Sequence record: MT446408.1 | Origin: Escherichia virus TH35 | Direction: 5' to 3' (one strand) | Length of the DNA stretch: 64,000 nucleotides | In this document: positions 1 through 64,000 of the stretch, in pieces | How the letters are laid out: every line of letters begins with the position of its first letter | Position numbering within the stretch: the first letter of the stretch is position 1 | Notes under the pieces: generated by a model | Seen by the model: only the letters and a program-made list of their open reading frames with translations | Told to the model about the DNA's origin: nothing | Databases searched by the model: none | Program-made: the position numbers and the translations under genes

Positions 1-1
1 G

Positions 2-196
2 GCTAATCCTTTACTACAGCCGCAGTGCATCGGTATGGGTAAGTGCGCATTCCCTCGTCACGGTAAGGCCCATTGCCCATGGTATCGTGATTGGATGGAT
101 ACCACTGCACAGCAAGAAGAATTACGCATTCAGTTTTGGAATGCAATGCCAATCACCAATAATCCAGTGGCCAAAGATGGAGTATCAAAAGGATGA
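2..196 (+). CDS. Partial CDS, 3' end of an upstream gene truncated by the window edge (C-terminal ~64 aa, Cys/His-rich)
   Basis: Open frame from window start to TGA at 194-196, overlapping ATG of next gene (ATGA); translated by eye. Confidence 0.3.
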   Translation, partial: ANPLLQPQCIGMGKCAFPRHGKAHCPWYRDWMDTTAQQEELRIQFWNAMPITNNPVAKDGVSKG

Positions 197-1065
197 GTAT
201 CAAAAATAACCAAATCTTAAACGTATTCGACCTTGACGGAACTCTGTTTGATGACCGTTGGCGCTTAGACCGCATCAAGGTGGCAGGTCCGTTGTCAGAC
301 TATGATGATTATCACAGCGGTATTGGTTATGATCAGTTCTATCCTCACATTGCATCAGCAGTAGAGTCGGCATCTCTTCGCGGTGAGGCGGTTGAATATT
401 GGACTGCAAGGCCAGAAAAATACAGACAAGTGACTTTTGAACGTCTGGACAATGTTTTTCCTTTTGATGAATTTACAATCAAGATGAGAGACTATGGCGA
501 CAAACGTCCATCAACTATTATGAAATCTGCATGGCTATCGCACGCTTTGCGGCACGGCGATTATCGAATCATCAATGTATTCGACGACCGACAAGACGTA
601 CTCGCGCGGATGCAAGATGAAGCATTGTGTTATAATTCCGTTGCTCAAAATAAAATCGCTTTTACATTTAATCTTTGCAAGGCAGGTGAAGTGGTGCAAC
701 AATTAGCAATTGATCCAAGCGCAACAGGGCAAGAAGAGACTAAGTCTGTGGAAGTTGAACAATCTCCGGCAACTGCCGCCGATATTCTTGATGCAATGGC
801 AGCAACCTTCCGTGAGCGCAACGCTGTCTATGGCGATAACGCTGTGATGGTAGGTCAGGTTATGCAAGTGCTTTTCCCTAATGGCGTGACGTTGAAAACG
901 CCGGAAGACTACCACATGTGGCATCTGTTCGAGCTTAAGATTGTCAAGCTTACACGCTTCGCAATCAGCGGCCTGAAGCACGAAGACTCTATACACGATG
1001 ATGGTGTTTACAGCGCCATGTGTGAACGTCTTGTTAACACCCATAATATTAATTTCAATAAATAG
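193..1065 (+). CDS. HAD-superfamily phosphatase-like protein with an uncharacterised C-terminal domain
   Basis: ORF track 290 aa; N-terminal FDLDGTLF motif typical of HAD phosphatases; C-terminal domain function unknown. Confidence 0.55.
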   Translation: MSIKNNQILNVFDLDGTLFDDRWRLDRIKVAGPLSDYDDYHSGIGYDQFYPHIASAVESASLRGEAVEYWTARPEKYRQVTFERLDNVFPFDEFTIKMRDYGDKRPSTIMKSAWLSHALRHGDYRIINVFDDRQDVLARMQDEALCYNSVAQNKIAFTFNLCKAGEVVQQLAIDPSATGQEETKSVEVEQSPATAADILDAMAATFRERNAVYGDNAVMVGQVMQVLFPNGVTLKTPEDYHMWHLFELKIVKLTRFAISGLKHEDSIHDDGVYSAMCERLVNTHNINFNK

Positions 1066-1094
1066 TTTACTTGTGCGTTTCGATGAGTTATCTT
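1066..1094 (+). promoter_or_regulatory. Sigma70-like promoter (TTTACT-N17-TATCTT) overlapped by inverted repeat CGATGAG/CTCATCG
   Basis: Hexamers and spacing read from sequence upstream of 1130 ATG; shares about 50 bp of similarity with element at 7996-8040. Confidence 0.4.
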
Positions 1095-1129
1095 TATCTC
1101 ATCGAAACGAAGTCCAAAAGGATAAATAA

Positions 1130-1813
1130 ATGAAAAAAGTAATTGTTGTAACTGGCTGCAATTCCGGTCTTGGTAAATCCATTTTTGACACCCTTGGCGC
1201 TTACGGTCATGAAGTTGTCGGTATTGATTTGGAGAACGGCTATGACATCCGTAACGCGAAACAGATGAAAGAGCTTCTCTCTCAATACGACGTAGAAGGC
1301 TTGATCAACTGCGCTGGCGTCAACTCCAACAACTGGTTCGAAGATGTTAACTACGAAGAGTTCAATCGCGTTATGCACACCAACGCCTTCTCTTTCGTCA
1401 ACACGACTCAGGCCGCGCTGAAAAGTCTTATTGACAACAAAGGTTTTGTGATCAACATCGTTTCCAACGCTGCGCATATTCCTATGACGTCCAGCTTGTG
1501 TTATAATGCTTCCAAGGCTGCTGCGCTCATGATTAGCAAGCAGATGGCTCACGAGCTTACGCCTAAATACGGGATCACGGTGTTCTCTATTAGTCCTAAC
1601 AAGCTACGTGGTACTGGCATGTCCAAACAGATTGAAGATGCTGTTTGCGCGACTCGCGACTGGACTCCTGAGTATGCTGCTGAATACCAGAAAAAGGCGT
1701 TGATGAATGGATTGGAGACTGAGCCGCAAGTAATTGCTGACTTCATTCGACATATCTTAATTACGGGCGCATGGCGCTTTATGTCTGGTACTGATATTCC
1801 ATTTGGGAAATAA
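1130..1813 (+). CDS. Short-chain dehydrogenase/reductase (SDR) family oxidoreductase
   Basis: ORF track 227 aa; Rossmann motif VTGCNSGLGK and catalytic YNASK (YxxxK); RBS AAGGA upstream. Confidence 0.8.
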   Translation: MKKVIVVTGCNSGLGKSIFDTLGAYGHEVVGIDLENGYDIRNAKQMKELLSQYDVEGLINCAGVNSNNWFEDVNYEEFNRVMHTNAFSFVNTTQAALKSLIDNKGFVINIVSNAAHIPMTSSLCYNASKAAALMISKQMAHELTPKYGITVFSISPNKLRGTGMSKQIEDAVCATRDWTPEYAAEYQKKALMNGLETEPQVIADFIRHILITGAWRFMSGTDIPFGK

Positions 1814-1816
1814 ATC

Positions 1817-1987
1817 ATGACTATCAAAGTTGTTGTAGAAGTGATTGGCGACTTGGCAGAAGTGAAGATTGATCAAGAAGGCGTTGGATTTGAAGTAATA
1901 AGAATCGAAAACGCAAAGATTAACCACGAGCGCGTCGGTTCCATTGAGACTTATTCCATAGAAGGCAACACAGTAATTAATCAATAA
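1817..1987 (+). CDS. Small hypothetical protein (56 aa), below ORF-track size cut-off
   Basis: ATG 1817 to TAA 1985-1987 translated by eye; fills the gap between SDR gene and next gene on the coding strand. Confidence 0.3.
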   Translation: MTIKVVVEVIGDLAEVKIDQEGVGFEVIRIENAKINHERVGSIETYSIEGNTVINQ

Positions 1988-2007
1988 TATTTAATTAAGG
2001 AAACAAA

Positions 2008-2559
2008 ATGCCACATTTTAAAATTGAACAAATCGCCCTGTCAATTCCATGTGCTCAGCGCGCACAGAATTTCCTGGCTAAAATCGGCCTGACAGAATGG
2101 TTCCATGATCACGTTGTTGCTACTGGTCGCGTATTTGAAGCTGATGTCTTTAAGGGTCAGCGCGGCGATTGCACCAACGAAGCTGACTTGCGCTTCAACT
2201 ATCAGGCTGGCAACGGCACCGATGGCGGCGCTGGTAAGCCTCTTGAGCTTGAAATTCTTGACTATACAAAAGGTTGCAACTGGATTCACGAAAACATCGA
2301 ATACATCGATGCGCACGACAATCAGGTTAGCCATCTTGGTATGCACGTGACTGCCGCTGAACTTGCTGAATGGCGTAAGTTCTTTAAAGAAGAAGGTATT
2401 CAGGTTGCACAGGAAGTTGTAACTGACTCTCATACCAACCCGAACATTGCTGGTCAACGTCGTTACAACTATGTGATCTTTGATACGCGTGAAATCATCG
2501 GCGTTGATTTGAAGTTTATCGTGCGCTTGAATCAAGACGGTACTCCGTACACTGTATAA
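2008..2559 (+). CDS. Hypothetical protein (183 aa)
   Basis: ORF track; RBS AAGGAA upstream; no confident family assignment. Confidence 0.55.
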   Translation: MPHFKIEQIALSIPCAQRAQNFLAKIGLTEWFHDHVVATGRVFEADVFKGQRGDCTNEADLRFNYQAGNGTDGGAGKPLELEILDYTKGCNWIHENIEYIDAHDNQVSHLGMHVTAAELAEWRKFFKEEGIQVAQEVVTDSHTNPNIAGQRRYNYVIFDTREIIGVDLKFIVRLNQDGTPYTV

Positions 2560-2575
2560 CGAATCGTGAATCTGT

Positions 2576-2601
2576 GGCCGTCCTAATGGGCGGCCTTTTT
2601 G
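2576..2601 (+). terminator. Rho-independent terminator (GC hairpin GGCCG...CGGCC followed by T-run)
   Basis: Hairpin plus TTTTT read directly downstream of 2559 stop. Confidence 0.55.
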
Positions 2602-2613
2602 TAGGAGGCTAAT

Positions 2614-3156
2614 GTGTTATTTCTCCCTTATGACTTCGAAACAACCGGATTGACCGTGCACCCGAAAGCGCCGCTTGGGATGCAGCCGCGCCCTATTGAA
2701 TTTGCAGGTCTGTTGACAGACGGCAAAGAGATTCTTGAAACGTTTGAATTCATAATTAATCCTGAAATCGTGATTGAAGAAATTATCACAAAGATTACCG
2801 GATTAACAAATGAAGACCTTGAGTGCAATCCACCATTCATCAATTTTGTCCCGCAGCTAAAAGAAATCTTCAAGAAGACGGATGCCACTATCGCGCACAA
2901 CCATGCGTTCGATAAAAACATTCTTGATTATGCACTACAGCGCGAAGGACTTACGCTTGATGGTGTTAATTTTCCAGAAATAAACATTTGTACAGTTGAG
3001 CAAACCTTGCCTATTTTTGGCCGAAGAGTTAAGCTTCAAGAGCTGTATGAATTATATTTCGGAAAATATGAACAGAAACACCGTGCATTAGACGACGTAA
3101 TATTACTGCACAAAGTCTGCCAACAAATTGGCGTATATGACATCTGGAGTAAATAA
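2614..3156 (+). CDS. DnaQ-like 3'-5' exonuclease (DEDD family, proofreading-type)
   Basis: ORF track 180 aa (GTG start, RBS AGGAGG); Exo I YDFETTGL, Exo II AHNHAFD, Exo III HRALDD motifs. Confidence 0.8.
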   Translation: MLFLPYDFETTGLTVHPKAPLGMQPRPIEFAGLLTDGKEILETFEFIINPEIVIEEIITKITGLTNEDLECNPPFINFVPQLKEIFKKTDATIAHNHAFDKNILDYALQREGLTLDGVNFPEINICTVEQTLPIFGRRVKLQELYELYFGKYEQKHRALDDVILLHKVCQQIGVYDIWSK

Positions 3157-6053
3157 TGTTTCCACAATTGAGAGTTCGCAGCGGTTACACGTTCAAAGAA
3201 GTTTATGGACGGCATCCTGAAATTATAGCACGGCTCAAAGAGTTGGGCTGCGAAGTCGCGGCATTAGTTGATAACAACACATGGGGTCACGTTCGCTGGG
3301 AAAAGGAATGCCAGAAAAATGATATTAAGCCTATGTTTGGGATGGAGATTCCAATCATCGACCCTGATGCGGACCCGAAAAAGGGATTCAAACCGAAGGC
3401 TTGGATATTGGCCCTTGACTTGAAATCTTTTTACAATGCTACAACACTTGCAACGCAGCGCGGTGGACTTACCCGTTCAGAGTTCGGTGCGCTCGATGGC
3501 GTCGTTAAATTCTGTGGCGGTGCCGTGGAGTTGCTGCGGCCAGAGGACTACGACTATATAGACGTCAACCCATCATCGTTCCTTTTGGCAAAGCGCCAGG
3601 CATTGGCTCATCGTAGCAGTGGAAGGCCGCTGGTTTTAACCGGATACAATCACATGCCTTCACCTGAGCACGTTGACTTTGCTTATGCGTGGGAAGTGCG
3701 CGACACGGTTAAGCCGCATTGCATCGTTGACGTTGAAGACTTGCGCAAACAGCTTAAAGGCATCTTGACTGAAGATGAACTTGATCAGGCAACGGCCAAT
3801 GCTGTGGACATCGCAAACGGCATAGTCGGGCTTGACTTGAAATTGCGTAAGGCACCGATTATTCACCTTGCTGGTGACATGGTAAAGCTTGCTCGCGAGG
3901 GTATGGAGTACCGTCTAAAAGCAGGTCACATCAAAGAATGGACTCAGGAATACGAGGACCGCTTCAACGAAGAAATTCACCAGATTCAGCTGAAAGATTT
4001 CGACTCATACTTTCTGGTGGTAGCGGACCTTGTACGATTCGCAAAAACAAAAATGCTCGTCGGTCCTGCGCGCGGCTCATCGGCTGGTTCACTTGTTTGC
4101 TATTGCCTCGGCATCACGGAAGTGGACCCAATCCCGTATAAGCTGCTGTTTGCCCGATTCATCGACGTAAGTCGCGCCGACCTTCCTGACATCGACATCG
4201 ACTTTGAAGATACCAAACGCTATATGGTGTTTGATTATCTCAAAGAGAAATACGGCGAAATGAATGTTGCAAAGCTTGGCAACATCAACACGCTTAAGGC
4301 CAACTCAGTAATGGCGCAGGTTGGTAAGAAGTTCAACATTGGATACCACGAAACGGCCAACATTAAAAACGCACTGCTTGAATACTCATCCGGTGACGCC
4401 CGTTATGGTCACGGCCTGGAGGATACCTTTGCAACAACGACCACGGGCCAAGAGTTCGTGGCGAAATATCCTGACGCCGCGCGTTGCATGGGTGACCTTG
4501 AGATTCACCCTTCCCACACAGGGGTGCACGCAGCGGGAATCATCGTGTGTAATGACCCAATCTCTGATTACTGTACTGTAACTGCGGAAGGGATTGCGCA
4601 AATCGATAAGCCTGACAGCGAGTACCTTAACCTTTTGAAGCTTGATGCACTGGGCCTTCGTACTCTCGGCATTATTTCTGATACAGGCGTTATTGATGCT
4701 GAAACGCTCTACGGAATCAAGCTTGATGATCAAAGCGTACTTGACATTCTTAACGAAAACAAGATGTCAGGCATCTTCCAGTTTGAAGGTGACGCTGTAC
4801 GCTCAGTAACAAACTTTGTGCACGTCGACAACTTTAACAAAATCGACAACCTGACAGCTTTGGGTCGACCTGGCCCGTTGTCATCCGGTATGGCCCAGAA
4901 ATACATTGAACGCGCGGCAGGGCGTGCGCCGATTGAGTACGACGTGCCGCAGCTTGAGCCGTACTTGAAAGAGACTTACGGCGTGTTTCTTTACCAAGAG
5001 CAAATCATGGCCGTGGTTAAAGAGATTGGTTCATTTGACTGGGCGAAAACGTCAGCTGTGCGTAAGGCGATGTCAGGCCGTAAGGGTGAAGAATACTTTA
5101 ACAAGCTTGGCGAGGACTTTGTTGCAGGCGCAATCAATAACGGCGTACCGGAAGCGGATGCAAGAAAGCTTTGGCAAGCGATGGCCACGTTCGGGTCATG
5201 GGGCTTTAACAAGTCACACTCCGTGTCATACGCGGTCGTGACCTACTGGACCTTGTGGCTTAAGCGACACTACCCGTTGGAATTTGCCGCTGCCTGCTTA
5301 CGCGCTGCTAAGGACGAAGACCAGACGATTGCGATATTACGTGAACTAGCGAAGGAAGGCGTGGATTATGTGCCAATCGACCCTGATCACTCTTCGATGA
5401 ACTGGACCATCGCGAACGGAAAGCTAATCGGCGGCATCATGAACGCGAAAGGATACGGAATGGTGAAGGCGATGAAGTATATCGAAGCGCGTGAAGCCGG
5501 AACCTTAACGCAAAAGCAAAAGGACGCATTGGCCAATGCTGAAGTCAAATACGGCGACCTTACAGAGATGCACACAAAGTTCGGCTGGGCGTATAATGAC
5601 CCGTATCTGATTGGTGTGACGTCCGGCGCTTCAATACGCCAGATGAAGGAAGTCGGTGATGACGAGCGTGCAATAGTAATCGGCAAGTTGACAAAGAAAG
5701 TGCTTGCAGACGAGAACGAAGCGACACGCATCCGTAAACGACTTGAGCGCGGCATCTATACAAAGCACGGCAAGCTTAAAAAAGGTCTTCAAGCTGATGG
5801 CCGCTACGCAGAGTTTGACCAGTACGGAAACAAGCTTGAGACTCAGTTCATCGACCTTATGTGCAAAGACGACTCGACCGACTCGCCAATGCGCTTCAGG
5901 ATTCGTCCAGAAAAGTTCCAGAAGTACGGGAAATACATTGCTGAAAACGTCGGGAACGGCGCATTCTTCCTGATGAAAGGTCGCAAGCTTGAAGGCATTG
6001 ACATGTTCATAGTCGACGTTATCAAACAGGTGTATCCAGATGGCAACAAATAA
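3156..6053 (+). CDS. DNA polymerase III alpha-subunit-like replicative polymerase (DnaE family, PHP domain N-terminal)
   Basis: ORF track 965 aa; conserved GSSAGSLVCYCLGIT and DLPDIDIDFE polymerase motifs. Confidence 0.9.
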   Translation: MFPQLRVRSGYTFKEVYGRHPEIIARLKELGCEVAALVDNNTWGHVRWEKECQKNDIKPMFGMEIPIIDPDADPKKGFKPKAWILALDLKSFYNATTLATQRGGLTRSEFGALDGVVKFCGGAVELLRPEDYDYIDVNPSSFLLAKRQALAHRSSGRPLVLTGYNHMPSPEHVDFAYAWEVRDTVKPHCIVDVEDLRKQLKGILTEDELDQATANAVDIANGIVGLDLKLRKAPIIHLAGDMVKLAREGMEYRLKAGHIKEWTQEYEDRFNEEIHQIQLKDFDSYFLVVADLVRFAKTKMLVGPARGSSAGSLVCYCLGITEVDPIPYKLLFARFIDVSRADLPDIDIDFEDTKRYMVFDYLKEKYGEMNVAKLGNINTLKANSVMAQVGKKFNIGYHETANIKNALLEYSSGDARYGHGLEDTFATTTTGQEFVAKYPDAARCMGDLEIHPSHTGVHAAGIIVCNDPISDYCTVTAEGIAQIDKPDSEYLNLLKLDALGLRTLGIISDTGVIDAETLYGIKLDDQSVLDILNENKMSGIFQFEGDAVRSVTNFVHVDNFNKIDNLTALGRPGPLSSGMAQKYIERAAGRAPIEYDVPQLEPYLKETYGVFLYQEQIMAVVKEIGSFDWAKTSAVRKAMSGRKGEEYFNKLGEDFVAGAINNGVPEADARKLWQAMATFGSWGFNKSHSVSYAVVTYWTLWLKRHYPLEFAAACLRAAKDEDQTIAILRELAKEGVDYVPIDPDHSSMNWTIANGKLIGGIMNAKGYGMVKAMKYIEAREAGTLTQKQKDALANAEVKYGDLTEMHTKFGWAYNDPYLIGVTSGASIRQMKEVGDDERAIVIGKLTKKVLADENEATRIRKRLERGIYTKHGKLKKGLQADGRYAEFDQYGNKLETQFIDLMCKDDSTDSPMRFRIRPEKFQKYGKYIAENVGNGAFFLMKGRKLEGIDMFIVDVIKQVYPDGNK

Positions 6054-6462
6054 CCGTGAGCAGAAATACATATTCGTGCCTTTAAAGAAGCATTCAGAGT
6101 CAGTATTGAAGCTTCAACGAATCGAGTCGATGACTGGTGATGGCGTGCCGGACGTAATCGGCACCAACCGGAAAGGGCGCGGCTTTTGGCTTGAAATGAA
6201 GTTCTTTGAATCGTGGCCTGCAAGGGCCACCACTGCACCTTTCAGAAATGCATTTGAGAAAGGTCAATGCAGCTTTCTTTCTTCGTGGAATGATTGGAAA
6301 TACCCATCATTTGTTCTGCTTAAGGTTGATTCTGAGAAGATGTTTTATTTAGTCCACCCTTCTATTGAATTAAAGCGTTATAATACTGCAGACGTTCAAC
6401 GTGAGATAATCGTGAAGGGAACTATTCATCACATCATCAAGTATTTAGAGGAATTGTCGTGA
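6040..6462 (+). CDS. VRR-NUC domain nuclease (PD-(D/E)xK fold)
   Basis: ORF track 140 aa; GVPDVIG ... GFWLEMK motif arrangement. Confidence 0.7.
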   Translation: MATNNREQKYIFVPLKKHSESVLKLQRIESMTGDGVPDVIGTNRKGRGFWLEMKFFESWPARATTAPFRNAFEKGQCSFLSSWNDWKYPSFVLLKVDSEKMFYLVHPSIELKRYNTADVQREIIVKGTIHHIIKYLEELS

Positions 6463-7982
6463 AAACACAAGGAATGCGCCACCAATTATTGGCGCTTGAT
6501 AAAGCAGGCCGCAGAAAATACTTTGCTTATTTCATGGAGCAGGGTCTTGGCAAAACCTGGACCGCTTTGGCAGAGTTTGAAAAGCATTTTACCGCTGGCG
6601 CATTTGATGCCATGGTTGTAATCGCTCCTAACGGTGTACACTCAAACTGGATTCGTCGTGAAGCACCAGAGCACCTTTCCATTAAATGGATTGGTCATTA
6701 CTGGCGCGGCAATGACAAAATGAAAACTAAAAAGGGCAAGGCGCTTTGGGAGAAGATGTTTGCTGATCACTATCCTGAAGGCGAAGTGCCTGCACGAATC
6801 TTCTCATTCAACATTGACACGGTGAACACGCCAGTCGGTTATCAACACATTGAGTCCGTACTGAAGAAGTACCGCTGTTTGATGATCATTGATGAATCGA
6901 CGCGTATCAAAAATAACACAGCCAAACGCTCCATCAAGGTTGTGGAATTGGGACGGCTGGCAAAGGCCCGTCGAATCCTTTCCGGTACGCCGCTGCCGCG
7001 CTCGCCTGCTGATATTTACATGCAGTATCACTTCCTTGAAGCTGGCTTGCTTGGCACAAAATCGTTCCGTGCATTCAACTCTGAATTTACAGTCCTGCTT
7101 GAAGCGCACGACCCAGAGATGCAGGCCATTCTCAAGAAAATCGGCGGCAACGGTTATGGCATTCCGCAAGTGCCGCGCAAAGACCATTTTGGCCGACCGA
7201 TGTACAAAAACCTTGACAAGCTTATCCGGCTGATGGAACCGCACTATTTTCGTGCGACAAAAGCGGAATACTTGCCGGACCTTCCAGAGAAGGTGTACAA
7301 GTTTATTGACTTCGAGTTGTCGCCTAAACAACGCGATGTTTACGATGAACTCAAGAATGAGTACAACTATCTGATGGAGTACAAAGGCGAAGAAGAAAAC
7401 GTTAAGTTTGAGATGATCGCATCTCGCACTAAGATGAAGCAGGTGACATCAGGCTTTGTTAAGGTGTATGATGAGATGGTCTACATGGAAGACAACCCAC
7501 GATTCACGGCCTTTAAGGACTATGTGGAAGGGGTGCTGGAAGACGACCCAGAGCGCAAATTCATTGTTTGGGCCATCTTTAAGGAAGAGATGAACCAGAT
7601 TAAGGACTGGCTTGAGTCTGAAGGCGTGGTCACTGGTGTATATAACGGTGAAACATCAAAAGAGCAGCGCGAGTTCTTGATTGATGACTTCCAGAAGAAC
7701 ACAGTTGAGAACGGTGGAACGCAAGTCTTAGTTTGTCACGCTGCAGCGGCAGGCATCGGAATCACGCTTACCGCCGCCGACTTGGCAATCTATTATTCTT
7801 GCAACTATGACAACGAGTTGCGCAAGCAATCCGAAGACCGAAATCACCGCATCGGCACCAAATCAAGCGTGTTGTATGTTGATTTTATTGGGGTTGATAC
7901 CATCGACGAAGAAATTCAGCGTTCATTGAGTATGAAGTCTATGCTTGCTGATCACATCCTCGACGGCAAAAAGATGAATTAA
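6459..7982 (+). CDS. SNF2-family helicase
   Basis: ORF track 507 aa; motif I GLGKT, motif II IIDESTRIKN, motif VI QSEDRNHRIG. Confidence 0.85.
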   Translation: MKTQGMRHQLLALDKAGRRKYFAYFMEQGLGKTWTALAEFEKHFTAGAFDAMVVIAPNGVHSNWIRREAPEHLSIKWIGHYWRGNDKMKTKKGKALWEKMFADHYPEGEVPARIFSFNIDTVNTPVGYQHIESVLKKYRCLMIIDESTRIKNNTAKRSIKVVELGRLAKARRILSGTPLPRSPADIYMQYHFLEAGLLGTKSFRAFNSEFTVLLEAHDPEMQAILKKIGGNGYGIPQVPRKDHFGRPMYKNLDKLIRLMEPHYFRATKAEYLPDLPEKVYKFIDFELSPKQRDVYDELKNEYNYLMEYKGEEENVKFEMIASRTKMKQVTSGFVKVYDEMVYMEDNPRFTAFKDYVEGVLEDDPERKFIVWAIFKEEMNQIKDWLESEGVVTGVYNGETSKEQREFLIDDFQKNTVENGGTQVLVCHAAAAGIGITLTAADLAIYYSCNYDNELRKQSEDRNHRIGTKSSVLYVDFIGVDTIDEEIQRSLSMKSMLADHILDGKKMN

Positions 7983-7995
7983 TATCAAAAATAAT

Positions 7996-8024
7996 TTGAC
8001 TTGTCACGGAAGATGAGTCATAAT
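7996..8024 (+). promoter_or_regulatory. Sigma70-like promoter (TTGACT-N17-CATAAT) with downstream GATGAG...CATCGAAACGAA box
   Basis: Read from sequence upstream of 8057 ATG. Confidence 0.5.
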
Positions 8025-8056
8025 TACTTCATCGAAACGAAACAGAGGAATACAAA

Positions 8057-8320
8057 ATGGTACGCATCCTTGAACGTTACAAAAATGAAGCTACTGGCGC
8101 AATCGCTTTCAAACGTCTTTTGGTCAAAGAAATTGACGGAATGTTTCGCATTGTTAAAGAGTTTGATTATGGCAACGGTGCTGGGGTGAATACCGTTATC
8201 ATGCCTGGCATCAAGGCGTATAAAACCTTAAAAGGCGCTGAGAAGGCTTTGTCGGCTTGGAAACCTGAACGTTATCAAATGACCCGTGTTGAAGGGCTAA
8301 TGCAAGAAGGTAAAATATGA
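8057..8320 (+). CDS. Hypothetical protein (87 aa)
   Basis: ORF track; RBS GAGGAA upstream; preferred over overlapping 8001-8189 ORF which covers the promoter. Confidence 0.6.
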   Translation: MVRILERYKNEATGAIAFKRLLVKEIDGMFRIVKEFDYGNGAGVNTVIMPGIKAYKTLKGAEKALSAWKPERYQMTRVEGLMQEGKI

Positions 8321-8874
8321 GCAATATTAATTGGGAAGATGATTTGCCGCAGGTCGCTCCTGAGAGCATTCAAGAGCGCCTTGCGCGCTTAGTATCTGAA
8401 TTGGCAGAACGCCAAGAAGCTTTGACAGAGCTTGAAGATGAAGCTGATATGCAAAAGCAGCGCATCAGTGAAATCAAGACTGTTTTACTTCCTGGCGTCA
8501 TGGATGAGCTTGGCGTGTCTGAAATCAAGCTTGAAGACAAGACCAAAATCAAGGTCGAGTCGAAAGTGAATGCTTCAATCAAGAAAGAAAACGAATTAAA
8601 AGTTTTCGATTGGCTTGTCAACAACGGTTACGGCGGCCTGATCAAGTCCAGCGTCACGGCTGAGTTCGGTCGCGAAGAAATCGAACAGGCGCAAGAGATT
8701 GTTGCCGCGCTGCGTGAAGATGGTGTTGAAGCAACGTTGAAACAAGGCGTTCATTCTGCTACACTGAAGTCATTTGTAAAAGAACAACTGGAAGCGGGCA
8801 ATCCAGTTAGTGAAGATATTAGCGTTTTTGAATACAAAGAAGCTAAAATAACCTTGCCTAAAAGCAAAAAGTAA
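8317..8874 (+). CDS. Hypothetical protein (185 aa) with N-terminal coiled-coil
   Basis: ORF track; translational coupling with upstream gene; function not assigned. Confidence 0.6.
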   Translation: MSNINWEDDLPQVAPESIQERLARLVSELAERQEALTELEDEADMQKQRISEIKTVLLPGVMDELGVSEIKLEDKTKIKVESKVNASIKKENELKVFDWLVNNGYGGLIKSSVTAEFGREEIEQAQEIVAALREDGVEATLKQGVHSATLKSFVKEQLEAGNPVSEDISVFEYKEAKITLPKSKK

Positions 8875-8933
8875 TTTAACCTTTATCTTGAAATCAGGTT
8901 GCCACGAAACTTGATACTATAGGAAAATATCAA

Positions 8934-9794
8934 ATGTCTAAGAAAGAAACTACCGAAGTTGCAGTGAAAAACACCCAGATGTCCGCTATGGCTGATTTTG
9001 TCGACATGACCGATTTTGGCGCTGGTTTTGAAGGTGCCGATGCCGATGCGTATGCCATTCCTTTTATCGTCGTACTGCAGAAGATGTCTCCTATGGTCGA
9101 CGAAGATGATCCAAAACACGTTCCTGGCGCAAAAGCTGGCATGCTTTACAACACCGTTACTGGTGAGTTGTATGACGGCAAGAAAGGCGTGCAGATCATC
9201 CCTTGCGCATTCAAACGCACCTTCATCCTTTGGGGCGGTCGCGAGTCCGACGATAAAGGCTTTAAAGGTGAATTCACCAAAGAGCACGTTGATGCAGAAG
9301 TAGCGGCAGGCCGCGCTGTTGAGATCAACGGTAAAGTGTTTGTGCCGGACGAAAACGGCAAAGTGCACGAGAAGAAATCGCCTTACTACGCAGATACACG
9401 TAACCACTTCGTAATTCTGTTGAACGAAGAAACTGGTGAATTTGGTAGCGCAATGTTGTCTTTGACTTCTTCGATGATCAAGCCGTCTCGCATGCTGATG
9501 ACCGCGCTGCAGCAGAAGAAAGTTCAGACTCCGCAAGGTCTGAAAACGCCGCCGACCTTTATGAACATCGTTCGCATGGGTACTGCATCCCAGTCCAAAG
9601 ACGGGAACACCTGGTCTGTTCTGAAGTTTGAGTTGGAAGGTCTGGTGCAGGACAAAGGTCTGTATGAAGTCGCCAAAGCATTCCACAACGATGTAGTTGG
9701 CGGCAACGTTAACATTGACCGCAGCAAGCAGGAAGAAGCAAGCGGTGCCGCTGGCCCTGTTAATGAAACTCCGACCGACGCAGAAGAGTTTTAA
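8934..9794 (+). CDS. Hypothetical protein (286 aa)
   Basis: ORF track; position between helicase and lysis genes; no confident family. Confidence 0.65.
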   Translation: MSKKETTEVAVKNTQMSAMADFVDMTDFGAGFEGADADAYAIPFIVVLQKMSPMVDEDDPKHVPGAKAGMLYNTVTGELYDGKKGVQIIPCAFKRTFILWGGRESDDKGFKGEFTKEHVDAEVAAGRAVEINGKVFVPDENGKVHEKKSPYYADTRNHFVILLNEETGEFGSAMLSLTSSMIKPSRMLMTALQQKKVQTPQGLKTPPTFMNIVRMGTASQSKDGNTWSVLKFELEGLVQDKGLYEVAKAFHNDVVGGNVNIDRSKQEEASGAAGPVNETPTDAEEF

Positions 9795-9812
9795 TCGACA
9801 ATCAAATCAACA

Positions 9813-9838
9813 AGGCTGCCGATTGGCGGCCTTTTATT
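9813..9838 (+). terminator. Rho-independent terminator
   Basis: GGCTGCC-GATT-GGCGGCC hairpin followed by TTTTATTT. Confidence 0.55.
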
Positions 9839-9851
9839 TATCTGGTGCATC

Positions 9852-10370
9852 ATGATAGAAAGAATTGTACCACTCCTGAAGATTATGGCCCTTGTTGGCG
9901 CGTTTGCCGCTGGATCATACGTTGAAGACCTGCAGCAAACCAACGCATCACTGGCCAAGGATAACCAATATCTGACATCGCTTAATGAGCGTAAGGACAA
10001 GATAAATGCACTCGAAGAGCAAATTGCATCTTTACAGGTTGAATCGGCATCGGCATATGAGAAAGGTCGCCAGGAAGCGCAACTGGTTGCTGATGACACT
10101 ATTGCTCGTTACAAGTCTGGGAATATCAAGTTGCGCGAGCAACTCAGCTGCTCCCGTGAGTTACTCAGGAGTGTGCCCGACTCTGCGACCACTGGACGCC
10201 TCTCTATCCCAGAAGGAAACTGTGGACTATCAGAAGAAGATGTCAGATTTCTTGTTCAGTTCGCCGCAGAAACAAACCGATTAAAAGATAAAGTTAATAG
10301 CTTGATTGATACTTATAATCAGGCTAAAATAAAAATCGATCAATTCAATGCATCAAAGGAAAATAAATGA
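9852..10370 (+). CDS. Rz-like i-spanin (inner-membrane spanin subunit)
   Basis: ORF track 172 aa; N-terminal transmembrane segment then long coiled-coil; contains embedded lipoprotein ORF in +1 frame. Confidence 0.6.
   Translation: MIERIVPLLKIMALVGAFAAGSYVEDLQQTNASLAKDNQYLTSLNERKDKINALEEQIASLQVESASAYEKGRQEAQLVADDTIARYKSGNIKLREQLSCSRELLRSVPDSATTGRLSIPEGNCGLSEEDVRFLVQFAAETNRLKDKVNSLIDTYNQAKIKIDQFNASKENK
10057..10284 (+). CDS. Rz1-like o-spanin (outer-membrane lipoprotein), embedded in the i-spanin gene
   Basis: ORF track 10006-10284; start moved to internal ATG 10057 giving MRKVARKRNWLLMTLLLVTSLGISSC signal peptide with lipobox Cys. Confidence 0.5.
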   Translation: MRKVARKRNWLLMTLLLVTSLGISSCASNSAAPVSYSGVCPTLRPLDASLSQKETVDYQKKMSDFLFSSPQKQTD

Positions 10371-10960
10371 AACAGATTTATGCAAACATTCGCCAGTGGG
10401 CTTCTGACCGTAACATCATCCAAGGTTGCGACCTTAAGGACCAATACCCGAAGCTTATCAGCGAGTTTGGGGAGTTAACCGACCACGTTGATCAACTCCA
10501 TGACCTTGTGTTCTTTGACCATGAAATTGAATATACAGAGCAGGCCATCTGTGACCTGCAGGCCGCAATCAAGGACGACATTGGTGATTGTCTTGTTGTA
10601 TTGACTATCCTTGCCGCGCAAAATGGTGCAAAAATCGAAGACATCAACGGCGGCGGTTGCGCTGACAAAGGTGCCCACCCTCACTCGTTTATCCTTCGCT
10701 TGGCAAAGACTCTCGGACGGCTTGGTGACGCCATTGCTAAAAATCAGAGCATGGATATTGATGTCACCATCATGGTCGCAGTCGATTACCTTTCCGGCGT
10801 AGCTCATGATTATGGCCTTCGCTTATCCGACTGTGCGCAAGCGGCCTACGAAGACATCAAGGACCGCAAAGGTGTCATGTACAACGGCACGTTTATCAAA
10901 TCGACTGATCAGGCTTACGCCTATGCGCTGGAACAAGTAATGAATGAGGGGAAAGAGTGA
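10367..10960 (+). CDS. MazG-like nucleotide pyrophosphohydrolase
   Basis: ORF track 197 aa; EFGELTDH and IGDCLVVL motifs typical of all-alpha NTP pyrophosphatases. Confidence 0.6.
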   Translation: MKQIYANIRQWASDRNIIQGCDLKDQYPKLISEFGELTDHVDQLHDLVFFDHEIEYTEQAICDLQAAIKDDIGDCLVVLTILAAQNGAKIEDINGGGCADKGAHPHSFILRLAKTLGRLGDAIAKNQSMDIDVTIMVAVDYLSGVAHDYGLRLSDCAQAAYEDIKDRKGVMYNGTFIKSTDQAYAYALEQVMNEGKE

Positions 10961-11934
10961 TGGCAGGAGAGATCAAAGCGCTTAAGCCAATGAAAGGCTG
11001 TCAACGTAAGCAAATCATCGAACGCGGTGAAGACGTTCCGTTACCTTGCGGATTGTCATTTAAGGTTGATGGCATACGTGCTATGGCTTATGACAAGCTT
11101 CCTATGGGTACGTCTGGAATGCCGCTGCGAAACGTTCAAATCAAGAAAGAGTTCCTTTTCTTGGGCGATTTGATTTACGGCCTTGATGGTGAACTCATCG
11201 ACGGCAATCCTAATGACAAGAACGTCATGCAGCAGGCATATACTGCGTGCATGAATACTGATGCAATAACTAACTTTACATGGTGGGTGTTTGATGACTT
11301 CAGCGACCCCGATTTACCTTTTGAAAAGCGTTATGCGAACTATCGGGCTAGAGTTGCTGAGGTCAATCAGTATCTCTTGGACCATGGCCACAGACCATTC
11401 CTTCGCGCCCTTGAATACCGAAACATTGAGAATATGGATCAATACGCGGCAATGCAAGTCGAAGCGGACCAGCTTGGATATGAAGGCTTATACGGCAAAT
11501 CGTGGACGGGCAAATACAAGCATGGTCGCGCAACGCCGAAGTCGCGTGATGTATGGAAAGACAAGCCGTGGACCGACGAAGAAGGACAGATCATAGATTT
11601 CGTCGAGATGATGGAGAATAACAACGAAGCGTTCATTGATGAGCTTGGTCGCACAAAACGATCAAAGGAAGCTGAAGGACTCGTTGCCAAGGGTTATCTC
11701 GGATCATTTGTCGTAGTCAATCCAAAGTATGTAGATGAGAAGGGTGAGATGATTCCTTTCCGTGTGTCCGCAGGTTCAATGCCTATGGCAGAGCGGAAGA
11801 TGCTTTGGGATAATCGCGAAAATTATCGCCACAAATACTTGACGTATAAATTCTTTAACTTTGGCATCGTTGACGTGCCGCGCTCTGCGCTTTATAAATG
11901 CTTCCGTGATATTACCGATATGGAGTATTTTTAA
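10957..11934 (+). CDS. ATP-dependent DNA ligase
   Basis: ORF track 325 aa; nucleotidyltransferase motif I FKVDGIR (KxDG). Confidence 0.75.
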   Translation: MMAGEIKALKPMKGCQRKQIIERGEDVPLPCGLSFKVDGIRAMAYDKLPMGTSGMPLRNVQIKKEFLFLGDLIYGLDGELIDGNPNDKNVMQQAYTACMNTDAITNFTWWVFDDFSDPDLPFEKRYANYRARVAEVNQYLLDHGHRPFLRALEYRNIENMDQYAAMQVEADQLGYEGLYGKSWTGKYKHGRATPKSRDVWKDKPWTDEEGQIIDFVEMMENNNEAFIDELGRTKRSKEAEGLVAKGYLGSFVVVNPKYVDEKGEMIPFRVSAGSMPMAERKMLWDNRENYRHKYLTYKFFNFGIVDVPRSALYKCFRDITDMEYF

Positions 11935-12008
11935 CACACTGGATAAATAATTGTTGCGTATAATCTATCGCGCCGTTTTATAGAATTTAATATACAGTGT
12001 ATACATAA

Positions 12009-12035
12009 AGCCGGAAATTTCCGGCTTTTCTTTTA
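12009..12035 (+). terminator. Rho-independent terminator
   Basis: Perfect palindrome AGCCGGAAATTTCCGGCT followed by T-run. Confidence 0.6.
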
Positions 12036-12050
12036 TTTACTTTCGGCGTA

Positions 12051-12078
12051 TTTACTTTCAAAACCTTAAGCCTATACT
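12051..12078 (+). promoter_or_regulatory. Sigma70-like promoter (TTTACT-N16-TATACT)
   Basis: Read from sequence upstream of 12110 ATG. Confidence 0.45.
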
Positions 12079-12109
12079 ATTAATATTCATAATCAAAAGG
12101 TGAATTATA

Positions 12110-12652
12110 ATGAAAGCGAACAAATTAAAGATTGTTTTGATCATCATCATGGCTATGCTGACAGTTATATTCTTCACCAAGACTGCATCGGCTGAAAATA
12201 TGTTCACGCCGCCGAATGGAAGTGCAAAAGTTTTGACAAGATATTTCAACAATGGGCAGTCATTTGAGTTTTGCTGGAATAAATACGACGTAATAAAAGA
12301 AAGATTTGACAAAGAAAAGATGTGCGTAATGAATGATCGCGGTCGGCAGGTCGTGTCGTTTGTGTTCGGAATGTCGATGGCAAAAGTTGATGCCCCTGAA
12401 ATCGTTGTCAGGTATAATACATTGGACAGCGGCCTTGTCGACAAGACATACCCTGTTGCAGTAGACAGCAGGACAGGCGGCGCACTAATACTCACTCCAG
12501 AAGATAAATCAGATGTCGTTAACATGCTCATCAACAGCAAAGACGTAATCGTGTTTTATCACATTGAAGGCGTATCAGACTACCAAATGGCCTACTATCC
12601 ACTGCCCTTGAGAGATGCTTCAGGTAATGTTAAGACACAGGAAGTGCGTTGA
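12110..12652 (+). CDS. Secreted hypothetical protein with cleavable N-terminal signal peptide
   Basis: ORF track 180 aa; MKANKLKIVLIIIMAMLTVIFFTKTASA signal-peptide-like N-terminus. Confidence 0.6.
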   Translation: MKANKLKIVLIIIMAMLTVIFFTKTASAENMFTPPNGSAKVLTRYFNNGQSFEFCWNKYDVIKERFDKEKMCVMNDRGRQVVSFVFGMSMAKVDAPEIVVRYNTLDSGLVDKTYPVAVDSRTGGALILTPEDKSDVVNMLINSKDVIVFYHIEGVSDYQMAYYPLPLRDASGNVKTQEVR

Positions 12653-12879
12653 CATGGGTGGTAGTTATGCAGAAAGATTTGGAAGAAAACAAAAGGCTGA
12701 AAAAGGCTTTGACGTCTCAAATCTTGTCCCTGTTGGTAAAGCTTATTGGGGAGTCAATTAGCAACAAGGTGGCACGGGCCGCGATTGTAGGTGTGATTGG
12801 TATGGCGGGGTATTACTTCGACTTGCCAGACATTGATACAAGTTCCGCTCCGCCCGTCCAAGTTGAAGCCGTAAAATAA
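12649..12879 (+). CDS. Small membrane protein (76 aa), holin candidate
   Basis: ORF track; single hydrophobic segment AAIVGVIGMAGYYF; adjacent to convergent endolysin gene. Confidence 0.45.
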   Translation: MTWVVVMQKDLEENKRLKKALTSQILSLLVKLIGESISNKVARAAIVGVIGMAGYYFDLPDIDTSSAPPVQVEAVK

Positions 12880-12881
12880 AC

Positions 12882-12904
12882 AAAGGCCCATATGGGCCTT
12901 TTTC
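12882..12904. terminator. Bidirectional terminator between convergent + and - transcription units
   Basis: Perfect palindrome AAAGGCCCATATGGGCCTTT flanked by A/T runs on both strands. Confidence 0.65.
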
Positions 12905-13549
12905 TTACATGACTGCTAGTGCATCCTTGTAACGCTTTCTTCGCAACTCACCGTGGTTCGCTGCGTTCGGCGCGGCCCCATTAATCCGCTTAACGGTTGA
13001 ATCAAAATTCCCTGCATCCGCAAGAGGAATACAACCACTATTCTTAAAGAACCATGCCGCGCTGTCGGCAATGTATTTTGGTTCAGTCAGAATATCAGGA
13101 TTGTTCAATGCATCATAGCCTGATTGACGCGTATATTCAGCATAGTTCGCTTTGCCAGTCAGCTGAATGGCACCACGGCCACGGTACTTCCAACCGTCGC
13201 CAGATGCTACCGAACCGTTGCCCATGCGGTTTGCGTATGTATTATTGGCGATTTCCATAGGTTTACGTGCAATCGACAGGGCCAATGAGTTCGGGGCGCT
13301 TCCAGCACGACCGTTGACGCTGTAACGACTAGGCCATGTATTGGCAAGGCCCTGTGCAGAGTAGTTGAGATTTTCCACAAAGGTCTTCAAGCCGCCCGTC
13401 TCTACTCCTACGTTTGCAAGGAATGCTGCAATGGCATTCTTGCTTTTTATTCCGTAGTGCTCACAAGCCTGCTTGAAAGGATCCACCCAATTTTCTGCAA
13501 CATCCGTGCTGCATCCTGTCCCTTTAGATATTACGTTTGCATTAATCAT
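12905..13549 (-). CDS. Endolysin, glycoside hydrolase family 19 type
   Basis: ORF track 214 aa; AAFLANVGVETGGL and GDGWKYRGRGAIQLTGKANY motifs. Confidence 0.8.
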   Translation of the reverse strand: MINANVISKGTGCSTDVAENWVDPFKQACEHYGIKSKNAIAAFLANVGVETGGLKTFVENLNYSAQGLANTWPSRYSVNGRAGSAPNSLALSIARKPMEIANNTYANRMGNGSVASGDGWKYRGRGAIQLTGKANYAEYTRQSGYDALNNPDILTEPKYIADSAAWFFKNSGCIPLADAGNFDSTVKRINGAAPNAANHGELRRKRYKDALAVM

Positions 13550-13557
13550 AAATCACC

Positions 13558-15345
13558 TTATGCGCTTCTGTACCAGCCATTCAAAACAACGTATCGCGGC
13601 AAAGTCGCAACAGCCGTTGGCACCGACTGCCCTGCATTGCCAGTGTTACCGACCACATCGTGAGTGTGAGCGGGAAGGGTATAGCTGTGGCTGTGATTGC
13701 CAGCGTAATTTATATTCAACCCATGGGTGTGTGATCCAGAAGATTGAATATTATGAACGTGGTTGCCATTAGTTGACGTATTGTATTTGTAGTTATCCCA
13801 GTCGCCGCCTTTGCGACTTCCGAAGTTGTTGTGTGTCCCATCATAAACGCCGTACCGCGCATCGCTAGTATTGGCTTCACCCCAGCTACTGTCATGGTGG
13901 TGGTTGCCTGCCGTGTCCATTCCGTGCACGTGAGCGCCGTTTTGACTGGTATCGCCTGTGTGGTTGTGGTTGCCTGCGTCTCCAGTGGTATTGGACCATG
14001 GACCACTTTGTCGCGTGGTAATGTTCACGCTGTGATTGTGGAGAGGAAGCATGGCGGCGGTAAGGGTAACAGAGTCTGCTCCGCCTGTATCAAGACCGTT
14101 TCGTGCAGCGCCGGACGTGCGAATCACCATGTTATCAGGCAGTCGTGTCCATACCTGGCCGTAAGCGCCCAGTTTAGTATTCGGGTTGGTCCCGTTGGTG
14201 AGGAATCGAGTCTCACCGACTTCGAACACATCACCCATAGTGATCAACTTCGCAGCCAAAGCATCGAGTTGGCGCTTTGTAACAAACTGTTGCGGCTCAG
14301 TAGCATCAACGCCGATTTGCGCCGCGCCAAACGCCTGAAGGAGACGCCAAACAGTTCCGTCATAAATGATGGTGAATGGCAGCAATCCTACGATAGCGCC
14401 AGCTGGCAACTCGCCGCCGTCGAATCCAAGAACGGCAACTTTGTTTACACCAATGGTCACGGTGACAGGTCCGGTAGTCGTTACATCATTGACGATTGTC
14501 AGGCGACTACCTGCTGACGGAGGCCATGAATACCCTGCTGGAACGGTGAGAATTATATCTTGCGCGCCTTTACCTGATGCAAGATTCGGCGTTCCAATTT
14601 GCACATCTTGAACAGTGGCATTTTGAATCCAAGCACTCCAAGCACCAGAAGTATAAGAGCGAGTAAACAAATAGCCATTCATTGATGTATATTGCTGCAA
14701 GGCAAAGGTTTGCGCATCGACCTGCCAAGCGCAGACCTGCAGTCGACCTGCAACCTTCGTTGCGCCAACCGCATTCGGGATGTTAGAGCACAGAGCGGCG
14801 ACGGCATCGGATTGAATGACGATAGTTGTGGATGTCGTGATGTTATCGAAGTCCACAAAACTTGAAATCAATCCGCGAACAAAGTACGGGTTTTGCGCAT
14901 CGCCGCCAGCAGGCATCGGAATGTATTTTCGCGCTTCGCTGGGCAGTGTTAATTCCTGCCAAGATTCCGTTTCTCCGTTAGCTGGGACGGCGCTTGTGTT
15001 GCCGTCGACCACGCTCTGAAAGATGCGCCACTCAGGTGCTGAAGGCGTTCCAGAGTTGCTGACAACGATGGCATTTTTCGGGTATCCATCAGGCTTCAAG
15101 TCAGAAGAGAAATATTGTTGAGCGCCATGATCTTGAATAAACATAAGGTTGTCTGTGATCAAATTCAGCAACCAGTTCATCGATTCGCGCTCAACAGCTT
15201 TCGCGGCGACGTTTCCAGCCTCCAGAGCAAGCGCATAGTCAGGGGTGTAGCCGCGCTGGAAGTTTACATAACCGCTTGGGCTTGCATCCGGCACCACGGA
15301 TACATCACCGCTTTGCGCGAAAGGTCTGTTAATAAGTGTTGGCAT
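13558..15345 (-). CDS. Tail fiber protein with His-rich C-terminal repeats
   Basis: ORF track 13558-15402; start moved to ATG 15345 (RBS AGAGGAA); repeated HxH motifs near C-terminus. Confidence 0.7.
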   Translation of the reverse strand: MPTLINRPFAQSGDVSVVPDASPSGYVNFQRGYTPDYALALEAGNVAAKAVERESMNWLLNLITDNLMFIQDHGAQQYFSSDLKPDGYPKNAIVVSNSGTPSAPEWRIFQSVVDGNTSAVPANGETESWQELTLPSEARKYIPMPAGGDAQNPYFVRGLISSFVDFDNITTSTTIVIQSDAVAALCSNIPNAVGATKVAGRLQVCAWQVDAQTFALQQYTSMNGYLFTRSYTSGAWSAWIQNATVQDVQIGTPNLASGKGAQDIILTVPAGYSWPPSAGSRLTIVNDVTTTGPVTVTIGVNKVAVLGFDGGELPAGAIVGLLPFTIIYDGTVWRLLQAFGAAQIGVDATEPQQFVTKRQLDALAAKLITMGDVFEVGETRFLTNGTNPNTKLGAYGQVWTRLPDNMVIRTSGAARNGLDTGGADSVTLTAAMLPLHNHSVNITTRQSGPWSNTTGDAGNHNHTGDTSQNGAHVHGMDTAGNHHHDSSWGEANTSDARYGVYDGTHNNFGSRKGGDWDNYKYNTSTNGNHVHNIQSSGSHTHGLNINYAGNHSHSYTLPAHTHDVVGNTGNAGQSVPTAVATLPRYVVLNGWYRSA

Positions 15346-15355
15346 TGCCGTTCCT

Positions 15356-18094
15356 CTACACGATGTATTTAATTTTTGATAAAAGGGTCGATGCCCAATC
15401 ACCAGTCAAGTCAGTTATATTCATGCTTGAAACATAACCGCCAGCAGCACTTCTTGGAAAGTTTACTGTCGCTACAACATCACCATTCGAAGCTATCAAT
15501 TGAACTCCAGTCGCCAGTGACCCTGGGTTTTTGATGTATATAGAAGTTGCAGTTTTCTTTGCAAAATCTTCGCTTGTTGAAATCGCAAGCGCATTCATCG
15601 TATTACCAGAAACAAGCATCAAGCTTAAAATATCAAGTTCAAGAGTCGTACCAACTTCGGTCGGCAAGTCTTTCCCTGATATCAAACCAATGCTGATTCC
15701 ACCTGTCGAACCATCCCAAGTCGTTCCTGCAACAATCTCAGCGGCAAGGTCAATTTCGATACGTTGCAAATCACCTGCGCCTATGCTGTAGAATTTAGGG
15801 ATATAGCCGCCCATACCATCCGGTACGGTTACGAAAAGTTTTTGACCGTTTACCGTGTTGTTTTTAACTATTGCGATAAATGACAAAGGACCAGTCAGGT
15901 TGCCAGTGTATTTAGTAGCAAGTACAGCGCGTGCATAACCGGACGCTGGCACAGTCCCTATTGTAGCGGAAAGCTTGAATGATGGGAACTGGTTGGGCAC
16001 ACCGCTGATTGGCGTCGCCGTTACCGTGTTATCTCCGTCCTTGATGATATTGCCAAAAGATGTGCCGTCATTGGGCTGTGTGTATCGCCAGTAGTTTGTG
16101 ATCGCGGCACGTGGGATTTCACGACCAAAGTCATCTCTTGATGCTTTTGAGATTGAATAGTCGTTGACAAGCGCGCCATCGATAACTTGGTTAACACCTT
16201 TCAGAGACTCAAGCTGTCGTATTACGCCTTTAAAGTTGTTCAGCGGCCACTCGTTTATGCCGCCAACTCTGATGATCCCGTCAGTGTTAATCCATGCGAC
16301 ACCTTCCGTTTCGAATCCAACTCGCGTGTCTGTTATGTTGCTGACAGTCAAATCAATATCAGATAAGTCTGCGACTTCTTGGTAAAGTTGCCAACGTATT
16401 CCGGCATTTGCTGGCAAGAATCCTTCATTCCTGTCGCCAACTAGCGTCTTAAAGTTATCAGACAAGTTGTTGGCGAAATAAGGTCCGATAACATATTCCA
16501 TGTAATAGTCAGCGGTCGGCGGCGGCGGTACTCCGTCCAATCGGCTAACGTTCCATGAGCGTCTGATTCCGTCTGTTTCTGCGATTAGAGTGGCGTTTCC
16601 TGGGTACGGGTAGCCGCCGATTGAACCAGAGTACGCAAGTGATGACCCAGGCTGCATAAATGACTCGCCCACCACGCCATTTCTTGTCGTCAACGGACCG
16701 TTTGCGCAAGAAATGTTGTTGAGCGTTCCTGCCGTAACAGACAAAATTGCTGTGCCATCTGCAGGCGGATTTTGAGTCCCATAGAAATAAGGCTCAGGCC
16801 CATTAGGATTCTGAACAGGGTCGCAAACACAAATTGAGTATCCAAAAAGAAGCGCATCAGACCCTTCAGGCAATTCGCGAGTCTGAGTTGATCCAGCGGC
16901 AGTCGCTTTCAACTCAATTGAAAAGCTTGTGTTTACCCCAGCTGTCGCGTTCGCAGTTTGTTCTACAATCCAGATTCTGTACCAATCGCCGCCGATTGCC
17001 TTGATGCCACCACGGTTTGATTCCCTTCTCACACCGTCGAACTTGCCTGTGATGAAATAACTCAAAGAAGAGTCAAGGTTGAACTGCCCAGTCACTGGGT
17101 CGAAAAGTTTTCCATTACTCGATGCATCACTATTCTCTGTTACGGAAACAGAAGCCACGTTTTCAGAAAGCACTTTTATGTAGAAGCTATAGCAAACGTT
17201 GACACCAGCCTGAGAAGGAAGCGCAATAGATTGGGCGCTTGGATTGCTGGCCAAAGAATACACAGGCTCGCCGCTGGAAGCGGTTTTGATGACCCGTACT
17301 GCGTTGGCGAAATTCTCTATGGCTTCTCCTGGGTAATCACCACACAGCTGGCCGTAATAGTCAGGGCCGCCATATTGGCGTGTATCACCGCCGACAATAC
17401 CAGTGCCGGACCCGTTACCCCATGAATACCAGTCTGGGTGTGCCATTCGCGAAACGGTCCCTGCCACCCCACTTATGGTAAGTCCTGCGTTGTTGCCGTG
17501 ACTCAAAAGAACTTGTTTATAATCGTGCTGAATCTCAGTTGACCCCTGCCAGTCGTACAGAAGGAATGAACCGTTTGTTGATTCAGAAGAAGACACCGCG
17601 CCTTGAGTATTGTCTGTCACGTATGCATAGCGCGATGAAGAGTAATCCCAATCTTCTCCACGGTTAAAAATCCACTTAAGCATACGGTTGATGCTTTCGA
17701 TGCGGCCATCACTTGTAAGCGTCAGATAACGAAGCTTCAGAAGGATGCGCGCTTCTTCAATGTTTTTCACAACCTTTCCGCCAGCACCAAAGAAGTTGCC
17801 GCCGATATTGTCCGGCCCTTCAAAGTTGTCGCGTGTTGGCCCGAATGCCCAGTTGTGCTCATAGTTACTTAAGTCAACAAAGTCTCTTGGGATGCATAGG
17901 ATGTCGCACCAAATATAAATGCCCATTGCGTCACAAGTATCAATGTTGAATATGTTCTTGTACCAGTCAATCCAAAACTGATCTTGATATCGCTCATACC
18001 AGTCACTTTTCTTCTGAACCAAAGATGTGATGTTTGGCGCGTTGTTTTGCATCCACTTAAGGTTTTGCAACAGGTTTGTGTCAAACTTTTGCAT
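15356..18094 (-). CDS. Large tail fiber / baseplate-associated structural protein (912 aa)
   Basis: ORF track; size and position between baseplate genes and distal fiber. Confidence 0.6.
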   Translation of the reverse strand: MQKFDTNLLQNLKWMQNNAPNITSLVQKKSDWYERYQDQFWIDWYKNIFNIDTCDAMGIYIWCDILCIPRDFVDLSNYEHNWAFGPTRDNFEGPDNIGGNFFGAGGKVVKNIEEARILLKLRYLTLTSDGRIESINRMLKWIFNRGEDWDYSSSRYAYVTDNTQGAVSSSESTNGSFLLYDWQGSTEIQHDYKQVLLSHGNNAGLTISGVAGTVSRMAHPDWYSWGNGSGTGIVGGDTRQYGGPDYYGQLCGDYPGEAIENFANAVRVIKTASSGEPVYSLASNPSAQSIALPSQAGVNVCYSFYIKVLSENVASVSVTENSDASSNGKLFDPVTGQFNLDSSLSYFITGKFDGVRRESNRGGIKAIGGDWYRIWIVEQTANATAGVNTSFSIELKATAAGSTQTRELPEGSDALLFGYSICVCDPVQNPNGPEPYFYGTQNPPADGTAILSVTAGTLNNISCANGPLTTRNGVVGESFMQPGSSLAYSGSIGGYPYPGNATLIAETDGIRRSWNVSRLDGVPPPPTADYYMEYVIGPYFANNLSDNFKTLVGDRNEGFLPANAGIRWQLYQEVADLSDIDLTVSNITDTRVGFETEGVAWINTDGIIRVGGINEWPLNNFKGVIRQLESLKGVNQVIDGALVNDYSISKASRDDFGREIPRAAITNYWRYTQPNDGTSFGNIIKDGDNTVTATPISGVPNQFPSFKLSATIGTVPASGYARAVLATKYTGNLTGPLSFIAIVKNNTVNGQKLFVTVPDGMGGYIPKFYSIGAGDLQRIEIDLAAEIVAGTTWDGSTGGISIGLISGKDLPTEVGTTLELDILSLMLVSGNTMNALAISTSEDFAKKTATSIYIKNPGSLATGVQLIASNGDVVATVNFPRSAAGGYVSSMNITDLTGDWASTLLSKIKYIV

Positions 18095-18100
18095 AGTTCC

Positions 18101-19372
18101 TCACACAAATTTAACGTTGATGAAGCCGCGCATAGTATTGGCCTTATCCCAAGGATTGGCAATCCACTCGCTGCCATAATCGGAAGGGTAAGTTGGCGCT
18201 GCCTGTCCGCTTTTAACTGCTGCAATTTTGCAATCTTTGATATAAAGTCCTGGATATTCGCAGGATACTGCTGAAGCAATTTCAAAAGAAGATTGAGATT
18301 GACCTACTGTATATCCCTGCTCACCGTTAAAATTGCCATTGCCGTAATTCAGCACAGCGGCAATGATAGACTCAGCATCAGCGGTCGCCGTTCCTCTTGA
18401 AACGGTTATATCAACATACAAATCATATATCACTGCAGTGTTAAATTTGACGAAATAAGACAACTGTGATTCTGCATCGACCACTTCGATTCCATCAGGC
18501 GAGTTTACCGGATTGCCTTGATTAGTGGCACCAAAGTCCCAAGGTTGACCGCCCATCTTCGCCTTGAATATCGTCTCCGCAAACACTTGCTTGTCAAATG
18601 TTCCGCTTGCGCACACCCAAACACCGTTAGGCGTTGAGAAGGTAATGCCGCGCACCGTTCCAGGCACTCCTGTGTCATTCTCCACGACCATCACAGACTC
18701 TACACCGTCGACCGACATGGCGCGAGCGCGGATGGCACCAAGCGATGCAATGCCCTGCTGGTAAAGACGCTTAACGCGAGCGGCCTTTAATGCTCCGTCG
18801 CCCATGTATTGTGTTCCTGGCACGGTCGTCGTTTCCGACGTTGAATAAGTTCTTGACCATCCGATGACGTCATAACCTTGCACCACTGTGAACTCTTCAT
18901 CAGGTGCAACAGTGAATGATCCATAGTCTTTTGACGCAAGAGTCATATTGCTTGTCTTGCCAGTCGAAGCGATTTGAACGTCTTCCAGCACATACCAGTA
19001 TGTACCATTTGAATCAGTAAGAAGACTTCCAGCAGGAATTTCCAGCAGCGGCGTTCCCTCTGCAGTCACACCTTTCAGCATCGTGCTTACGTTTTTTGTG
19101 CGCTCGATACCAAGAAGCGCCGCGATTGCATCAAGATATACTCCATATGAGTAGTTAGGGTTGATGAGACTTCCCAATTCGGCATTGTTCTTCATCACTG
19201 AAGTTCTTGCCAACGTCTCTGTTGCGATTAGCGTGCCTTGCGGCGTCGAAGCATCAACATCAAGCCCGACCCCTAAAGACTCAATCCATTCACCTTGAAC
19301 ATCAGCCAATAAATCTGCCGTGTCAATGGTGATCACACCAGTGCTTACTATGTAAGAATATTGTGCACTCAT
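18101..19372 (-). CDS. Baseplate protein (J-like wedge protein candidate)
   Basis: ORF track 423 aa; position in baseplate cluster; family assignment by resemblance only. Confidence 0.5.
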   Translation of the reverse strand: MSAQYSYIVSTGVITIDTADLLADVQGEWIESLGVGLDVDASTPQGTLIATETLARTSVMKNNAELGSLINPNYSYGVYLDAIAALLGIERTKNVSTMLKGVTAEGTPLLEIPAGSLLTDSNGTYWYVLEDVQIASTGKTSNMTLASKDYGSFTVAPDEEFTVVQGYDVIGWSRTYSTSETTTVPGTQYMGDGALKAARVKRLYQQGIASLGAIRARAMSVDGVESVMVVENDTGVPGTVRGITFSTPNGVWVCASGTFDKQVFAETIFKAKMGGQPWDFGATNQGNPVNSPDGIEVVDAESQLSYFVKFNTAVIYDLYVDITVSRGTATADAESIIAAVLNYGNGNFNGEQGYTVGQSQSSFEIASAVSCEYPGLYIKDCKIAAVKSGQAAPTYPSDYGSEWIANPWDKANTMRGFINVKFV

Positions 19373-20121
19373 TCTATCATATTCCCAGTTCTGTTTCCAG
19401 GCCCGTTACCGATATGCCCGTGAGTGGATACATCAATGCCGCCGACCGTTGTGCCAGTCGGAAGCGTTGCCGTCGTTCCTTCTTTGCCTTCTATCCCGCC
19501 ATTGAATGTTGCCTTTCCATTTACTATCAATTGTTGATCGATAGTGGTTATCGGGGTCTTGACGTTTACTCCAGCAGACGCAGTTATGTTTATTGAGTCA
19601 TCGCTTAGTGCAATTCTCACAGCGCCGCTGAGGGATTGAATTACCATTGACCCCGCATCCTCTCCGCTTATGGTGTATTTTCGGAATACATCCGGTATGA
19701 ACAGTCCATCAGCGAAAGTTTTTACACGGCCATTGGTAGGCGCGGTCGGCTTCAATTCTTCAAGGAATGTCGACAACTCGCGGTCGCCAGCGAATATCCA
19801 GCCCAAGTCGCCTTCCTTCAAAGGGAAGTTGATCACGAATCCGCCGCCGCCGATTGCCAGTACCGGAATTGACACCAAAGGTTGACGCTCCACTGGCTTA
19901 TCATCAAGACTTACGAAATGAATAACAGGTTTTATGACTGCTAAATTTTTCTTGCGGTCATAAGATATTACTTGCGCAGGAATCATGCCATCAGTGGTAT
20001 ACTTGCCACGGTCCAGCATTCCCTGAAGCGCGGCAAACATACTTGATTTGTCAGTTTGGTTGGGGCTTGTAAGTTGGGTTAACTTTTCTGCCATCATAGA
20101 CTCCTTATATCTGATCAACAA
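19369..20121 (-). CDS. Baseplate hub/spike-like protein
   Basis: ORF track 250 aa; position; Gly-rich beta region. Confidence 0.45.
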   Translation of the reverse strand: MLIRYKESMMAEKLTQLTSPNQTDKSSMFAALQGMLDRGKYTTDGMIPAQVISYDRKKNLAVIKPVIHFVSLDDKPVERQPLVSIPVLAIGGGGFVINFPLKEGDLGWIFAGDRELSTFLEELKPTAPTNGRVKTFADGLFIPDVFRKYTISGEDAGSMVIQSLSGAVRIALSDDSINITASAGVNVKTPITTIDQQLIVNGKATFNGGIEGKEGTTATLPTGTTVGGIDVSTHGHIGNGPGNRTGNMIE

Positions 20122-20154
20122 ATTATAATCTATAAGGAGTCTATAAGCAATATT

Positions 20155-20676
20155 TTAGCGATTTGACTTTGATTCTTTAATGGCAGCTTCGTTTGAGTAG
20201 GCTTCATTAAGTGATTTTGCTATTAAACCATCAAACATGGCAAATGCATCACGCAGTGAATAGTATTCTTCCAACTCCTTTAAAGATGCAAGGCCGTTAT
20301 TTATTAGACTTGCAACCATTGGCTCAAGATAATTAGGCTCTACTGTCGGTGCATCAGCCAAGAATCTATTTGGAATTTTGGTGCTTTTCCAATCGCTAAG
20401 GAATCCAAAGTTGTGCTTTTTAACGGCTTCCATCAATACTTTCAACACAAGATTAGGCGGCAAGTGATTAGGAATACTTTTCACTTCCTCACTAATTACT
20501 TTTTCAGAATTAAGCCTTACTTTGGACCCGTCATATTTGATCACATAACATTCACTCAATAATTCAAGTGGAGTTAATATACTTATGTCATCCACCATTT
20601 CAAATGCATCTATTGCGCTAAATTGATGAATTTCATAAGTCACGCCAAACAAGTCGATTATTTTATTCTTTCTCAT
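20155..20676 (-). CDS. Hypothetical tail/baseplate protein
   Basis: ORF track 173 aa; position. Confidence 0.5.
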   Translation of the reverse strand: MRKNKIIDLFGVTYEIHQFSAIDAFEMVDDISILTPLELLSECYVIKYDGSKVRLNSEKVISEEVKSIPNHLPPNLVLKVLMEAVKKHNFGFLSDWKSTKIPNRFLADAPTVEPNYLEPMVASLINNGLASLKELEEYYSLRDAFAMFDGLIAKSLNEAYSNEAAIKESKSNR

Positions 20677-20678
20677 AT

Positions 20679-21551
20679 TTATGCCGATGGTGCAACGCCG
20701 CCCGTCACCGTAAATATATCATCACGACTCGCTAAATCATATTCAAGTTGCATGATGACAAATGTGGTGTCGTTCAAGCTTGGGTTTAAGACTGATTTGA
20801 ATTTAACACCTTGTGCAAGCTTCAAATCTGCGTTATACATACAAGTGAAGTCTGCACCCCACTCGTTCCACATCGGTATTCCGACAAATTCCTCAATGAC
20901 CGTAATCTGGTCTGGATTTAGAATTTTGTCTTTATCCTTGACAATTAACGTATCGTCATCAATGTATGCCGCGATGGAGTTGCGTTGATAGTTCTGGATC
21001 TCAAGCAGCAGCGCAGCAGCAACATATGTCGTTCTTCCTGGATTCACAAGTCGCTGATTGTTAATCGACGTATCACAAATAACAGTATCGATGTCCATTT
21101 GTTTTGCAGACCATTCCACAAACTCTTTGAAAGTCGGGTTGGATGGCGCAGCTTGAGTGATGAACTTAGTTCTGTTTATTTGGTTGGTGTAGCAAGTGAT
21201 TCTGATGACAATATTCGGCGGCGGCGCTGTTATCTCAACTGTCGTCACCTGTCCCTTGTATACCAAGTTGCTGCTGATGACACTCCCTTCTCTGTATCCA
21301 GCTTCAATAGTCACGTTGACGTAGTTCGCCGCCAGCTGGCCTTGATCACGCAGACGTTTGTTGAATGCCGTGAAGTTGGAAAGCAGGTACTCTCTCAAGT
21401 ACCCTGTTAATCCTGCGACTTCAATCGTTGCCTTATTCTGAACGGAAAGTGCTGCCTTTTTGATTCGGCATCTAAGCATCAATCCTTCGTCAAGCACTTG
21501 ACTTGTGCCATCCGGCATGGATAAGGTGACTTTAAGGATTCTCTTTTTCAA
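20679..21551 (-). CDS. Hypothetical tail protein downstream of tape measure
   Basis: ORF track 290 aa; position. Confidence 0.5.
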   Translation of the reverse strand: MKKRILKVTLSMPDGTSQVLDEGLMLRCRIKKAALSVQNKATIEVAGLTGYLREYLLSNFTAFNKRLRDQGQLAANYVNVTIEAGYREGSVISSNLVYKGQVTTVEITAPPPNIVIRITCYTNQINRTKFITQAAPSNPTFKEFVEWSAKQMDIDTVICDTSINNQRLVNPGRTTYVAAALLLEIQNYQRNSIAAYIDDDTLIVKDKDKILNPDQITVIEEFVGIPMWNEWGADFTCMYNADLKLAQGVKFKSVLNPSLNDTTFVIMQLEYDLASRDDIFTVTGGVAPSA

Positions 21552-21555
21552 ATGA

Positions 21556-23736
21556 TCACCACTTCAAAGGTGTAGCAGTAAGGTTGTTTATGTCGTTGAT
21601 ATCATCTTGTTCAAGCACGCGCTTAGTCTCAATAGCCGTGCTTCGTGGGTCTTGAGCGCCGTTGACGTTGATGACAACGTTTTTCTGACCCATAGTAATA
21701 TCACGCCCACCAGGTCGACTATTCGCGGAGAGGTCGCTGCCGTATTTCTGGAACGCCTCAAGCTGGAATGCGGCAAGACGAGCATTCTTCATCGCTTCGG
21801 CCTGAATGTTCGGTCTTACGCCTGGAGTTGAAGCCAACTGCATGTTTTTAATATAATCCCTTTGCGTTCCAAGTTTAAGGTAAGTTTGAGCAAAGTCAAT
21901 ATCGCCTTTGTTAACTTGCCCTTGCATCAACTGCTCAACTGGCACGTTTAGGTATCCTGCAATGGCTTCTTGCAACTGTCTGTATTGCACCGTTTGGCGG
22001 GATTGGCCTTGTACTGGTGCATAGCTTCCTTTCGGCGCTTCTGCTCCGCTACCGCTAAGCACTGGAGTAACTGGTGCACCTTGCGGCGCTCCTGTGGCGT
22101 ATTCTCCATTCGCCTGTCGGTCGAGAGCGGCCATCACCTTGCCAGGATATGCACGGGTGTTCTTTCCCCATCCGCTTCGGTCATATCCACCGTGATACAT
22201 AGTCAGCGCAAGATTCCAATCGCCATTGGCAGCTGTTAAATATTCCTTGAGAAGTTGAGCGCCGCCCATAATGTTTTGTCTTGGGTCGTTACCGTCAGTG
22301 ATTCCAAGACCCTTGAAGTTGGAAGGCATTATTTGCATCAATCCGGTCGCGCCTGCTCCGCTCACAGCATTAGGGTTGAATCCAGATTCGACTTCTGTGA
22401 CGGCCTTCATCATCGCAACAGGGATTCCATAACGCTTGGAGGCTTCCTCATAGATTGAGTCATATGCAGTCGGATTTCCTGACCCCAAGTTGTTGCCTAC
22501 GGTCGCACCAGTGCTTAGTGCTGGCGTGCCAGGCATTGCGGATTGGCCTGCGCTTCGTCCTATCTCACCAGCCCATGCAGCCCACGCTTGTCGCTCATCA
22601 ATAACACCAGCAAAGGTTGAAACGGCGCTTGAAAACAGGTTTATATCGCGAGTGAAAAGTGCTTGCGCAGAACGTTGTTCAGCCGCGTTTTGCTCCTGGT
22701 TCCTCTGGCGCTTCACATCGCCGTCAGCCATCTGAGTTATCCATCTATCAACTGCACGCTCGTGACGCTCGTTAACAGCCGCCTGTTTATCGAACGGGTG
22801 TTTCAAATCAGCAATGAAATTGTCGACAAATTCAGACCATCCATCAGACATCCTTTGGAACATCATCTGGAATCCTTCGACTGTATCGGCGGTCTTGCTG
22901 ACAAGCGTCGAGAATGCAGGCATCACGTTCTCACCGATTACCAGTCCAATGCGTCGCCAGTCTTCTTGAATTTGGCCCATGCTGTTTCGTATCGTTTCAA
23001 GCGCAGCCTGCTGTCTTTGCAGCTTCGCCGTTTCTTCGTCGCTTATACGGGTGCTTTCTTTGACTGATTGATTTCGCTCACGAAGCGCACGGACTTCATC
23101 GGCGGTAAAACCTGCCAGAGCACCAATAGCACGAGCGGTTTGCTCATTCACACTTCTCAGCTTTGTGCCAATTTCATCAAGAAGCTGGTTTGTGTCTTTG
23201 ATGCCGCCGTTACTATTGAAAGGACTGGTCCCCATCTTGTTCAGCAACAAGTTGTCCTTGTTCATCACATCTGGGTTGGTGTATGCGTTAAATGCGAGAT
23301 TAGAAGCCTTGCTGATTAAATCCCTTGACCCTTGCGCACCAAGAACTCCGCCTGAACTCTCATTCAATTGTCGCTGTAATTGCTCCACGCCAATTGGTGA
23401 AAGTCCTGCTTCAAATCCAAGCTTCCTTTGCGCTTCATATTCTTTTCGAACATCAACGATTGATTTAACGACAACAGCCAATCCTGCGACAACAGGAACG
23501 AGCGCGGCAAAGCGGTAAGTAAGCCGCGCAAGGATTCCGTCAATGGACCCCAGTTCAGCTGTGAGAGGCTTCAGCTCACCAAACACATCTTTGAATGCTC
23601 CGGTGAAGTCCTTGCCAGCGGCCTTTGCCTTTTTGTTTGTCTGATCAACCTTATCTTGCAATTGCTCAAGACGATTGATGGACTCTTTCAAGTCCACCGT
23701 GTATTGAAGAACAAATTTTTCTAATGAGTCAGACAC
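21556..23736 (-). CDS. Tail tape measure protein with C-terminal lytic transglycosylase (SLT) domain
   Basis: ORF track 726 aa; coiled-coil-rich N-terminal part; SLT motif EVESGFNPNAVSGAGATGLMQIMPS. Confidence 0.8.
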   Translation of the reverse strand: MSDSLEKFVLQYTVDLKESINRLEQLQDKVDQTNKKAKAAGKDFTGAFKDVFGELKPLTAELGSIDGILARLTYRFAALVPVVAGLAVVVKSIVDVRKEYEAQRKLGFEAGLSPIGVEQLQRQLNESSGGVLGAQGSRDLISKASNLAFNAYTNPDVMNKDNLLLNKMGTSPFNSNGGIKDTNQLLDEIGTKLRSVNEQTARAIGALAGFTADEVRALRERNQSVKESTRISDEETAKLQRQQAALETIRNSMGQIQEDWRRIGLVIGENVMPAFSTLVSKTADTVEGFQMMFQRMSDGWSEFVDNFIADLKHPFDKQAAVNERHERAVDRWITQMADGDVKRQRNQEQNAAEQRSAQALFTRDINLFSSAVSTFAGVIDERQAWAAWAGEIGRSAGQSAMPGTPALSTGATVGNNLGSGNPTAYDSIYEEASKRYGIPVAMMKAVTEVESGFNPNAVSGAGATGLMQIMPSNFKGLGITDGNDPRQNIMGGAQLLKEYLTAANGDWNLALTMYHGGYDRSGWGKNTRAYPGKVMAALDRQANGEYATGAPQGAPVTPVLSGSGAEAPKGSYAPVQGQSRQTVQYRQLQEAIAGYLNVPVEQLMQGQVNKGDIDFAQTYLKLGTQRDYIKNMQLASTPGVRPNIQAEAMKNARLAAFQLEAFQKYGSDLSANSRPGGRDITMGQKNVVINVNGAQDPRSTAIETKRVLEQDDINDINNLTATPLKW

Positions 23737-23739
23737 AGT

Positions 23740-24156
23740 TTACCCCTTGTTTGGAGTCTCGCCGCTGAGGAATGGCGCGATTAATCGCATCGATTCGCCA
23801 ATAAATGCTGCAGCCATTTCGCCGCCAGCTTGCTCCCAGTATCCTTCACGTTCAGCGTGAGTCTCTGGGTTGATTCCGTTTTCCATCAACACTGCTTCGA
23901 AAACCAATTTCAAGTTTTCCCAGTCGCCAAGATGGTTGTCAATAAGTGCGCCAGTGCTCAGAGGAATTTCTTGCCCGACATCAAGTTCAACCTTCGCAAA
24001 GCTTAATACTTCCATTGTGTATTCTGAACGAAAGGCAGGGTCTTTTGACATCGCAAATTCGATGAATCGGCGCTGTATGTTCCAACCTTCCATCGCAGTC
24101 ATTTTGCTGATTTTAATTTCTACTTTGCGACCAGTTTGTTTATTGGTGATCTTCAT
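23740..24156 (-). CDS. Tail assembly chaperone-like protein
   Basis: ORF track 138 aa; immediately upstream of tape measure gene. Confidence 0.45.
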   Translation of the reverse strand: MKITNKQTGRKVEIKISKMTAMEGWNIQRRFIEFAMSKDPAFRSEYTMEVLSFAKVELDVGQEIPLSTGALIDNHLGDWENLKLVFEAVLMENGINPETHAEREGYWEQAGGEMAAAFIGESMRLIAPFLSGETPNKG

Positions 24157-24157
24157 T

Positions 24158-24718
24158 TTATATTCCTACTGTTGATTTTATTTTATTATATAACGAACTC
24201 ACAGTTGTAGTCAAACTGACTGGCTCTTTAATAGCCACGCCATTTGACGATTCATCTGCGGACTGTTTAGGGTCAAAGCTTCCTTGAATACTAAATGACG
24301 TCTGTTCAAATGTTATTACAATTGAGACTCCATTCAGGTTTTCTTCTGACTGAGTTATTTCGACATCAGACATCGACATTTTGCTTGCAATTATGCTTCG
24401 AGAAGTTATCGAAAATGTGACTTCATCATTGTCGAATGTATTAATTATGTTTTCAATAGTCGATTGGTCGTTGCAAATTACGTTTAGCGCCATGTGCGCT
24501 GGCATTATTACTTTTGCCGCCTGTAAATTGCTTACTGAGGATGTGCTTGATACTTCCACCACCTGCATCGCCGTTCCAGCAAGGGGAAATTGAGTAGTTT
24601 CTGCTGGTGATGTTATTTCTGCAGACACTGGAGAAAGCCTTGTCCAGACAGGAAGCCCTGTCGACTCGTTCGTTATGGTCAGAGATTGACCAGAAAGCAG
24701 AATCGAAACAAAGTCCAT
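24158..24718 (-). CDS. Hypothetical tail protein
   Basis: ORF track 186 aa; position. Confidence 0.5.
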   Translation of the reverse strand: MDFVSILLSGQSLTITNESTGLPVWTRLSPVSAEITSPAETTQFPLAGTAMQVVEVSSTSSVSNLQAAKVIMPAHMALNVICNDQSTIENIINTFDNDEVTFSITSRSIIASKMSMSDVEITQSEENLNGVSIVITFEQTSFSIQGSFDPKQSADESSNGVAIKEPVSLTTTVSSLYNKIKSTVGI

Positions 24719-25251
24719 CAGAACATCCCCTTGATGCCATTCATCACCTTTGTTGCAACGCCAGTGACGCTGGCAGTAGTCTCTTTTATATAAGCGATGC
24801 CGCGCTCAATGACAGTGGAGTCGGCTGCTTGCGCTGTTTGAATAGACACATCCTGCTGTGTTAATATCTCATGGAAGACCAGTTGTATGGGTTGTGAAGT
24901 TATATTGTCAGCATCTTGGCTGAAATTGTTATTTTGCAGCACCATACGTTCAAATATTAGCCCACGAGAATTTATTGTGTATATCGTGGACCTGTTCTGC
25001 AACATCTTTGCGATTGCGTCGGATGCGCTTTTTGTCTGTGCTATTACAGTCACAGTCAATATTCTAGGCATTTTGACTCTGCCATCGACAATATAGCTTC
25101 CATCTTCCCTTTGGTTCTTGAATATCTTTGCTTGGAGTCTTATTTTAACGTTAACAATTGCCCAACCAAGCGTTGACACTTCCCCAAGGTTGAAGCTTCT
25201 TATTGTGAAGCTTCTGTTGGAAAGACTATATGACAATAAATCGATAGCCAT
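24718..25251 (-). CDS. Hypothetical tail protein
   Basis: ORF track 177 aa; position. Confidence 0.5.
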   Translation of the reverse strand: MAIDLLSYSLSNRSFTIRSFNLGEVSTLGWAIVNVKIRLQAKIFKNQREDGSYIVDGRVKMPRILTVTVIAQTKSASDAIAKMLQNRSTIYTINSRGLIFERMVLQNNNFSQDADNITSQPIQLVFHEILTQQDVSIQTAQAADSTVIERGIAYIKETTASVTGVATKVMNGIKGMF

Positions 25252-25748
25252 TAAATTGACCCCAATATGCTCTGCACCACGCCTTTTGCAATTTGCGATG
25301 TGCTCTGTGCGCCGCCGTAGCTGGCAAACACGAATGTGTATCTGTTTGTCTTACGACGACCGGATTGCTCAATGGAGTCGCCAAGCGGACCGCTGATGAT
25401 GGTTCCGTTTGAAAATGCCACTCTGCCGCCATCAGGATATGTAATAAGCATTGACGTGACATCCTGTATAGGAAGCCACTTGAATCCGCCTTTACGAGCG
25501 GAAAGCAAAAGCTTTAGGTTTATATCGTCTTCAGTGTTTGGGATCACCGCAATGGATACGCGAACGACGGCGGCCTTGTCATAAATACAAATGCCACCGT
25601 CATAAGTAAGTTGATAGCCTACTGATTCAACTTCCTCAATAATTAGCGAATCCTGGTCATCAGACAAAGAACTGATATTCAGCCCAACAGGGAAAGATTG
25701 GAGAGCGACAATTCTAATGCTTGTGCCAAATCCACTAATATTGACCAT
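25251..25748 (-). CDS. Tail tube-like protein, paralog of 26699-27166
   Basis: ORF track 165 aa; N-terminal MVNISGFGTSIRIVA similar to MINVSGFGASIRLVA of the other tube protein. Confidence 0.55.
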   Translation of the reverse strand: MVNISGFGTSIRIVALQSFPVGLNISSLSDDQDSLIIEEVESVGYQLTYDGGICIYDKAAVVRVSIAVIPNTEDDINLKLLLSARKGGFKWLPIQDVTSMLITYPDGGRVAFSNGTIISGPLGDSIEQSGRRKTNRYTFVFASYGGAQSTSQIAKGVVQSILGSI

Positions 25749-25750
25749 GT

Positions 25751-26017
25751 TTACTCCGCAGATGCAGATTTAACTGCCGCAAGAATTTCATCCTTATAAG
25801 AAAGACCTTTGATGTCAATCTCATGTTCCTTTGCATAAGCCTTCAATTCAGAGACGCTCATTGAATCAAAATCAACTTTCGACTCTACTGGCTTCTCTTC
25901 TACCTGTTCTTTCTTTTCCGCAACAGGCTTTGAAGTCTTGTTGAATAATTCCGATGCGTCTTCAAATTTTTCGCCAAATTTCATGACGCCATTAGCAAAA
26001 TGAATTACTTGTGCCAT
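25751..26017 (-). CDS. Hypothetical protein (88 aa)
   Basis: ORF track; position in tail module. Confidence 0.5.
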   Translation of the reverse strand: MAQVIHFANGVMKFGEKFEDASELFNKTSKPVAEKKEQVEEKPVESKVDFDSMSVSELKAYAKEHEIDIKGLSYKDEILAAVKSASAE

Positions 26018-26373
26018 TATTGATTACTCACCTTTATACGTTCGCCATAAATAGTCACCACTTCAGCGGTAAATCCAAGAATACCGTTTTGGATGGTGAC
26101 AGTCAATGAGTCGATTCCGGCAACGTCTGCTTTCTTCAGAATAGCATCTGCAATCGACTTTCTCGCACCGTCTTCATCAACGGGCGATTTGAAAACAGTG
26201 CCCAAATAATCGACTCCGTTTTCAACATCGTACAAGTCTTCACCAAGTCGCATTTGATGCGCCGCCTTGATAACTTGTACCATGGCCTTTTCTCCTGACA
26301 GAATATTCAAATTTCTTCCATCAGGCAGAAACAGGTCATTGTTATCATTAACTTCAATCGTTAGAGTTGTCAA
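26017..26373 (-). CDS. Hypothetical protein (118 aa)
   Basis: ORF track; position. Confidence 0.5.
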   Translation of the reverse strand: MTTLTIEVNDNNDLFLPDGRNLNILSGEKAMVQVIKAAHQMRLGEDLYDVENGVDYLGTVFKSPVDEDGARKSIADAILKKADVAGIDSLTVTIQNGILGFTAEVVTIYGERIKVSNQ

Positions 26374-26699
26374 ATTGCAAACTCCGCTTCAGCAGTTTTC
26401 TGGAATTCAGCCAACTCAGATTCTGACATGTAATATAAATTACAGCCGCCAGAGTTAAAATGCTCATAATCGGGCAAGCTGTCAAAAATAAAGTTGCCGT
26501 ACCCAATCATGAGATATTTATAAGGCACCATTGGTATACCACCAAAACAGCGCACCCCTTGAATCAACAATTCGCCATTGCGGTAAACATCTGCGCACAT
26601 GTGCTCAATTGCGGCGAATATGTGCAGTTGCCAATAAGCACCGTCAACGTTAAAGCTGATATTCTGGTTAGGTACGCTGTCAAGTGGTATTTGATACAT
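26370..26699 (-). CDS. Hypothetical protein (109 aa)
   Basis: ORF track; position. Confidence 0.5.
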   Translation of the reverse strand: MYQIPLDSVPNQNISFNVDGAYWQLHIFAAIEHMCADVYRNGELLIQGVRCFGGIPMVPYKYLMIGYGNFIFDSLPDYEHFNSGGCNLYYMSESELAEFQKTAEAEFAI

Positions 26700-27166
26700 T
26701 ATAAAATCTCTTGGTTGCTCACGCCAGTTTTGACTACGTTCTCAAACTTAAAGCGATATTGACGTGTTTTTACACGACCCTGAGACTGGATGCCAGGAAT
26801 CACTGAACCAGTCGTCAAAGTACCCTTGTTCAGTGTGATGACCATGCCAGAAGGATAGGTCAGAATAAGGGTGATCACGTCTTTCGCAGAGTTCTTGCGC
26901 TTGCCTACACGGTTAGCCGCTGCCAGAACATCTAAGTTTACATCGCTTTCAGAAGTAGGGATGATGTTGACGCCTACTTCAAGAGGGTTGGCACGGTTCC
27001 AGACTACCAAGTCACCGTTCAATCCCATTGCCGCTTCAGAGATTTGAAGATCAGGCGCGTCAATCGGATCAGCATCGTCTGCGAAATCAGAAAGAGTTAC
27101 ACCATTTGGAAAAGTGTTTGATGCCACTAAACGAATCGAAGCGCCAAAACCGGAAACGTTAATCAT
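26699..27166 (-). CDS. Tail tube protein
   Basis: ORF track 155 aa; immediately downstream of sheath gene. Confidence 0.6.
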   Translation of the reverse strand: MINVSGFGASIRLVASNTFPNGVTLSDFADDADPIDAPDLQISEAAMGLNGDLVVWNRANPLEVGVNIIPTSESDVNLDVLAAANRVGKRKNSAKDVITLILTYPSGMVITLNKGTLTTGSVIPGIQSQGRVKTRQYRFKFENVVKTGVSNQEIL

Positions 27167-27213
27167 TACAGATTCCTCTCAGAGAGATGGCCGCCAGTTA
27201 CGGCGGCAATTAT

Positions 27214-28752
27214 TTAGATAAGAACGTCACGACCTTCAACGCGACGCACAGCATCATCTTTAGAGTAGATTAGCGTGTATGTTGCATAGTATTCGGTGCG
27301 TCCATCGGAAGTGGTTTCAGTATCAAAATCTACAGTCAGCCAGTAACCGATAGTTTCAACCTGTCGCCAAGCAGTGTTGTCACCGGAAGTTTGCGTGATG
27401 TATTGTTTCTGAATCTCAGTCAGCGCCTTGCCAACAGAGATGGTGCCGTTTACTTTTGCGTTATCCACAGCAACCTGAATCATGGCTTGTACAGTCGCTT
27501 TCCCTTCTTCGTTAGCAGGCACGCGACCCAGATTCAAGAACATGCTAAACAGCTGAGATGTAATAGCAGACTTTAGCCACATTTCGTTGGCATAAGTGTT
27601 CATATCAACTGCTGCAGTTGAACCGCCCATCAATACGCCGCGCTGGAAGAATGCCAAGGTTTGTCCGGCCTGCTGAGTAGCACCGATGTAGTTCGCACGG
27701 TTTTGATCAGCAGTATCTGCGCGAGAGTCAGTTGAAACAGTCACGTTGCGAGTATCAAACTGATAATACATGTAGTTTTGAGTCGCATTTACAGTATTAT
27801 AGTTTGTTGCCGCGAGGATTTCAGCAGGTGCTTGGTCGATGTAATCGTTGGCAAGGTTAGTTGCACGAATCATCATGCCAACGCCTGAGTACCCTTTCAG
27901 AGCGGTGTAGTATGACCCGATATTGGCGAACGAAGTCGAGAATAAATACATGTACATATTATTCTGCGAATGAGTCCACGCTGCCACAGCGGTAATTTCT
28001 TCCAGAGTTCGGTCAGCCCCAGCAAAAAGGAATGAGCCGAAGTTGTTGGAGATTTCCACAGATGCTGCGATTGCTTCTACCGGACTTGAAACGCCCTGGC
28101 CTGCAACGGTTACAGTGCCAGTGGTGGTCCAACCTAATGCTTGAGACGGGTCGGTCGGTTGGCCTGTGACATTGATAGACAGATTGCCTGCACCAGCGGT
28201 CGACGGCGCTGCTTCCAGCGTGAACTGCTGAGTATTAGCGTTCCAATACACTTCTGCATCAGCAAGTGCAGGCACCGACATGCCACCTTCTGCTGCAAAT
28301 TTAGTATTGATTGCCGTTTCCAGAAGTTCAGCCACATTTGCCAGACTTGTTGCCGCTGAAAGGTTAATTGCGTCAGTCAGGTAGTCTGTGCCGTCATAAG
28401 TGATGCTTAAAATAGCGCCAGTAAACGCTTGAAACGTAGCAAGCACTTTAGGCTCAGTATCACCGATTACCATCGCTGGAATCGCAGTTGAAACAATACG
28501 CGAGAAGCTGATTGAATCAGGCGAGTTAATTTGCTTGCTGATGAATCCAAAATATAATGCTGCGCGCTTATATTCTTCGGAAGAATAACCGAAATATGAT
28601 CCAACAGCATCAGCCGTTGAAAATTCTGCTACAATGCCTGGCGGCAGAACTGTATTAGAAGTCATGACGCGAAGCGACAGTTTGCGAACTGCAACAGCCG
28701 CGCCTGCTCCGACCCCTGATACAATTTTAATATAACGAGATTGACTGATCAC
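27214..28752 (-). CDS. Tail sheath protein
   Basis: ORF track 512 aa; size and position upstream of tube gene. Confidence 0.6.
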   Translation of the reverse strand: MISQSRYIKIVSGVGAGAAVAVRKLSLRVMTSNTVLPPGIVAEFSTADAVGSYFGYSSEEYKRAALYFGFISKQINSPDSISFSRIVSTAIPAMVIGDTEPKVLATFQAFTGAILSITYDGTDYLTDAINLSAATSLANVAELLETAINTKFAAEGGMSVPALADAEVYWNANTQQFTLEAAPSTAGAGNLSINVTGQPTDPSQALGWTTTGTVTVAGQGVSSPVEAIAASVEISNNFGSFLFAGADRTLEEITAVAAWTHSQNNMYMYLFSTSFANIGSYYTALKGYSGVGMMIRATNLANDYIDQAPAEILAATNYNTVNATQNYMYYQFDTRNVTVSTDSRADTADQNRANYIGATQQAGQTLAFFQRGVLMGGSTAAVDMNTYANEMWLKSAITSQLFSMFLNLGRVPANEEGKATVQAMIQVAVDNAKVNGTISVGKALTEIQKQYITQTSGDNTAWRQVETIGYWLTVDFDTETTSDGRTEYYATYTLIYSKDDAVRRVEGRDVLI

Positions 28753-28764
28753 GTCGGTGTCCTC

Positions 28765-29250
28765 TTATTTAATGACTTGGCTGCTGACAGATTGCCACAT
28801 GAGGCTAGTGTGAATCAAAGGCTTGTCGAATCCCTTCACACGTACAGTATATCTGGCGTTTGGTTGCCACGGTCCGTTTTTAATTGATTCGACAATCTTT
28901 GCTTCCATCGCAAGCCCAATTTGACCTAATGCCTGTCTAGCGTCTATTTTACCGGAAAAAATCTTTTTAGCAATTTTATTCTCTATTTCACTGCGCTCAC
29001 TAACGAATAATTCATAGGCATATCTCATGAATGGTCTGGGTGGAACTTCTACCCTGACTGGCCCTTGTCCAAAGTTCAAAACGGCTATGTGACCAAACTC
29101 GTTAAGCCGCGCGACTTCTGACACCAGTATTCCTTCTCCACCAGTTTCTGAAGGGTATCTGGTAGAATCAAACCATCCTGCCTCAACAGTAAGACCCTTC
29201 ATAGACTGAAGCGCCTTAATCTGTTTCTCTATCATTTTTGATTTTGTCAT
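28765..29250 (-). CDS. Neck / head-tail joining protein candidate
   Basis: ORF track 28765-29310; start moved to internal ATG 29250 abutting upstream stop. Confidence 0.5.
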   Translation of the reverse strand: MTKSKMIEKQIKALQSMKGLTVEAGWFDSTRYPSETGGEGILVSEVARLNEFGHIAVLNFGQGPVRVEVPPRPFMRYAYELFVSERSEIENKIAKKIFSGKIDARQALGQIGLAMEAKIVESIKNGPWQPNARYTVRVKGFDKPLIHTSLMWQSVSSQVIK

Positions 29251-29251
29251 A

Positions 29252-29833
29252 TTACACCGGAATATCACCCAAATCATTATTAACAGCTCTTGCAACAGCA
29301 GGAGTATCAATTGAAATTGCGTTTCTGTGAAGTATTACCAAATCAAAAGAAGGGAATGATTCAAATTGCGACATGTCATCATAAAACTTTTCATTATTAT
29401 TCATGTCGATTCGATATACTGATGCCTGATGCTTTTTGAACCAATCCCTCAAATTCGCTTTATGAGTTATGAATCTTGCCAAATAAGTCAATACGTCATT
29501 AGCAGTAGGCTTTTCTGGATTGCCAGGAACTTCTGGAAATAAGCCGCTGATTTGAAAACGTGTAGCGTATATTTGATCTTCAACATCTTTGAATTTTCCG
29601 TTTACAAATTGAGACTCATCATTGACAAATTCACTTTTCCTCATGGACCATCCAAACGGAACTGAGAATAAAAGGTTAAACCAAATTTGGTCACCAGTCG
29701 GAAGACCCTGTTGAGTCGGTTGATACTTTTTCTGGACCGGAACAGCAGAAAGGTCTGCACGACTATACGCCGCCAGACCTTCTTCAATTCGCGTTGCCAG
29801 CATGTCAATCAGGTCGACATCTGTCATATACAC
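29252..29833 (-). CDS. Hypothetical head-tail connector region protein
   Basis: ORF track 193 aa; position. Confidence 0.5.
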   Translation of the reverse strand: MYMTDVDLIDMLATRIEEGLAAYSRADLSAVPVQKKYQPTQQGLPTGDQIWFNLLFSVPFGWSMRKSEFVNDESQFVNGKFKDVEDQIYATRFQISGLFPEVPGNPEKPTANDVLTYLARFITHKANLRDWFKKHQASVYRIDMNNNEKFYDDMSQFESFPSFDLVILHRNAISIDTPAVARAVNNDLGDIPV

Positions 29834-29834
29834 C

Positions 29835-30221
29835 TCAAGTAGACACTGGAAAGCTTTGTTTTATTTCCACGGCAAGGCAAGTCGTCCAACCATCTTGGTC
29901 AAACCATGTCGTTTCATCTTCCATTTTATACGTTTTCCCACCAAACACAAAATAGTCGCCGGAAGCGTCGCGGTCAAGGTCAACAATGTCTTTGTCTACC
30001 CAGATTTTGACATAGTTCTTTTGAAGCTCCAATCCAAGCTCGACGTATTGATTTCGAAGAACAGCCTGCACCGAAGCAAGTAGCGTGATTGGTTCTTCAT
30101 AAGTGGTAACGTAGTTGCGCATTTTATCAAGGGTGCGCCCCTTGTACATGTAATATTGAATCGGTTGGCGACCGATGACCTTTGTCGCAACTCGATATAA
30201 GTTTACGCCAGGAATCCTCAC
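29835..30221 (-). CDS. Hypothetical protein (128 aa)
   Basis: ORF track; position. Confidence 0.5.
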   Translation of the reverse strand: MRIPGVNLYRVATKVIGRQPIQYYMYKGRTLDKMRNYVTTYEEPITLLASVQAVLRNQYVELGLELQKNYVKIWVDKDIVDLDRDASGDYFVFGGKTYKMEDETTWFDQDGWTTCLAVEIKQSFPVST

Positions 30222-30682
30222 CAGAATACCCCACCAATTTTACGAAATCCTTCGCGCTCTGGAAGACCGCCAAACGACAAGCCGCCGACAGCCAGTGCTT
30301 GCAGAAGCGCCCAAAGCGCCATGCCATAAGGAGTGCTTGAAAGCCAGTATTCCCAACCATCACTTGCAGGCGGCGCTACCTTATTCACGGTGATGTCACC
30401 GATTGTTGCACCAGTCACGAAGCCGCCTTGTTCAACTCCGTCACCAGAAGACACAGACACCTGTTGGTCTGTGGCTATGCATAAAAGATGAGCCGTCATA
30501 TATTCCAATGCCAGCTCCAATTTACTGCCATTTAAAACACGACAAGGACTGTCTTGTGATTCAATAAATTCACATGCCATGTCATAGAATACTTGAAGCG
30601 TTGTGTCAGGGAATTTTACCTGATCAGCAAACTGTGGAAATTTTATTCTGAACTTTTCGTAATCTAATGACATGGCATTCAC
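30218..30682 (-). CDS. Hypothetical protein (154 aa)
   Basis: ORF track; position. Confidence 0.5.
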   Translation of the reverse strand: MNAMSLDYEKFRIKFPQFADQVKFPDTTLQVFYDMACEFIESQDSPCRVLNGSKLELALEYMTAHLLCIATDQQVSVSSGDGVEQGGFVTGATIGDITVNKVAPPASDGWEYWLSSTPYGMALWALLQALAVGGLSFGGLPEREGFRKIGGVFW

Positions 30683-30687
30683 CTTAT

Positions 30688-31152
30688 TTAAACGCGGAAC
30701 AAATCATCTTCTTGTTCGCCGCTCAATTTAACCTTGATGCGCTTGTCAGCCGTCTCACGCGTCATAGGTGCGAACGGGTCATCTGACATGCCGCGCACTT
30801 CTTTAGCGACAGCTTTATGATTGCCAACGATGTCGTGGTTAACCACTTTAACCAGACCTTTTTCAAGGTGCTGCTTGAATACGTGATGATCTTTTAAATG
30901 TTCAAAATCAGCATCGCTTACAACGGTGACGATTCCTTCAGGAGTCCACAAAGGTGCACCATCAGCGCCTTTTGCCATTTCACCAAAGCCGGAAGTTGCC
31001 GAAGTAAGACCAGCACCGCCCTTGATCAGAATCTGTTTGCGAATATTTGGAAGAGCGCCTGAACCAGCTTTTGCATTCGGGTTTTCTTTCACTTCCGTAT
31101 AGAAAGTGTAGTTGACTGACATAGACATAGTTGAAACGATGTATTTTGGCAT
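30688..31152 (-). CDS. Hypothetical virion protein downstream of capsid gene
   Basis: ORF track 154 aa; position. Confidence 0.5.
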   Translation of the reverse strand: MPKYIVSTMSMSVNYTFYTEVKENPNAKAGSGALPNIRKQILIKGGAGLTSATSGFGEMAKGADGAPLWTPEGIVTVVSDADFEHLKDHHVFKQHLEKGLVKVVNHDIVGNHKAVAKEVRGMSDDPFAPMTRETADKRIKVKLSGEQEDDLFRV

Positions 31153-31267
31153 TTTGTAGTCCTATTTATATAAGCCTCAGATAAGCCCCTACAGCCCTTG
31201 AGGTCTATTGATATGGGGCGAAGCCTTTCGACCACGCCCCATGTGTTTTACTGTGTAATCACAGCAA

Positions 31268-32407
31268 TTAGATACCAGTCATACGGACGACTGCGAAAGG
31301 ACGCTTGAGCAGAACGCCTGCTGTTGCGTTTGCGTAGTCTTCAACGTAGCTCTTAGCGCGTTTCTCAACGCCCAGAGTCATAAACTTAGTCTGGACCAGC
31401 TGACTGAATACGGAACCATCATCGCTTGAGCCATCAATTGAGGAATCGATGTGATCAGCGTACAGATATGCCACGTTCAGGAAAGTCGGGTCACTGCCAA
31501 GTGCACCGTTGAGTTCCGGTGCAGATTTGATCTTCATCTTCGGATAAGTCTGGGTGATCCAGTCACGTACAGAAATACCGAAGTCGGTGGTGTTTGACAG
31601 CCAATCAATAGAGTTGGTCGGCAGCGCCAGAGTCATATCAACCTTCTCTGGATCAATCTGGTCCTGAGAGTTGACACGGATTTGACGAACCATCAAACGG
31701 ATGTCTGCAGTCACCTGTTGGAAGGTCGCAGTAGCCCAGCCGGAAGTGGTGTTTGAAGTCATTGCCGCTGGCAGGTTTGGATCATTCAGGAAGCCGAACG
31801 TGCGGTTGTTCCCGTTATACCAACCATAGAAGCCGATTGCGTTACGCATGATTTCCAGAGATACAGCAGCCTGCTGGCGCTTGGTCTCTGCAGAGTTCAG
31901 ACGCATCGCAGACGCGCGGCCTTCTTCCAGCATGCCGACTGCCATGCCCATTTCACCGCGAACGATGGAACGGCGTTCAAAGTTCACGTTCCAGCTTGCC
32001 AGAGGAATAGAGGTGAAATCACCATATTCAACTGCGGTGCCAGCTGGTTCAACGATGCCCTGAACGATTTCTGCATCTTCCCACTGACCAACGGTGTCAA
32101 TACCAACCAGCTCGTCAATTTTACGGGCAGCGGTCATGATTTTGACGAAGCCAGGCAGCCACTGTTGCAGGAACTGCAGCGGGGTCGGGATTGATGGCGT
32201 GGTTTGCGGCGCAGTAAATGCGGCGTCACCTACGCGGAAAGCGCCTGCACGGTTTAAGTGCTCAATCTGATCACGCACAATCGCGGAATCAAACACAATA
32301 CCGATACGCGCAAGCTGGGAAACAGCCGCGTCGGTCACGGATTGCATATCAAAAGGGCGCACCTTGCTCGCTGGGAGGCGAGAGTGTGTTTGGCTAATGC
32401 GAGTCAT
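31268..32407 (-). CDS. Major capsid protein
   Basis: ORF track 379 aa; size and position after scaffold/protease gene; followed by hairpin at about 31215-31245. Confidence 0.8.
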
Positions 32408-32421
32408 TATTCACCTGCCTA

Positions 32422-33039
32422 TTAACGAGTCAATTGTACAATGGTATAAGTGGAAGACTGGACGCTTGGGCCGGAAAGGGCAATAGTCGTCGGGTCAATC
32501 ACAATACCGCCTGGGATGGCAACCATGCCAGTTGGCAATGAGCCAGTATAGGCGATAATTGCACCAATAGGCAAGTTGTTCGGGTTGTTACCGCTGGAAA
32601 TGCCTTTAGGTACATAAGCAAGCAGGTCGCCATAGTTAAGCGTCTGCGGACTGGTGCTTGGGTTGAATACTTCAACTACGAGGCCCGTGCACATATCATA
32701 GAACTCGCCTTCGCTATATTGAGGCAGAACCATGCTGGCACCCAAAGGACCAGTAGAGTTGCCATACAGCGCGTAACGCTTGCTATTGCCGAGGATGCCG
32801 TAGTAGTTAGTGCCGCCCAGCTCAACTTCAAAGTCCTGCGCGCCCAAAGTTTTGGTTTGACCAGTACCCATTAAGGATACGTCAGTCTTAAAACCGAACA
32901 CACGGCTGATGGCGTTTACGTTTGCGCCTTCGTTAGCGTTGGCAATTCGGCCTGGCTTCCCACGCTGTGGGCCGTCGCGAACGATGTCGCCAGGAAAGCC
33001 AGTTGTATATTGACGGCCTACACTAGTTTGGAAAGTCAT
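32422..33039 (-). CDS. Hypothetical head protein (decoration protein candidate)
   Basis: ORF track 32422-33060; start moved to internal ATG 33039. Confidence 0.5.
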   Translation of the reverse strand: MTFQTSVGRQYTTGFPGDIVRDGPQRGKPGRIANANEGANVNAISRVFGFKTDVSLMGTGQTKTLGAQDFEVELGGTNYYGILGNSKRYALYGNSTGPLGASMVLPQYSEGEFYDMCTGLVVEVFNPSTSPQTLNYGDLLAYVPKGISSGNNPNNLPIGAIIAYTGSLPTGMVAIPGGIVIDPTTIALSGPSVQSSTYTIVQLTR

Positions 33040-33041
33040 GT

Positions 33042-34460
33042 TTATTCCCCTTTCAACCAAGCTTCAAACGCTTCGTCAGTTGCTGCAGAATCCGCAGCGG
33101 CCTTTTGTTTTGCGACTACACGCTGTTTTTGACCGTGTTCAACGCCGCGCAGATAATTATCCACCACGTCAAACTCAGCACCATCAACGCACTTCAAGCC
33201 TAACTTTTTAGCGCCATATTTCGCTACGGACTTGGAGTCCATAGTTGCATGATCAAAGGCACCAACAACTTTAGACAGGCGCTGGTAGAGGCTATTCTTA
33301 CGAGCAGAATCAGCGTAGAAAGCAGCAACTGCTGAATCAGATGCCATTGAGTGTTCCCCTTTTGCTGGACCTGGCGACGCTTTCGCCGCTTTTGTCGGTT
33401 TGTCATCTTTTTCGACCGAAGCCCCCTTTACGTTGCTGTTTTGCAGGCCGCTAACCACATCTTCAGCTTTGTCGCAAGGTGATACATCTTCAGCCTTGAC
33501 TTCAACTTCTTCGTCTTTGACTTCGGCTTCAACTTCTTCTTCATCACCTACCGCGCCACCTTTCAGTTTTGCAATAAGTGCTTCGATTTGGCTGATCAGT
33601 TGCGGAAGCTCGCCGCCAGCGTGAGATTCAGTTTCAACTTCAAACTTCTCTTCACCTTCTGGAGTCTCTTCAGCTTCTGCTTTGACTTCTGGATCAACCA
33701 TCACTTCTTCACGTTCTTCGGTTGAATCCTTCTCTTCTGCTTTCACTTCAACTTCGTCCTGATGAGCAGCTTCGGTGCTCTCTTCATTCAGAAATTGTTC
33801 GAGCGCAGGGATCAGTGATTTCAGCTGTTCAACAGCATTATCACGCGCTTTACCTTTTAACGGTTTTGGCATGTCTAAATCCTCGTTGGATGGTGTTACA
33901 GTCGTCAAACAAAGATGGTCAAAGCAACGACCATCCAGCACCCGTGCACCTGGTACTCGACCAACGTCCACGAGAGCAATGTGGTTGCCGCGAAGAGTTG
34001 TCTGTACCACTTCATACGGCTGCCCGTCAAACTCTCCAGACTGTATGATGAATTCACAGTCATAGCCCAAAGACAAGTCAACCTTTCCAGAATCGATGGC
34101 CTTCTTCAGACGACGGCTAAAAACTTTAAGGTCGCCGCGCATCCATGGCTTGTCATAATAAACATTGCCAGTTAGAACGCCATCAACGCCATACTCTTCG
34201 GGTGCTGTGTTATCCTCATCACCTTCGAATCCAGAAAGCATTTCGTGATTGTCGATGAAAGGGATATTTTTGAATGAATCTATCGCTTCGGGGTCTTTCA
34301 CCGCTGACTCTGGGCGATAAACTTTTACGATGCGATTCGGATCACCATCAAGTCCAACCTGACCTGCAGAATAATCAAAAATGCCAAATGACGAAATGGG
34401 ACAACCCACAATCGTCAAGAATCCATTTTTGTCAATTTCGCGTGCCGTTTGCATTCGCAT
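33042..34460 (-). CDS. Prohead scaffolding / protease-like protein with acidic coiled-coil central region
   Basis: ORF track 472 aa; long E/K/A/V-rich low-complexity segment; position upstream of capsid gene. Confidence 0.55.
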   Translation of the reverse strand: MRMQTAREIDKNGFLTIVGCPISSFGIFDYSAGQVGLDGDPNRIVKVYRPESAVKDPEAIDSFKNIPFIDNHEMLSGFEGDEDNTAPEEYGVDGVLTGNVYYDKPWMRGDLKVFSRRLKKAIDSGKVDLSLGYDCEFIIQSGEFDGQPYEVVQTTLRGNHIALVDVGRVPGARVLDGRCFDHLCLTTVTPSNEDLDMPKPLKGKARDNAVEQLKSLIPALEQFLNEESTEAAHQDEVEVKAEEKDSTEEREEVMVDPEVKAEAEETPEGEEKFEVETESHAGGELPQLISQIEALIAKLKGGAVGDEEEVEAEVKDEEVEVKAEDVSPCDKAEDVVSGLQNSNVKGASVEKDDKPTKAAKASPGPAKGEHSMASDSAVAAFYADSARKNSLYQRLSKVVGAFDHATMDSKSVAKYGAKKLGLKCVDGAEFDVVDNYLRGVEHGQKQRVVAKQKAAADSAATDEAFEAWLKGE

Positions 34461-34564
34461 CCACCCTCAAATAAGTATTGTGTATTATATCTAATGAAAA
34501 AAACTTAGGCAAACAATAATTATGGTTTGAATATGTATAACAACCGATATAGCCGCGCCTTAAT

Positions 34565-34835
34565 TAGTGTGATACGGATGATACGGATAAAATGAGGCGT
34601 ATTTTTATCCGTATCGGTGTATAAGCCGCGCTATCACTGGTGTGCTACGGATGATACGGATGATACGGATACTTTTCATATATAAGAGTTTATAAAAAAA
34701 AATAAAATTAAATTAGATATATAATTTTAAATTAATTTATTTGAATTCCTATAAAGTATCGCGGCAACGCGTATCATCCGTATCATCCGTAAGATTCTTT
34801 TGAAAACAACTACTTACTTGATACGGATGATACGT
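34565..34835. repeat. Iteron-like array of GATACGGAT 9-mers (both orientations) flanking a ~70-bp AT-rich core
   Basis: About 9 copies read directly; 21-mer ATCCGTATCATCCGTAAGATT is shared with 50974-50994. Confidence 0.6.
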
Positions 34836-34878
34836 CATTATACGCGTAAAATCCTGCGGCAATCCATTGCCAGGCGAT

Positions 34879-35016
34879 TCAGTGAATATTAAAAAGCACT
34901 CCAGCAACTAAAACGCCAATCAGCATCGAGTCGTAAACAGCCCATTTCCAAGAAAGCAAAGAGTTGCAATTAATATTTCGCACTTTAACGTAACGTGACT
35001 GAATAATCTTTTGCAT
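34879..35016 (-). CDS. Small membrane peptide (45 aa), not in ORF track
   Basis: ATG 35016 with strong RBS AGAGGAAG; hand translation MQKIIQSRYVKVRNINCNSLLSWKWAVYDSMLIGVLVAGVLFNIH. Confidence 0.35.
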   Translation of the reverse strand: MQKIIQSRYVKVRNINCNSLLSWKWAVYDSMLIGVLVAGVLFNIH

Positions 35017-35026
35017 AACTTCCTCT

Positions 35027-35947
35027 TTAGTTCAACTTAATTGCGGTGATCTGTCCGTAAACGGTAGATGTCAATGCGTCTGTGCATTGATAGTTTAGAT
35101 ACACGTTGCCAGGCGCGGCAAGAGTAATTATCTTTGTTGGAATATTGCCGCCGAAACGACCTGCAGCCCGAATGCCAGCAGACATCGTGAATGCATCATC
35201 CGTAATATCTGAATTACTTGTTGACAATTTTACTGTAATTCCGGTATTCGCTTGAACTCCTTCTGTTGCTACAGTCAACTGACTTGCTGTCACAAGCCAT
35301 TTCCCTGCAGGCAGGTTTAATGTTGCCAGATTCACCAGAGTTGTCGGAGGATTGCTTACACTATTGCTTGTGTTTTGCACATTGCTTGCAGCAGCATTAA
35401 GAACTCCAGAACCATCAATTGATAGTGTCGTTCCTACTTTTACGCCACCCAAGGTTGATGCTGATGCAATCGGTAACGAGTATTGAGTAACACTAATTGT
35501 ACCGTCACCTGCAACACTTATGCCACTTCCTATCTTGACGCCGCCGAGAATAGAAGCCGTTGCCGCTGGTAACGTGTATTGGTTGCCGCTGGATTTGACT
35601 ACCTTAACGGCGACAGCATTCTTGGAACCTCCAGACTCCATGCCTATAATCACTGCTTCTCCAAAAGCGATGGTGATTGTAGATGCAGTTAAACCAGTCT
35701 GCACGTCTGTTATGTTCATTTTGGGAACTGAAAGTGTCAGATTCGGCTTGCTGGTAGAATCGCCATCATTACCGATCATAAAGAATTGACCAACTGAATT
35801 GTATCCAGACGCCAATGGCGGACTCAATGGAACAATCAGGTTTTTATCGGATGTAAATTCTGAAACAATCGCCAAACCGTTAGCATATACAGCAGGCAAT
35901 ACTGGCGTTTGTCCAGATAGAGGAAACGTGCTGATTGGTATCGTCAT
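35027..35947 (-). CDS. Fiber-like structural protein with internal tandem repeats
   Basis: ORF track 35027-36016; start moved to ATG 35947 (RBS GAGGT); repeats YTLPAATASILGGVKIGSGISVAGDGTISV and YSLPIASASTLGGVKVGTTLSIDGSGVLN. Confidence 0.6.
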   Translation of the reverse strand: MTIPISTFPLSGQTPVLPAVYANGLAIVSEFTSDKNLIVPLSPPLASGYNSVGQFFMIGNDGDSTSKPNLTLSVPKMNITDVQTGLTASTITIAFGEAVIIGMESGGSKNAVAVKVVKSSGNQYTLPAATASILGGVKIGSGISVAGDGTISVTQYSLPIASASTLGGVKVGTTLSIDGSGVLNAAASNVQNTSNSVSNPPTTLVNLATLNLPAGKWLVTASQLTVATEGVQANTGITVKLSTSNSDITDDAFTMSAGIRAAGRFGGNIPTKIITLAAPGNVYLNYQCTDALTSTVYGQITAIKLN

Positions 35948-35954
35948 AATGACC

Positions 35955-36806
35955 TCAAATGATTGGTATTTTTCTGCACTTGCAGTGTATTGCCCATCCA
36001 GGAGGACCGATGTCACCCTTTTTGAACTTCAATTCGCCGCCAACTTCCCATAGGCGCTTGTCATCAAGTTTGAATCTCATTCCGTCGACGTGTTCATGAG
36101 AGATTCGCGGCTCCTTTCCTGCTCCTGAGTGCGCCCACTCAAATTCTTCGACTCCATTCTGGCGCATCCTTTCATCGCTTAGAACGCAATACAATTTGCT
36201 TGTCTGGTCTTTAGCGATCAAGTCGACTCTCTTTGCAGAGAAGTGTTTTACGTTTCGCAATGCCGCCTGAATGCCTGACGTGCCTTGCTGGGCTGGGTCG
36301 GGAGAAGTCAGCGAAAGCATGACTGCTTCGTACACTCTGTTGTGAATATCCTCGCCGACCTTAGTCACTAGAGTCGTGTTAAACTTCTCGCTTGTTCTAA
36401 GAGTGTTCTCAACGAATTTGTTATATGTGGCCTTTGGCGCTTCTATGCCTGCGGACTTAAGGCTTGCGAATGTAGCAGAAGTGGCACCCTTTTCGACCGA
36501 TTTGATAAAATCAGCGGCAATCTTCGACCCAACACGTGCAAACGCCTTTGCCCATTTCAGTTGCAGCCGTTTCATAAGGGTCTGGAATGTCGAATCAGCA
36601 GAGTCCTGCGCAAAAAACTTCTGCACCTGCTTCTTGTCAAGCCATTCTGAAATGCCTGCCTGATAGTCATCAATCATCGCATAGCAAAGACCTTTCATCT
36701 CACGACGGTAGGCCATCGCAATAGCGTTTGATGGGATTATCGGACTGCCGCGCCCGATTCTATCGGGTGAGCGGCGTTCACGTTTTTTCGAAGCTTTAAA
36801 AGCCAT
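35955..36806 (-). CDS. Head morphogenesis protein (MuF-like minor capsid protein)
   Basis: ORF track 35955-36869; start moved to ATG 36806 just after portal stop; position between portal and capsid genes. Confidence 0.65.
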   Translation of the reverse strand: MAFKASKKRERRSPDRIGRGSPIIPSNAIAMAYRREMKGLCYAMIDDYQAGISEWLDKKQVQKFFAQDSADSTFQTLMKRLQLKWAKAFARVGSKIAADFIKSVEKGATSATFASLKSAGIEAPKATYNKFVENTLRTSEKFNTTLVTKVGEDIHNRVYEAVMLSLTSPDPAQQGTSGIQAALRNVKHFSAKRVDLIAKDQTSKLYCVLSDERMRQNGVEEFEWAHSGAGKEPRISHEHVDGMRFKLDDKRLWEVGGELKFKKGDIGPPGWAIHCKCRKIPII

Positions 36807-36807
36807 A

Positions 36808-39183
36808 TCAACCTTGCTTCGGTGAATTAGTAGGATTATTGAGTGCTCCGTATGCTTGAGAGCAATCACCCTTCAACCACTCCTTGAATGAGTTCACATC
36901 TAATTCGTGGATTGAGTCGAATCCGTTCCAACCGTTACCAAATGATGCTTGATAAGCTTCTTTCGCTTCTTCTGCTGAATCGAATCCAAGCATACACTTG
37001 TGTTCATCAAACTCGCCAGAGTAGTTATCGTTTTGGTTCACGATAAAGACTTTCGGCGACTTCAGATTTGGACCCACAAAGCAGTCGACTTCATCACCGT
37101 CTGCGCCCTTGGTGCCCTTGATGAATCCGTAGTGGTGCGGCATCTTCACGGCCCATTCACCGTCAAGGCTGTTTCCTCTACGAATGCTGTTTCGCGGATT
37201 CTCAATGCCAAGAATCATTCCGTGCAACTTCATCTTAGGTAATGATGCTGCGTCCATTTTACCCACGTTGTGGCGTAAGTTGACGACGTGTCCTTTAACG
37301 CTTGGAAGGGTAGACGGTTGCACCGACCGTGAATCTTTTTGAGGGTCAAAATCCACATCCTGACCTTCTTTCAGGTAGTAATCCGCAATACCCTCCAGCC
37401 CTTCTTTCAACTGCGTTAGGACATCAACCTTATGGCTTGATTCATCATCGGTATCGTCCATGTTGATTTCGACAGGCGCTTTGTCAGGGTTTTCCGCCAA
37501 CTCACCACGCGCGGCACCCTCTGGCATAATACCTGTTTCGCTATAGAACTGGCCGCCCATCTTAACGACATCAGCTTTCGCCTGTTCAATATCGGCCTTA
37601 CCTTGCAGGACTTCACCAGCAGACTTGCCAAGCAATGCCATATTCTCTGGAGACATCCCTGGGGTTTCTTCTGCCGCGTCTTCCGGCAGACGGTTGTAGC
37701 CGCTGTTTTTGTCGTCTTTGATGCGGTCGCGCTCTTCATCAGGAGAAATGACGCCAGCATCAATAAGAGTTTTGCCAGTGTTGGCTCGCTTATCATTGAT
37801 TTCTGCAAGTTGAGTAGCAGTAAGTGAGCCAACTGGTTCCCATGCAACCTTAACATCGACATCCACCCCTTCTGATTTGAGAAGGATTTTGTAATGGCGG
37901 TCGAGAATTTTTGTCAGGTCATGCTGCTGGCACGTTTCCAACTCTTCGTGATAGCTGACCATCTCGAATTCACCAGTGGCGTTAAAGCCTTTTGGCGAAG
38001 TCCCAAGCAGTTTGGTCGACGGAACTTTTGCGATTGCGGCCACAAGCTGGTACTGGTTCATGATGATGCTGTCGAAGTCTGACAAGTTGATGTCAAACTG
38101 GTCCATCTCTTCTTTTTGGCCAAGCACTTTGACTGCATAGTTGTCGCGGTACTTGATCCACATCATCAGACGTTCTGCAAAAGACCGCTCATTGGCAATA
38201 GCCTTGTCAACGTCGGTCCGCAGCGTCGTTGTACGCTTGGACATCGCCAGCAATGGCGCTTCGTTGGCGGTACGTTCAGCGGCATAGATGCGTTCATAAA
38301 TCTGCTGAGTCAGAGGAATGCCGCCGTAAATATAAGTCGGCTTGAGAATATCAGCTGGCTCATCGTTGCGCAAGATTATGAGGTGGCTGCGATGATAACG
38401 TTGTCCGCTGATTACCCAATATTCTGGGTCATAGAAGTGCTGTGATGCAGGGTCTGCTGTGTTTTCAGACGTCAGAAACGGCATCATCCAATAAGGGTCA
38501 ACCTGAATGATTCCCTTATAAGACCCCTTTGTCACACCATCAATGTTAAAAGGCTTGCTGTAATATTCTGGGTCATCGCTACGCACATCAAATATGATGA
38601 CGCGGATACCAAAAATATTTTTGAATCGTTCGGCTTCAACTAAGTGCTCTTTGATATTAAATTCTTTATCAATTTGCTTTAGGCGTTCGCTTGCCTGTAC
38701 TGACAATTCTGACTCAGAACTGGATTTGACTTCCCAGCCTTTACGGACTGCATCGCGGCCTACCATGGAACACGCTTTGTTCACCAGCCAGTGCTGCGCG
38801 ATGATTGCGCAAGCTTGATAGCCGATGAATGACTGTGACAAATACCAGTTTTGAAGTTGAATAGGTACTGTGTATGGGTTGACCTGCCCTTCTGAACTGA
38901 TGTTCTTCAAGGCATTATCCATAACTTTTTTGGATACTGTTGCGGAATCGACTGAACGACCTTTTATGATAGCAACACCGTCGCCATTAATATCAGGCTC
39001 ATACAAAGGGAAGTCATCAACCGTTTTAAAGGTAGGTCGATTGCTTTCAGTCTTTTCCCAGCGTTGACCGCTGCCGCGCCTTTCAAGGCGTTCAAACGGT
39101 GCCAATGGGTCGCCTGGCGGCATCTCCGCTGGTTCGGCTTCTGGTTGCGTCTTCTCCCAGAGTTTTATGCCAAGAATTTTCAT
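36808..39183 (-). CDS. Portal protein with C-terminal inorganic-pyrophosphatase-like domain
   Basis: ORF track 36808-39216 (TTG); start moved to ATG 39183 (RBS AGGTGG); position next to large terminase; C-terminal D-G-D-E-V-D-C signature. Confidence 0.75.
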   Translation of the reverse strand: MKILGIKLWEKTQPEAEPAEMPPGDPLAPFERLERRGSGQRWEKTESNRPTFKTVDDFPLYEPDINGDGVAIIKGRSVDSATVSKKVMDNALKNISSEGQVNPYTVPIQLQNWYLSQSFIGYQACAIIAQHWLVNKACSMVGRDAVRKGWEVKSSSESELSVQASERLKQIDKEFNIKEHLVEAERFKNIFGIRVIIFDVRSDDPEYYSKPFNIDGVTKGSYKGIIQVDPYWMMPFLTSENTADPASQHFYDPEYWVISGQRYHRSHLIILRNDEPADILKPTYIYGGIPLTQQIYERIYAAERTANEAPLLAMSKRTTTLRTDVDKAIANERSFAERLMMWIKYRDNYAVKVLGQKEEMDQFDINLSDFDSIIMNQYQLVAAIAKVPSTKLLGTSPKGFNATGEFEMVSYHEELETCQQHDLTKILDRHYKILLKSEGVDVDVKVAWEPVGSLTATQLAEINDKRANTGKTLIDAGVISPDEERDRIKDDKNSGYNRLPEDAAEETPGMSPENMALLGKSAGEVLQGKADIEQAKADVVKMGGQFYSETGIMPEGAARGELAENPDKAPVEINMDDTDDESSHKVDVLTQLKEGLEGIADYYLKEGQDVDFDPQKDSRSVQPSTLPSVKGHVVNLRHNVGKMDAASLPKMKLHGMILGIENPRNSIRRGNSLDGEWAVKMPHHYGFIKGTKGADGDEVDCFVGPNLKSPKVFIVNQNDNYSGEFDEHKCMLGFDSAEEAKEAYQASFGNGWNGFDSIHELDVNSFKEWLKGDCSQAYGALNNPTNSPKQG

Positions 39184-39345
39184 TGTTAACGCCACCTGAC
39201 AGTGAAAGGGAATCAATCTATATTATAAATATTCATGTGTTTGTAAGCAAATGATATGTATGGTGATCATAAATAGTTCATAAAATATTTTGCTTTTGTA
39301 TCATTTTGAGTTATATTTTAGTTAACCAAACGAAAGGAGATTGAA

Positions 39346-39762
39346 ATGAGCACAACAATTGTATTTGTCGTCTTGAATAAAGGCGAAGTCGTTAACGTAT
39401 GTGAATATGAAGAACTGGCAAAGGCCACTGCTGCGCGATACGAAGGTGCTATTATTGACCCGTGGATTTTAGATGCGCGCAACGTCTTGCAGGCGACTTT
39501 GGATGAGTGGTTGTTGGGCCGCAAGGTCTATCCAGTAGACAACATCGACTCAATTCAAGGTGAAACAGTATACTTTGAAGATGAATGCGTTCGCGGAATC
39601 GGCAAATTTATGGGATTGTGCCCATCTTCATCCAAAAATAAATTCTATCGTATTCAAGTTGAAGAAAACGATATGTTTGATAAAGTCACGCGCTCGATTG
39701 TTCCTGGCGGCGGAACTCCAATCTTTATGGCAGAATCAGACATCAAGGGGATTATCAAATGA
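39346..39762 (+). CDS. Hypothetical protein (138 aa), opposite strand to flanking structural genes
   Basis: ORF track; RBS AAGGAGA upstream. Confidence 0.6.
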   Translation: MSTTIVFVVLNKGEVVNVCEYEELAKATAARYEGAIIDPWILDARNVLQATLDEWLLGRKVYPVDNIDSIQGETVYFEDECVRGIGKFMGLCPSSSKNKFYRIQVEENDMFDKVTRSIVPGGGTPIFMAESDIKGIIK

Positions 39763-39998
39763 GAACTTTAACCGAACTCGATGTTTTGAAAGACGTTGCA
39801 GCCGCGCTGGGCGTTGAAGTCTCTGAAAAGTCGACACTGGGTGCTCTGCGTCGTGATTTACTCGAAGCCGTCGACCGCAACGATTTTGATCGTAAGTGTT
39901 TGCAAAAGAAGATTCGACAGGCAGTAAGGGCGGGTAAGCGATTCCGTGCCAGGTCGTTTGCCGCAAGAAAACTCGACCTTCAGCACGGAATGCTTTAA
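39759..39998 (+). CDS. Hypothetical basic protein (79 aa)
   Basis: ORF track; ATGA overlap with upstream gene. Confidence 0.55.
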   Translation: MRTLTELDVLKDVAAALGVEVSEKSTLGALRRDLLEAVDRNDFDRKCLQKKIRQAVRAGKRFRARSFAARKLDLQHGML

Positions 39999-40001
39999 TT
40001 G

Positions 40002-41462
40002 TTAAAGGTTAGAGAAGAAGCCGGATGCTGCAACAATTGGTTTCATCAACGCCATGATTGCTGCGTCCGCTTTGTTAGGCGATTTGACTCCACGCTTTGC
40101 CATATCCTTTTTCGATTCAACTTTAAACTTACCAAGCACAGACGTGTCTTTGCGCGGCGCTGACATCTCAAAAAGAAATGTCTCAATTTCTTCCGCAGAC
40201 CAAGCAGGAATCCCAAGTTCTGGAATGCCGTCTGTGTCGATGGAAATCAGCTCATCAGTCGGGTATACAGCCTGCCCTGTTGCATACTCATATGTCTTCC
40301 TGAATCGTTCGGCAATCTCAGTCCATTTTTGCGCTTTTATGTTTGCGAAATGGTCTTTATTGAGTATTTCAACGTGTGGTAACTCAAGGAAGACGTCATC
40401 AGGATCATCAACAGCACCTTGCGCGTTGAACGCATTAAATTCGATTCTTGGGAATGTTGGATTTTCATGGATTGCATACTCATTAAGCTCATCAAATTTT
40501 GAACCAGCAAATGCACCAACACCGATGGCGTCATAGGTAATTGATGCGCCGAATGTTAATGCATCTTTCCAAACTCCGCTTGCGGACTTAAGCAATTCAT
40601 CTTCCAGACCTTCCCATGTCTTGATGCCGCGCAATACGTTGCCCGTGACAAATGCTGTGGCGTTTAAGTCGTCGCCGTCGTCTGCCACGTCAAAGCCTAT
40701 ACGGTTAGACCCTGACAAGCTCCATCCCAACGTAGGGTGTTTGTGGAGGTTTAGCGCGGCCTTGACGAATGCACGGTTGATGACCGACTTGTCGCCGCCT
40801 GTCTTCGGTACTCCGCCATAAACGTGTTCTGCCTTTTTCGGGTCGCGCTCATACATGCCAGCGATAACGTCCAGCATTGTTTGCGACAAGAATGGATTGT
40901 CCTGCCAGTTAATCTTCTTAACAATGGCATTTTTAGGCGGTCGCATAACAAAGTTCTGGTAGACGAAATCAGCCTCTTCATCAGGGTTAAATATGATCCA
41001 TATTTCGGACCCTTCCTTACGAATTGTCGGCTCAATAATATCCCACTGCTCTTCAGTCAGCGCGTGCGCTTCTTCAAGCCAAAGAACGTCAACACCTTCT
41101 GTTGATTTGATTTCGTCAACGTTGCGTGCGATACCGTAAAATAAGAATTCAGATTTTGTTCTTTTGTGTTCAATGGAGTTCTTTAATAAGTTGAACTCAT
41201 CTTTGAAATCAGAAATTTCTATTTTGTCTTTTAATAGCGTATATACTGATTCAGAAATCTTGTTCTGGAATTGTCGAACGCAAAGGAATTTTAATTTAAA
41301 ATTTGCCGCCAAATAAATAGCAAAACCAGCGGCATCATGCGATTTGGAAGATGCACGACCGCCGTATATAACTTTGTATCGCGCTTTCGTCTTCCAGACT
41401 TCTCTTAAAGCAGGATTCAACTGGTACATGACTTTCCAATTATGTGTTAATATTTTATTCAT
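40002..41462 (-). CDS. Terminase large subunit
   Basis: ORF track 486 aa; Walker A-like VIYGGRASSKSHDAAG; nuclease-type C-terminal half. Confidence 0.9.
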   Translation of the reverse strand: MNKILTHNWKVMYQLNPALREVWKTKARYKVIYGGRASSKSHDAAGFAIYLAANFKLKFLCVRQFQNKISESVYTLLKDKIEISDFKDEFNLLKNSIEHKRTKSEFLFYGIARNVDEIKSTEGVDVLWLEEAHALTEEQWDIIEPTIRKEGSEIWIIFNPDEEADFVYQNFVMRPPKNAIVKKINWQDNPFLSQTMLDVIAGMYERDPKKAEHVYGGVPKTGGDKSVINRAFVKAALNLHKHPTLGWSLSGSNRIGFDVADDGDDLNATAFVTGNVLRGIKTWEGLEDELLKSASGVWKDALTFGASITYDAIGVGAFAGSKFDELNEYAIHENPTFPRIEFNAFNAQGAVDDPDDVFLELPHVEILNKDHFANIKAQKWTEIAERFRKTYEYATGQAVYPTDELISIDTDGIPELGIPAWSAEEIETFLFEMSAPRKDTSVLGKFKVESKKDMAKRGVKSPNKADAAIMALMKPIVAASGFFSNL

Positions 41463-41470
41463 ATTATAGT

Positions 41471-41499
41471 TTGCTTGCGACAGCTATATCAAGTAAAAT
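41471..41499 (+). promoter_or_regulatory. Candidate sigma70-like promoter (TTGCTT-N17-TAAAAT)
   Basis: Read from sequence; lies in divergent intergenic region between terminase and + strand genes. Confidence 0.3.
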
Positions 41500-41539
41500 T
41501 ATGATTCCAGCTTAGTAGTGGATAAAGGATGATCTTTTC

Positions 41540-41568
41540 GGCCAGATTCTTTCTGGCCATTTTTTTTA
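41540..41568 (+). terminator. Terminator-like hairpin (GGCCAGA...TCTGGCC) followed by T8, immediately upstream of an RBS
   Basis: Read directly; unusual position 5' of gene 41582. Confidence 0.5.
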
Positions 41569-41581
41569 TCAGGAGTAAATC

Positions 41582-41812
41582 ATGGCCCTAGTAAATATTC
41601 AACTCACTCCATCTTACACTTCCGTTCTTTCTGTTGCTGAAAACGTATCAGGCGCACTTATTCAAGTTCGCGGCGGTGCCGCAGAGATCTGTTTCGAAGA
41701 AAAAGCCGATGACAAGTTGATCGGCATCGCAGTTGTTGGCACGGTCACAATCCCGCCAGGCGTTGAGATTTTCGCGAAAGGAAGCGGCACATTAGTCGTG
41801 TCTTCTCACTAA
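41582..41812 (+). CDS. Hypothetical protein (76 aa)
   Basis: ORF track; RBS AGGAG upstream. Confidence 0.55.
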   Translation: MALVNIQLTPSYTSVLSVAENVSGALIQVRGGAAEICFEEKADDKLIGIAVVGTVTIPPGVEIFAKGSGTLVVSSH

Positions 41813-41901
41813 TCATTTGCCATGGACGGCATAAATTCACAAAAAGTTTGCCTTTCTGAAACTCTGCGTTATAATCATATTAACTCAAAACCGGAGGTAA
41901 T

Positions 41902-42117
41902 ATGAAACTCATCGACCGTGCCATCAAAGCCATTGATAACCACTCCACCGCGCTTGCTTTCGTGATGGGATTTTGTTTCACTGCTGCGTTTGGCGACGTT
42001 CACACATTCAAGTCTGTCATCTTGTGCTGGTCCATCTGGTCCCTTATTTCTCTGGTTTTGATTCTTCCGATGACGTGGCTTGTTCTTACTTGTCTTGAAT
42101 CTCAAGGTGAAGACTGA
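41902..42117 (+). CDS. Small multi-pass membrane protein (71 aa), holin candidate
   Basis: ORF track; two to three hydrophobic segments. Confidence 0.45.
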   Translation: MKLIDRAIKAIDNHSTALAFVMGFCFTAAFGDVHTFKSVILCWSIWSLISLVLILPMTWLVLTCLESQGED

Positions 42118-42338
42118 TGAGACTATCAATCAAAGAGCGGGCAAAGCGACCCAAAAGGAGTGAGCCAAAGGCCAAATACATATGCGTTGGCGGACCGTTC
42201 GACGGTCAAGCGATGTGGCTTTCAAAATCTAATCCATCGACGGTTGAGTTCAGCCTTCATGGAATGCGCGGCAGGTATCTGCTAAACAGAGAAACAAGCG
42301 GCAGCACATTTGTGGAGTGGAAAGAAAATGGCAAGTGA
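42117..42338 (+). CDS. Hypothetical protein (73 aa)
   Basis: ORF track; ATGA overlap. Confidence 0.5.
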   Translation: MRLSIKERAKRPKRSEPKAKYICVGGPFDGQAMWLSKSNPSTVEFSLHGMRGRYLLNRETSGSTFVEWKENGK

Positions 42339-42561
42339 ATTATCAATCGAAGTACCGAAAGAATGGCTGGATAAGGCATACGCAGATTCTGTAAAAGAAC
42401 TTGCTGTTGTGCTTGGAATCGAAAATGAGTTTAACGTTCAACTTCAATTCCTAAAAGATACTCTTCAAATCAAAGAGAATAGAGAAGCTGGCGGCGGTGC
42501 GCCTTTGGCTCTGGCAATAATCTATGCGGGATTAATTTTGAAGTCTGGAGGCGAACTGTGA
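42310..42561 (+). CDS. Hypothetical protein (83 aa)
   Basis: ORF track. Confidence 0.45.
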   Translation: MWSGKKMASELSIEVPKEWLDKAYADSVKELAVVLGIENEFNVQLQFLKDTLQIKENREAGGGAPLALAIIYAGLILKSGGEL

Positions 42562-42757
42562 ATCGTTGGTGCAGTTGGAAGTTGAAACGTCTCGCCTGGG
42601 CCAATGCCGCCAATTCTGCTGGCCCAATCACCGCTGGTGTTGGGTCGATATGGGACGGCGAAGGACGTTGGGACTCTCTGTGTGGCACGCGCCTATTCTT
42701 TCGCTTAAAATAACATTCGCCCTTCCCGATATGGGAAGGGAATTTAAAGAGGTTATC

Positions 42758-43099
42758 ATGAACAATACTTTATCACAACTGCTAATCTGGACAATTGCTG
42801 CTATCATCGGCACCGTTATTATGATGTCGAGTGCAAAGGCCGATACGGATATTTGCGGCAGACTTATTTCTGAGAATGGCGAGATTTATTATGGCAACTC
42901 AAAAGGCGATTATATATCGCCTGAGGTTTGCGCTCAGAAGAAAGCAGAAATGCAAAAGCAGTATCATGAAGATCAATCTATATCTCAAGCCGCGCTGATT
43001 GAATTAAGTATATCAGCCATCATCTTTCTAATCGTTTTTATGCTCATTATTAAACCAGATAATGGCAGCCACCGTCATATTCCTCTCAAAAGAAATTAA
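42758..43099 (+). CDS. Membrane protein with N-terminal signal/anchor and C-terminal transmembrane segment
   Basis: ORF track 42566-43099; start moved to ATG 42758 with RBS AAGAGG. Confidence 0.45.
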   Translation: MNNTLSQLLIWTIAAIIGTVIMMSSAKADTDICGRLISENGEIYYGNSKGDYISPEVCAQKKAEMQKQYHEDQSISQAALIELSISAIIFLIVFMLIIKPDNGSHRHIPLKRN

Positions 43100-43137
43100 G
43101 GTTATAATACGGTTGTCGACAAAACGAGGACCGTAAA

Positions 43138-45480
43138 ATGCCAAGGCTAATATTCAAAAACAACTTTGAGGTCGCGCTGGCTCAACCAACGACGACTTCA
43201 GACACCACAATCACAATTCGCTCAGGGTCGGGCTTTCCGACTTTGGGCGCAAACGAGCGTGTAGTGGCGACAATCGTCGACGCTGCAACAGGCCTCCAAT
43301 TCGAAATCGTCACAGTAACAGCCGTGGTTGGAAACGTCCTGACCGTGCAGCGTGCTCAAGAAGGAACTGCAGCGCGTGCATGGGCTGCTGGTGACATGCT
43401 TTCCATTCGAACTACTGCCGCGACTTTGACGGGTACTGTCCGAAACTTTGGCGCTGTTCCATCCGGTATGAATTTGAACGCTCTTACTGGCAGCTGGTTT
43501 GGGCAATATTATCAGAACTCTGACGGCGCAGCCTCTTCTGGGTTGAACTATCCTGTTGAGCAGGCAGGAGTCCTAGAGGTGTTGCAAACAGGAGTATCGA
43601 CCGAAAGTTGCATCCAAAAATACACATCATATTCCATCAACAACACTTACCAAAGAAGATTCAATGCGCAAAATAGCACATGGTCTCCTTGGGTGATGAT
43701 TTATTCAGAATCAAGCGTCATACCTGTGTCCAACGGCGGCACGGGTCAAACAACCATTCAGGGGATGAAGTCCGCGTTTGGATTCGGTACAGTTGCTGAT
43801 CAGAATGTCGTCCCTACTTCCATGGGCGGTACGGGCTCAGCAGACAATGCACAAGCATGGCTGAATATTCGTCCACAAGGGTCAACGCCGCTCGCTGGTG
43901 ACCCAGTTAACGATTATGATGCCGCGACCAAGCGTTGGGTTGAAAACTTAGTTAACACAGGCACCATTGGTCCAAGCATGAACGGTGTCATGAACTATGG
44001 CGTTGGTGATTTTCACTTACGCGACAGTCGTGCATATATTCAACCGTATGAAGTCGTTGCTGATGGGCAGTTATTAAACCGCGCTGACTGGCCTGAACTT
44101 TGGTCATATGCGCAAATGCTGTCGCCTATTGCAGATGCTGACTGGCTGGCGGACCCGCAAAAGCGCGGAAGATATTCCTTGGGGAATGGCACCACCACAT
44201 TCCGAGTGCCAGACCGCAACGGCGTCCAGACAGGGTCAATAAAAGAGCTTTTCTGCAGAGGTGATGGCGGCAACCCGACAAACGATGGAATGGTGTATAA
44301 TGCTGCTGCGCCTAACATACTTGCCTATACGCCTCACACAGTGCTCACCGCTGCCAGTGCAAAAGGCCAAGTGGCCACTGATGGGTCTTTCACATCAACG
44401 ACATCCACTAGTGGTGTTTGGCCTACGTCCGGTGGCGAAGGCCTGTATGCGAATATCCGTTTCGACGCTTCCCAATCATCTCCATTGTATGGTCGATACG
44501 GAATCGTGGACAACCTGATACCAAAGAACTTTATTGGCGTTTGGGTGATTCGTGCATCGGGTGGATTTGTTGCCGCGAATACGTCTTGGAGTGTTATAAA
44601 TGGTGATGGCACAAGACCGCCTGGCGGGACGAGAGTTGAATCAGGGAAAGTAAGCGTTGAATACAAGATTGGAACTTCCATTGAAGCGCAAGGAACGGTT
44701 TACACATCAGCAACGATGGGTGGTTCATACTCCACCCAGTTGTCCGTAAAAAACGTCACTGCAGGTAAAGAAAAAGACATCAGCTTGACTGATGACGGTC
44801 TATTGTGGTCTGACCGATTTGCGGCACGTTACGGAACATTGATGTCATGGGCTGAAACAGGTTCAAAGTCAGGCACCTTCTCGATGACGAGACAGGCACT
44901 TGGTCAAAACTATGGCTTTAACAGCCTTATCAGCGGTAGTCAATCTGTTAATACAGGATACGCAACTACTGTTCACCATGGCATGATTCACAACAACAAT
45001 GGAAGTTTTGCGCAAGCTACGTGGATTGCTTCTGGTGATGATGATGCAAAGTATCAAACAAAGATGCAAATCCAGCCTAACGTAGAGGATGTATTTTTTT
45101 CAGTATCCGTTCCAGGCTCTGACAGCTTCTTTACTCTTCAAAAGAATGCCATCTCTGATGAGAATTTGAAGCATGACATACGACCAGGAACGGTTGAAAA
45201 AGCATGGAGCAACCTTTCATCGCTGGAGTATGTAACGTTCATATACAACAATGATGAAAAGGAAAGGATAAGAAGGGGTATTATCGCTCAACAGGCAGAG
45301 ATTATTGACCCTTTGTATGTTAAGACGATTAAATTCTATCCGAGTGAAGGTGTCGAAGTTGAACAAAAACAACTTGACACGACACCTATGCTTTTGGATA
45401 CGATGCACGTGGTGCAGGAGTTGATGAAAAAAGTTGAATCCCTAGAGGCAGAGATAGCCGCGCTGAAAGCAGCAAAATAA
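43138..45480 (+). CDS. Tail fiber/tailspike protein with C-terminal intramolecular chaperone (peptidase S74-type) domain
   Basis: ORF track 780 aa; C-terminal NAISDENLKHDI motif followed by coiled-coil. Confidence 0.7.
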   Translation: MPRLIFKNNFEVALAQPTTTSDTTITIRSGSGFPTLGANERVVATIVDAATGLQFEIVTVTAVVGNVLTVQRAQEGTAARAWAAGDMLSIRTTAATLTGTVRNFGAVPSGMNLNALTGSWFGQYYQNSDGAASSGLNYPVEQAGVLEVLQTGVSTESCIQKYTSYSINNTYQRRFNAQNSTWSPWVMIYSESSVIPVSNGGTGQTTIQGMKSAFGFGTVADQNVVPTSMGGTGSADNAQAWLNIRPQGSTPLAGDPVNDYDAATKRWVENLVNTGTIGPSMNGVMNYGVGDFHLRDSRAYIQPYEVVADGQLLNRADWPELWSYAQMLSPIADADWLADPQKRGRYSLGNGTTTFRVPDRNGVQTGSIKELFCRGDGGNPTNDGMVYNAAAPNILAYTPHTVLTAASAKGQVATDGSFTSTTSTSGVWPTSGGEGLYANIRFDASQSSPLYGRYGIVDNLIPKNFIGVWVIRASGGFVAANTSWSVINGDGTRPPGGTRVESGKVSVEYKIGTSIEAQGTVYTSATMGGSYSTQLSVKNVTAGKEKDISLTDDGLLWSDRFAARYGTLMSWAETGSKSGTFSMTRQALGQNYGFNSLISGSQSVNTGYATTVHHGMIHNNNGSFAQATWIASGDDDAKYQTKMQIQPNVEDVFFSVSVPGSDSFFTLQKNAISDENLKHDIRPGTVEKAWSNLSSLEYVTFIYNNDEKERIRRGIIAQQAEIIDPLYVKTIKFYPSEGVEVEQKQLDTTPMLLDTMHVVQELMKKVESLEAEIAALKAAK

Positions 45481-45487
45481 TTCACTC

Positions 45488-45512
45488 AAGGCGCTGAAAA
45501 GCGCCTTTACTT
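45488..45512 (+). terminator. Rho-independent terminator (weak T-run)
   Basis: GGCGC-TGAAAA-GCGCC hairpin after fiber gene stop. Confidence 0.45.
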
Positions 45513-45561
45513 TATGCGCAATTAAGTTATACTCATTATACGTTAACAAGTGAGGTGATTT

Positions 45562-45849
45562 ATGAAATTTGAAGATATTGATAAGGCTCAGAAAGCAAAG
45601 ACTCTTCCAAAATACTTAATTTGCGGCATCGACCCTGCGGACAAGCGCCTTGTCTTTTTGAAAGCCGTCAAGGGTGATGAACATGGCAACGCAGTTGATT
45701 GGTGCATCCCGCTCTTTGAGACAAAGGGAGAAGCCGAACAGGCATTGTTAGAAAGCAAGATGCCTTCGCATTACAAAGTCAGGACTCAAGATGAAATTCC
45801 AACCTTGATTTTGGACAACATTAACAGCGGAGAAGGCTCTAATGGATAA
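45562..45849 (+). CDS. Hypothetical protein (95 aa)
   Basis: ORF track. Confidence 0.6.
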   Translation: MKFEDIDKAQKAKTLPKYLICGIDPADKRLVFLKAVKGDEHGNAVDWCIPLFETKGEAEQALLESKMPSHYKVRTQDEIPTLILDNINSGEGSNG

Positions 45850-45940
45850 AGAGGCACGACGCTTTGCATTTTGGGGCACGGTTTGTGTTGTCGCCCTGTT
45901 AGGAATTGTTTACGCAATAATTCATGCTGCTGCGGCATAA
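45842..45940 (+). CDS. Small hydrophobic peptide (32 aa), not in ORF track
   Basis: ATG 45842 with RBS GGAGAAGG; hand translation MDKEARRFAFWGTVCVVALLGIVYAIIHAAAA. Confidence 0.3.
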   Translation: MDKEARRFAFWGTVCVVALLGIVYAIIHAAAA

Positions 45941-45943
45941 ATC

Positions 45944-46339
45944 ATGATCATTGATATTGAAAAGGCGCTTAAGCGCGAACTGACGCCAGGTGCAACTCCT
46001 GGTGAAGAGGCTTATTACCGGCCCAAGCCGCAACGCACTAATGATATTCCGGTCTTCAAGCGTACAGTGAATAAAAACGGTCAGCGGTCGCGACCGCGCT
46101 CTATCCGGTCCGGTGAGAAGCTGAAAACGATTCGCCAGTGTCTACAACGACTCGAAATCATGGGTTGTCGCGCTTATATCGACCCTGATGGAAAGGTTCT
46201 GGTGAGAATTGGCAATAGTACACATCTACAGGACGGATTGCCCTGCGGCGAATCCAGACCCATAGCCAAGACCGACCGTGTGGCTACTGGCCGCGAGATT
46301 GAGGAAAGTTGGTTGGGTGCTTTCTTATTAAAATATTGA
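45944..46339 (+). CDS. Hypothetical protein (131 aa)
   Basis: ORF track. Confidence 0.55.
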   Translation: MIIDIEKALKRELTPGATPGEEAYYRPKPQRTNDIPVFKRTVNKNGQRSRPRSIRSGEKLKTIRQCLQRLEIMGCRAYIDPDGKVLVRIGNSTHLQDGLPCGESRPIAKTDRVATGREIEESWLGAFLLKY

Positions 46340-46346
46340 GGATTAT

Positions 46347-46595
46347 ATGAATCAAAATGAATCAGTAGCATTCTTACAATGGCTGGAAGGTGTGGTGGAG
46401 TATAACGCAGCAAACGACCGCTTCATCTTTCAAGGTAAAAGTTACAAGCGCAAAGGTCAAGCCCAGAAAGCTGCGCGCAAGTACTGGAAAGAAGTTTATT
46501 CAGAATTTTTCTCTCAGATGGGTATCGTCGGCGCTACTGTTCACGGCGACCCAGCACAATTGGTATCGATTGATGAATCCAATCGTCACAATTAA
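46347..46595 (+). CDS. Hypothetical protein (82 aa)
   Basis: ORF track. Confidence 0.55.
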   Translation: MNQNESVAFLQWLEGVVEYNAANDRFIFQGKSYKRKGQAQKAARKYWKEVYSEFFSQMGIVGATVHGDPAQLVSIDESNRHN

Positions 46596-46638
46596 CAAAC
46601 CGATTTGAATGCCGCGCCATGCGACTTTATTATAGTTA

Positions 46639-47049
46639 TTGTTAATCACCCTCATGAAAGGTAATGATATGTCAAATAAGAATGATTCTATTCACAATAC
46701 ATATACTAAAGGCAGCGGAATGGCCTTTGGTGGCAGTATCAAAATTGACGTTCCATCTTGCGATTCTGATGGATTGGAAGTCGGCAACCGCGACTTAACA
46801 TGGGTTTTACGTCGCCAATCTGATTTAGAAGAGAAGCTGGAAAATATTGAGCGTTCTCTCGAAAGTTTGCGCGATCAGCTTTTTGGTTGTTCTGAAGATG
46901 ATTCACAACCTGGACCATATGCAGCCAATCATGGTTTGATTGATAATATGCTTGCTATTACCGCTCGATCAATTGGTAAAACTGTGTCCATTGAATCATT
47001 GATCAGCCAGATTGCGGATGGCTTTGGTGATGCCCATAAGAGCGAATAG
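46639..47049 (+). CDS. Hypothetical protein (136 aa)
   Basis: ORF track; true start may be internal ATG near 46669. Confidence 0.55.
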   Translation: MLITLMKGNDMSNKNDSIHNTYTKGSGMAFGGSIKIDVPSCDSDGLEVGNRDLTWVLRRQSDLEEKLENIERSLESLRDQLFGCSEDDSQPGPYAANHGLIDNMLAITARSIGKTVSIESLISQIADGFGDAHKSE

Positions 47050-47079
47050 TGGGTGGATGTTGCTTTAACCGTGAATCGT

Positions 47080-47105
47080 GGGTCGCTGTGGCGGCCCTTT
47101 ATTTT
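47080..47105 (+). terminator. Rho-independent terminator
   Basis: GGGTCGC-TGTG-GCGGCCC hairpin followed by TTTATTTT. Confidence 0.55.
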
Positions 47106-47109
47106 GCCT

Positions 47110-47745
47110 GCCGCGCAGGAGTGTACTGCAAATTTACTGTGGGCACAAAATAGTACGGTACTGTCTAGGACTTTTTCTTTGAAAAGTTAGTGGACCAAAT
47201 GTGTCGTATTTTGATTAGTGTACTGCAAATTTCATCAAGTACCAAAACGCACCAAAAGACCCATGCCCTAAAAACCACACGAACGCAATAATCAATCGCC
47301 GTTACAGTTTCCAGCGTTACAATTCGAAAGCGAATGATTCGATACACAATAATATGAAGCATAATGATTCGAAAGCGAATGATTGCGTGTAGTATAATAT
47401 CGGTGGGGATTATTCTAGATGCATGTAATTTCGCATGCGTACTATTTTCGGACGAAGGGTCGGCATATTCCTCGTTTTAGTTCGGAACGAAGGGAAAGTT
47501 TTGCGCCTTTATAAAACAACGACTTACGCAACCCGCCCTAACGGTCCGATATAGGTGTCTATATAAAACAAGGACTTACGCGATGTTCTCCATTTAACGT
47601 AATACCCGTTATGCGAACTAAGGAGCATCTCGAAGAAGATTATGAGGCGACGAAGGGAAGGATAAAGGAGTTTTCGCGGAGAAGCGCATCGAGATAGGGA
47701 CGAAGAAAAGCCGCGACTAAGCGCGGCCTATTAGTAACGGAAGGA
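47110..47745. repeat. Noncoding repeat-rich region (~640 bp) with several direct repeats
   Basis: TACTGCAAATTT x2, TTCGAAAGCGAATGATT x2, TATAAAACAA(C/G)GACTTACGC x2, ACGAAGGG x3-4 read directly; only one weak 65-aa ORF. Confidence 0.5.
47689..47712 (-). terminator. Rho-independent terminator for acidic paralog A
   Basis: On - strand GCCGCG-CTTAGT-CGCGGC hairpin followed by TTTTCTT. Confidence 0.45.
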
Positions 47746-47747
47746 TA

Positions 47748-48038
47748 TTATAAGGAGACAATTTTAAAATAAGTTACTTCGCCGCCGAGTTGCGGTACAG
47801 CGATATATTCGCCGCCGATTTCGGTAATCGTATAAACGAAGCCGTTAATCGTTACGCGATAGGATACGATGTCCTCGTCGCGATACTTGTAAAGGTCGAG
47901 GAAGTTGATCGGCTCATAAATAGACTCGATAATCGCGTCGACGTTAGAGAGATAAACGCTCTCTAAGGTTTCGCCAAATACGTTAGAGTTTTCGGAAGTT
48001 TCGACGCGAGCGGAACGGATAGCGGCTAAAGTAATCAT
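47748..48038 (-). CDS. Acidic small protein, paralog A (96 aa, net charge about -10)
   Basis: ORF track; RBS AGGAG; own promoter; similar to 48146-48448 and 48674-48958. Confidence 0.65.
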   Translation of the reverse strand: MITLAAIRSARVETSENSNVFGETLESVYLSNVDAIIESIYEPINFLDLYKYRDEDIVSYRVTINGFVYTITEIGGEYIAVPQLGGEVTYFKIVSL

Positions 48039-48105
48039 AATAATCTCCTAGTTGGTCGGGCGGGTAGCGACCTATTCGCTACCTCATCCCCTCTCGATAT
48101 AAAAC

Positions 48106-48134
48106 ATTATAGTATTAGTGTACGAAGAAGTAAA
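48106..48134 (-). promoter_or_regulatory. Sigma70-like promoter TTTACT-N17-TATAAT with upstream CGAAAAAGTGC element
   Basis: Read on - strand; near-identical to promoter at 48577-48604. Confidence 0.6.
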
Positions 48135-48145
48135 GCACTTTTTCG

Positions 48146-48448
48146 TTATTTTGCGATAAAATGTTTATAAGCTTTATCGCCTTCTACGTCGATATACTCG
48201 ACGATAATTAACGCTTCGTCGCGAGGCGTAACCGTCTCGATAAGGGTAACGGCTTCGTCGTCGGTCTTCGCGAAGCGGATGGCGCTACGTTCGGCGTATT
48301 TCATATCGTCGAAGGAAAGGCCGACGAAGGCGAACGCGCGGACCTTAATAGCGGTCCCGTCTAGTTCCGCGTTAACGGCTTTAAGAAGAGAAGCGACGGT
48401 TAAGCGGTCTTCGTCGTAAGTAAGGATAGAAGAGATTAAAGTGGTCAT
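48146..48448 (-). CDS. Acidic small protein, paralog B (100 aa)
   Basis: ORF track 48146-48505; start moved to ATG 48448 (RBS GGGAG) because the promoter -10 lies at 48505-48510. Confidence 0.6.
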   Translation of the reverse strand: MTTLISSILTYDEDRLTVASLLKAVNAELDGTAIKVRAFAFVGLSFDDMKYAERSAIRFAKTDDEAVTLIETVTPRDEALIIVEYIDVEGDKAYKHFIAK

Positions 48449-48504
48449 AATAAAACTCCCGATGCTAGTAGAAGGAAGGGCCATCGCCCGTCTCGATATA
48501 AACA

Positions 48505-48532
48505 AGTATACGCGAGTGTACGAAGAAGTAAA
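48505..48532 (-). promoter_or_regulatory. Sigma70-like promoter TTTACT-N16-TATACT
   Basis: Read on - strand upstream of paralog B. Confidence 0.5.
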
Positions 48533-48576
48533 GAAAAAAGATAAAATAATTTATCTCATTTTTATCGAAAAAGTGC

Positions 48577-48604
48577 TTTACTTTTTTCTACACTATATTA
48601 TAAT
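48577..48604 (+). promoter_or_regulatory. Sigma70-like promoter TTTACT-N16/17-TATAAT with upstream CGAAAAAGTGC element
   Basis: Read on + strand upstream of paralog C; about 60-nt leader to ATG. Confidence 0.6.
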
Positions 48605-48673
48605 GTACTCATATCGGGACGGGATGAGTTAACGAATAGGTCGTTAACGCCCGTCGAGAACTAGGAGTTTAAA

Positions 48674-48958
48674 ATGGCTATTCTTAACGTTTCTTCCATC
48701 CGTAACGCTATCGTCGAGAACTACGGCGTAAAACAAATTTTATCCGAAGTCTACGCCGCGAACGTAGACCAAACTATCGAGGCAGGTGGGGTAACGGTCG
48801 CCGAGGCTTTTAAACTTTACGCGGCGCTACCGGAATCGGACCGCGAAGCCTTCGAAGTAAACGTTAACGGATACTTCTTCGAAGCGGTCGAAATCGGTAA
48901 CACCTTACTCGTTATGGGCGAAGAAGAATTTGAGACCTTCTCCCTCGTCGAAGCGTAA
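48674..48958 (+). CDS. Acidic small protein, paralog C (94 aa, net charge about -12)
   Basis: ORF track; RBS AGGAG; own promoter and terminator. Confidence 0.65.
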   Translation: MAILNVSSIRNAIVENYGVKQILSEVYAANVDQTIEAGGVTVAEAFKLYAALPESDREAFEVNVNGYFFEAVEIGNTLLVMGEEEFETFSLVEA

Positions 48959-48972
48959 GAGAGGATTTTTAG

Positions 48973-48998
48973 AGCGTCGTGCGCGACGCTTTAATAAA
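48973..48998 (+). terminator. Terminator hairpin after paralog C
   Basis: AGCGTCGTGCGCGACGCT palindrome followed by TTTAATAAAATTCTTT. Confidence 0.5.
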
Positions 48999-49038
48999 AT
49001 TCTTTCGCGCCTAGCGCCCTAACAAATAGGAGTTTATT

Positions 49039-49665
49039 ATGGTTAGCTTAAATCGTTTCTCGACTAGCGGCGACGTTATCGCAACTAAGACCGCCGACCT
49101 CGTTGCATTTTATAATGCAAATTCCGGTTCGAAGCCGATTAAGAAATTTTCGGACCGCCGGACCGCCGAGGCTCGCGTAATAGCGTTAATCGAGTCCTTA
49201 AACGCGCTCGATGAGCCGTCCAACGAATCGCCCATCCCAGACGCGAAGTCGCGCGAGGAAGTGCCCAGCGATGTAAAAACGCATAAGGCGCGTGCGGTCG
49301 TTAAAAAGTCCGAGCCGACCCAGGAAGAACTCGACGCGATGACCGACGAAGAGTATGAAGCCTTCGTTAAGAGCGGTTTAAACGATAGTGCAAATTGCGT
49401 AGTGCAAAATGGAACTCCTTCCCATCGCCGTTCAAATAGCGAAGGTATTGCGAAAAGTTGGGATAACAAGGAAGTGGCGCAAAAGCGTCTCACGCGTAAC
49501 GGCGTTATGGTCGAGGGTGTAGGCGAGTTCAAATCGGTCCGCGTAGCGTTTGCTGCGCTGGGCTTACCGGATAGCAAGCACATTCGCTTCCGCATGAAGC
49601 TTAAAGAAGCTGGACGATTGAACTTTGAGTTCGGCAACAAGTCCTACACCTTCCAGATCATCTAA
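49039..49665 (+). CDS. Hypothetical protein (208 aa), mosaic composition
   Basis: ORF track; RBS AGGAG; 5' half CpG-rich like the acidic cassette; contains two ATAGTGCAAAT-type motifs at 49385-49410. Confidence 0.6.
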   Translation: MVSLNRFSTSGDVIATKTADLVAFYNANSGSKPIKKFSDRRTAEARVIALIESLNALDEPSNESPIPDAKSREEVPSDVKTHKARAVVKKSEPTQEELDAMTDEEYEAFVKSGLNDSANCVVQNGTPSHRRSNSEGIAKSWDNKEVAQKRLTRNGVMVEGVGEFKSVRVAFAALGLPDSKHIRFRMKLKEAGRLNFEFGNKSYTFQII

Positions 49666-49671
49666 TCGAAT

Positions 49672-49694
49672 GGCGGCCCTTCGGGGTCGCTTTT
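49672..49694 (+). terminator. Rho-independent terminator
   Basis: GCGGCCC-TTCG-GGGTCGC hairpin (one G-U pair) followed by TTTT; followed immediately by ATAGTGCAAAT. Confidence 0.5.
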
Positions 49695-49715
49695 CATAGT
49701 GCAAATTGGTGGCTT

Positions 49716-49979
49716 ATGAATACGCTTATTCTTATCGCTACGTTGTCCATCGGAAGTGGTCGCACCTTATCCCTTTATGATCATAGTGCAAATTGCGCTT
49801 ACCCAACGCGCGTTGCGGTGATAGTTAATAGTGCAAATCGAATGCTATTCGAGACTTGTTGGCGGGTCGATAACGAGAAAGGTCGGGTAGTCTTAGGTTA
49901 TAGTGCAAATCTGCTGGTGGAGTCGTTCGATTGGACGGTTGAAGGCCGTAAATTGTTACGGAAAGTGACTAAAAGATGA
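49716..49979 (+). CDS. Doubtful ORF (87 aa) carrying three ATAGTGCAAAT motif copies
   Basis: ORF track; GGTGG as possible RBS; coding status uncertain. Confidence 0.3.
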   Translation: MNTLILIATLSIGSGRTLSLYDHSANCAYPTRVAVIVNSANRMLFETCWRVDNEKGRVVLGYSANLLVESFDWTVEGRKLLRKVTKR

Positions 49980-50040
49980 CTTATAATAATACACTTTCTA
50001 ACGCGTTTATGGTTGTAACCTTCCCCGTCGTATTACCGAT

Positions 50041-50080
50041 GGCCCTAGAAGTGGAGAAAATGTGTTCTAGGGCCGTTTTA
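50041..50080 (+). terminator. Rho-independent terminator
   Basis: Perfect 10-bp stem GGCCCTAGAA/TTCTAGGGCC followed by GTTTTA, then ATAGTGCAAAT. Confidence 0.55.
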
Positions 50081-50093
50081 TAGTGCAAATTGG

Positions 50094-50582
50094 CTAGTGG
50101 CGGGAGAATTGCTCACCTTCTTTGGCCGCCTCTCCAAAATCCTTGTAGAAATCGTCCATAGAACGGCCCATTTTACTATTGCCGTTTTCATCAATCATCG
50201 TGATGCCGTAGATGATATTCAGTTCACGAATAGCATTAAGCTTGGCTGATGCCGCGACTTCTGGATCACGCACAAGCTTGACCAAATTGTGAATTGCACC
50301 TTTTACGCTCCACAAATCCTTTAGCGGCATTTCTTCCATACGCTTTTTGAAGCGCATTTTGTAGTACGGATTGCGTTGTGCGCAAAGGATTCGCTGGCCA
50401 GTGTAGTTATCCGTTGCAACTTCCATTCCAAATACTAGTGCAAAAGCTGCGCGCATGTCATGGCCCTGAATAACAAGGTCAATGAACTCATCGAATAAGG
50501 CCTGATTGTGCTCTGCAAATCGCGGGTCTTCAAAGTCTTCAGGCATCGCTACATAGTCTTGACTCATAGTGCAAAATCCCAT
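50094..50582 (-). CDS. Hypothetical protein (162 aa); motif copies overlap both gene ends
   Basis: ORF track; start codon overlaps an ATAGTGCAAAAT copy; no clear RBS; function not assigned. Confidence 0.55.
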   Translation of the reverse strand: MGFCTMSQDYVAMPEDFEDPRFAEHNQALFDEFIDLVIQGHDMRAAFALVFGMEVATDNYTGQRILCAQRNPYYKMRFKKRMEEMPLKDLWSVKGAIHNLVKLVRDPEVAASAKLNAIRELNIIYGITMIDENGNSKMGRSMDDFYKDFGEAAKEGEQFSRH

Positions 50583-50714
50583 AGTGCAAATTAATAGTGT
50601 GAATTATACAATGGATGAACATTATATTCAAGTGCAGATTGATGTTCATTATGGCTATAAACGTACACAAATCATATTGCGGAATGAATAGCGGACCGTG
50701 GTGCGTGGTGTACT

Positions 50715-51130
50715 GTTTGATACGTATAAAAGAAATCCATCCCTTTCGCCGCTTGTTATGCAAATCAATGACTTAGCCGCTGCTGGCTGGTTTAAGCGTA
50801 TCATGACGTATCATCCGTATTGCCGCAAGTCTTTGTTTTTACTTATATCTTACGGATAATACGTATAAATATAAGTTTAGTATAAGTATGAGGATATGAA
50901 AAAAATTAATTTAAATGTTTTTAAAATGGAGTTTATTTATTTTTGGAGTTTTATATATAACGATGCCCAGTTTTATCCGTATCATCCGTAAGATTAATGT
51001 ACAAGCCAGGCGCGGCAAGGGCTGTACACTGATACGGATAAAAAAACATGACGTATCATGACGTAAGGGTGTACCACTTTGGAAAAGAGGAATCCAGGAA
51101 CGGTGCGGCCTGCAGCCATGATACGCTTAA
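50715..51130. repeat. Second iteron-like array (GATACGGAT and GTATCATGACGTA repeats) flanking a ~90-bp AT-rich core
   Basis: Read directly; shares 21-mer ATCCGTATCATCCGTAAGATT with 34774-34794. Confidence 0.6.
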
Positions 51131-51397
51131 ATTTTAGCCGTATTTTAGGCGTATCAAATGTGTGCAAACAACACGTTTCACGACACTAAAATTTCAATCC
51201 ATAGATAATTCCTAACAAACACCACGGACCAATAGACACGATCTATGAAATATATTTCTAAATATTTCCGCACAATTAATAAATAAAACACAACCTCATA
51301 ATTATTCCATCGCAAAACACGACCCAAACGACAAAAGGCCGCATAAAGCGACCCATTGCACACATTCCATTCTTCAAAACACACAAATCAATGTTCT

Positions 51398-51934
51398 TTA
51401 TCCGCTGACCTTCCAGTCACCATTCCTTTTATCACGCTTCTTTAACTCCGTTTTAATGACATTATTATCCACAATAACTCCTAAACGGCGCAATTCACAC
51501 ATGACCTTGTGGCGATATTGTCGAAGCTTTTTGACGTCCATTGTGCTCCTTGAATAAGATAGTACCATAAAAATAATATCATCATTCATTTTGTAACGCA
51601 TACAAGTTTTATAATGCCTTTTGAAAATTGCATTTACGGCATCTGTTTTCAGCAATTCATCCATTAATTCTGGATTCCCTTCACAGACGTTAATGACCCA
51701 TTCATCCCTTGATTTTGCCGCTTTCAATCCCCTTAGAGTTAATAACTCATATAATGCCTTTCTGCACTTAGAGCAATCACCAATTGTCAAACTTGATTCC
51801 ATTTCTTGAGCATCGGTCAACTCTGTATTGCCTTTGTTGAATTTACCGCACAAGCTGATTTGCTCGCCGTTGTCAAAGTAGTGGGCAAGTTTTGAGTATC
51901 GCGGCTTGCCCCATCCTGCAACGTTACCCATCAC
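51398..51934 (-). CDS. Hypothetical early protein (178 aa)
   Basis: ORF track. Confidence 0.55.
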   Translation of the reverse strand: MMGNVAGWGKPRYSKLAHYFDNGEQISLCGKFNKGNTELTDAQEMESSLTIGDCSKCRKALYELLTLRGLKAAKSRDEWVINVCEGNPELMDELLKTDAVNAIFKRHYKTCMRYKMNDDIIFMVLSYSRSTMDVKKLRQYRHKVMCELRRLGVIVDNNVIKTELKKRDKRNGDWKVSG

Positions 51935-52356
51935 CCCTCCTTAACGACCCGATAAGCAACAATCTTTGCACCAGTCGGGCTTGTGACTTTATCCCATGTC
52001 AAACTATCCGAAGGAACGGCCTCTTTTGATTTATAACCGTTGAGTAATTCAAACTCAACCATCTTCCCAGGCACCGGATTCGCGCCACCAAACCACACGA
52101 TCCACATTTCCTCCTTCGGCGCATCATCATCCACGCCTATAGTAGCAACAACGTCATGCAACTGCTTAACAAGCGCTGACGCATCACGGACCTGTGAGCG
52201 TAATGCGACCAACTCGCGTTGCGCTTCACTATATTTCGCTTCCAGCGCGGCATAGTCCTCATATGCAACAAAACGTCCTTCGTGACTTTCTGGAACAGGA
52301 GTGATGTCGAAATCTTCTGTCGCCACATCGTATGTCAGGTCATAACGTTGTATCAT
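51931..52356 (-). CDS. Hypothetical protein (141 aa) with C-terminal domain shared with 53240-53749
   Basis: ORF track; shared W..W.GG.NPVPGK ... Y.VV.E pattern. Confidence 0.55.
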   Translation of the reverse strand: MIQRYDLTYDVATEDFDITPVPESHEGRFVAYEDYAALEAKYSEAQRELVALRSQVRDASALVKQLHDVVATIGVDDDAPKEEMWIVWFGGANPVPGKMVEFELLNGYKSKEAVPSDSLTWDKVTSPTGAKIVAYRVVKEG

Positions 52357-52573
52357 TTAACTTCTCCAAAATTTCAATAGCGATTTGCGTTTTCTTCTCA
52401 AGAGCTAGACGCAGCATATCAATTTGCAAGTCACGATGGGCCAGTTCAGCGGCAATGTCCGACTTGCTGTAAAGACCTTCATGCGTCATGGCATAGATGT
52501 GGCGCGTATAATAGCCGCCCTCGTCGAGTTGCTCGATGTCACGCTGCCCGACTGCGTATTGTTTATCGGTCAT
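52340..52573 (-). CDS. Hypothetical protein (77 aa)
   Basis: ORF track. Confidence 0.5.
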   Translation of the reverse strand: MTDKQYAVGQRDIEQLDEGGYYTRHIYAMTHEGLYSKSDIAAELAHRDLQIDMLRLALEKKTQIAIEILEKLNDTTL

Positions 52574-52902
52574 GATGCATCCTTAGTTGGATAGAATTTA
52601 GGGTTGTTCTTATAGAACGCCTTGAGCCATGCCTTTGCTTCAGCAATGCTGCTGAACTCTTCTTTGGAGAGTCCGGTGCGGTCCTCACCTGCGACCTTGA
52701 AATGGATGCGCACCTTGAGCCGAAGGTTGGTTGCTCTCGCGTAGTGGCCTTCATAGCCGTCATGATTAAGACTTACTATCGCGGCGAGCATCTCGCAGTC
52801 TTCTTTATCGGGATTGCCGCTGTAACAAATCGGCCAGCCACGACGTTGGAATGACCTGTATTGGCCTGTCGGCTCAGGGTCCACATACCATTTCAATTTC
52901 AT
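52570..52902 (-). CDS. Hypothetical protein (110 aa)
   Basis: ORF track. Confidence 0.55.
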   Translation of the reverse strand: MKLKWYVDPEPTGQYRSFQRRGWPICYSGNPDKEDCEMLAAIVSLNHDGYEGHYARATNLRLKVRIHFKVAGEDRTGLSKEEFSSIAEAKAWLKAFYKNNPKFYPTKDAS

Positions 52903-53240
52903 TCAACCTTCTCCAATTGGAATCTTGTTTCTGGAAAACCTGCGACAAACATGTCACGGCCCTCGACATCACGCTTCACAAACCAACGCATTCCGCTGAC
53001 TACCGTGAAGACAATTTGCCTTCCATCAATAATAAGTCCTTTTGCCTCATAAAGCAAATAGGTTTGACCGACCTTGAAGCTTGAAAGCTCTTTGCTTGCG
53101 CTGGTGCACTTGAGCCGCCACTGGGTGAGATTGGATTCGCTTGCCTCGATGTCAACAACCTTACCGCGCAGCGGCGATGTGCGCTGAAGCTCTTGCATCT
53201 GCTCGTCGAAAGTTAGCTCACGACCTTCTTGCTCTTCCAT
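52899..53240 (-). CDS. Hypothetical protein (113 aa)
   Basis: ORF track. Confidence 0.55.
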   Translation of the reverse strand: MEEQEGRELTFDEQMQELQRTSPLRGKVVDIEASESNLTQWRLKCTSASKELSSFKVGQTYLLYEAKGLIIDGRQIVFTVVSGMRWFVKRDVEGRDMFVAGFPETRFQLEKVE

Positions 53241-53749
53241 TATTCCTCCACGACTTTGTATTTGATGACATCGCCGTCGCGGTGGCGCTCAATCTTCTCC
53301 CAGCGCAATTCATTTGATGCAATCGGCTTTGTCGCTGTAGCACCGTCGCGCAGCATGTAAAGCACCTTCTTTCCTGGTACTGGATTCAAGTCGCCGCCGT
53401 CCCAATCAATCCAGCCGTCATCTGTCGTTGACTTCTCCTTTAAGTGGTCGTACTTCTCACCGATGTGGGCGATTGGCTGGTTGCTTTTGTAAAAGAATCC
53501 AAGTGCAACGTCGTAGCACGGGTGACTATGAGAAAGGCAAATGTCATCACACCAAAGCTCCATGGTGCGCGACTTAAGAGTCATCATATTAGTATACCAC
53601 TCGATGGTGTAGTGGTCATTAAGGTTGCCGACAATATAGAAGTTGCGACAAAAGTGCGCGGCATCATCCGACTTCTCGCGGCTATAGCTTCTGATTGCGC
53701 CTGCCTTTACAGCCATTTCCAATACTGCTTCGAGTTGTTCGATTTTCAT
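53240..53749 (-). CDS. Hypothetical protein (169 aa) with C-terminal domain shared with 51931-52356
   Basis: ORF track. Confidence 0.55.
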   Translation of the reverse strand: MKIEQLEAVLEMAVKAGAIRSYSREKSDDAAHFCRNFYIVGNLNDHYTIEWYTNMMTLKSRTMELWCDDICLSHSHPCYDVALGFFYKSNQPIAHIGEKYDHLKEKSTTDDGWIDWDGGDLNPVPGKKVLYMLRDGATATKPIASNELRWEKIERHRDGDVIKYKVVEE

Positions 53750-53765
53750 TGTTGTCTTCTCCTAT

Positions 53766-53930
53766 TTATTTGATGGATGTTGTGTAAGAATATACCTTCT
53801 TGCGACGCTTTGCCTTGTAAAGACAACGGTCGCCGCTGCGGTTGTAGATGTTAAGCCAGGTACGCTTGCTAATCTTGTACGGCACATGCGGCTTTATGAA
53901 TAGTAAACGGGCTTTAAGGTTGGATGTCAT
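53766..53930 (-). CDS. Small basic protein (54 aa), not in ORF track
   Basis: ATG 53930 to TAA; hand translation MTSNLKARLLFIKPHVPYKISKRTWLNIYNRSGDRCLYKAKRRKKVYSYTTSIK; RBS weak. Confidence 0.3.
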   Translation of the reverse strand: MTSNLKARLLFIKPHVPYKISKRTWLNIYNRSGDRCLYKAKRRKKVYSYTTSIK

Positions 53931-54225
53931 AATAGTATTTTCCTTCTCTCATATTCTTTTTAATTCCTTGTAATGCCTCGCGCCCCTTCTTTGTCATCAC
54001 CACAAATGAATATAGTCTTGGGTCTTTTTCTCCTTGAACCGCCCAATCAACAAGCCCAAGGCGAAACAAAACAGGGATTGATGGTGCATTGACGTCATAA
54101 AACGGCGATGGGCGCTTCTCATGAGCCTTCTTGCAATCGCCACGCAACATATATCGCGTCCCGTCTTCCATACGGTATAATGTTTGGACTTGTGCTAAAC
54201 TTAGTTTCATTGCTGTCTTCTCCAA
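53914..54225 (-). CDS. Hypothetical protein (103 aa)
   Basis: ORF track. Confidence 0.5.
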   Translation of the reverse strand: MEKTAMKLSLAQVQTLYRMEDGTRYMLRGDCKKAHEKRPSPFYDVNAPSIPVLFRLGLVDWAVQGEKDPRLYSFVVMTKKGREALQGIKKNMREGKYYYDIQP

Positions 54226-54392
54226 ACTGCATGTAATGTTTTCTGGTCAAACTTGGACAGCGTTTCACGCTCCGAAGCCTTAAGGAAGCGCGTGCCAAAG
54301 AACAGCATGCCTTGCGGCGTTTTAACGAGAGACACGCCTTTGTTACGGTAAAAGCTTACCATTGCTGAAGCGTTATGGACTTCGGTACTCAT
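54207..54392 (-). CDS. Hypothetical protein (61 aa)
   Basis: ORF track. Confidence 0.4.
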   Translation of the reverse strand: MSTEVHNASAMVSFYRNKGVSLVKTPQGMLFFGTRFLKASERETLSKFDQKTLHAVWRRQQ

Positions 54393-54694
54393 AAATTCCC
54401 TCCAAACGTTGCAACACGGATGGCGCGACGCTCAAATGCCAACATAGGATTAAGGCCGTCGGCACAAGTGATGAATGCATCATCAGCGACAAGGTCGTAA
54501 CCGCCGACGCAAAGAATAAATGTATCATCACTATTCTTTAATAGCATGATTGCCGCTACACCGTCCTTTTTATTCTTAAAGAAGAATACTGGCTCACCGC
54601 CTTCTTGAGTCTCCTTGAACTCTTTAATGGCACCACAGTTCACGGCTTCTTGCAAAGTGTTCAAAATCTTTTTCTTCATTGCTTCGGTACTCAT
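54389..54694 (-). CDS. Hypothetical protein (101 aa)
   Basis: ORF track. Confidence 0.55.
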   Translation of the reverse strand: MSTEAMKKKILNTLQEAVNCGAIKEFKETQEGGEPVFFFKNKKDGVAAIMLLKNSDDTFILCVGGYDLVADDAFITCADGLNPMLAFERRAIRVATFGGNL

Positions 54695-54993
54695 AGCTCA
54701 CCCTCTTTAAAAACAAATCCGCTGATAACAGATTGATAGTAGTTCACGCCGCGCACCTCTACAACCTTGCACCGATGAGCCTGACCCTTGTATTCTATCC
54801 ACCAGACTTCCATGTCAGGCAAGTTGTTGCGACGCGTCAACCAGCCGTGAAACAGCTTGTATGTTTCGCCGACCTTAAAAGGTTTCAGCGTACCGTAAGA
54901 ATCAACCTTGAATGCGCAGACAACATCTTTGCTGTCTTTGTGTACAGCGTCATGAAATAATCCGCTTCTGCCAAACCTTTCGTCGTAACTCAT
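54691..54993 (-). CDS. Hypothetical protein (100 aa)
   Basis: ORF track 54691-55053; start moved to internal ATG 54993 with RBS AGGAGA. Confidence 0.5.
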   Translation of the reverse strand: MSYDERFGRSGLFHDAVHKDSKDVVCAFKVDSYGTLKPFKVGETYKLFHGWLTRRNNLPDMEVWWIEYKGQAHRCKVVEVRGVNYYQSVISGFVFKEGEL

Positions 54994-55071
54994 AATCATT
55001 TCTCCTTTGCTTGATGAACTAAGTATAATGCAGGCAAATAAAAAGGCAAGCATTTAGCTCACCTTTTTGAA

Positions 55072-55332
55072 TTAAATATTCTTCGCCTCTTCGTGAAGGC
55101 CGACCGACCTTAGTTTGCGCCGCAAGTAAGCTTTCTTTTCGCTCTCCCGCCCTTTCGGAGTAACGCGCCAGCGTAATGTGTTCTCCAGATTCTTGCGTCG
55201 GTTGTGCTCGTCGAGTAGCTCTACCAGTGCCTTTGCGTCGTCGAGTGTTAACACCACGGGCCGCGACCCATTAACGGCTTGTCGAAGCTTCCGCGCGGCA
55301 ACGGCTAACTTAGTCATCGGACCCTTGTTCAC
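55072..55332 (-). CDS. Hypothetical basic protein (86 aa)
   Basis: ORF track. Confidence 0.55.
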   Translation of the reverse strand: MNKGPMTKLAVAARKLRQAVNGSRPVVLTLDDAKALVELLDEHNRRKNLENTLRWRVTPKGRESEKKAYLRRKLRSVGLHEEAKNI

Positions 55333-55712
55333 GGCAACTCCTTATTCATCGGTGTGATAGACAACACCTTCACTTCAGTGATGTCACGGTTGTATTCGCG
55401 CTTGATTTGTAGAATCTGAGATTGGATGCGCGCAATAAAGTGCGGCGTGATTCCTTCCTTAACGTTAATCCAAGCCGCAAGCTGAATTGAGTCGATGTCG
55501 CTTCTCAATGTTGTTGGACAGTAAATCGTACTTGGTGCGCCGTAAGAACGTTGCACTTCATAAGCAGAAGCTTTGAATGACACCAAGAACATTCTTTCTT
55601 CAAGTTGGCTTTCGCTATTAGGATTCTTATCACAGTTAGTCATGTGCTGCACAAACTCTTCGTGTGGAAGGTGCATCACATCGTGGCAGTAAGGGCAACG
55701 CTTCATTCTCAT
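55329..55712 (-). CDS. Zinc-ribbon-containing protein, paralog of adjacent gene
   Basis: ORF track 127 aa; N-terminal MRMKRCPYCHDVMHLPHEEFVQHMTNCDKNP. Confidence 0.55.
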   Translation of the reverse strand: MRMKRCPYCHDVMHLPHEEFVQHMTNCDKNPNSESQLEERMFLVSFKASAYEVQRSYGAPSTIYCPTTLRSDIDSIQLAAWINVKEGITPHFIARIQSQILQIKREYNRDITEVKVLSITPMNKELP

Positions 55713-55713
55713 T

Positions 55714-55998
55714 TCACACCTCGTGCAAGAAAGATAAAGATTTAATGCAGACTATTTCTTTGCCAGACACTTCCTTGATTGTATCCAGCAGGCTTTCATA
55801 CGCCTTTTTGGTGATCACCATTTCTTTCGTAGTGACGATGCCTGTTGCGCCTGAGCCGTCTTCTGCTTCCGCATGATAATGATAATAGTAACGTGTCGAG
55901 TTTTCAGGATTAGCATCACAAACGTTAACGTGATGTAAATATTCTTCAGCAGTAAGCCGCATCGTGGACAAGCAATGGGGACATCTTTGCATCTTCAT
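55714..55998 (-). CDS. Zinc-ribbon-containing protein, paralog of adjacent gene
   Basis: ORF track 94 aa; N-terminal MKMQRCPHCLSTMRLTAEEYLHHVNVCDANP. Confidence 0.55.
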   Translation of the reverse strand: MKMQRCPHCLSTMRLTAEEYLHHVNVCDANPENSTRYYYHYHAEAEDGSGATGIVTTKEMVITKKAYESLLDTIKEVSGKEIVCIKSLSFLHEV

Positions 55999-56231
55999 TT
56001 TGCATACTCCATAGCATATTGCTGCAGCTTGAATGCAGCATGTTGTAATTGTTTACGACGCTCATTCAATTCTTTCCATTCTTCTTCAGGACAATTTAGA
56101 GAGTATGCCTTGTTTGCAATCTTGATTAGTGATAAATGCGTTTGTTGAAAGCGCGATACCATGCGCAACTCATTACGCTTATTGAATGGCAACTTACCCA
56201 GCGCGGCGTTCATAATTGCACCTCGACACAC
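55995..56231 (-). CDS. Hypothetical protein (78 aa)
   Basis: ORF track. Confidence 0.5.
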   Translation of the reverse strand: MCRGAIMNAALGKLPFNKRNELRMVSRFQQTHLSLIKIANKAYSLNCPEEEWKELNERRKQLQHAAFKLQQYAMEYAK

Positions 56232-56527
56232 GATTCACTAGCCTCGAAGCTCCAGCCTTCCAGACCGACTTCGCCGCAGTAACGCGCCATTGCACGCTCG
56301 TCCAAAAACCAACCGTGATATTGCTCTATATACTTTGGTTTTTCCGAATAACAGTGAATGACTCCGTCGTCATCAATGGCCACGTAACGCGTGCCAGGAG
56401 CGACTGGGACAACAACGTCTGGGTGGGCGATTGGCCAAGGCTTGATGTGTACAGCTGTGTCCAACTTAACGTTTGGCACCCTTGAAAGGTCTTTGTAAGC
56501 ACCCTCGTCCATTCCTAAGTAAATCAT
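56210..56527 (-). CDS. Hypothetical protein (105 aa)
   Basis: ORF track. Confidence 0.55.
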   Translation of the reverse strand: MIYLGMDEGAYKDLSRVPNVKLDTAVHIKPWPIAHPDVVVPVAPGTRYVAIDDDGVIHCYSEKPKYIEQYHGWFLDERAMARYCGEVGLEGWSFEASESCVEVQL

Positions 56528-56612
56528 GATTCACCTCACTTGTTAGTCTTGATGAAAAGAGTATAAGTATTGATAAAAGAAAAGGCAAGCATTTAGCTCA
56601 CCTTTTTGATAT

Positions 56613-56945
56613 TCATTTTACATAGTGGAGTAGGTCAATCTCTATCTGGTCACGCGTCCTTGTTATCTTTGTATCACCCGTCCGGTGAGAGAATCGATAG
56701 ATGGTCAACTCTCCGTCATTTCCTCTATCGAACTTCATGCTGGCTAGTCGACAAGCATATATTGCATTAAGCTTTTCGCCATAAGACAGAAGATTAAAAG
56801 TCAATACTGTGTTGCCCATTCTTGCATTTTCTTTTATGCACTTCTTTAAGAAGTAATAAGAATCAGCAAAAGCATTGGCCTTCTTCCACACTTCTTTTAT
56901 TAATCCACGCTCATGCGCGACGAGTATCTGATCACGGGTCATCAC
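56613..56945 (-). CDS. Hypothetical protein (110 aa)
   Basis: ORF track. Confidence 0.55.
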   Translation of the reverse strand: MMTRDQILVAHERGLIKEVWKKANAFADSYYFLKKCIKENARMGNTVLTFNLLSYGEKLNAIYACRLASMKFDRGNDGELTIYRFSHRTGDTKITRTRDQIEIDLLHYVK

Positions 56946-57181
56946 TGCACCTCTGTTATTCCGGTAATTCGAACGATGACGGTGTCATCCAAATTGAACT
57001 GCTGCCGCGCGACGCGTTTGATGTCGTCCTTAAGGTCAGAAATCAACTCCCTTGTTAACACTGTACGCTCTGAAACGTCATATTGAACGTCAAAGGTATA
57101 CTCGCCATAGAATACCGCGCCATTCGGAAGTTGCACGACATAGAATGCCATATACATAGCGTTGATATAATCTTCCATCAT
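56942..57181 (-). CDS. Hypothetical protein (about 79 aa)
   Basis: ORF track 56942-57292; start moved to internal ATG 57181 to remove overlap with 57178-57525. Confidence 0.45.
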   Translation of the reverse strand: MMEDYINAMYMAFYVVQLPNGAVFYGEYTFDVQYDVSERTVLTRELISDLKDDIKRVARQQFNLDDTVIVRITGITEVQ

Positions 57182-57525
57182 ACATTCTCCACGGGTCGAC
57201 GGATGAGTTTGCGTAATCCTTCGGGCCATACCTTCTTGATCACGGCTTTCGCTGGGCTGGATGAAAGTTTCTTCAGCTTCAATAGGACACATCCTTCATC
57301 ATCGTTCGGTTGTACCTGGATAACGACGCGCGCTTGTCGGTCGATGACCATGACATCGCCAATGCGAATGTCTTTTACCAACACGCCCATCTCCTTCGTG
57401 CCGGATACGCCGTTGATGTGATCAAAACCTTTTCGCAGCGACTTCACTCTTTCTTCTCCTGCCATTTCTCTGACACGTTTCTTAATCTCTGCGCCAAACA
57501 ACACTTCGTCTTTAACATGAGCCAT
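57178..57525 (-). CDS. Hypothetical protein (115 aa)
   Basis: ORF track. Confidence 0.5.
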   Translation of the reverse strand: MAHVKDEVLFGAEIKKRVREMAGEERVKSLRKGFDHINGVSGTKEMGVLVKDIRIGDVMVIDRQARVVIQVQPNDDEGCVLLKLKKLSSSPAKAVIKKVWPEGLRKLIRRPVENV

Positions 57526-58006
57526 GGTCGAGTACCTTATAAAGAGTGCAAGAAGGACTGTTGAATTCCCTTAATGCGTAAGCCACGTTCAAGCTGCCAG
57601 GTTCTTTCTTTGCGTTTGTCACTTCCATGTGTTGGCAGCCGTTTATACTGTATCGTCTTACTACAACAGCATTGAAAATCTGACTGCCGTAATAGACGCA
57701 GACGATAACATCACCGACTTCTATTTTATCAGCCGGAACAGGCTTAAGGCGCGGCTTTTTATCAACATAAGTCTTGATAGGAGCTTGTACGCAACGAGAT
57801 TGATGGTAAATAGGTCTTGTTGCACCCTTGACGTTGCGCTTCAGCAATTCATCAATGGCATAGTCAACATCATCACTTTCGAACTGCTTCATAATGAAGC
57901 CTCTTACCTTTACGCGAAGTTTAACATCTGCTTCTGCACGTCTCAATGCGTGTAAAATTTCTTTAGCTTCTTCTTTCTTTAACATTAAAGGGCGATGGAT
58001 GATCAT
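57512..58006 (-). CDS. Hypothetical protein (164 aa)
   Basis: ORF track; RBS AGAGGT upstream. Confidence 0.55.
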   Translation of the reverse strand: MIIHRPLMLKKEEAKEILHALRRAEADVKLRVKVRGFIMKQFESDDVDYAIDELLKRNVKGATRPIYHQSRCVQAPIKTYVDKKPRLKPVPADKIEVGDVIVCVYYGSQIFNAVVVRRYSINGCQHMEVTNAKKEPGSLNVAYALREFNSPSCTLYKVLDHGSC

Positions 58007-58008
58007 AA

Positions 58009-58164
58009 TTAACCTCTGATTTGTGACACAAAACGTTTATAATGTTCTTTGGCTAGGACGCGTGCACGCTCTTTCGTATGGCCGCTGGCTTCAAGTACGC
58101 GACGAAGCTGCTTGATTGCATCCGCCTTACTGATTTTATTATCGCTAAATTGATATTTATTCAT
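58009..58164 (-). CDS. Small helical protein (51 aa), not in ORF track
   Basis: ATG 58164 overlapping upstream stop (ATGA); hand translation MNKYQFSDNKISKADAIKQLRRVLEASGHTKERARVLAKEHYKRFVSQIRG. Confidence 0.4.
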   Translation of the reverse strand: MNKYQFSDNKISKADAIKQLRRVLEASGHTKERARVLAKEHYKRFVSQIRG

Positions 58165-58382
58165 GCTTCACAAGCCGCCTTAATTTGACGTGGAGTAACG
58201 ATGACCACTTCACCAACCATTGACTTGTCATCTTCTTTTACTGTATCGATTCTTACACGGTAATGATTGCGACCGCGAGAATCGGTAAGGTATTCATCCA
58301 GCTCAAGGATGGTGCCCGCACGCATGTGCTGTCCTGACACCCAACGGATACGGTCGCCAGCCTTAAGGGTTTTCTTGCTCAT
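58161..58382 (-). CDS. Hypothetical protein (73 aa)
   Basis: ORF track 58161-58547; start moved to internal ATG 58382 because upstream part overlaps 58390-58668 out of frame. Confidence 0.45.
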   Translation of the reverse strand: MSKKTLKAGDRIRWVSGQHMRAGTILELDEYLTDSRGRNHYRVRIDTVKEDDKSMVGEVVIVTPRQIKAACEA

Positions 58383-58389
58383 CTTCAAC

Positions 58390-58668
58390 TCACTTATAAT
58401 ATTTAAACATTGCCGCGCAGAAGTCTTGCATGGCATTCTTAATGTGCTTCTTAAACAACGGGTCGTGCATATTTTCGACATTGGTCTTGAGTCGCACATG
58501 ACCGACGACCTCAAACGCAGTCGCTGGCATAGGTTCATAGATGTCATAATCGTTCAAGATTATATCGATATTTGGATTGGAAATCACGCAATAGTTTTTA
58601 CCAGCAGTAAATTGGTCATCAATGGATGATGTGCACTTGACAAAGAACACTTTGTATGTAGTAATCAT
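58390..58668 (-). CDS. Hypothetical protein (92 aa)
   Basis: ORF track. Confidence 0.55.
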   Translation of the reverse strand: MITTYKVFFVKCTSSIDDQFTAGKNYCVISNPNIDIILNDYDIYEPMPATAFEVVGHVRLKTNVENMHDPLFKKHIKNAMQDFCAAMFKYYK

Positions 58669-58874
58669 AGCGAGTCCTTCGGGCCGCAGTAGCGCCCGTC
58701 CAGGTAGCGGTCGTATTGGATTAAAGCGAATGTCTTCAATGAAAGGTTACGGCGCTTAAACAGGTGACCCGTTGATGGATTCTGCTCGTGCGCCGTTGGA
58801 TAAAGGCGTGACAGGTAGTGGATGAGGACTTGTAAAGCCCTACGTTGCTTTGTTATTCTCCCTTGTGTATTCAT
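58665..58874 (-). CDS. Hypothetical protein (69 aa)
   Basis: ORF track; weak RBS. Confidence 0.4.
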   Translation of the reverse strand: MNTQGRITKQRRALQVLIHYLSRLYPTAHEQNPSTGHLFKRRNLSLKTFALIQYDRYLDGRYCGPKDSL

Positions 58875-59064
58875 GGCTGAATCTACCCTCTGTCAATATC
58901 CGGTCGTGGATAACTATACCAGTACAGCGCAGGCGGTTAGCATTGCTTCGCGCCTTTGCTGCTTGATGAGGATTGAACAAGCCGAACAAACTAGCCTTAA
59001 AAGCAAACTGGTAATATTTGATTAAGGTACTAAGTGCTAACTCAATCCTGTCTAAATTAATCAT
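58840..59064 (-). CDS. Hypothetical protein (74 aa)
   Basis: ORF track; strong RBS GAGGTGA upstream of ATG 59064. Confidence 0.5.
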   Translation of the reverse strand: MINLDRIELALSTLIKYYQFAFKASLFGLFNPHQAAKARSNANRLRCTGIVIHDRILTEGRFSHEYTRENNKAT

Positions 59065-59103
59065 AATATCACCTCGTCAGAAAAGCAAATATTTTGATGA
59101 TGA

Positions 59104-59751
59104 TTATCCTGTGGCCTGCATATTGCGTACATACTTCTGCTCTAATGAATAGATGAAGTCGGCGACAGTCAATCCCTTCGTGTGCCATTCATACATGGTG
59201 AAGCCTGTATTCAGGAAATAGCCGCGCACCTTGTCCATCGCTTCAGCTTCCTCCAGTGAAGCCATCAGCGCGGCGACGTTGTCATAAGAAGGTACAAATC
59301 CCTTCTTGCGTAGCGCATTGCGCAAATCTTTAGTTCTGAAGCCAATCTTGCAAGGGTCATCGCGGCCCGTGGATGATGCAACCTTTGGAAGAGCAAGGAA
59401 CTCTTTGAGGAACATTGCAATGTTCAAGTCGCCTGCATCATCAAGCTTCTGGATTCGGTTGCGACCGCGACCCTTGAATTCACTCGCACGAGGGTGAGCG
59501 CCAAAACAGTGCGCCCCTTCCAGTTTAGGGTCAATGATCATCACATCTTTCCCAATGCGCAGCTCTACGTAGTAAAGATAAGACTCATCGACAAGCTTTG
59601 TGCGCTTGCAAGTGATTGAGTCCTTATCATAACCAAAGCCGCGCAACACGGTTGAGATCATTCGGTTCATTTCTTCGCCGTGAACGTCACTTTCTTTGTT
59701 CAGTTCACCAAGATGTTGAAAGAATTTAGCGATGTTGATTGCTTTATTCAT
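59104..59751 (-). CDS. Hypothetical protein (215 aa)
   Basis: ORF track. Confidence 0.6.
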   Translation of the reverse strand: MNKAINIAKFFQHLGELNKESDVHGEEMNRMISTVLRGFGYDKDSITCKRTKLVDESYLYYVELRIGKDVMIIDPKLEGAHCFGAHPRASEFKGRGRNRIQKLDDAGDLNIAMFLKEFLALPKVASSTGRDDPCKIGFRTKDLRNALRKKGFVPSYDNVAALMASLEEAEAMDKVRGYFLNTGFTMYEWHTKGLTVADFIYSLEQKYVRNMQATG

Positions 59752-61421
59752 CAGAATTCATCCTTATCTCTTCCCAAAGAACGTTTACGCTCAATAACCT
59801 TCTTCAAGAATTCAATATCTTCAGGGTCAGACTCATCGCGGATAAGATACGCTAAGATGGTCATCAAATCAGAAATGTATTCTCCTGCTTCATTCTTAAT
59901 CAGCGGCGTAAAGTACCCGCGCTGGTTGCGATAGGTTGCAGGCTCAAAACCAAGCTTCGACATGTGCGGCGCAAGGGTACGTGAGAAAGGCGACTTGCCG
60001 CACTTAGCTCTGAAGCCCATAGCGATTGCACCACTAGTGATGTGCCAGCGTCCGCTGTGATGTCGGTCATAAGGCGCGGTAATGATGACTTCAACAAGGT
60101 CGTTGTCGACCATCTCATCACGGATAACGCCGCGAGCGCGTTCCATTTCGTTCTTACTGAACTCAGTAAGCATACGAGATGTTTCACCAACAAAGGCATT
60201 GTAACCTGCTTCACCGTGCTTCTCCATCCACGCAGCGCACTCAGCCATCAGTTGCCAAACGTCTTCTTTCAAAGTGGAAAGGTCAGCTTGGAAGTCTTTA
60301 GACCAGTTCGGTTGCCCGTCCTTGTCAGCAAGTTGTCCAACAAAGATAGGGTACACACGACGGTTGCCCGTGTCGTCACGCTGCATACCTGCGTATTCGT
60401 TGCCGTCCATGATAGCAATCCACTGGCGTGGTTTAACCTGCGTGTCTTCAAATTTGAAGTCCAGGTCATCTTCCGTCTTAGTCAGGAATGCTTTCATGTT
60501 TTCGATGTCAGCCTTTTTAAAGCCTGTCATCTCGCCAACGTTCGCGATAATTGAGCGACCCGTAATAGCTCGCAAGAACGGGTTGAAGTTCTGCGCGGCC
60601 AAGTTCAACGGAATCGGTGTTGCGTGGCGGTCGTTCATAATAGCTTCGCAAAGTAGCTTACTAAAATAACTCTTCCCTGCGTTCTGGCCGCCGATGAGCG
60701 CAATGGAGATTGGCGCTTGACAGCCAGGGTTGGTCAGGCGGTTATAGAGCGATAGCCAAAAATACACACCGATTTGTCGGTTTAACTCTGTATCGAACGG
60801 TCGGAATAGCTCGATAAGGTATTTCTCAATGCGCGCAGTACCGTCCCATTCAGGCAGCTTCTTGTAGAAGAAGTCCATCAGGTCATCGCGCTGATAACGC
60901 ATGGCCCATTCCTTATAGGATTGAGCGACCTGACGTGAGTTTGGGTTGGACAGGCCTGCTGCGTCGACAGCGGCAACTATCTCTGTGACTTCCAACGTCC
61001 GGTCGGTGAATGTTTCTCCGCGATGGTCGACTAAGCGTCCACGAAAAGTATCTTTGTGAGGGAATGGGACAATGCCGCTTCCCTTATCAAACAACGCGTC
61101 GAAAACCGCATAACGGTTCATGTCACTCGTCCGGTCCGCCTGAAGAACAAAATCATCTTTCGTCGGTTTGTAGTGAGGGAACTTGATTACCTGAAGTGAG
61201 GCGAGCAAACGTGCTCTTTCAACCAAGTCTTCTTCACCGTAGCATTCCATGCGCTCTGCATCTTTCTCAACAGCCTTATGCTGGAGGCTGATTTTAGCTC
61301 TGGCGCCTTGCTGCTCTGCCGCTTGCATTTCTTCTGAAACACCAGCGTCTTGAATTTCGTCAAAGATTGCACCAAATTCATCACCTGTATCCTCTGGAAG
61401 ATTGTCATGTTCAATTGACAT
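59751..61421 (-). CDS. P-loop NTPase of the primase-associated D5/VirE-like helicase type
   Basis: ORF track 556 aa; Walker A IALIGGQNAGKS; directly downstream of primase gene cluster. Confidence 0.55.
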   Translation of the reverse strand: MSIEHDNLPEDTGDEFGAIFDEIQDAGVSEEMQAAEQQGARAKISLQHKAVEKDAERMECYGEEDLVERARLLASLQVIKFPHYKPTKDDFVLQADRTSDMNRYAVFDALFDKGSGIVPFPHKDTFRGRLVDHRGETFTDRTLEVTEIVAAVDAAGLSNPNSRQVAQSYKEWAMRYQRDDLMDFFYKKLPEWDGTARIEKYLIELFRPFDTELNRQIGVYFWLSLYNRLTNPGCQAPISIALIGGQNAGKSYFSKLLCEAIMNDRHATPIPLNLAAQNFNPFLRAITGRSIIANVGEMTGFKKADIENMKAFLTKTEDDLDFKFEDTQVKPRQWIAIMDGNEYAGMQRDDTGNRRVYPIFVGQLADKDGQPNWSKDFQADLSTLKEDVWQLMAECAAWMEKHGEAGYNAFVGETSRMLTEFSKNEMERARGVIRDEMVDNDLVEVIITAPYDRHHSGRWHITSGAIAMGFRAKCGKSPFSRTLAPHMSKLGFEPATYRNQRGYFTPLIKNEAGEYISDLMTILAYLIRDESDPEDIEFLKKVIERKRSLGRDKDEF

Positions 61422-61557
61422 TTAATCCTCCTGATACGGCTTTGTTATATTGTTGCATGGATATATCCTTTCAGGGTGCGGTAAATAAACGCCAGAAATC
61501 TGGCGTTGTATATTAATATAGTAAAACTCAGTTTAAAGCAATATAACTGGTGAACTA

Positions 61558-61848
61558 TCAACAAGGAAATTGGTCAGCGTATGCCTTTCTCAATTTGTTT
61601 ACTGACTGAACAGAATGAAGGTATTGGCAATCGGTGAAGATGCGGCGCAAACAATCCATAGAAGACAGGTCATCGTTAGTAACCACCAGAATCTCTTCAG
61701 AAGGGCAACCAGCTTCTTTGGCAATCTCATTAAGATTTGAGCCATTAATTTCTTCAACACGTTTCACCTCATCGATACCGTAAACATCAACGGCAACTTC
61801 GATGTCGTCATCGCTGATATTCTCACCATAAAGAATTACAATATTCAT
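61558..61848 (-). CDS. Hypothetical acidic protein (96 aa)
   Basis: ORF track. Confidence 0.5.
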   Translation of the reverse strand: MNIVILYGENISDDDIEVAVDVYGIDEVKRVEEINGSNLNEIAKEAGCPSEEILVVTNDDLSSMDCLRRIFTDCQYLHSVQSVNKLRKAYADQFPC

Positions 61849-61967
61849 TTACTCACCCCTGCCAAATAATATGCCATATCCAATACATATAATAGCCCCA
61901 GGATGATTACAAGGGAAATGATTAATGTGTATTTCTTTACGGCTTTCATATGTATCTATACCTAAAT

Positions 61968-62231
61968 TTACTGTTGAGGATCACCGATGGAGTTTGTCGC
62001 ATCCCATTCAACGCGTGCTGAACGTTCTGCTGGTGGACAACCTTCTCCTGCGTAAAGCTCCACCACGCCTTCGTGAGAGCAGCACTGGCACTCTACAAGG
62101 TCGCCGTCCTCCCAGGCACCTTCCTCTGCACTACGATGCTGCCGCACCTTGATCACATCGCTCGCACAGTTAGGACAAGTCGAAAGACTGCTTGTGACGT
62201 TCCAAATAAACTCGTTGCGGAAAGCGCCCAT
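61968..62231 (-). CDS. Zinc-ribbon protein (about 87 aa)
   Basis: ORF track 61968-62282; start moved to internal ATG 62231; CPNC ... CQCC cysteine pairs. Confidence 0.45.
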   Translation of the reverse strand: MGAFRNEFIWNVTSSLSTCPNCASDVIKVRQHRSAEEGAWEDGDLVECQCCSHEGVVELYAGEGCPPAERSARVEWDATNSIGDPQQ

Positions 62232-62232
62232 G

Positions 62233-62523
62233 CTACACCTCTTGATCTCGCTGTTGTTGAATTGCGGCTGCGGCTTCTTCAAAATTTACTGGCTCAACGG
62301 TGAATGTTGCACTGACAGTAAATTTGTTGATCGTCAGCAAAGTATTGAAACGCTCTGCATTCAGATTCATCGCTACGTGCGTCGACACATTAAGGATTGC
62401 GCCAACGACTTCTTCAACTGCATAGCCTTTAAACAGAGGAAGAATTTCATTGACAAGCTTAAGCTCGTTCTCCACGCGAAGTTTTTGCGCTTCTTCAGGA
62501 GTCATCATTTTTGGTTCGTTCAT
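62233..62523 (-). CDS. Hypothetical protein (96 aa)
   Basis: ORF track. Confidence 0.55.
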   Translation of the reverse strand: MNEPKMMTPEEAQKLRVENELKLVNEILPLFKGYAVEEVVGAILNVSTHVAMNLNAERFNTLLTINKFTVSATFTVEPVNFEEAAAAIQQQRDQEV

Positions 62524-62526
62524 TTT

Positions 62527-62673
62527 TTATTCCTTAACAAATTCAAAGTAGTGTTTGGCCGCAGCCGATTGGTGGTGAGCCATGACACCTTCAAGGGTGG
62601 GAAGCTCTACGTGCTTAGGTTCTAACGAATTTAACAGACCTTCAAGCTCGATGTTCAATTCTTCGCTTTGCAT
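62527..62673 (-). CDS. Small acidic protein (48 aa), not in ORF track
   Basis: ATG 62673 with strong RBS AGAGGTGA; hand translation MQSEELNIELEGLLNSLEPKHVELPTLEGVMAHHQSAAAKHYFEFVKE. Confidence 0.45.
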   Translation of the reverse strand: MQSEELNIELEGLLNSLEPKHVELPTLEGVMAHHQSAAAKHYFEFVKE

Positions 62674-62731
62674 AGATCACCTCTGCTTCAGTTCATAAAA
62701 TGATTATAGTTGCTAGAAAAATAAAAGCAAA

Positions 62732-63814
62732 CTATTTTATGCCACCTGCGCGACGATTTATCATATCAAGTTGATTCTCAATATAAGGCATGACTACTGC
62801 TTCAACAAAAGCGGTCCAGCCTTTCTTGCCTTCCCCTTTCCGGTGACAGTCGTGAGCACAACCGAAAACGAATTCATGTTCAGCACCAGGGATGGGGCCG
62901 CGAAAATAAGCGCCGTATGGGTCGCCGTTGGTGTGCTCTTCACCCCAAGGGCAAATGATTCGGCATTTACCTGACATGTTTTCAACCACATCGCCATCAG
63001 ACCCTTCGCCCATCTTATTGCGCGCAAGGATTTGCTGGGCTATCTTATACCAAACAGCATCATATTTGTATTCGTCAACGTCGATTTGAATTTCACGCTT
63101 TTGCGGCATAACGACGTGGAAACCGAAGGCTTGGCAAATCTCTTCGATTGTGTAGCGCAAAGAATAGTCTGCATGGACAAGTCGGCAGCGGAACGGGTCG
63201 CCGTTCTCATCGACATATTTATAGGGGCCGTCGTGAGTCACGCGCTTGTTGTTGATGCACCCAGGAACACGGCCCACGCGCGTCACGTCTTTAATCGTAT
63301 TGTCGCCGCCCTTCTTGAGTACCATGTTTACGAAAGACCCAAGGAATGCTTTGAACTGAATAAGATGGTCAATTGGCTCTTTAAAGAAATACCACAGCTG
63401 GTGGTTGTTCGGCGAAGTCTCAACGATGACGGTTGGCTTCAGACGCTCGAAAAAGAACTCCAAATCTAAATCGCCTTTAGACCCTTTACCGTGACCGATG
63501 TCGTCGACCATCATCGCCATGCCATGACCAAAGGCCGATTCCGTGCGCCAGTATCGCATCTCGCCTGTCTTTGGGTTGGGAGACTTACGCATTGAACTTA
63601 TGCAGGCGTAACCGTTCTGATGTTGCATCAGCGGCTTGCCAAGCTTCCAAGGCTTAGGCCAGAAGCTGCTGTTAATCTTTTTGCCGCGCTCGTCGGTCTG
63701 CACCGTTGCTTCAGGCGCAAACACGGTCATGACGCGTTCATCTTCTGGAATGCCTCTTTGGAGTTCCGTCAAAAACTCTTCGATTATTTTTGCTTCTTCT
63801 CTTAAACTAGCCAT
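62732..63814 (-). CDS. Archaeo-eukaryotic-type primase (primase-polymerase-like) with C-terminal zinc-binding region
   Basis: ORF track 360 aa; AEP-like motifs MMVDDIGHG, ETSPNNHQLW, RVGRVPGCINNK; Cys/His cluster CPWGEEH ... FGCAHDCH. Confidence 0.65.
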   Translation of the reverse strand: MASLREEAKIIEEFLTELQRGIPEDERVMTVFAPEATVQTDERGKKINSSFWPKPWKLGKPLMQHQNGYACISSMRKSPNPKTGEMRYWRTESAFGHGMAMMVDDIGHGKGSKGDLDLEFFFERLKPTVIVETSPNNHQLWYFFKEPIDHLIQFKAFLGSFVNMVLKKGGDNTIKDVTRVGRVPGCINNKRVTHDGPYKYVDENGDPFRCRLVHADYSLRYTIEEICQAFGFHVVMPQKREIQIDVDEYKYDAVWYKIAQQILARNKMGEGSDGDVVENMSGKCRIICPWGEEHTNGDPYGAYFRGPIPGAEHEFVFGCAHDCHRKGEGKKGWTAFVEAVVMPYIENQLDMINRRAGGIK

Positions 63815-64000
63815 CTTTCTTTCCTTCGGTGATCAATACCTGCAGTATAATATTGAGTGATACAAAGTCAACAATATTTACCATTTAGTTCACAATTTCG
63901 ATTTACTTTGCTTTATACTATATCTGCAATTATACTATCAGAAAATATTTCCGCACTAACAAAGGTCGCCTGAAATGAACGAAAAAGAGACGAAGCAACG

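Follow-up and report, generated by a model that had tools for sequence, protein, structure and literature searches.

The fibres of Wifcevirus phages provide the closest described setting for the gene examined here. The genus is stated to carry two fibre sets: a conserved HxH fibre encoded in the tail module and a variable "T-shaped" fibre whose gene lies past that of the terminase (Humolli et al. 2025, PMC11990801). The T-shaped fibre is described as running from an N-terminal anchor through a gp12-like RBD1 and a T5-like RBD2 to an intramolecular chaperone (IMC), and the HxH fibre orthologue as having a T4 gp37-like tip with ion-coordinating HxH motifs; Wifcevirus isolates were found to depend on the O16 O-antigen (PMC11990801). 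Mass spectrometry of CsCl-purified vB_Eco4M-7 and ECML-117 virions has revealed both fibre proteins (PMC7048862). For the chaperone, the reference system is T5 pb1, which has a proven cleavage site at Thr1263|Ser1264; cleavage is prevented by the Ser1264Ala substitution, and the serine is activated by Lys1269 (PMC4690869). Polymannose O-antigen is the ligand of the T5 tip. The lateral fibres of a further phage, DT57C, are essential on O-antigen-producing strains (PMC10713586); its LtfA, a 1076-aa protein, is joined to a siphovirus tail via an LtfC collar and a long coiled coil, and is accompanied by a second fibre, LtfB.

The DNA analysed here, referred to as the window, is a stretch of 64,000 nt from Escherichia virus TH35 (MT446408.1), a Wifcevirus (Lindbergviridae) myophage of E. 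coli. The two fibre genes and their landmarks were located as follows.

43138..45480 (+): variable ("T-shaped") tail fibre gene, complete open reading frame with ATG start, 780 aa
43126..43130 (+): Shine-Dalgarno sequence GAGGA, 7 nt 5' of the fibre ATG, read from the sequence
45488..45507 (+): terminator-like hairpin, 8 nt past the fibre stop, with an 8-pair stem including 5 GC pairs (consensus scan) and a weak T-tail
40002-41462 (-): terminase gene, beyond which the T-shaped fibre gene lies
13558..15345 (-): conserved HxH fibre gene, 595 aa, last gene of the baseplate module, ATG at 15345
13660..14040 (-): eight HxH motifs of the HxH fibre, aa 455-581, found by regular expression on the translation

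The 780-aa protein matched PHROG 6921 ("tail fiber protein") from end to end (E 1e-198), and more than 100 full-length homologues were found on contigs of about 68 kb. Its gene lies outside the tail module, and its neighbours are small plus-strand open reading frames of unknown function. The same locus beyond the terminase gene, with the same neighbours, holds the ManiWeber/Bas99 fibre "Gp114" (PMC11990801), which is colinear with the TH35 fibre over 780 aa at 62% identity; the anchor, the conserved core, and the conserved C-terminal helix are identical in the two proteins, which diverge in the knob, in the loops of RBD1, at the RBD2 tip, and over most of the IMC. The analysis establishes the identities of the domains, their conservation, the shuffling of cassettes, and the context of the gene; the 780-aa protein is very probably a second, variable lateral tail fibre that determines host range and ends in a self-cleaving chaperone domain.

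The preliminary description had pointed to a separate His-rich fibre, to two fibre types on the virion, and to a bearing of this arrangement on host range. The protein encoded at 13558-15345 was indeed found to contain 20 His, and its gene is on the opposite strand at a distance of 27.8 kb; two fibre types are in agreement with the mass spectrometry of congener virions and with the published statement for the genus. The link to host range could be refined, as it is the S74 fibre that varies, whereas DNA identity in the region of the HxH fibre is 97-98% genus-wide. The HxH open reading frame extends over 13558..15402 (-) when read from a GTG, with the 595-aa ATG version matching the annotated orthologue. 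This protein matched PHROG 5717 (1.6e-176), and its N-terminal 372 aa are homologous to the "gp47 Tail fiber" of structure 9b45 (E 1.3e-31). Its repeated HxH motifs suggest that it may be a T4 gp37-like needle with putative metal binding. In phage kaset, the orthologue is annotated as "tail protein". Neither of the two TH35 fibres was matched in NCBIfam.

The T-shaped fibre is more elaborate than the fibre plus chaperone first proposed, comprising an anchor, a knob, RBD1, RBD2, and the IMC. The modules upstream of the chaperone are arranged as follows.

43138..43437 (+): N-terminal anchor, predicted baseplate attachment module, aa 1-100, near-invariant
43438..43737 (+): pyocin-knob-like domain, variable, cassette 1, aa 101-200, from sequence and fold matches
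43738..44277 (+): conserved shaft and tail-collar-like core of RBD1, aa 201-380, from conservation and the LtfA match
44278..44517 (+): hypervariable loops of RBD1, cassette 2, aa 381-460, mean pairwise identity 37%
44518..44637 (+): conserved island FxGVWVIRASGGFVAANTxW, aa 461-500, between two variable regions
44638..45153 (+): distal tip RBD2, hypervariable, cassette 3, aa 501-672, C-terminus of the predicted mature fibre

The anchor displayed a mean identity of 93-100% per 20-aa block among 44 homologues, and it recurs in many unrelated phages at an identity of 37-53%. A homologous segment is present in the virion structure 8jov, at aa 4-98 of the tail fibre of Ralstonia phage GP4, a model that includes the fibre in 18 chains, i.e., 6 trimers; the structure was identified as phage GP4 by tblastn, and a literature search for PDB 8JOV found no paper. 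The GP4 fibre (8jov chain 1) resembles the TH35 fibre at both ends, having an SDERLK S74 C-terminus in addition to the homologous anchor; however, it is only 439 aa in length, is encoded by an unrelated phage of 61 kb, and has no knob, RBD1, or LtfA-like core.

The knob was matched to R2-type pyocin fibres by sequence and fold over aa 102-189, including (i) a phmmer match to the R2 pyocin fibre 6ct8 at 5.6e-7; (ii) profile matches to 6ct8 and 6cl6 at ~1e-8; and (iii) a Foldseek match to 6ct8 at 1.4e-3 with a model of pLDDT 74-85. Pyocin knobs reportedly precede a lectin-like foot, as Buth and colleagues are said to have described in 2018. Unlike the pyocins, TH35 has a single knob near the N-terminus that is itself a shuffled cassette; its DNA identity falls to 50-65%, compared with 89-100% in the flanks.

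The conserved shaft and core (aa 201-380) had a mean identity of 77-100% per 20-aa block, with values of 91-100% as far as aa 360. When compared with DT57C LtfA (PDB 8hqz chain d), aa 229-557 were found to align with LtfA residues 535-869 at an E-value of 4.5e-113 with long identical stretches, and the S74 end is common to both proteins, the IMC also matching. In contrast to LtfA, the TH35 fibre has a different tip and a short anchor of another family that is predicted to dock on a myovirus baseplate. Pfam Collar was detected on the fibre below threshold and over aa 344-361 only (E 0.0043; 17.4 bits, with the cut-off at 24), and T4 gp12 had no significant hhalign match to the 115-sequence profile. 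As far as aa 360, every 20-aa block of the RBD1 region is at least 91% conserved with fibres classed as dual-RBD; its gp12-like nature in TH35 is putative. The AF2 monomer model of the full protein had a mean pLDDT of 50 and was usable only for the knob, aa 490-550, and the IMC; modelling of aa 229-500 with a sub-alignment gave a mean pLDDT of 41.5, which was unusable.

The distal tip had a mean pairwise identity of 28%, and it is 97.8% identical to that of phage kaset. The conserved island, in which residues F465 to W484 are invariant, is the recombination breakpoint with kaset; past nt ~1420 of the gene, identity switches to 87-99%. The tip plus IMC was 57-59% identical to the lateral-fibre C-termini of T5-like siphophages, and hhalign found no significant match between T5 pb1 and the 115-sequence fibre profile. 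Equivalents of the T5 folding sensor (Arg1250/Asp1239) could not be identified, as aa 640-672 contain no Arg, and no invariant Arg or Asp was found in the tip among the 115 homologues, with the caveat that the tip alignment is unreliable and the monomer model of low confidence (pLDDT <50 for aa 559-672).

When the homologues were grouped at 85% identity, 34 types of knob, 39 of RBD1, and 24 of RBD2 were distinguished. Distance correlations among the three were low (0.14-0.24), compared with 0.69 for RBD2 and the IMC. The cassette borders were marked by a sharp change in DNA identity, with the flanks being 96-100% identical and the RBD1 loops about 40% identical to congeners. These patterns suggest that the knob (aa 101-200), the RBD1 loops (aa 381-460), and the tip (aa 501-672) reassort almost independently, and that the IMC co-varies with the tip. 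The three-cassette combination of TH35 was absent from the 114 homologues, the closest of which had an overall identity of 92-93%. The dual-RBD descriptions so far recognize two modules, and a three-module reading would add the knob, reassorting independently of RBD1 and RBD2. We offer tentatively, as a possibility that falls short of our preferred reading, that the fibre has three exchangeable specificity modules with the knob as a third glycan-contacting cassette, and that the chaperone is perhaps not always shed, its peptides being abundant in purified virions of one congener.

At the C-terminus, the preliminary description had proposed an S74-type chaperone domain with a characteristic motif and a coiled coil. 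The following features were identified in this region.

45145..45180 (+): motif NAISDENLKHDI, aa 670-681, predicted scissile bond Ile672|Ser673
45154-45156 (+): codon of Ser673
45169-45171 (+): codon of Lys678, predicted general base
45154..45477 (+): intramolecular chaperone (IMC, Peptidase_S74, PF13884), aa 673-780, 12.4 kDa
45379..45474 (+): terminal alpha-helix with a heptad pattern, aa 748-779, from DSSP at pLDDT 83-89

A profile search bore out the S74 assignment. PF13884 was matched at aa 673-725 with the whole protein (E=1.2e-9, 38.7 bits) and more strongly with the C-terminal 126 aa alone (6.6e-11, 42.8 bits); both scores exceed the curated gathering cut-off of 22 bits, and the match is far beyond chance. 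The motif and the heptad-bearing helix of the earlier proposal were likewise recovered. Hydrophobic residues read from the sequence occupy the a/d positions of this helix (V759, L762, V766, L769, I773, and L776), which is predicted to form the trimeric coiled coil of the IMC, and the last ~25 codons were 96-100% identical at the DNA level in the four congeners compared. The IMC (aa 673-780) was modelled by AF2 at pLDDT 82-90 with an alpha/beta fold that closes in the coiled-coil helix and, as a monomer model only, was matched by Foldseek to the MyRF ICA domain (7dc3, 1e-5) and the endoNF IMC (3gw6, 6e-4); profile matches were to 7dc3, 6f45, and 3gud. The K1F endoNF chaperone and the MyRF ICA thereby share with TH35 both S74 profile membership and a fold match to a confident region of the model; they differ in the passenger upstream, which in TH35 is a fibre tip, in place of a sialidase beta-propeller/beta-helix or transcription-factor domain.

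With T5 pb1, the TH35 fibre has in common a serine at the border of the tip and the IMC, a coiled-coil end, and the SDxxLK form of the motif (SDARLKNDV in T5 vs SDENLKHDI in TH35), with the five-residue spacing of Ser673 and Lys678 equal to that of Ser1264 and Lys1269. This shared motif was recognized by eye only; BLASTP gave no alignment between the TH35 IMC and the C-terminus of T5 pb1, and the IMCs differ in length (133 aa in T5 vs 108 aa in TH35). Ser673 and Lys678 were invariant in sets of 45 and 115 homologues; together with Gly714 and Ala717, they are unchanging inside an otherwise hypervariable C-terminal half.

Whether the chaperone leaves the virion after folding the tip was addressed with published virion mass spectrometry data, and the two congeners disagree. 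In ECML-117, 18 of the 20 detectable peptides of the mature part were observed compared with none of the seven from the IMC (P=4e-5), as for a processed fibre. In the CsCl preparation of vB_Eco4M-7, the IMC was abundant, with all six detectable tryptic peptides found, 498 of the 2013 PSMs, and peak areas comparable to those of the mature part. Either chaperone release is not universal or this preparation held unprocessed fibre. The vB_Eco4M-7 result is what would be expected if the S74 domain folded the tip and then stayed on the virion as a distal cap, uncleaved or cleaved but bound, such that the full 780 residues were present. We regard this arrangement as unlikely, given that the ECML-117 data from the same study run counter to it, the invariance of the Ser/Lys dyad is hard to explain without catalysis, and the chaperone is released in T5 and K1F (PMC4690869). 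Moreover, the fibre outscored the capsid protein in the vB_Eco4M-7 preparation and replication proteins were present, suggesting an excess of unassembled fibre. Cleavage and loss of the IMC is thus supported in ECML-117 but not in vB_Eco4M-7, and is the predicted outcome for TH35, whose IMC shares only ~31% identity with those of these two phages.

The S74 family also raises the question of enzymatic function, since Pfam describes it as "Chaperone of endosialidase" and the orthologue of phage vB_EcoM_SP13 is annotated as "endo-N-acetylneuraminidase". It is nevertheless highly improbable that the 780-aa protein works as a tailspike enzyme (a depolymerase, e.g., an endosialidase) instead of a binding fibre. 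Searches of Pfam, NCBIfam, PHROGs, and PDB detected no catalytic or beta-helix domain (sialidase, pectate-lyase-like), all of the PHROG matches with a functional category (12 of 14) were to tail fibre or tail proteins, and Humolli et al. (PMC11990801) class these proteins as fibres rather than spikes. The simplest explanation for the annotation in vB_EcoM_SP13 is the S74 family name, and the depolymerase or endosialidase reading was rejected for want of any catalytic domain.

Least credible of all is a recent capture, in which the gene would be a piece of a T5-like lateral fibre with no functional part in the virion: despite the high identity of aa 229-557 to DT57C LtfA and a locus outside the tail module among small unknown genes, this was rejected on conservation and on the virion mass spectrometry of orthologues, as the position and near-invariant anchor are the same in more than 100 contigs of Wifcevirus size, the open reading frame is intact with a Shine-Dalgarno sequence and a terminator-like hairpin, orthologues are plentiful in purified virions, and a virion structure resolves a fibre to which the anchor is homologous.

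From the preferred reading of a variable lateral fibre with a self-cleaving chaperone, we infer the following course of assembly and function. Three fibre chains would trimerise, and the invariant N-terminal ~100 residues would dock the fibre onto the baseplate. The knob, the tail-collar/gp12-like lateral RBD1, and the distal RBD2 would offer variable surfaces to surface glycans, most probably O-antigen. The C-terminal 108 residues would act as the chaperone that templates folding of the interdigitated tip and, after correct trimer folding, the Lys678-activated Ser673 would cut the Ile672-Ser673 bond, separating the mature fibre (71.4 kDa) from a chaperone fragment of 12.4 kDa. Host range would evolve as the three variable cassettes are exchanged by homologous recombination within the conserved islands that separate them, with the tip and chaperone travelling together. 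The conserved HxH fibre would probably serve a constant step, e.g., secondary binding or triggering.

The gene is presumed to be the main host-range determinant of a phage group considered for E. coli O157 biocontrol and therapy. The cassette borders and conserved recombination anchors could guide fibre engineering, in which the tip and chaperone must be moved together in swaps, and the junction peptide NAISDENLK provides a simple mass-spectrometric read-out for processing. Fibres of this type have been on record for the genus since 2025, so that the TH35 gene represents a new allele of something already known; both the architecture and the two-fibre arrangement were already published, and the current view of phage fibres is unchanged. 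The S74 domain was annotated in an orthologue as early as 2020, and some homologues carry the NCBI title "pyocin knob domain-containing S74 family peptidase".

The 780-aa variable tail fibre of TH35 (S74 fibre) is a new allele of a kind of fibre known from earlier work on Wifcevirus. The preliminary description, which had read it as a second fibre with a self-cleaving S74 chaperone, was right in its interpretation, but the biology is known from Humolli et al. 2025 (PMC11990801) and Necel et al. 2020 (PMC7048862). In the former study, four Wifcevirus phages dependent on the O16 O-antigen were isolated, and the genus is stated to carry two fibres: (i) one encoded in the tail locus, which is highly conserved and has a T4 gp37-like HxH tip; and (ii) one termed 'T-shaped', built of an N-terminal attachment domain, gp12-like RBD1, T5-like RBD2 and intramolecular chaperone (IMC), with highly variable RBDs that undergo horizontal exchange with the fibres of Tequintavirus and Gordonclarkvirinae. 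The ManiWeber fibre, an example from that study, is colinear with the S74 fibre at 62% identity. Necel et al. had annotated PF13884 in the orthologue vB_Eco4M-7_27 and detected both fibres by mass spectrometry (MS) in CsCl-purified particles of congeners, which, with the statement for the genus, bears out the proposal of two fibre types on the virion.

At the DNA level, the structural region of the window shares 97-98% identity with vB_EcoM-Ro157lw, WFH, ECML-117, kaset and other members of Wifcevirus, a genus assigned to Lindbergviridae in one record. The annotated gene order of kaset carries over directly, with the terminase large subunit, portal and head genes, sheath, baseplate, HxH 'tail protein' and endolysin on the - strand. 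The S74 fibre ORF was found exactly where it had been placed, on the strand opposite to the terminase gene and 1.7 kb past it, amid small unknown ORFs; it is indeed encoded away from the tail module, at a distance of 27.8 kb. The features are as follows.

Features of the window and of the orthologue loci
12905-13549, - strand: endolysin (kaset annotation)
13558-15402, - strand: mechanical ORF of the HxH fibre, the conserved fibre of the baseplate module
15356-18094, - strand: 912-aa protein, encoded next to the HxH fibre on its 5′ side
40002-41462, - strand: terminase large subunit (kaset annotation)
42758-43099, + strand: 113-aa ORF, 38 nt 5′ of the S74 fibre gene
7 nt 5′ of the S74 fibre ATG, + strand: ribosome-binding site GAGGA, from the sequence
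43138-45480, + strand: S74 fibre gene, ATG start, 780 aa
45488-45507: terminator-like hairpin after the S74 fibre stop codon
L005:301-2640: vB_Eco4M-7 orthologue, 779 aa, Ser671
L006:1501-3858: ECML-117 orthologue, 785 aa, Ser677

The C-terminus of the S74 fibre belongs to the S74 family. The motif noticed earlier, NAISDENLKHDI, is present at aa 670-681 (nt 45145-45180) and contains Ser673 followed five residues on by Lys678. The profile check suggested earlier came out positive: Pfam Peptidase_S74 (PF13884) matched aa 673-725 (E=1.2e-9; 38.7 bits, where the curated cut-off is 22) and scored 42.8 bits on the C-terminal 126 aa alone. In line with the anticipated coiled coil, the last 32 residues form one predicted helix (pLDDT 83-89) with hydrophobic residues in 3-4-3-4 heptad spacing (V759, L762, V766, L769, I773 and L776). 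Ser673 and Lys678 were invariant in 115 sequences, and within the C-terminal 270 residues only G714, A717, L769 and K780 were similarly fixed. The confident part of the model matched the MyRF ICA domain (7dc3, 1.1e-5) and the endosialidase chaperone (3gw6, 6.2e-4); a profile search of PDB sequences added S16 gp37 (6f45) and phi29 gp12 (3gud). The mechanism is taken by analogy from T5 pb1, in which Thr1263|Ser1264 is cut, Lys1269 activates the serine and Ser1264Ala blocks cleavage (PMC4690869); its SDARLKNDV compares with SDENLKHDI in the TH35 protein. No counterparts of the sensor residues of T5 (Arg1250 and Asp1239) were found in the tip, which is too variable to align and in which the monomer model is unreliable.

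The domain map was built from an alignment with 44 homologues and then with 114.

Domain map of the S74 fibre
aa 1-100: anchor, nearly invariant
aa 101-200 (43438-43737): variable knob, similar to the R2 pyocin fibre knob
aa 201-380: core, highly conserved
aa 381-460: RBD1 loops, hypervariable
aa 461-500: conserved island, breakpoint with phage kaset
aa 501-672: distal tip (RBD2), hypervariable
aa 673-780 (45154-45477): S74 domain (IMC)

The anchor shares homology with the N-terminus of the tail fibre from Ralstonia phage GP4, seen in a virion structure (8jov, 18 chains), and anchor-like modules at 37-53% identity occur in many unrelated phages. The knob resembled that of the R2 pyocin fibre by sequence (5.6e-7), profile search (about 1e-8) and fold (Foldseek 1.4e-3; pLDDT 74-85). 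Residues 535-869 of DT57C LtfA, a T5-like lateral tail fibre (PDB 8hqz), aligned to aa 229-557 (E 4.5e-113), and the S74 domain aligned with LtfA too; a Pfam Collar match in the core (aa 344-361) was sub-threshold. Because two AF2 monomer runs were poor except in three small domains, and profile comparisons of the fibre with T4 gp12 and T5 pb1 were negative, the putative gp12-like RBD1 and T5-like RBD2 folds are assigned from published multimer predictions for homologues.

At 85% identity the 115 proteins comprised 34 knob, 39 RBD1-loop, 24 tip and 15 IMC types. Pairwise distances among knob, RBD1 and tip were nearly uncorrelated (Spearman 0.14-0.24); those of tip and IMC were tightly linked (0.69), with 25 combinations observed of 24 x 15 types. 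The chaperone travels with its cognate tip, and the knob reassorts independently of RBD1 and RBD2. DNA identity to congeners, 96-100% across the flanks and the first 250 nt, dropped to 50-65% in the knob; it was back at 80-90% in the core and then only ~40% in the RBD1 loops, with a clean switch to 87-99% against kaset from about codon 474 on. This pattern is the signature of cassette exchange, with the conserved islands as sites of homologous recombination. The last ~25 codons and downstream hairpin (45379-45507), 96-100% identical in the four compared congeners, probably serve as the 3′ homology arm. This allele's knob type was shared by 7, its RBD1 type by 9 and its RBD2 type by 19 of the 114 other sequences, and the three were together in none of them. 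The best overall identity to any homologue was 92-93%, and no phage record covered at least 80% of the gene at the DNA level.

Published peptides (PMC7048862, Suppl. S2/S3) were mapped onto the two orthologues. In ECML-117, all 18 peptides lay N-terminal of the serine, the last stopping 8 residues short of Ser677; 18/20 detectable peptides of the mature part and 0/7 of the IMC were seen (hypergeometric P=4e-5), and the IMC is absent from these virions. In vB_Eco4M-7, all six detectable IMC peptides were found (498/2013 PSMs), and their peak areas resembled those of mature-part peptides. Retention of the IMC on vB_Eco4M-7 virions is a less likely reading, and the ECML-117 result stands against it. 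An excess of unprocessed fibre is a plausible explanation of the same peptides; in this preparation the fibre scored top, above capsid, and some non-structural proteins were present. Either the chaperone is not always shed, or one preparation contained unprocessed fibre. A junction peptide cannot show in either data set because the tryptic junction pieces are 6-mers; that of the TH35 protein, NAISDENLK, would be of detectable size.

Domain identity, the invariant dyad and the gene context were observed, as were the shuffling of cassettes and the presence of orthologues in virions; beyond these, the best-supported model has five steps. The S74 fibre would (i) form a trimer, (ii) be docked on the baseplate by its anchor and (iii) bind presumed O-antigen-type glycans through its variable surfaces; (iv) the IMC would template tip folding; and (v) Ser673/Lys678 would cut Ile672|Ser673 to yield a 71.4-kDa fibre and a 12.4-kDa fragment. 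We infer a division of labour between this fibre and the HxH fibre. The knob as a third specificity module, if true, or a chaperone kept on some virions would modestly raise the importance of the S74 fibre.

Several minor observations accompanied these results. The knob was sharply bounded, its 50-65% DNA identity lying between flanks of 89-100%; in the excerpted text of Humolli et al. 2025 (PMC11990801) it is not mentioned as a variable, receptor-binding or third shuffled module. The rest of the IMC was as low as 27-56% identical where the last ~25 codons stayed at 96-100%. Homologues of anchor aa 1-104 (43138-43449) among the tblastn matches listed, to which another 69 unlisted records belong, came from 39-63 kb phages of Klebsiella, Ralstonia, Burkholderia and Pseudomonas; because those listed included no phage like Pbunavirus, the nearest relatives of Wifcevirus, there is a hint that the variable fibre was gained after the two lineages split.

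The separate His-rich fibre proposed earlier is real, with eight HxH motifs within aa 455-581 and, from the ATG at 15345, a length of 595 aa that agrees with the annotated orthologue. The 912-aa protein matches PHROG 4797 (profile length 567) and carries a DUF2612 domain at its N-terminus (aa 10-146); it probably corresponds to the 98.6-kDa 'putative structural protein' of the vB_Eco4M-7 virion MS, and one of the two fibres may have it as its baseplate partner. The endolysin encoded directly after the HxH fibre contains a chitinase-like domain of glycoside hydrolase family 19 (Pfam 34.4 bits, PHROG 181). ARAGORN found no tRNA or tmRNA genes in the whole window (1-64000). The gap at 41463-41560 separates the terminase gene from the + strand cluster ending with the fibre gene, and holds, as consensus matches only, divergent promoter-like sites, one of them an 11/12 sigma-70 match on the - strand, as well as a terminator-like hairpin (41540-41558). 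The 113-aa ORF was without Pfam or PHROG matches; its product carries a signal/TM segment at the N-terminus and a TM segment at the C-terminus (MNNTLSQLLIWTIAAIIGTVIMMSSAKA...). It is conserved beside the fibre gene in kaset, Bas99, ECML-117 and vB_Eco4M-7, under the annotation 'transmembrane domain and signal peptide'.

What the first reader, a model, noticed from the sequence alone, without database searches (positions are those of the whole stretch)
47689..49000. Cassette of three paralogous, strongly acidic small proteins, each with its own promoter and a covarying 5' leader hairpin
Genes at 47748-48038 (-), 48146-48448 (-) and 48674-48958 (+) encode mutually similar 94-100 aa proteins with net charge about -8 to -12. 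Promoters of A and C are near-identical (CGAAAAAGTGC-TTTACT-N17-TATAAT). Their ~60-nt leaders share ATATCG(A/G)GA(G/C)GGG followed by a hairpin whose stem differs between copies (GTAGCGA/TCGCTAC versus GTTAACG/CGTTAAC) while staying complementary and keeping the AATAGGT loop, which argues for selection on RNA structure. The cassette is CpG-rich unlike the rest of the phage, suggesting horizontal acquisition. Small acidic early proteins are the profile of DNA-mimic anti-restriction proteins (Ocr and ArdA are the established examples), so this may be an anti-defence module under cis-RNA control.
Basis: partly seen in the sequence, partly recalled or inferred. Interest (0 to 1): 0.8.

Follow-up and report, generated by a model that had tools for sequence, protein, structure and literature searches.

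The report
Phage early cassette lacking CA/TG dinucleotides
Inside the terminal repeat of an E. coli Wifcevirus phage sits a swap-prone cassette of strongly promoted small acidic orphan genes, embedded in about 2 kb of DNA almost purged of the dinucleotide CA/TG; related phages share this, and it may help explain how they escape restriction enzymes.

Summary
The window is a Wifcevirus and the cassette lies inside its ~3.7 kb direct terminal repeat. A and C (and a WFC-type variant, C') form one divergent acidic family with a confidently predicted fold that matches no solved structure. B is unrelated by sequence and only mildly acidic. All three genes have the same sigma-70-type promoter core and an ATATCG start box. 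Only A and C have the covarying hairpin.

"CpG-rich" understates the composition. CA/TG is nearly excluded (o/e 0.2-0.3 against 1.16 elsewhere), while CG and TA rise. This shapes codon and amino-acid usage. A distant metagenomic relative is even more extreme (o/e 0.02-0.07), and a Pantoea Kylevirus shares the island. Pbunavirus, T5 and T7 do not. The composition is therefore maintained, not a relic of transfer.

No similarity to Ocr or ArdA was found. One circumstantial link to restriction did emerge. Published data show Wifceviruses resist every tested RM system except EcoP1_I. EcoP1_I sites lie in the repeat in both orientations, whereas EcoCFT_II sites (identified here as CACAG) are absent from it. 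That matches the rule known for T5. The most likely reading is an immediate-early anti-defence or host-takeover module. The cause of the CA/TG exclusion is unexplained.

The parts
47255..50927 (.). Extent of the direct terminal repeat, transferred by homology from the Mansfield annotation
   Evidence: Mansfield's repeat_region 1-3673 (PhageTerm prediction) maps to these window coordinates. A terminal repeat of about 3.7 kb is reported for WFC and WFH (PMC6563267), and 3,673 bp for Mansfield (PMC6753283). I did not determine the boundaries independently.
47400..49400 (.). CA/TG-excluded, CG- and TA-enriched compositional island
   Evidence: Symmetrised o/e values are CA/TG 0.40 (core 0.20-0.30) against 1.18 elsewhere, CG 2.03 against 1.09, and TA 1.17 against 0.66. 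No other 400-nt window in the 64 kb falls below 0.75. Only 80 CA/TG dinucleotides remain in 2 kb. It is the only such segment in the complete Bas99 genome.
47748..48038 (-). Gene A: 96 aa, net charge -8, member of the A/C/C' family
   Evidence: dN/dS 0.38.
48146..48448 (-). Gene B: 100 aa, net charge -6, a separate orphan family present in all 28 relatives
   Evidence: The structure model is low confidence (pLDDT 52.6). A B-like homologue in L025 is 29% identical with net charge -19.
48674..48958 (+). Gene C: 94 aa, net charge -12, occupying a variable slot
   Evidence: C is present in 11 of 28 records. It is replaced by a 104-aa C' in WFC, WFH and Bas98. It is absent in ECML-117 and RCIP0319. 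The structure model has pLDDT 89.9.
49039..49665 (+). Gene D: 208 aa, a conserved core gene whose 5' half lies in the island
   Evidence: Matches phrog_4730. dN/dS is 0.06. Homologues occur in 355 phage records, including Pbunavirus, Kylevirus and Serratia phages. CA/TG density rises along the gene.
48106..48134 (-). Promoter PA (TTTACT-N17-TATAAT)
48505..48532 (-). Promoter PB (TTTACT-N16-TATACT), divergent from PC
48577..48604 (+). Promoter PC (TTTACT-N16-TATAAT)
   Evidence: The promoter core is conserved in L025 and in Pantoea phage PA1.
48039..48100 (-). Leader of A: ATATCGAGAGGGG box plus a two-tier stem-loop (inner hairpin 48063-48083)
   Evidence: z -2.3; CM score 94 bits.
48611..48673 (+). 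Leader of C: ATATCGGGACGGG box plus a two-tier stem-loop (inner hairpin 48628-48648)
   Evidence: z -2.9; CM score 78 bits.
48449..48499 (-). Leader of B: same 5' box, with no conserved hairpin
   Evidence: z about 0; matched only through its flanks.
47708..47729 (-). Intrinsic terminator after gene A
   Evidence: Annotated as a terminator in Mansfield, WFC and WFH.
48973..48990 (+). Terminator-like hairpin between C and D (AGCGTCG-TGCG-CGACGCT followed by a weak T-run)
   Evidence: Read directly from the sequence. It is deleted together with C in ECML-117 and RCIP0319.
47313..47707 (+). Conserved noncoding, repeat-rich segment within the island, next to the inner boundary of the terminal repeat
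   Evidence: Tandem 43-nt promoter-like repeats and short direct repeats. Highly conserved across 11 genomes. No significant RNA fold on either strand. No Rfam match.

Best explanation
This is the immediate-early accessory-gene module of the phage's direct terminal repeat.

Host RNA polymerase most likely reads three strong sigma-70-type promoters that share an unusually conserved core and a conserved transcript start (AUAUCG...). Two of the leaders fold into a 5'-proximal two-tier stem-loop. That stem-loop most likely stabilises the mRNA or is bound by a factor.

The products are genus-restricted small acidic proteins: the A/C/C' family and B. They sit in exchangeable slots next to the conserved core gene D. 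Their most likely job is to neutralise host defences or take over the host in the first minutes of infection, before the rest of the genome is exposed. This parallels the pre-early genes in the T5 terminal repeat.

The DNA carrying the module is kept almost free of CA/TG. The most likely reason is that this first-exposed DNA must lack targets for one or more host nucleases, or a phage nuclease, until its products act.

Shown here: gene reality, family relationships, promoter and leader conservation, hairpin complementarity, the compositional island and its conservation across lineages, and the distribution of restriction sites.

Inferred: early timing, transcription start sites, order of DNA entry, protein function, and the selective agent behind CA/TG exclusion.
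For: - Location: the module lies in the terminal repeat.
- Promoters: the three promoters occur only here and share 19 nt of core. That core is one of only three DNA segments still alignable with the distant relative L025, and it recurs four times in Pantoea phage PA1.
- Proteins: orphan and acidic, with conserved or stronger acidity in relatives (L025 A-like -11, L025 B-like -19, PA1 homologue -16).
- Turnover: accessory-type behaviour. C can be C, C' or absent, and extra ORFs occur in ECO71P1 and ECML-117. dN/dS is higher than for core gene D.
- Site distribution: the repeat holds 6-7 AGACC sites in both orientations, 0 EcoRI, 0 EcoRV, 0 EcoAI-type and 1 EcoKI site.
- EcoCFT_II: identified here as CACAG by exact agreement with two published counts. 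It has 91-92 sites genome-wide and none in the repeat (expected about 5, P about 0.005), with no strand bias. The pattern holds in 11 genomes.
- Precedent: in T5-like phages, RM systems act only when their sites lie in the terminal repeat (PMC10644984).
- Maintenance of CA/TG exclusion.
Against: - No protein function was demonstrated, and no homology or fold match to any known anti-defence protein was found.
- The absence of EcoRI, EcoRV and EcoAI-type sites from the repeat is not significant on its own (expected 0.2-1.0).
- The absence of CACAG is largely a by-product of CA/TG exclusion.
- Tequintaviruses resist EcoPI despite having sites in their FST, so the analogy is imperfect.
- Removing CA/TG removes only about half of the known recognition sequences I tallied by eye (not computed). 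It also enriches the palindromes TCGA, CGCG and CTAG, which argues against generic restriction-site avoidance.
- Within-genus substitutions create CA/TG at nearly the neutral rate (37% against 41%, p=0.10).
- Which genome end enters first, and whether entry is stepwise, is unknown.
- The repeat encodes several other candidate proteins besides A, B and C.
Confidence: 0.5

Rival explanations
1. The proteins are early host-takeover factors unrelated to immunity, for example inhibitors of host transcription, replication, division or nucleoid proteins. The correlation with restriction phenotypes would then be due to other genes in the terminal repeat, or be coincidental.
For: The location, promoters and turnover fit takeover genes equally well. 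Wifceviruses are reported to have extremely fast infection cycles (PMC11990801). No anti-defence homology was found. Many small acidic early phage proteins target host proteins rather than nucleases (my own knowledge).
Against: The presence/absence polymorphism of C and the fast evolution of A and B are more typical of arms-race accessory genes than of essential takeover functions. The restriction-site pattern calls for some protective function that is expressed early.
Confidence: 0.25
2. A, B or C are DNA mimics in the strict sense, inhibiting type I RM or BREX by occupying the DNA-binding groove as Ocr and ArdA do.
For: They are small and acidic, and probably expressed first. C is the most acidic of 45 small ORFs. 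Relatives reach -0.15 to -0.17 net charge per residue. The phages resist type I systems.
Against: There is no sequence or structural similarity to Ocr, ArdA or any solved protein. The C model is a compact alpha/beta domain. Net charge per residue is -0.06 to -0.13 here against -0.24 for Ocr. B has 12 basic residues. [quoted passage not shown]
Confidence: 0.12
3. The island is a horizontally acquired 'moron' cassette, and its composition is simply that of an unknown donor with no function of its own.
For: The boundaries are sharp, the cassette content is variable, and every inserted ORF shares the composition. Within-genus transitions create CA/TG at close to the random rate.
Against: The same composition is found at the homologous position in three lineages whose shared proteins are only 29-52% identical. 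It is stronger in the most divergent one. Noncoding parts are affected too. It fades gradually inside the vertically inherited core gene D. CA/TG-creating variants are enriched among singletons (OR 1.8, p=0.015). No donor or outside homologue exists among 5.8 billion proteins searched with a word prefilter, or among 1.84 billion cluster representatives searched exhaustively.
Confidence: 0.07
4. CA/TG exclusion serves gene expression or DNA transactions rather than nuclease evasion. It could remove every NTG start codon and TGA from both strands. It could remove -35 (TTGACA) and extended -10 (TG) motifs and most host transcription-factor half-sites. Or it could remove primase (CTG) or gyrase (TG) sites in the terminal repeat.
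For: In L025 the only TG dinucleotides across about 1 kb of the sense strand are the three true ATG starts and one promoter-proximal site. Even the island's own -35 is TTTACT rather than TTGACA. CAG/CTG is the most depleted context (0.07) and TTGA/TCAA drops about 10-fold. The depletion is centred on the divergent promoters and decays over roughly 1 kb. The primase and gyrase preferences are from my own memory and were not checked here.
Against: Selection against spurious starts or promoters is normally far too weak to reach near-absolute exclusion, or to distort amino-acid usage. Other strongly expressed early regions (T7, T5) show nothing similar. The depletion is strand-symmetric inside genes, which fits a double-stranded DNA property but does not point to any one of these processes.
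Confidence: 0.2
5. The inverted repeat in the A and C leaders is a DNA operator for a dimeric repressor, or a promoter-proximal DNA element, rather than an RNA hairpin.
For: It lies 25-45 bp downstream of the -10 element. The promoter spacer and start box are conserved beyond what sigma-70 needs, which suggests an additional DNA-binding factor.
Against: The half-sites differ between A and C (GTAGCGA against GTTAACG) while complementarity is kept. One repressor would not tolerate that. Natural variants include G.U and U.G pairs that are compatible only in sense-strand RNA. PA1 has a hairpin with the same AAUAG loop on a completely different stem. The G-rich box pairs with variable C-rich tracts.
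Confidence: 0.1

Closest known systems
Pre-early (first-step-transfer) region in the long terminal repeat of T5-like phages (T5, BF23)
   Same: Both are terminal-repeat locations carrying many small genes under strong host-type promoters. In both, the phage resists RM systems unless the recognition sites lie in the repeat (PMC10644984; here). In both, the responsible anti-restriction protein is unknown.
   Different: The repeat here is 3.7 kb rather than about 10 kb. No protein homology to T5 genes was seen in the family scans, though A1, A2 and dmp were not compared directly. Two-step DNA transfer is not known for Wifcevirus. T5's repeat has a normal CA/TG content of 0.94. Tequintaviruses resist EcoPI, whereas Wifceviruses are sensitive to it.
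T7 gene 0.3 (Ocr), the first gene transcribed from the leading genome end
   Same: Both are small acidic proteins that are, or are likely to be, made first from host-type promoters at a genome end. Ocr's role is to protect DNA that has not yet entered.
   Different: There is no sequence or fold similarity. Net charge per residue is a quarter to a half that of Ocr (-0.06 to -0.13 against -0.24). The T7 leading region shows no CA/TG exclusion.
ArdA and other anti-restriction genes in the leading regions of conjugative plasmids
   Same: Both follow the logic of 'first DNA in, anti-defence genes first out'. Both are acidic small proteins.
   Different: There is no Pfam or PDB match. The size and fold differ. 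The context is a phage, not a plasmid. This comparison rests on my own knowledge of ArdA and was not tested beyond the family and fold searches.
Restriction-site (palindrome) avoidance in phage genomes
   Same: Both involve depletion of short sequence words, plausibly driven by nucleases.
   Different: Known avoidance concerns specific 4-6-bp sites across the whole genome. Here a single dinucleotide is excluded locally, over about 2 kb, on both strands, in coding and noncoding DNA, strongly enough to remove Cys, Trp and His and most Gln and Met. Several palindromes (TCGA, CGCG, CTAG) are enriched. My literature search found no precedent.
5'-terminal stabilising stem-loops of bacterial and phage mRNAs (ompA type)
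   Same: Both are stable stem-loops close to the predicted 5' end, upstream of an accessible Shine-Dalgarno sequence.
   Different: The transcription start is only predicted. The stem begins about 8-11 nt from the predicted start. The conserved AAUAG(G/A) loop suggests sequence-specific recognition rather than mere end protection. Gene B lacks the stem-loop.

Membership tests
Ocr (T7 gp0.3) DNA-mimic family | Sequence or profile match to the Ocr family | tested here: not met
   No Pfam family at E<=1 for A, B or C. No PDB sequence relative for either family profile.
Ocr (T7 gp0.3) DNA-mimic family | The Ocr fold (from my own knowledge: an elongated, mostly helical dimer that imitates bent B-form DNA) | tested here: not met
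Ocr (T7 gp0.3) DNA-mimic family | Extreme negative charge density | tested here: not met
   Ocr is -28 over 117 aa (-0.24 per residue). A is -0.08, B -0.06 and C -0.13. Relatives reach -0.17.
ArdA anti-restriction family | Profile match and the ArdA fold | tested here: not met
T5-type pre-early (FST) module | Located in a long direct terminal repeat | tested here: met
   By homology to the Mansfield annotation and published repeats. I did not re-determine the boundaries.
T5-type pre-early (FST) module | Strong host-type promoters driving small genes | tested here: met
   Matches to the consensus with a conserved core. Promoter activity was not measured.
T5-type pre-early (FST) module | RM systems restrict only when their sites lie in the repeat | tested here: inconclusive
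   The pattern is consistent. EcoP1_I (phage sensitive) has 6-7 sites in both orientations. EcoCFT_II/CACAG (phage resistant) has 0 of 92 sites in the repeat, P about 0.005. EcoRI, EcoRV and EcoAI-type sites are all 0. The phenotypes come from PMC11990801. This is a correlation only.
T5-type pre-early (FST) module | Two-step DNA transfer with an injection stop signal, and A1/A2 homologues | not testable with these tools
   DNA-entry kinetics need experiments. The repeat proteins gave no informative family hits. No direct comparison with A1 or A2 was made.
Known RNA families (Rfam) | Covariance-model match | tested here: not met
   No Rfam match at E<=1 across 46.5-51.5 kb.
Lambda-type nut site (boxA plus boxB hairpin) | BoxA consensus followed by a boxB hairpin, with an N-like protein | tested here: not met
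   The architecture (a linear box plus a hairpin with a 5-nt loop) is similar. The box is ATATCGRGASGGG, not the boxA sequence as I recall it, and it pairs with a downstream tract. No N-like protein was identified.

The most novel reading that the evidence does not exclude
A locally enforced 'dinucleotide exclusion zone'. In enterobacterial relatives of Pbunavirus (Wifcevirus, Kylevirus and an unnamed lineage), the roughly 2 kb of terminal-repeat DNA that carries the first-expressed genes is kept almost free of CA/TG on both strands. In one lineage the only TGs left within the A-like and B-like genes are their start codons. The cause would be a host or phage activity with very short sequence specificity that acts on this DNA before its products protect the genome, or while the phage destroys host DNA. 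That would be a sequence-level immunity strategy distinct from site-specific restriction avoidance, DNA modification and protein inhibitors. It would also identify the orphan acidic proteins as components of a new anti-restriction system that explains the unexplained RM resistance of Wifceviruses.
Probability: 0.3. Interest if true: 0.9.

Novelty: new variant of a known kind. Interest (0 to 1): 0.74.

Why it matters
Three reasons.

1. The BASEL study left an explicit puzzle. Wifceviruses resist every tested RM system except EcoP1_I, have no known protection mechanism, and carry equal numbers of EcoP1_I and EcoCFT_II sites. The site map found here (EcoP1_I sites inside the terminal repeat, EcoCFT_II sites absent from it) turns that puzzle into a direct experiment. 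It also narrows the candidate protective genes to a handful in a 3.7 kb repeat.

2. I did not find a precedent for a conserved, near-absolute local exclusion of one dinucleotide strong enough to reshape protein composition. Whatever enforces it is a strong and unrecognised selective agent on enterobacterial phages.

3. The module offers compact, very strong, portable promoter and leader units, plus a new small-protein fold family. Wifceviruses are of practical interest because of their reported very fast replication and their kinship to therapeutic Pbunaviruses.

Tried and rejected
- Pfam and PHROG scans of A, B and C found nothing.
- PDB sequence searches with both family profiles found nothing meaningful.
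- B could not be modelled (pLDDT 52.6), so B's fold is unknown.
- A profile-profile comparison of the A/C/C' family against B showed no relation.
- Rfam found nothing.
- The covariance model of the leader found only A and C in 64 kb.
- A promoter-core scan of IMG/VR gave only Wifcevirus copies plus chance matches lacking a -10 element and leader.
- The extra leader-box hit at 42720 is a terminator stem.
- A structured ncRNA in 47400-47735 is rejected (z +0.23 and -1.28).
- T5's terminal repeat and T7's leading region, tested as possible precedents for CA/TG exclusion, are both negative.
- Strand bias as the reason for EcoCFT_II resistance is rejected (51 plus, 41 minus).
- Sense-strand (RNA-level) asymmetry of the depletion is absent.
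- Gene-wide positive selection on A or B was not found (dN/dS 0.29-0.38).
- A literature search for TpG/CpA depletion in phages found no relevant precedent.
Full report
**What the window is.**
The region matches 28 Wifcevirus genomes at 90-96% identity. These are E. coli and Shigella myophages such as WFC, WFH, ECML-117, Mansfield and Bas98-101. In Mansfield, the homologous stretch is annotated as a 3,673-bp direct terminal repeat predicted by PhageTerm. Transferred to the window, this spans about 47255-50927. WFC and WFH are reported to have terminal repeats of about 3.7 kb (PMC6563267; PMC6753283). The curated Bas99 map places the module just after a run of about 40 small, probably early ORFs. 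No DNA-modification gene is annotated in the genome.

**Checking the proteins.**
The three ORFs exist as described.
- A (96 aa, net -8) and C (94 aa, net -12) are related (27% identity, E=1e-5; E=4e-7 without composition correction).
- WFC-type phages carry a 104-aa acidic protein, C', in the C slot. It is weakly related to C (E=9e-4).
- B (100 aa, net -6) matches neither A nor C by BLASTP or by profile-profile comparison (probability 0.2%).
- Against the phage's other small ORFs, C is the most acidic of 45, A ranks 4th and B ranks 13th.
- All genes are under purifying selection. dN/dS is 0.38 for A, 0.29 for B, 0.13 for C and 0.06 for D. So they are real genes, and A and B evolve fast.

**Homology and structure.**
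- Neither family has a Pfam or PHROG match or a sequence relative in the PDB.
- In a search of 5.8 billion proteins (word prefilter), all homologues came from contigs of Wifcevirus size.
- An exhaustive profile search of 1.84 billion cluster representatives added one small homologue, P0045.
- The C model is confident (pLDDT 89.9, pTM 0.78) and mixed alpha/beta.
- In the viral structure library, the C model matched the WFH paralogue of A (TM 0.67). It also matched uncharacterised small proteins of Pantoea phage Kyle (TM 0.71), Erwinia phage TropicalSun and Shigella phage MK-13.
- B's model was unusable (pLDDT 52.6).
- The proteins are therefore not members of the Ocr or ArdA families. Their net charge per residue is a quarter to a half that of Ocr (-0.06 to -0.13 against -0.24).

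**Promoters and leaders.**
All three genes are preceded by CTTTACTT[CT]TT[CT][GC]TACACT, then TATAAT or TATACT, then ATATCG(A/G)GA(G/C)GGG. This combination occurs nowhere else in the window. The apparent fourth leader-box copy at 42720 is a terminator stem.

Across 11 distinct variants, 97.7% of cells are paired. Two pairs change on both sides (GC to UA, and GC to AU with a G.U intermediate). Folding shows more structure. The G-rich 5' box pairs with a C-rich tract 3' of the hairpin. That tract differs between strains (CCCGUC against CCUCUCCC) yet still pairs. The A and C leaders fold better than shuffled sequence (z -2.3 and -2.9). The B leaders do not (z -0.05 to -1.1).

A covariance model finds only the A and C leaders in 64 kb, and Rfam has no match. 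All the covariation stems from one A-versus-C divergence, so the evidence is real but thin. Single-strain variants are split evenly: two are wobble-compatible and two disrupt pairing. Independent support comes from Pantoea phage PA1. One of its leaders forms GGC-GA-CGG-AAUAGA-CCG-AA-GCC, which has the same loop motif on an unrelated stem. Different half-sites with kept complementarity, together with G.U pairs, favour an RNA structure over a DNA operator.

**A cassette hotspot.**
- C is present in 11 of 28 genomes.
- C' replaces it in WFC, WFH and Bas98.
- ECML-117 and RCIP0319 have neither, and there the C-type promoter and leader drive D directly.
- The deletion junction lies in a roughly 22-nt ribosome-binding-site repeat that flanks the slot (family D11).
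- ECO71P1 has an extra 50-aa ORF between B and PA. ECML-117 has an extra 69-aa ORF after A.
- Gene D is a core gene found in 355 phage records, mostly Pseudomonas Pbunavirus.

**The composition.**
The CpG excess is real, but the underlying signal is different.

| Dinucleotide (symmetrised o/e) | Island 47.4-49.4 kb | Rest of window |
|---|---|---|
| CA/TG | 0.40 (core 0.20-0.30) | 1.18 |
| CG | 2.03 | 1.09 |
| TA | 1.17 | 0.66 |

- No other 400-nt window in the 64 kb falls below 0.75 for CA/TG (mean 1.16, sd 0.19). No other segment of the complete Bas99 genome does either.
- Only 80 CA/TG dinucleotides remain in 2 kb. Many of them are in start codons and promoter elements.
- Synonymous codons containing CA or TG are avoided. 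CTG+TTG make up 6% of Leu codons against 46% in reference ORFs. ACA is 0% against 27%, and TCA is 3% against 25%.
- Cys, Trp, His, Gln and Met are depleted 2- to 5-fold.
- All three codon positions, both gene orientations and the noncoding parts are affected. This points to a property of the double-stranded DNA.
- Every context is depleted. CAG/CTG is the most depleted (0.07 of the genome rate) and CAT/ATG the least (0.53).

**Relic or maintained?**
Within the genus, transitions that create CA/TG are about as frequent as random expectation (37% against 41%, p=0.10). They are, however, over-represented among singletons (OR 1.8, p=0.015).

The decisive evidence is comparative.
- P0045 lies on a 23-kb metagenomic contig, L025, with the same gene order. 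Its proteins are only 35% (A-like), 29% (B-like), 49% (D-like) and 52% (terS-like) identical to the window's. Only 439 nt align at the DNA level, and that includes the promoter.
- The L025 island is more extreme. CA/TG o/e is 0.02-0.07 over about 1 kb. Nine CA/TG remain in 1,130 nt, and three of them are the ATG start codons. The A-like and B-like genes contain none apart from their start codons.
- Pantoea phage PA1 (Kylevirus; D 45% identical) also has the island (o/e 0.21-0.5). It has four promoters of the same type and a 93-aa, net -16 member of the A/C/C' family.
- A Pbunavirus has no island. T5's terminal repeat (0.94) and T7's leading region have none either.
- In both Wifcevirus and L025, the depletion fades gradually along core gene D.

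Simple horizontal acquisition is therefore not a sufficient explanation. The composition is maintained in enterobacterial members of this phage group.

**The link to restriction.**
[quoted passage not shown] The exception is EcoP1_I. This holds even though EcoCFT_II has similar site numbers (PMC11990801). In T5-like phages, RM systems work only if their sites lie in the first-entering terminal repeat (PMC10644984).

My site counts reproduce the published table for Bas99 (EcoKI 5, EcoRI 19x2, EcoRV 4x2, EcoP1_I 89). EcoCFT_I is EcoAI-like. I identified EcoCFT_II's 5-nt site as CACAG. It is the only 5-mer that matches both published counts, 92 in Bas99 and 51 in Bas01.

| RM system (site) | Reported phenotype | Sites in the terminal repeat |
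|---|---|---|
| EcoRI (GAATTC) | resistant | 0 |
| EcoRV (GATATC) | resistant | 0 |
| EcoCFT_I (EcoAI-type) | resistant | 0 |
| EcoKI | resistant | 1 |
| EcoCFT_II (CACAG) | resistant | 0 of 91-92 genome-wide (expected about 5, P about 0.005) |
| EcoP1_I (AGACC) | very sensitive | 6-7, in both orientations |

CACAG shows no strand bias (51 plus, 41 minus). The site pattern holds in 11 genomes, with one lone CACAG in Bas98. The one effective system is thus the one with an active site configuration in the repeat.

This is a correlation, with caveats. The expected counts for the 6-bp and type I sites are below about 1. The CACAG absence is largely a by-product of CA/TG exclusion. Tequintaviruses behave differently towards EcoPI.

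**Interpretation.**
The best-supported reading is an immediate-early module in the terminal repeat, transcribed by host RNA polymerase. Its exchangeable small acidic proteins act in anti-defence or host takeover. It sits on DNA that is kept free of some target until those products act.

The strict DNA-mimic mechanism has no positive support, but a new fold could still act that way. Alternative reasons for CA/TG exclusion cannot be separated with sequence data. They include removing all NTG starts, -35/TG motifs and host-factor sites, and removing primase or gyrase sites (the primase and gyrase preferences are from my memory only). Generic restriction-site avoidance is weakened because TCGA, CGCG and CTAG are enriched.

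**Verdict.**
The finding is real and more unusual than described. It is a new variant of a known kind: terminal-repeat early modules of the T5 type. It carries an apparently undescribed, conserved dinucleotide exclusion, and it gives a directly testable connection to a published, unexplained restriction-resistance phenotype.

Noticed in passing
window 47313-47707: Two tandem 43-45-nt repeats (ATTCGAAAGCGAATGATT-N8-(A/T)ATAAT) look like promoters. They read into a conserved, repeat-rich noncoding stretch with ACGAAGGG four times and CT(T/A)TATAAAACAA(C/G)GACTTACGC twice. The stretch lies next to the inner boundary of the terminal repeat. It has no significant RNA fold and no Rfam match. It could be a packaging, end-formation or injection-related element.
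   Followed up: partly
window 49112-49911, and 47120 / 47217: The motif ATAGTGCAAATTGCG occurs 5-7 times within and after gene D. AGTGTACTGCAAATTT occurs twice just outside the repeat boundary. These could be iterons, operators or a phage-specific promoter motif.
   Followed up: no
Bas99 (L015+L016) and Bas01 (L024), whole genomes: The recognition site of the type III system EcoCFT_II, given only in a figure of the BASEL papers, can be inferred as CACAG. It is the only 5-mer whose counts (92 in Bas99, 51 in Bas01) match both published numbers.
   Followed up: yes
L021 (ECO71P1) ~1155-1307; L006 (ECML-117) insertion after window position 47757: Two extra small ORFs sit in the cassette. One is 50 aa, between B and PA, in ECO71P1 (RCIP0363, AV128 and SP13 also show ~170-230 extra bases here, not inspected). 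The other is 69 aa, after A, in ECML-117. Each has its own ribosome-binding site, and both share the CA/TG-poor, CG-rich composition. A RefSeq copy of ECML-117 labels one feature in this region 'transcriptional regulator'.
   Followed up: partly
window 48659-48680 and 49024-49045: A roughly 22-nt repeat of the ribosome-binding region (AA(C/A)TAGGAGTTTA(A/T)(A/T)ATGG(C/T)TA) flanks the C slot. The ECML-117 and RCIP0319 deletion junction falls inside it. This suggests cassette loss and gain by recombination between translation-initiation regions.
   Followed up: partly
window 50094-50582 (-): A 162-aa gene inside the terminal repeat is annotated in Mansfield as a terminase small subunit (by HHpred). 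It is conserved in L025 at 52% identity. Here it matched only phrog_4783 (unknown function) and no Pfam family.
   Followed up: no
L017 (T5) 1-10219: T5's terminal repeat (first-step-transfer DNA) has a CpG o/e of 1.31, against 0.76 in the following 40 kb, with normal CA/TG. This mild compositional difference was not pursued.
   Followed up: no
L025 1304-1915: The distant relative encodes a 203-aa protein with weak Macro-domain hits among its small early genes. Macro domains bind or remove ADP-ribose, so this is a possible counter-defence gene.
   Followed up: no
window 47419-47440: A terminator-like hairpin (ATGCATG...GCATGCGT followed by a T-run) lies about 20-45 nt downstream of the promoter-like site at 47369-47398. 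It is present only in some strains. Others carry TGTCGG in place of TGCATG, which breaks the stem and also removes CA/TG dinucleotides.
   Followed up: no

Follow-up and report, generated by a model that had tools for sequence, protein, structure and literature searches.

A one-strand array of short repeats astride the small terminase gene, a candidate genome-end signal in the terminal repeat of a Wifcevirus

We found that the window (the whole 64-kb stretch of DNA analysed), which belongs to a Wifcevirus, an E. coli myovirus of about 68 kb, carries 12 copies of an 11-nt motif on a single strand, all within the direct terminal repeat (DTR) and astride the small terminase gene, terS; the array is conserved across genera. 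It is most likely a signal for the handling of genome ends, in packaging or in end recombination, and not a promoter. As its reader we tentatively favour the terminase, for which the array would be a redundant, cis-acting, direction-dependent signal of the terS-side end of the DTR.

The array is confined to one strand of the terminal repeat

49112..50604, plus strand: motif array, 12 copies of 11 nt each, starting at 49112 (ATAATGCAAAT), 49385, 49399 (GTAGTGCAAAA), 49696, 49783, 49828, 49900, 50080, 50435 (CTAGTGCAAAA), 50566 (ATAGTGCAAAA), 50581 and 50594 (ATAGTGTGAAT); starts without a sequence are exact ATAGTGCAAAT
47255..50927, no strand: DTR, 3673 bp, present in single copy in the window
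50927/50928: A end, on the terS side
47254/47255: B boundary

The enrichment, which an earlier note had proposed checking on both strands against shuffled sequence, is real: the window holds seven exact copies of ATAGTGCAAAT, all on the plus strand, where shuffles predict 0.05 and none of 100 reached seven. TAGTGCAAA occurs ten times, always on the plus strand between 49386 and 50582, and nowhere else in the window on either strand. Scanning both strands of the whole window with a matrix built from the copies, at a cut-off of at least 12 bits, returned the 12 plus-strand sites listed above, with none outside the array and none on the minus strand. The earlier note had described about 13 copies in 3.5 kb, in one orientation and essentially absent elsewhere; the orientation and confinement stand, but there are 12 copies in 1.5 kb, and 13 is reached solely with two-mismatch matches, which are at chance level over the window (24 found, 26 expected).

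The ends were placed by mapping related records. The WFC record has an exact 3784-bp repeat at both ends, its position 1 corresponding to window position 50927, and would set the B boundary at 47173/47174, 81 bp to the left of the placement used here; that placement comes from the near-identical phage Mansfield, whose 3673-bp DTR was annotated from PhageTerm, and it falls in the same alignment column as the boundary of the 3603-bp DTR of Pantoea phage Kyle. The A end falls at the identical window position in six related records (WFC, Mansfield, SP13, WFH, Ro157lw and ECP_WGS_SA1). The array lies 323–1815 bp from this end, inside the DTR and astride terS, a location that favours a terminase reader.

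Spacing between the copies is irregular and without helical phasing: over 68 distances taken from five phages, the Rayleigh test gave p > 0.13 for all periods between 9.5 and 12 bp. The sites lack palindromy, conservation does not extend beyond about 13 bp around the motif, most copies lie within coding sequence, sense or antisense, and an AT-rich region adjoins the array.

Three copies fill the promoter-to-start interval of terS

50094..50567, minus strand: terS, small terminase gene, 157 aa, by profile match and Mansfield annotation; alternative ATG at 50582
50603..50631, minus strand: sigma70-like terS promoter, TTGAAT-17-TATAAT, 10 of 12 consensus positions in a promoter scan
50566..50604, plus strand: tandem triplet, three copies spaced 15 and 13 bp, between the terS -10 hexamer and start codon

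We identify the gene as terS because a profile of its protein and six homologues matches PDB 7UXE, 'Small terminase' (E = 1.6e-45), which we take to be the small terminase of phage E217. The Mansfield annotation likewise calls it terminase small subunit, and the E217 homologue is 41% identical. That protein, the closest solved TerS structure, is a decamer by cryo-EM and showed no appreciable DNA binding in vitro (PMC9611059), which counts against the terminase. The terminal repeat, the identity of terS and its minus-strand context were absent from the earlier note, which had correctly seen two copies on the start codon of this gene: copies 50566 and 50581 overlap its two candidate ATGs. The -10 hexamer shares 2 nt with the first copy of the triplet. 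The relative L004 has the same order of end, promoter, TATAAT, three copies and terS ATG, in keeping with a terminase reader.

Related elements stand beside the other boundary

47118..47136, plus strand: boundary element copy 1, GAGTGTACTGCAAATTTAC, resembling the array motif TAGTG.CAAAT with TACTG inserted
47208..47254, plus strand: conserved block just outside the B boundary, from the window/Kyle alignment
47215–47232, plus strand: boundary element copy 2, TTAGTGTACTGCAAATTT, inside that block
50707..50714, plus strand: third copy of the octamer GTGTACTG, 213–220 bp inside the A end

The sites at 47123 and 47220 belong to a separate 15–16-nt composite element, (A)GTGTACTGCAAATTT, beside the B boundary. 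The block is largely conserved between the window and Kyle, and its 14-nt core AGTACACTAATCA (terS orientation) is identical in the two, with TerS just 43% identical. The 64 kb hold just three copies of the octamer GTGTACTG, each on the plus strand (47121, 47218 and 50707), and in Kyle it lies 204 bp inside the A end. The composite TAGTG-TACTG-CAAAT stands 23–45 nt outside the B boundary, at an equal distance in Kyle, which supports the terminase; together with the array, it means that motif-like elements precede both cut sites on the plus strand. Against the terminase, the B-boundary block and an AT-rich A junction with TGATACG inverted repeats are conserved, lie nearer the cuts than the array and could set the cuts without it.

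The array is conserved in distant relatives

A search of related phages, also proposed in the earlier note, found 12–16 copies of the core RTAGTRCRRAT (RATYYGYACTAY in terS orientation) in L004, L005, L006 and Kyle, whose TerS proteins are 43–68% identical to that of the window; all point one way and fall from -120 to +1180 relative to the terS ATG, agreeing with the window in orientation and place, with exact positions partly different. The 73 kb of Kyle have nine T[CT]GCACTA sites in each repeat copy and none outside the repeat, as would suit a terminase signal. L004 has a counterpart for seven of the 12 window copies, six in register and the seventh (49696) shifted by 2 nt; across six aligned copies, identity is 89% in the motif columns, 54% in the flanks and 62% for the alignment overall, again in favour of the terminase.

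Three observations weigh the other way: within the genus, motif columns vary less than flanking ones but not significantly so (4 of 99 versus 25 of 280; p = 0.13), copies turn over between lineages, and there is no motif in several holders of a homologous TerS, namely Pbunavirus E217, Serratia phage Hera, Xanthomonas phage XcP1 and the IMG/VR loci L140–142.

The terminase is the proposed reader of the array

We infer the terminase as reader, presumably a TerS decamer with an SPP1-like large subunit, and likewise the direction of packaging; the 12 redundant one-strand copies would mark the terS-side repeat end for the packaging machine. They could constitute the recognition region beside the initiation cut, in the layout cut, binding sites, terS, modelled on lambda cosB and the P1 and SPP1 pac sites, or they could act as a fail-safe, encountered one after another by the translocating motor ahead of the precise cut at 50927/50928. 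At the triplet over the terS promoter and start codon, the reader would also repress terS.

The lambda cosB R-sites, the P1 pac hexamer repeats in pacA and SPP1 pacL/pacR are terminase recognition regions beside terS, and the array is like them in placing short repeats beside or inside the small terminase gene, near the cut, in the common order cut, sites, terS; as in SPP1, sites overlap the terS promoter. Recognition regions known from pac and cos systems are, however, compact (120–270 bp in these three phages) and fixed, whereas the array is spread irregularly over 1.5 kb, turns over between lineages and is largely coding; its spread, spacing and coding copies all count against the terminase. 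In T7, short imperfect repeat arrays, SRL and SRR, flank the 160-bp terminal repeat and, like the array, are tied to the boundaries of direct terminal repeats, an analogy in which the T7 role would be at most packaging-related; in T7, 7-mers stand in tandem just beyond a terminal repeat that is very short, whereas ours are dispersed 11-mers inside a 3.7-kb one. Terminase recognition regions beside terS are also treated in a review (PMC9611059).

Chi clusters share the place and orientation of the array

49913..49920, plus strand: the only exact Chi (GCTGGTGG) of the repeat, 2 nt after copy 49900
50093–50100, plus strand: Chi-like GCTAGTGG, after copy 50080

The main rival, which we consider rather unlikely, is a Chi-like signal read on one strand by a helicase-nuclease entering the terS-proximal end. 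This enzyme could be phage-encoded, or a phage factor could retarget host RecBCD, and recognition would switch degradation to recombination or protection, promoting repeat-to-repeat recombination and concatemers. Directly after three of the window copies comes a Chi or Chi-like octamer. True Chi clusters, co-oriented, stand exactly at the place of the array in Kyle (nine in the first 2 kb) and the Logan contig L005 (six in 1.8 kb), and their orientation is the active one for RecBCD entry at the terS-side end; in Hera, which is without the motif, the four Chi sites of the genome all cluster in 1.1 kb around terS. The phages thus grade from Chi only (Hera) through both signals (Kyle, L005) to almost motif only (window, L004).

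The array is also designed like translocase-read signals, with a strict single orientation, irregular spacing and dense local packing, copies accepted whatever the coding context, and positions that turn over as the count is kept; the Mansfield annotation has neither a recombinase nor a RecBCD inhibitor. E. coli RecBCD, however, is specific for GCTGGTGG, and the motif differs from it in sequence (the array holds one exact Chi) and in core length (11–12 versus 8 nt), with no known enzyme to read it. The two signals of Kyle and L005 would be redundant, and the tandem triplet and other-boundary element are left unexplained. Terminal Chi clusters are an established strategy in phage P1 and lambdoid phages such as LLS (Zheng et al. 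2025, PMC12315714); these, like the clusters in our relatives and like the array, comprise many short one-strand copies near a genome end or terminal repeat, oriented toward the end.

Of the three options the earlier note had offered, packaging or recombination fits best: the array is in the DTR, around terS, at least 323 bp from the mapped end, and is kept in distant relatives, where it shares place and orientation with Chi clusters.

Regulatory, replicative and injection signals fit less well

Another of those options, a set of operators bound by a DNA-binding phage protein, possibly TerS, that would shut off the terS promoter and modulate the convergent terS, ORF87 and ORF208, is plausible at the triplet only and improbable for the array. 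The triplet fills the -10-to-ATG interval in the window and L004, and L004 has four further copies upstream of the -35 hexamer; but nine of the 12 copies stand well away from promoters, no copy lies near the other four sigma70-like promoters found by scanning the repeat, Kyle has none upstream of terS, and the sites lack palindromy. No regulator gene tracks the motif, and a phylogenetic profile gave no candidate. A 'transcriptional regulator' of ECML-117 was considered and rejected, being a 231-bp insertion missing from the window.

More doubtful still is a replication signal, either origin iterons or strand-specific sites for a phage RepB'-type primase on a rolling-circle displaced strand. 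The phage encodes a VapE-like helicase and a RepB'-like primase, RepB' primases being enzymes that initiate at defined sites on single strands, and the array offers direct repeats in one orientation, several abutting hairpins, beside AT-rich DNA. The spacing is nevertheless neither regular nor phased, most copies have no hairpin, and the primase is 56–72% identical in Pbunavirus, Serratia and Xanthomonas relatives, of which E217, Hera and XcP1 are without the motif. As a DnaA box the motif is poor, matching at best 7 of 9 positions of TTWTNCACA, and the positions it conserves (G before CAC, TA after) differ from those of a DnaA box.

We think it very unlikely that the array is an injection-stop or anchoring region like T5 iss, at which a repeat-rich block would pause DNA entry during early-gene expression. 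The geometry recalls Repeat Region 3 of T5, which is conserved, rich in repeats, about 1.2 kb long and putative in function, and which lies at the inner end of a long left repeat with early genes (Davison, bioRxiv 10.1101/866236), and our promoter scan found strong sigma70-like promoters with small early-type genes in the DTR. The T5 block, however, is untranslated and full of inverted repeats, palindromes and paired consensus DnaA boxes, whereas the array is direct, one-directional, without DnaA boxes and embedded in genes including terS; no two-step transfer is known for Wifcevirus.

Least probable of all, and not supported, is promoter use by a phage-specific RNA polymerase, by a sigma factor or by a factor that redirects RNA polymerase, an idea the earlier note had put first: two copies directly follow terminators, 49696 sits 9 nt before the ribosome-binding site and ATG of ORF87, and the related Pbunavirus 14-1 has non-sigma70 promoters (PMC10914365), but the second 14-1 motif, CTGGG, is unrelated, the Mansfield annotation has neither polymerase nor sigma factor, the other 62 kb have no copy, so that no middle or late operon is served, copies lie mostly inside genes, where many would drive antisense RNA, and nothing is conserved beyond about 13 bp or arranged in sigma70-type -35/-10 geometry.

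Two small genes carry copies of the motif

49039..49665, plus strand: ORF208, adjoining terS, kept in all relatives examined
49668..49695, plus strand: terminator hairpin with U-run, -18 kcal/mol, z = -3.3, directly before copy 49696
49716..49979, plus strand: ORF87, a small gene conserved as protein in five relatives
50038..50079, plus strand: terminator hairpin with U-run, -20.5 kcal/mol, z = -4.1, directly before copy 50080

Two of three copies said to follow terminator hairpins do so, 49696 and 50080, and the WFC annotation has a terminator at the first site; the third, a variant at 47124, is the separate boundary element. In ORF208, copies 49385 and 49399 lie in a hypervariable linker and 49112 in the conserved N-terminal domain; an alignment shows all three missing at the homologous positions of ECML-117 and L004. 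ORF87, previously called doubtful, does hold three copies (49783, 49828 and 49900, 45 and 72 bp apart), each read xAT-AGT-GCA-AAT (Ser-Ala-Asn), and is a real gene: its identity by tblastn is 56% in L004, 38% in L005, 34% in L006, 29% in Kyle and 33% in Hera, and the alignment has two invariant cysteines and an invariant WR.

A motif array of one orientation at the terS-proximal end of a direct terminal repeat

The region matched 28 phage records at 92-95% identity (Wifcevirus, E. coli/Shigella myovirus, ~68 kb), and several related records share a start point corresponding to window 50927. A repeat at both physical ends is seen in related records, the window itself holding one copy: the WFC record has an exact 3784-bp repeat at both ends, the Mansfield record a 3673-bp direct terminal repeat annotated from PhageTerm, and the genome of Pantoea phage Kyle a terminal repeat of 3603 bp; Korf et al. 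give ~3.7 kb (PMC6563267). The public records differ on the inner boundary, which maps to window 47173|47174 in WFC, 81 bp further left than the 47254|47255 of Mansfield; because the latter aligns exactly with the boundary of Kyle's repeat, we adopted it. The interval that the earlier note had singled out, 47124-50606, is thus in effect roughly the terminal repeat. We refer to its terS side, 50927|50928, as the A end, and to 47254|47255 as the B boundary, terS being the small-terminase gene.

47255-50927: direct terminal repeat (Mansfield PhageTerm boundary and Kyle alignment)
50631-50603: sigma70-like terS promoter, TTGAAT-17-TATAAT (promoter scan)

The A junction, AACTCC|ATTTTAAAAAC, is kept in relatives. 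Eight TGATACG/CGTATCA words at 50716-51158 (22 in the whole window) form nested inverted repeats centred roughly on 50927|50928, with similar ATACG-type repeats at the corresponding place in two Logan contigs of relatives, L004 and L006; these inverted repeats are a candidate recognition structure for the actual cleavage site.

The minus-strand gene at 50094-50567, whose start is 360 bp from the A end, is by its sequence the small terminase: a profile of its product and six homologs matches PDB 7UXE ('Small terminase', E = 1.6e-45), which we take to be the decameric TerS of Pbunavirus E217. As this match settled its identity, an AlphaFold model of TerS (pLDDT 73.6) was set aside. E217 encodes a homolog 41% identical to the window's TerS; the E217 protein is a decamer solved by cryo-EM, and shows no appreciable DNA binding in vitro (review, PMC9611059).

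Within the repeat, a short motif had been noted as forming a dense array, and its over-representation stands. The 11-nt element (core RTAGTRCRRAT; copies are named by start position) occurs as ATAGTGCAAAT in seven exact copies, all on the + strand at 49385-50591, against 0.05 expected from dinucleotide-preserving shuffles, none of which reached seven (0/100). At two or fewer mismatches the whole window yields 24 matches where 26 are expected; since such matches are at chance level, degenerate ones were counted only where clustered. The 9-mer TAGTGCAAA has ten copies, all on the + strand within 49386-50582 and none elsewhere on either strand of the 64-kb window, and with a weight matrix (~14 bits) derived from the copies, 12 sites score at least 12 bits, again all on the + strand, at 49112-50604. 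The array therefore spans 1.5 kb rather than the 3.5 kb originally claimed, and the matches at 47123 and 47220 both belong to a different element, (A)GTGTACTGCAAATTT.

The 12 copies extend from -37 to +1455 relative to the terS ATG, or 323-1815 bp from the A end at 50927, with irregular spacings of 13-355 bp and no helical phasing. They fall on the terS 5' leader and coding sequence, post-terminator spacers and two plus-strand genes, ORF87 (49716-49979) and ORF208 (49039-49665), so that coding sequence holds seven or eight of them, depending on the terS ATG chosen. As first described, strong hairpins with U-runs stand immediately before copies 49696 and 50080, three copies lie inside ORF87 and two overlap start codons of terS; ORF87 itself, then called doubtful, proved to be a real gene. 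Copies 49112, 49385 and 49399 are in ORF208, the latter two in its hypervariable linker, and three tandem copies fill the interval between the -10 hexamer and the terS ATG. An Rfam scan of 46900-51400 returned no match.

Copy number and orientation are kept in relatives while positions turn over

Through TerS homologs we reached three Logan contigs (L004, L005 and L006, with TerS 68%, 51% and 47% identical to that of the window), Kyle (43%), Pseudomonas phage E217 (41%), Serratia phage Hera (36%) and Xanthomonas phage XcP1 (32%). The motif, RATYYGYACTAY in terS orientation, has 12 copies in L004 and 12 in L005, as in the window, about 14 in L006 (variant ATCCGYACTAY) and about 16 in Kyle (YYCGCACTAC). 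All copies share one orientation and fall at -120 to +1180 relative to the terS ATG, some 250-1550 bp away from the A end. Across the complete genome of Kyle, T[CT]GCACTA is confined to the repeat, with nine occurrences in each copy. The motif was not found near the TerS homologs of E217, Hera, XcP1 or three IMG/VR loci (L140-142). The latter were the only additions from an IMG/VR scan by terS, and contain neither motif nor Chi. A second IMG/VR scan, for TAGTGCAAA-N(1-30)-TAGTGCA, gave 120 loci that we rejected as array relatives, all being chance matches or coding repeats (for example, Ser-Ala-Asn repeats within fibre-like genes); 0/120 had a terS relative.

Of the 12 copies in the window, seven have a counterpart at the corresponding place in L004, one of them displaced by 2 nt. 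Across six copies aligned with L004, motif columns are 89% identical against 54% for the flanks and 62% overall, the contrast of 89% with 54% being biased upward because aligned copies were chosen for being conserved; across six close genomes, motif columns are less variable than flanks as a trend only (p = 0.07-0.13). Copies 49112, 49385 and 49399 are missing at homologous positions in ECML-117 and L004, and are thus lineage-specific; the number of copies and their orientation therefore persist even as individual positions change.

A related element occurs near both boundaries of the repeat. Three copies of GTGTACTG occur in the 64 kb, all on the + strand: 47121 and 47218, just outside the B boundary, and 50707, 213-220 bp inside the A end. 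The full form of the copy nearest the B boundary, TTAGTGTACTGCAAATTT, reads as the array motif with a TACTG insert, and in Kyle the boundary element lies 23-45 nt outside the B boundary and 204 bp inside the A end. Read along the + strand, each of the two cuts therefore comes after motif-type elements, with other conserved elements nearer to both. A conserved block of ~45 nt lies directly outside 47254|47255.

Chi sites share the place and orientation of the motif

Unbiased k-mer counts around terS in the relatives returned a second enriched word, CCACCAGC, the complement of the RecBCD recombination hotspot Chi (5'-GCTGGTGG-3'). In Kyle (L007/L012, 255-1979), the first 2 kb of the repeat holds nine Chi sites and the genome as a whole 22 in the orientation of the terminal cluster (both repeat copies counted), versus two in the opposite one; L005 has six in 1.8 kb (323-1824), and in Hera (L009, 4737-5833) all four Chi sites of the 67.5-kb genome fall within 1.1 kb around terS. 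Sites of the terminal clusters (Kyle, L005, L006, Hera) all point one way, the same as the motif, and this orientation suits recognition by RecBCD entering the terS-proximal end. The motif strand likewise has its 3' end at the A end, and an enzyme entering there would meet the motif from its 3' side. The repeat of the window holds one exact Chi, at 49913, 2 nt past a motif copy, and one GCTAGTGG at 50093.

Chi clusters at genome ends have precedents in P1 and in those lambdoid phages that carry no recombination genes of their own (PMC12315714); the Mansfield annotation lists no recombinase and no RecBCD inhibitor. The clusters seen here are of the E. coli type, in a single orientation, at the terS-proximal end of virulent myoviruses related to Pbunavirus; for such phages we found no literature description of terminal Chi clusters, those described being in P1 and lambdoid phages. 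Because the clusters occupy a matching place and orientation in these relatives, recombination at the ends is a question directly testable in an E. coli phage; for vB_Eco4M-7, a method to assemble the genome in vitro has been published (PMC11074155).

Possible readers of the array

The interpretation left is a signal that depends on direction and belongs to the end of the repeat. As its most likely reader we tentatively propose the terminase, because of the linkage to terS, the canonical order of cut, sites and terS, and the related element at the other boundary. The earlier note had offered a packaging or recombination site, and the array does lie beside and within terS and near the cut at the A end, as pac/cosB-type terminase sites do. 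Such sites, however, are compact, with fixed number, spacing and phasing, whereas this array is spread unphased over 1.5 kb and includes three lineage-specific copies; they also co-occur with their TerS family, whereas several of the TerS homologs lack the motif nearby. The indirect evidence on binding, from E217 TerS in vitro, is negative. A dispersed, redundant, turnover-prone design and the co-location with Chi fit a translocating scanner better than a fixed nucleoprotein site. Such a scanner could be the packaging motor on its way to the terminal cut, or else a helicase-nuclease that comes in through the end; we infer both the packaging direction and the end that enters first. We class the array among the cis-acting end and packaging signals of tailed phages, with a modest chance that it is something more unusual.

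The helicase-nuclease alternative, in which the motif would be read much as Chi is by an enzyme entering the end, fits the dispersal, redundancy and positional turnover of the array and its common place and orientation with the Chi clusters of relatives, but the motif sequence is unrelated to Chi and the window repeat has a single exact Chi; we consider it unlikely. A narrower version, that the motif is a phage-lineage-specific counterpart of Chi, an oriented single-strand cue at which a helicase-nuclease at the terS-proximal end stops degrading and starts recombination, is more doubtful still. RecBCD with its specificity altered by a phage factor, or else an enzyme of the phage that has escaped recognition, could play this part, and the series from Hera (Chi only) through Kyle and L005 (both) to Wifcevirus (motif almost only) would record one signal replacing the other; if true, the phage could label its DNA as 'self' without depending on host Chi.

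An operator array, also suggested at the outset, fits the triplet at the terS promoter but leaves the other copies unaccounted for. The idea of promoters for a phage RNA polymerase or sigma factor fails on placement: there are no copies outside 49112-50604 and none before other operons, most are intragenic or antisense, and transcripts starting from copy 50080 or from the three at 50566-50604 would be antisense to terS and to minus-strand genes past the A end. The Mansfield annotation, in which more than half of the genes are hypothetical, lists no phage RNA polymerase or sigma factor, our promoter scan placed no sigma70-like -35/-10 pair (16-18 bp spacing) on motif copies, and the second promoter motif of Pbunavirus 14-1, CTGGG (PMC10914365), is unrelated to the array motif.

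The array resembles the T5 iss region only in its position within the repeat, iss being an untranslated block, at the inner end of the terminal repeat, of inverted repeats, palindromes and paired DnaA boxes, whereas here the copies are direct and within genes. Replication readings are not supported: the copies are direct repeats but too irregular and unphased for iterons; genera in which the members examined (E217, Hera, XcP1) have no motif also keep the RepB'-type primase; and the DnaA box TTWTNCACA is matched at 7/9 in the best register, ATTTGCACT, and at 5-6/9 by the Kyle and L006 variants, the invariant motif positions (G-CAC-TA) differing on inspection from those of the box. Nor did the consensuses of the DnaA box, IHF and other E. 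coli factors give a convincing match. A phylogenetic profile of window ORFs present in Kyle and absent from E217 and Hera brought up no candidate for DNA binding, but did bring up many spurious ORFs in alternative frames.

Neither the terminal repeat nor terS is new, both being known or annotated already. In those parts of the literature on Wifcevirus, the BASEL collection and Pbunavirus transcriptomes that we searched, there is no mention of the motif array, nor of its strand bias, its Wifcevirus-Kylevirus conservation, the composite boundary relative or the co-location with Chi. To our knowledge, little is understood of the way in which phages whose terminal repeats are long and exact recognise and cut their ends, survive host exonucleases and restore concatemers; for the small terminase of the E217 group, whose structure is solved, we know of no DNA target. 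The array provides a concrete, conserved candidate sequence to test against E217-type TerS.

Neighbouring genes and composition of the repeat

ORF87 encodes a conserved small protein with a signal-peptide-like N terminus, two invariant Cys and an invariant Trp-Arg; three Ser-Ala-Asn tripeptides in it are the motif in frame. It adjoins terS in every motif-bearing phage and is placed elsewhere in Hera. ORF208, comprising two conserved domains around a hypervariable acidic linker, sits beside terS, encoded on the other strand, in Wifcevirus, Kyle, E217, XcP1 and the Logan contigs; in Hera it is ~1.8 kb off. It has no Pfam match and no PDB sequence relative, a homolog search found only 97-100% identical proteins, and an AlphaFold model from its sequence alone was of no use (pLDDT 39). 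Its product could be a so far unrecognised protein working with the machinery for packaging or end processing. Pfam and PHROGs gave no functional match for nine ORFs in and around the repeat. Two minus-strand stretches of terS are motif-like DNA in all five motif-bearing phages, the invariant Asn-Pro-Tyr-Tyr codons at 50361-50373 (AATCCGTACTACA) and the C-terminal His-stop at 50094-50106 (GCACTAA); the likeness comes either from conservation of the protein or from a constraint that the motif puts on the codons.

The central repeat, 47400-49700, has a CpG observed/expected ratio of 1.99, against 1.07-1.15 in the rest of the 64 kb, and TpA that is not depleted (1.16 versus about 0.65-0.70); its small early-type genes have a composition unlike other parts of the genome. 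Further features are:

47369-47398, + strand: sigma70-like promoter within a 45-bp tandem duplication (47313-47400), with ~340 nt free of ORFs downstream
48065-48148 and 48563-48646: near-identical promoter and 5'-leader cassettes, inverted repeats of 33-36 nt, 86-88% complementary
62732-63814, 61558-61848 and 59751-61421, - strand: replication module, RepB'-type primase in two pieces and VapE-like helicase

The ORF-free stretch, to 47740, contains GGA-rich repeats (ACGAAGGGA x4) and two 23-nt repeats; a structured RNA at 47405-47740 has no support, the fold being no better than that of shuffled sequence (z = +0.12), and Rfam finds nothing. A 231-bp insertion in ECML-117 and FEC19, at window 47753|47758, encodes a 69-aa protein annotated as 'transcriptional regulator', with no Pfam match; absent from the window, the ECML-117 protein was discarded as a motif binder. 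The small genes driven by the two cassettes run in opposite directions, 48505-48533 is a third copy, and all three have TTTACT-16/17-TATAAT/TATACT hexamers. Among Pbunavirus, Kylevirus, Serratia and Xanthomonas phages, identity of the 360-aa primase is 56-72%, and terS is far less conserved (32-43%).
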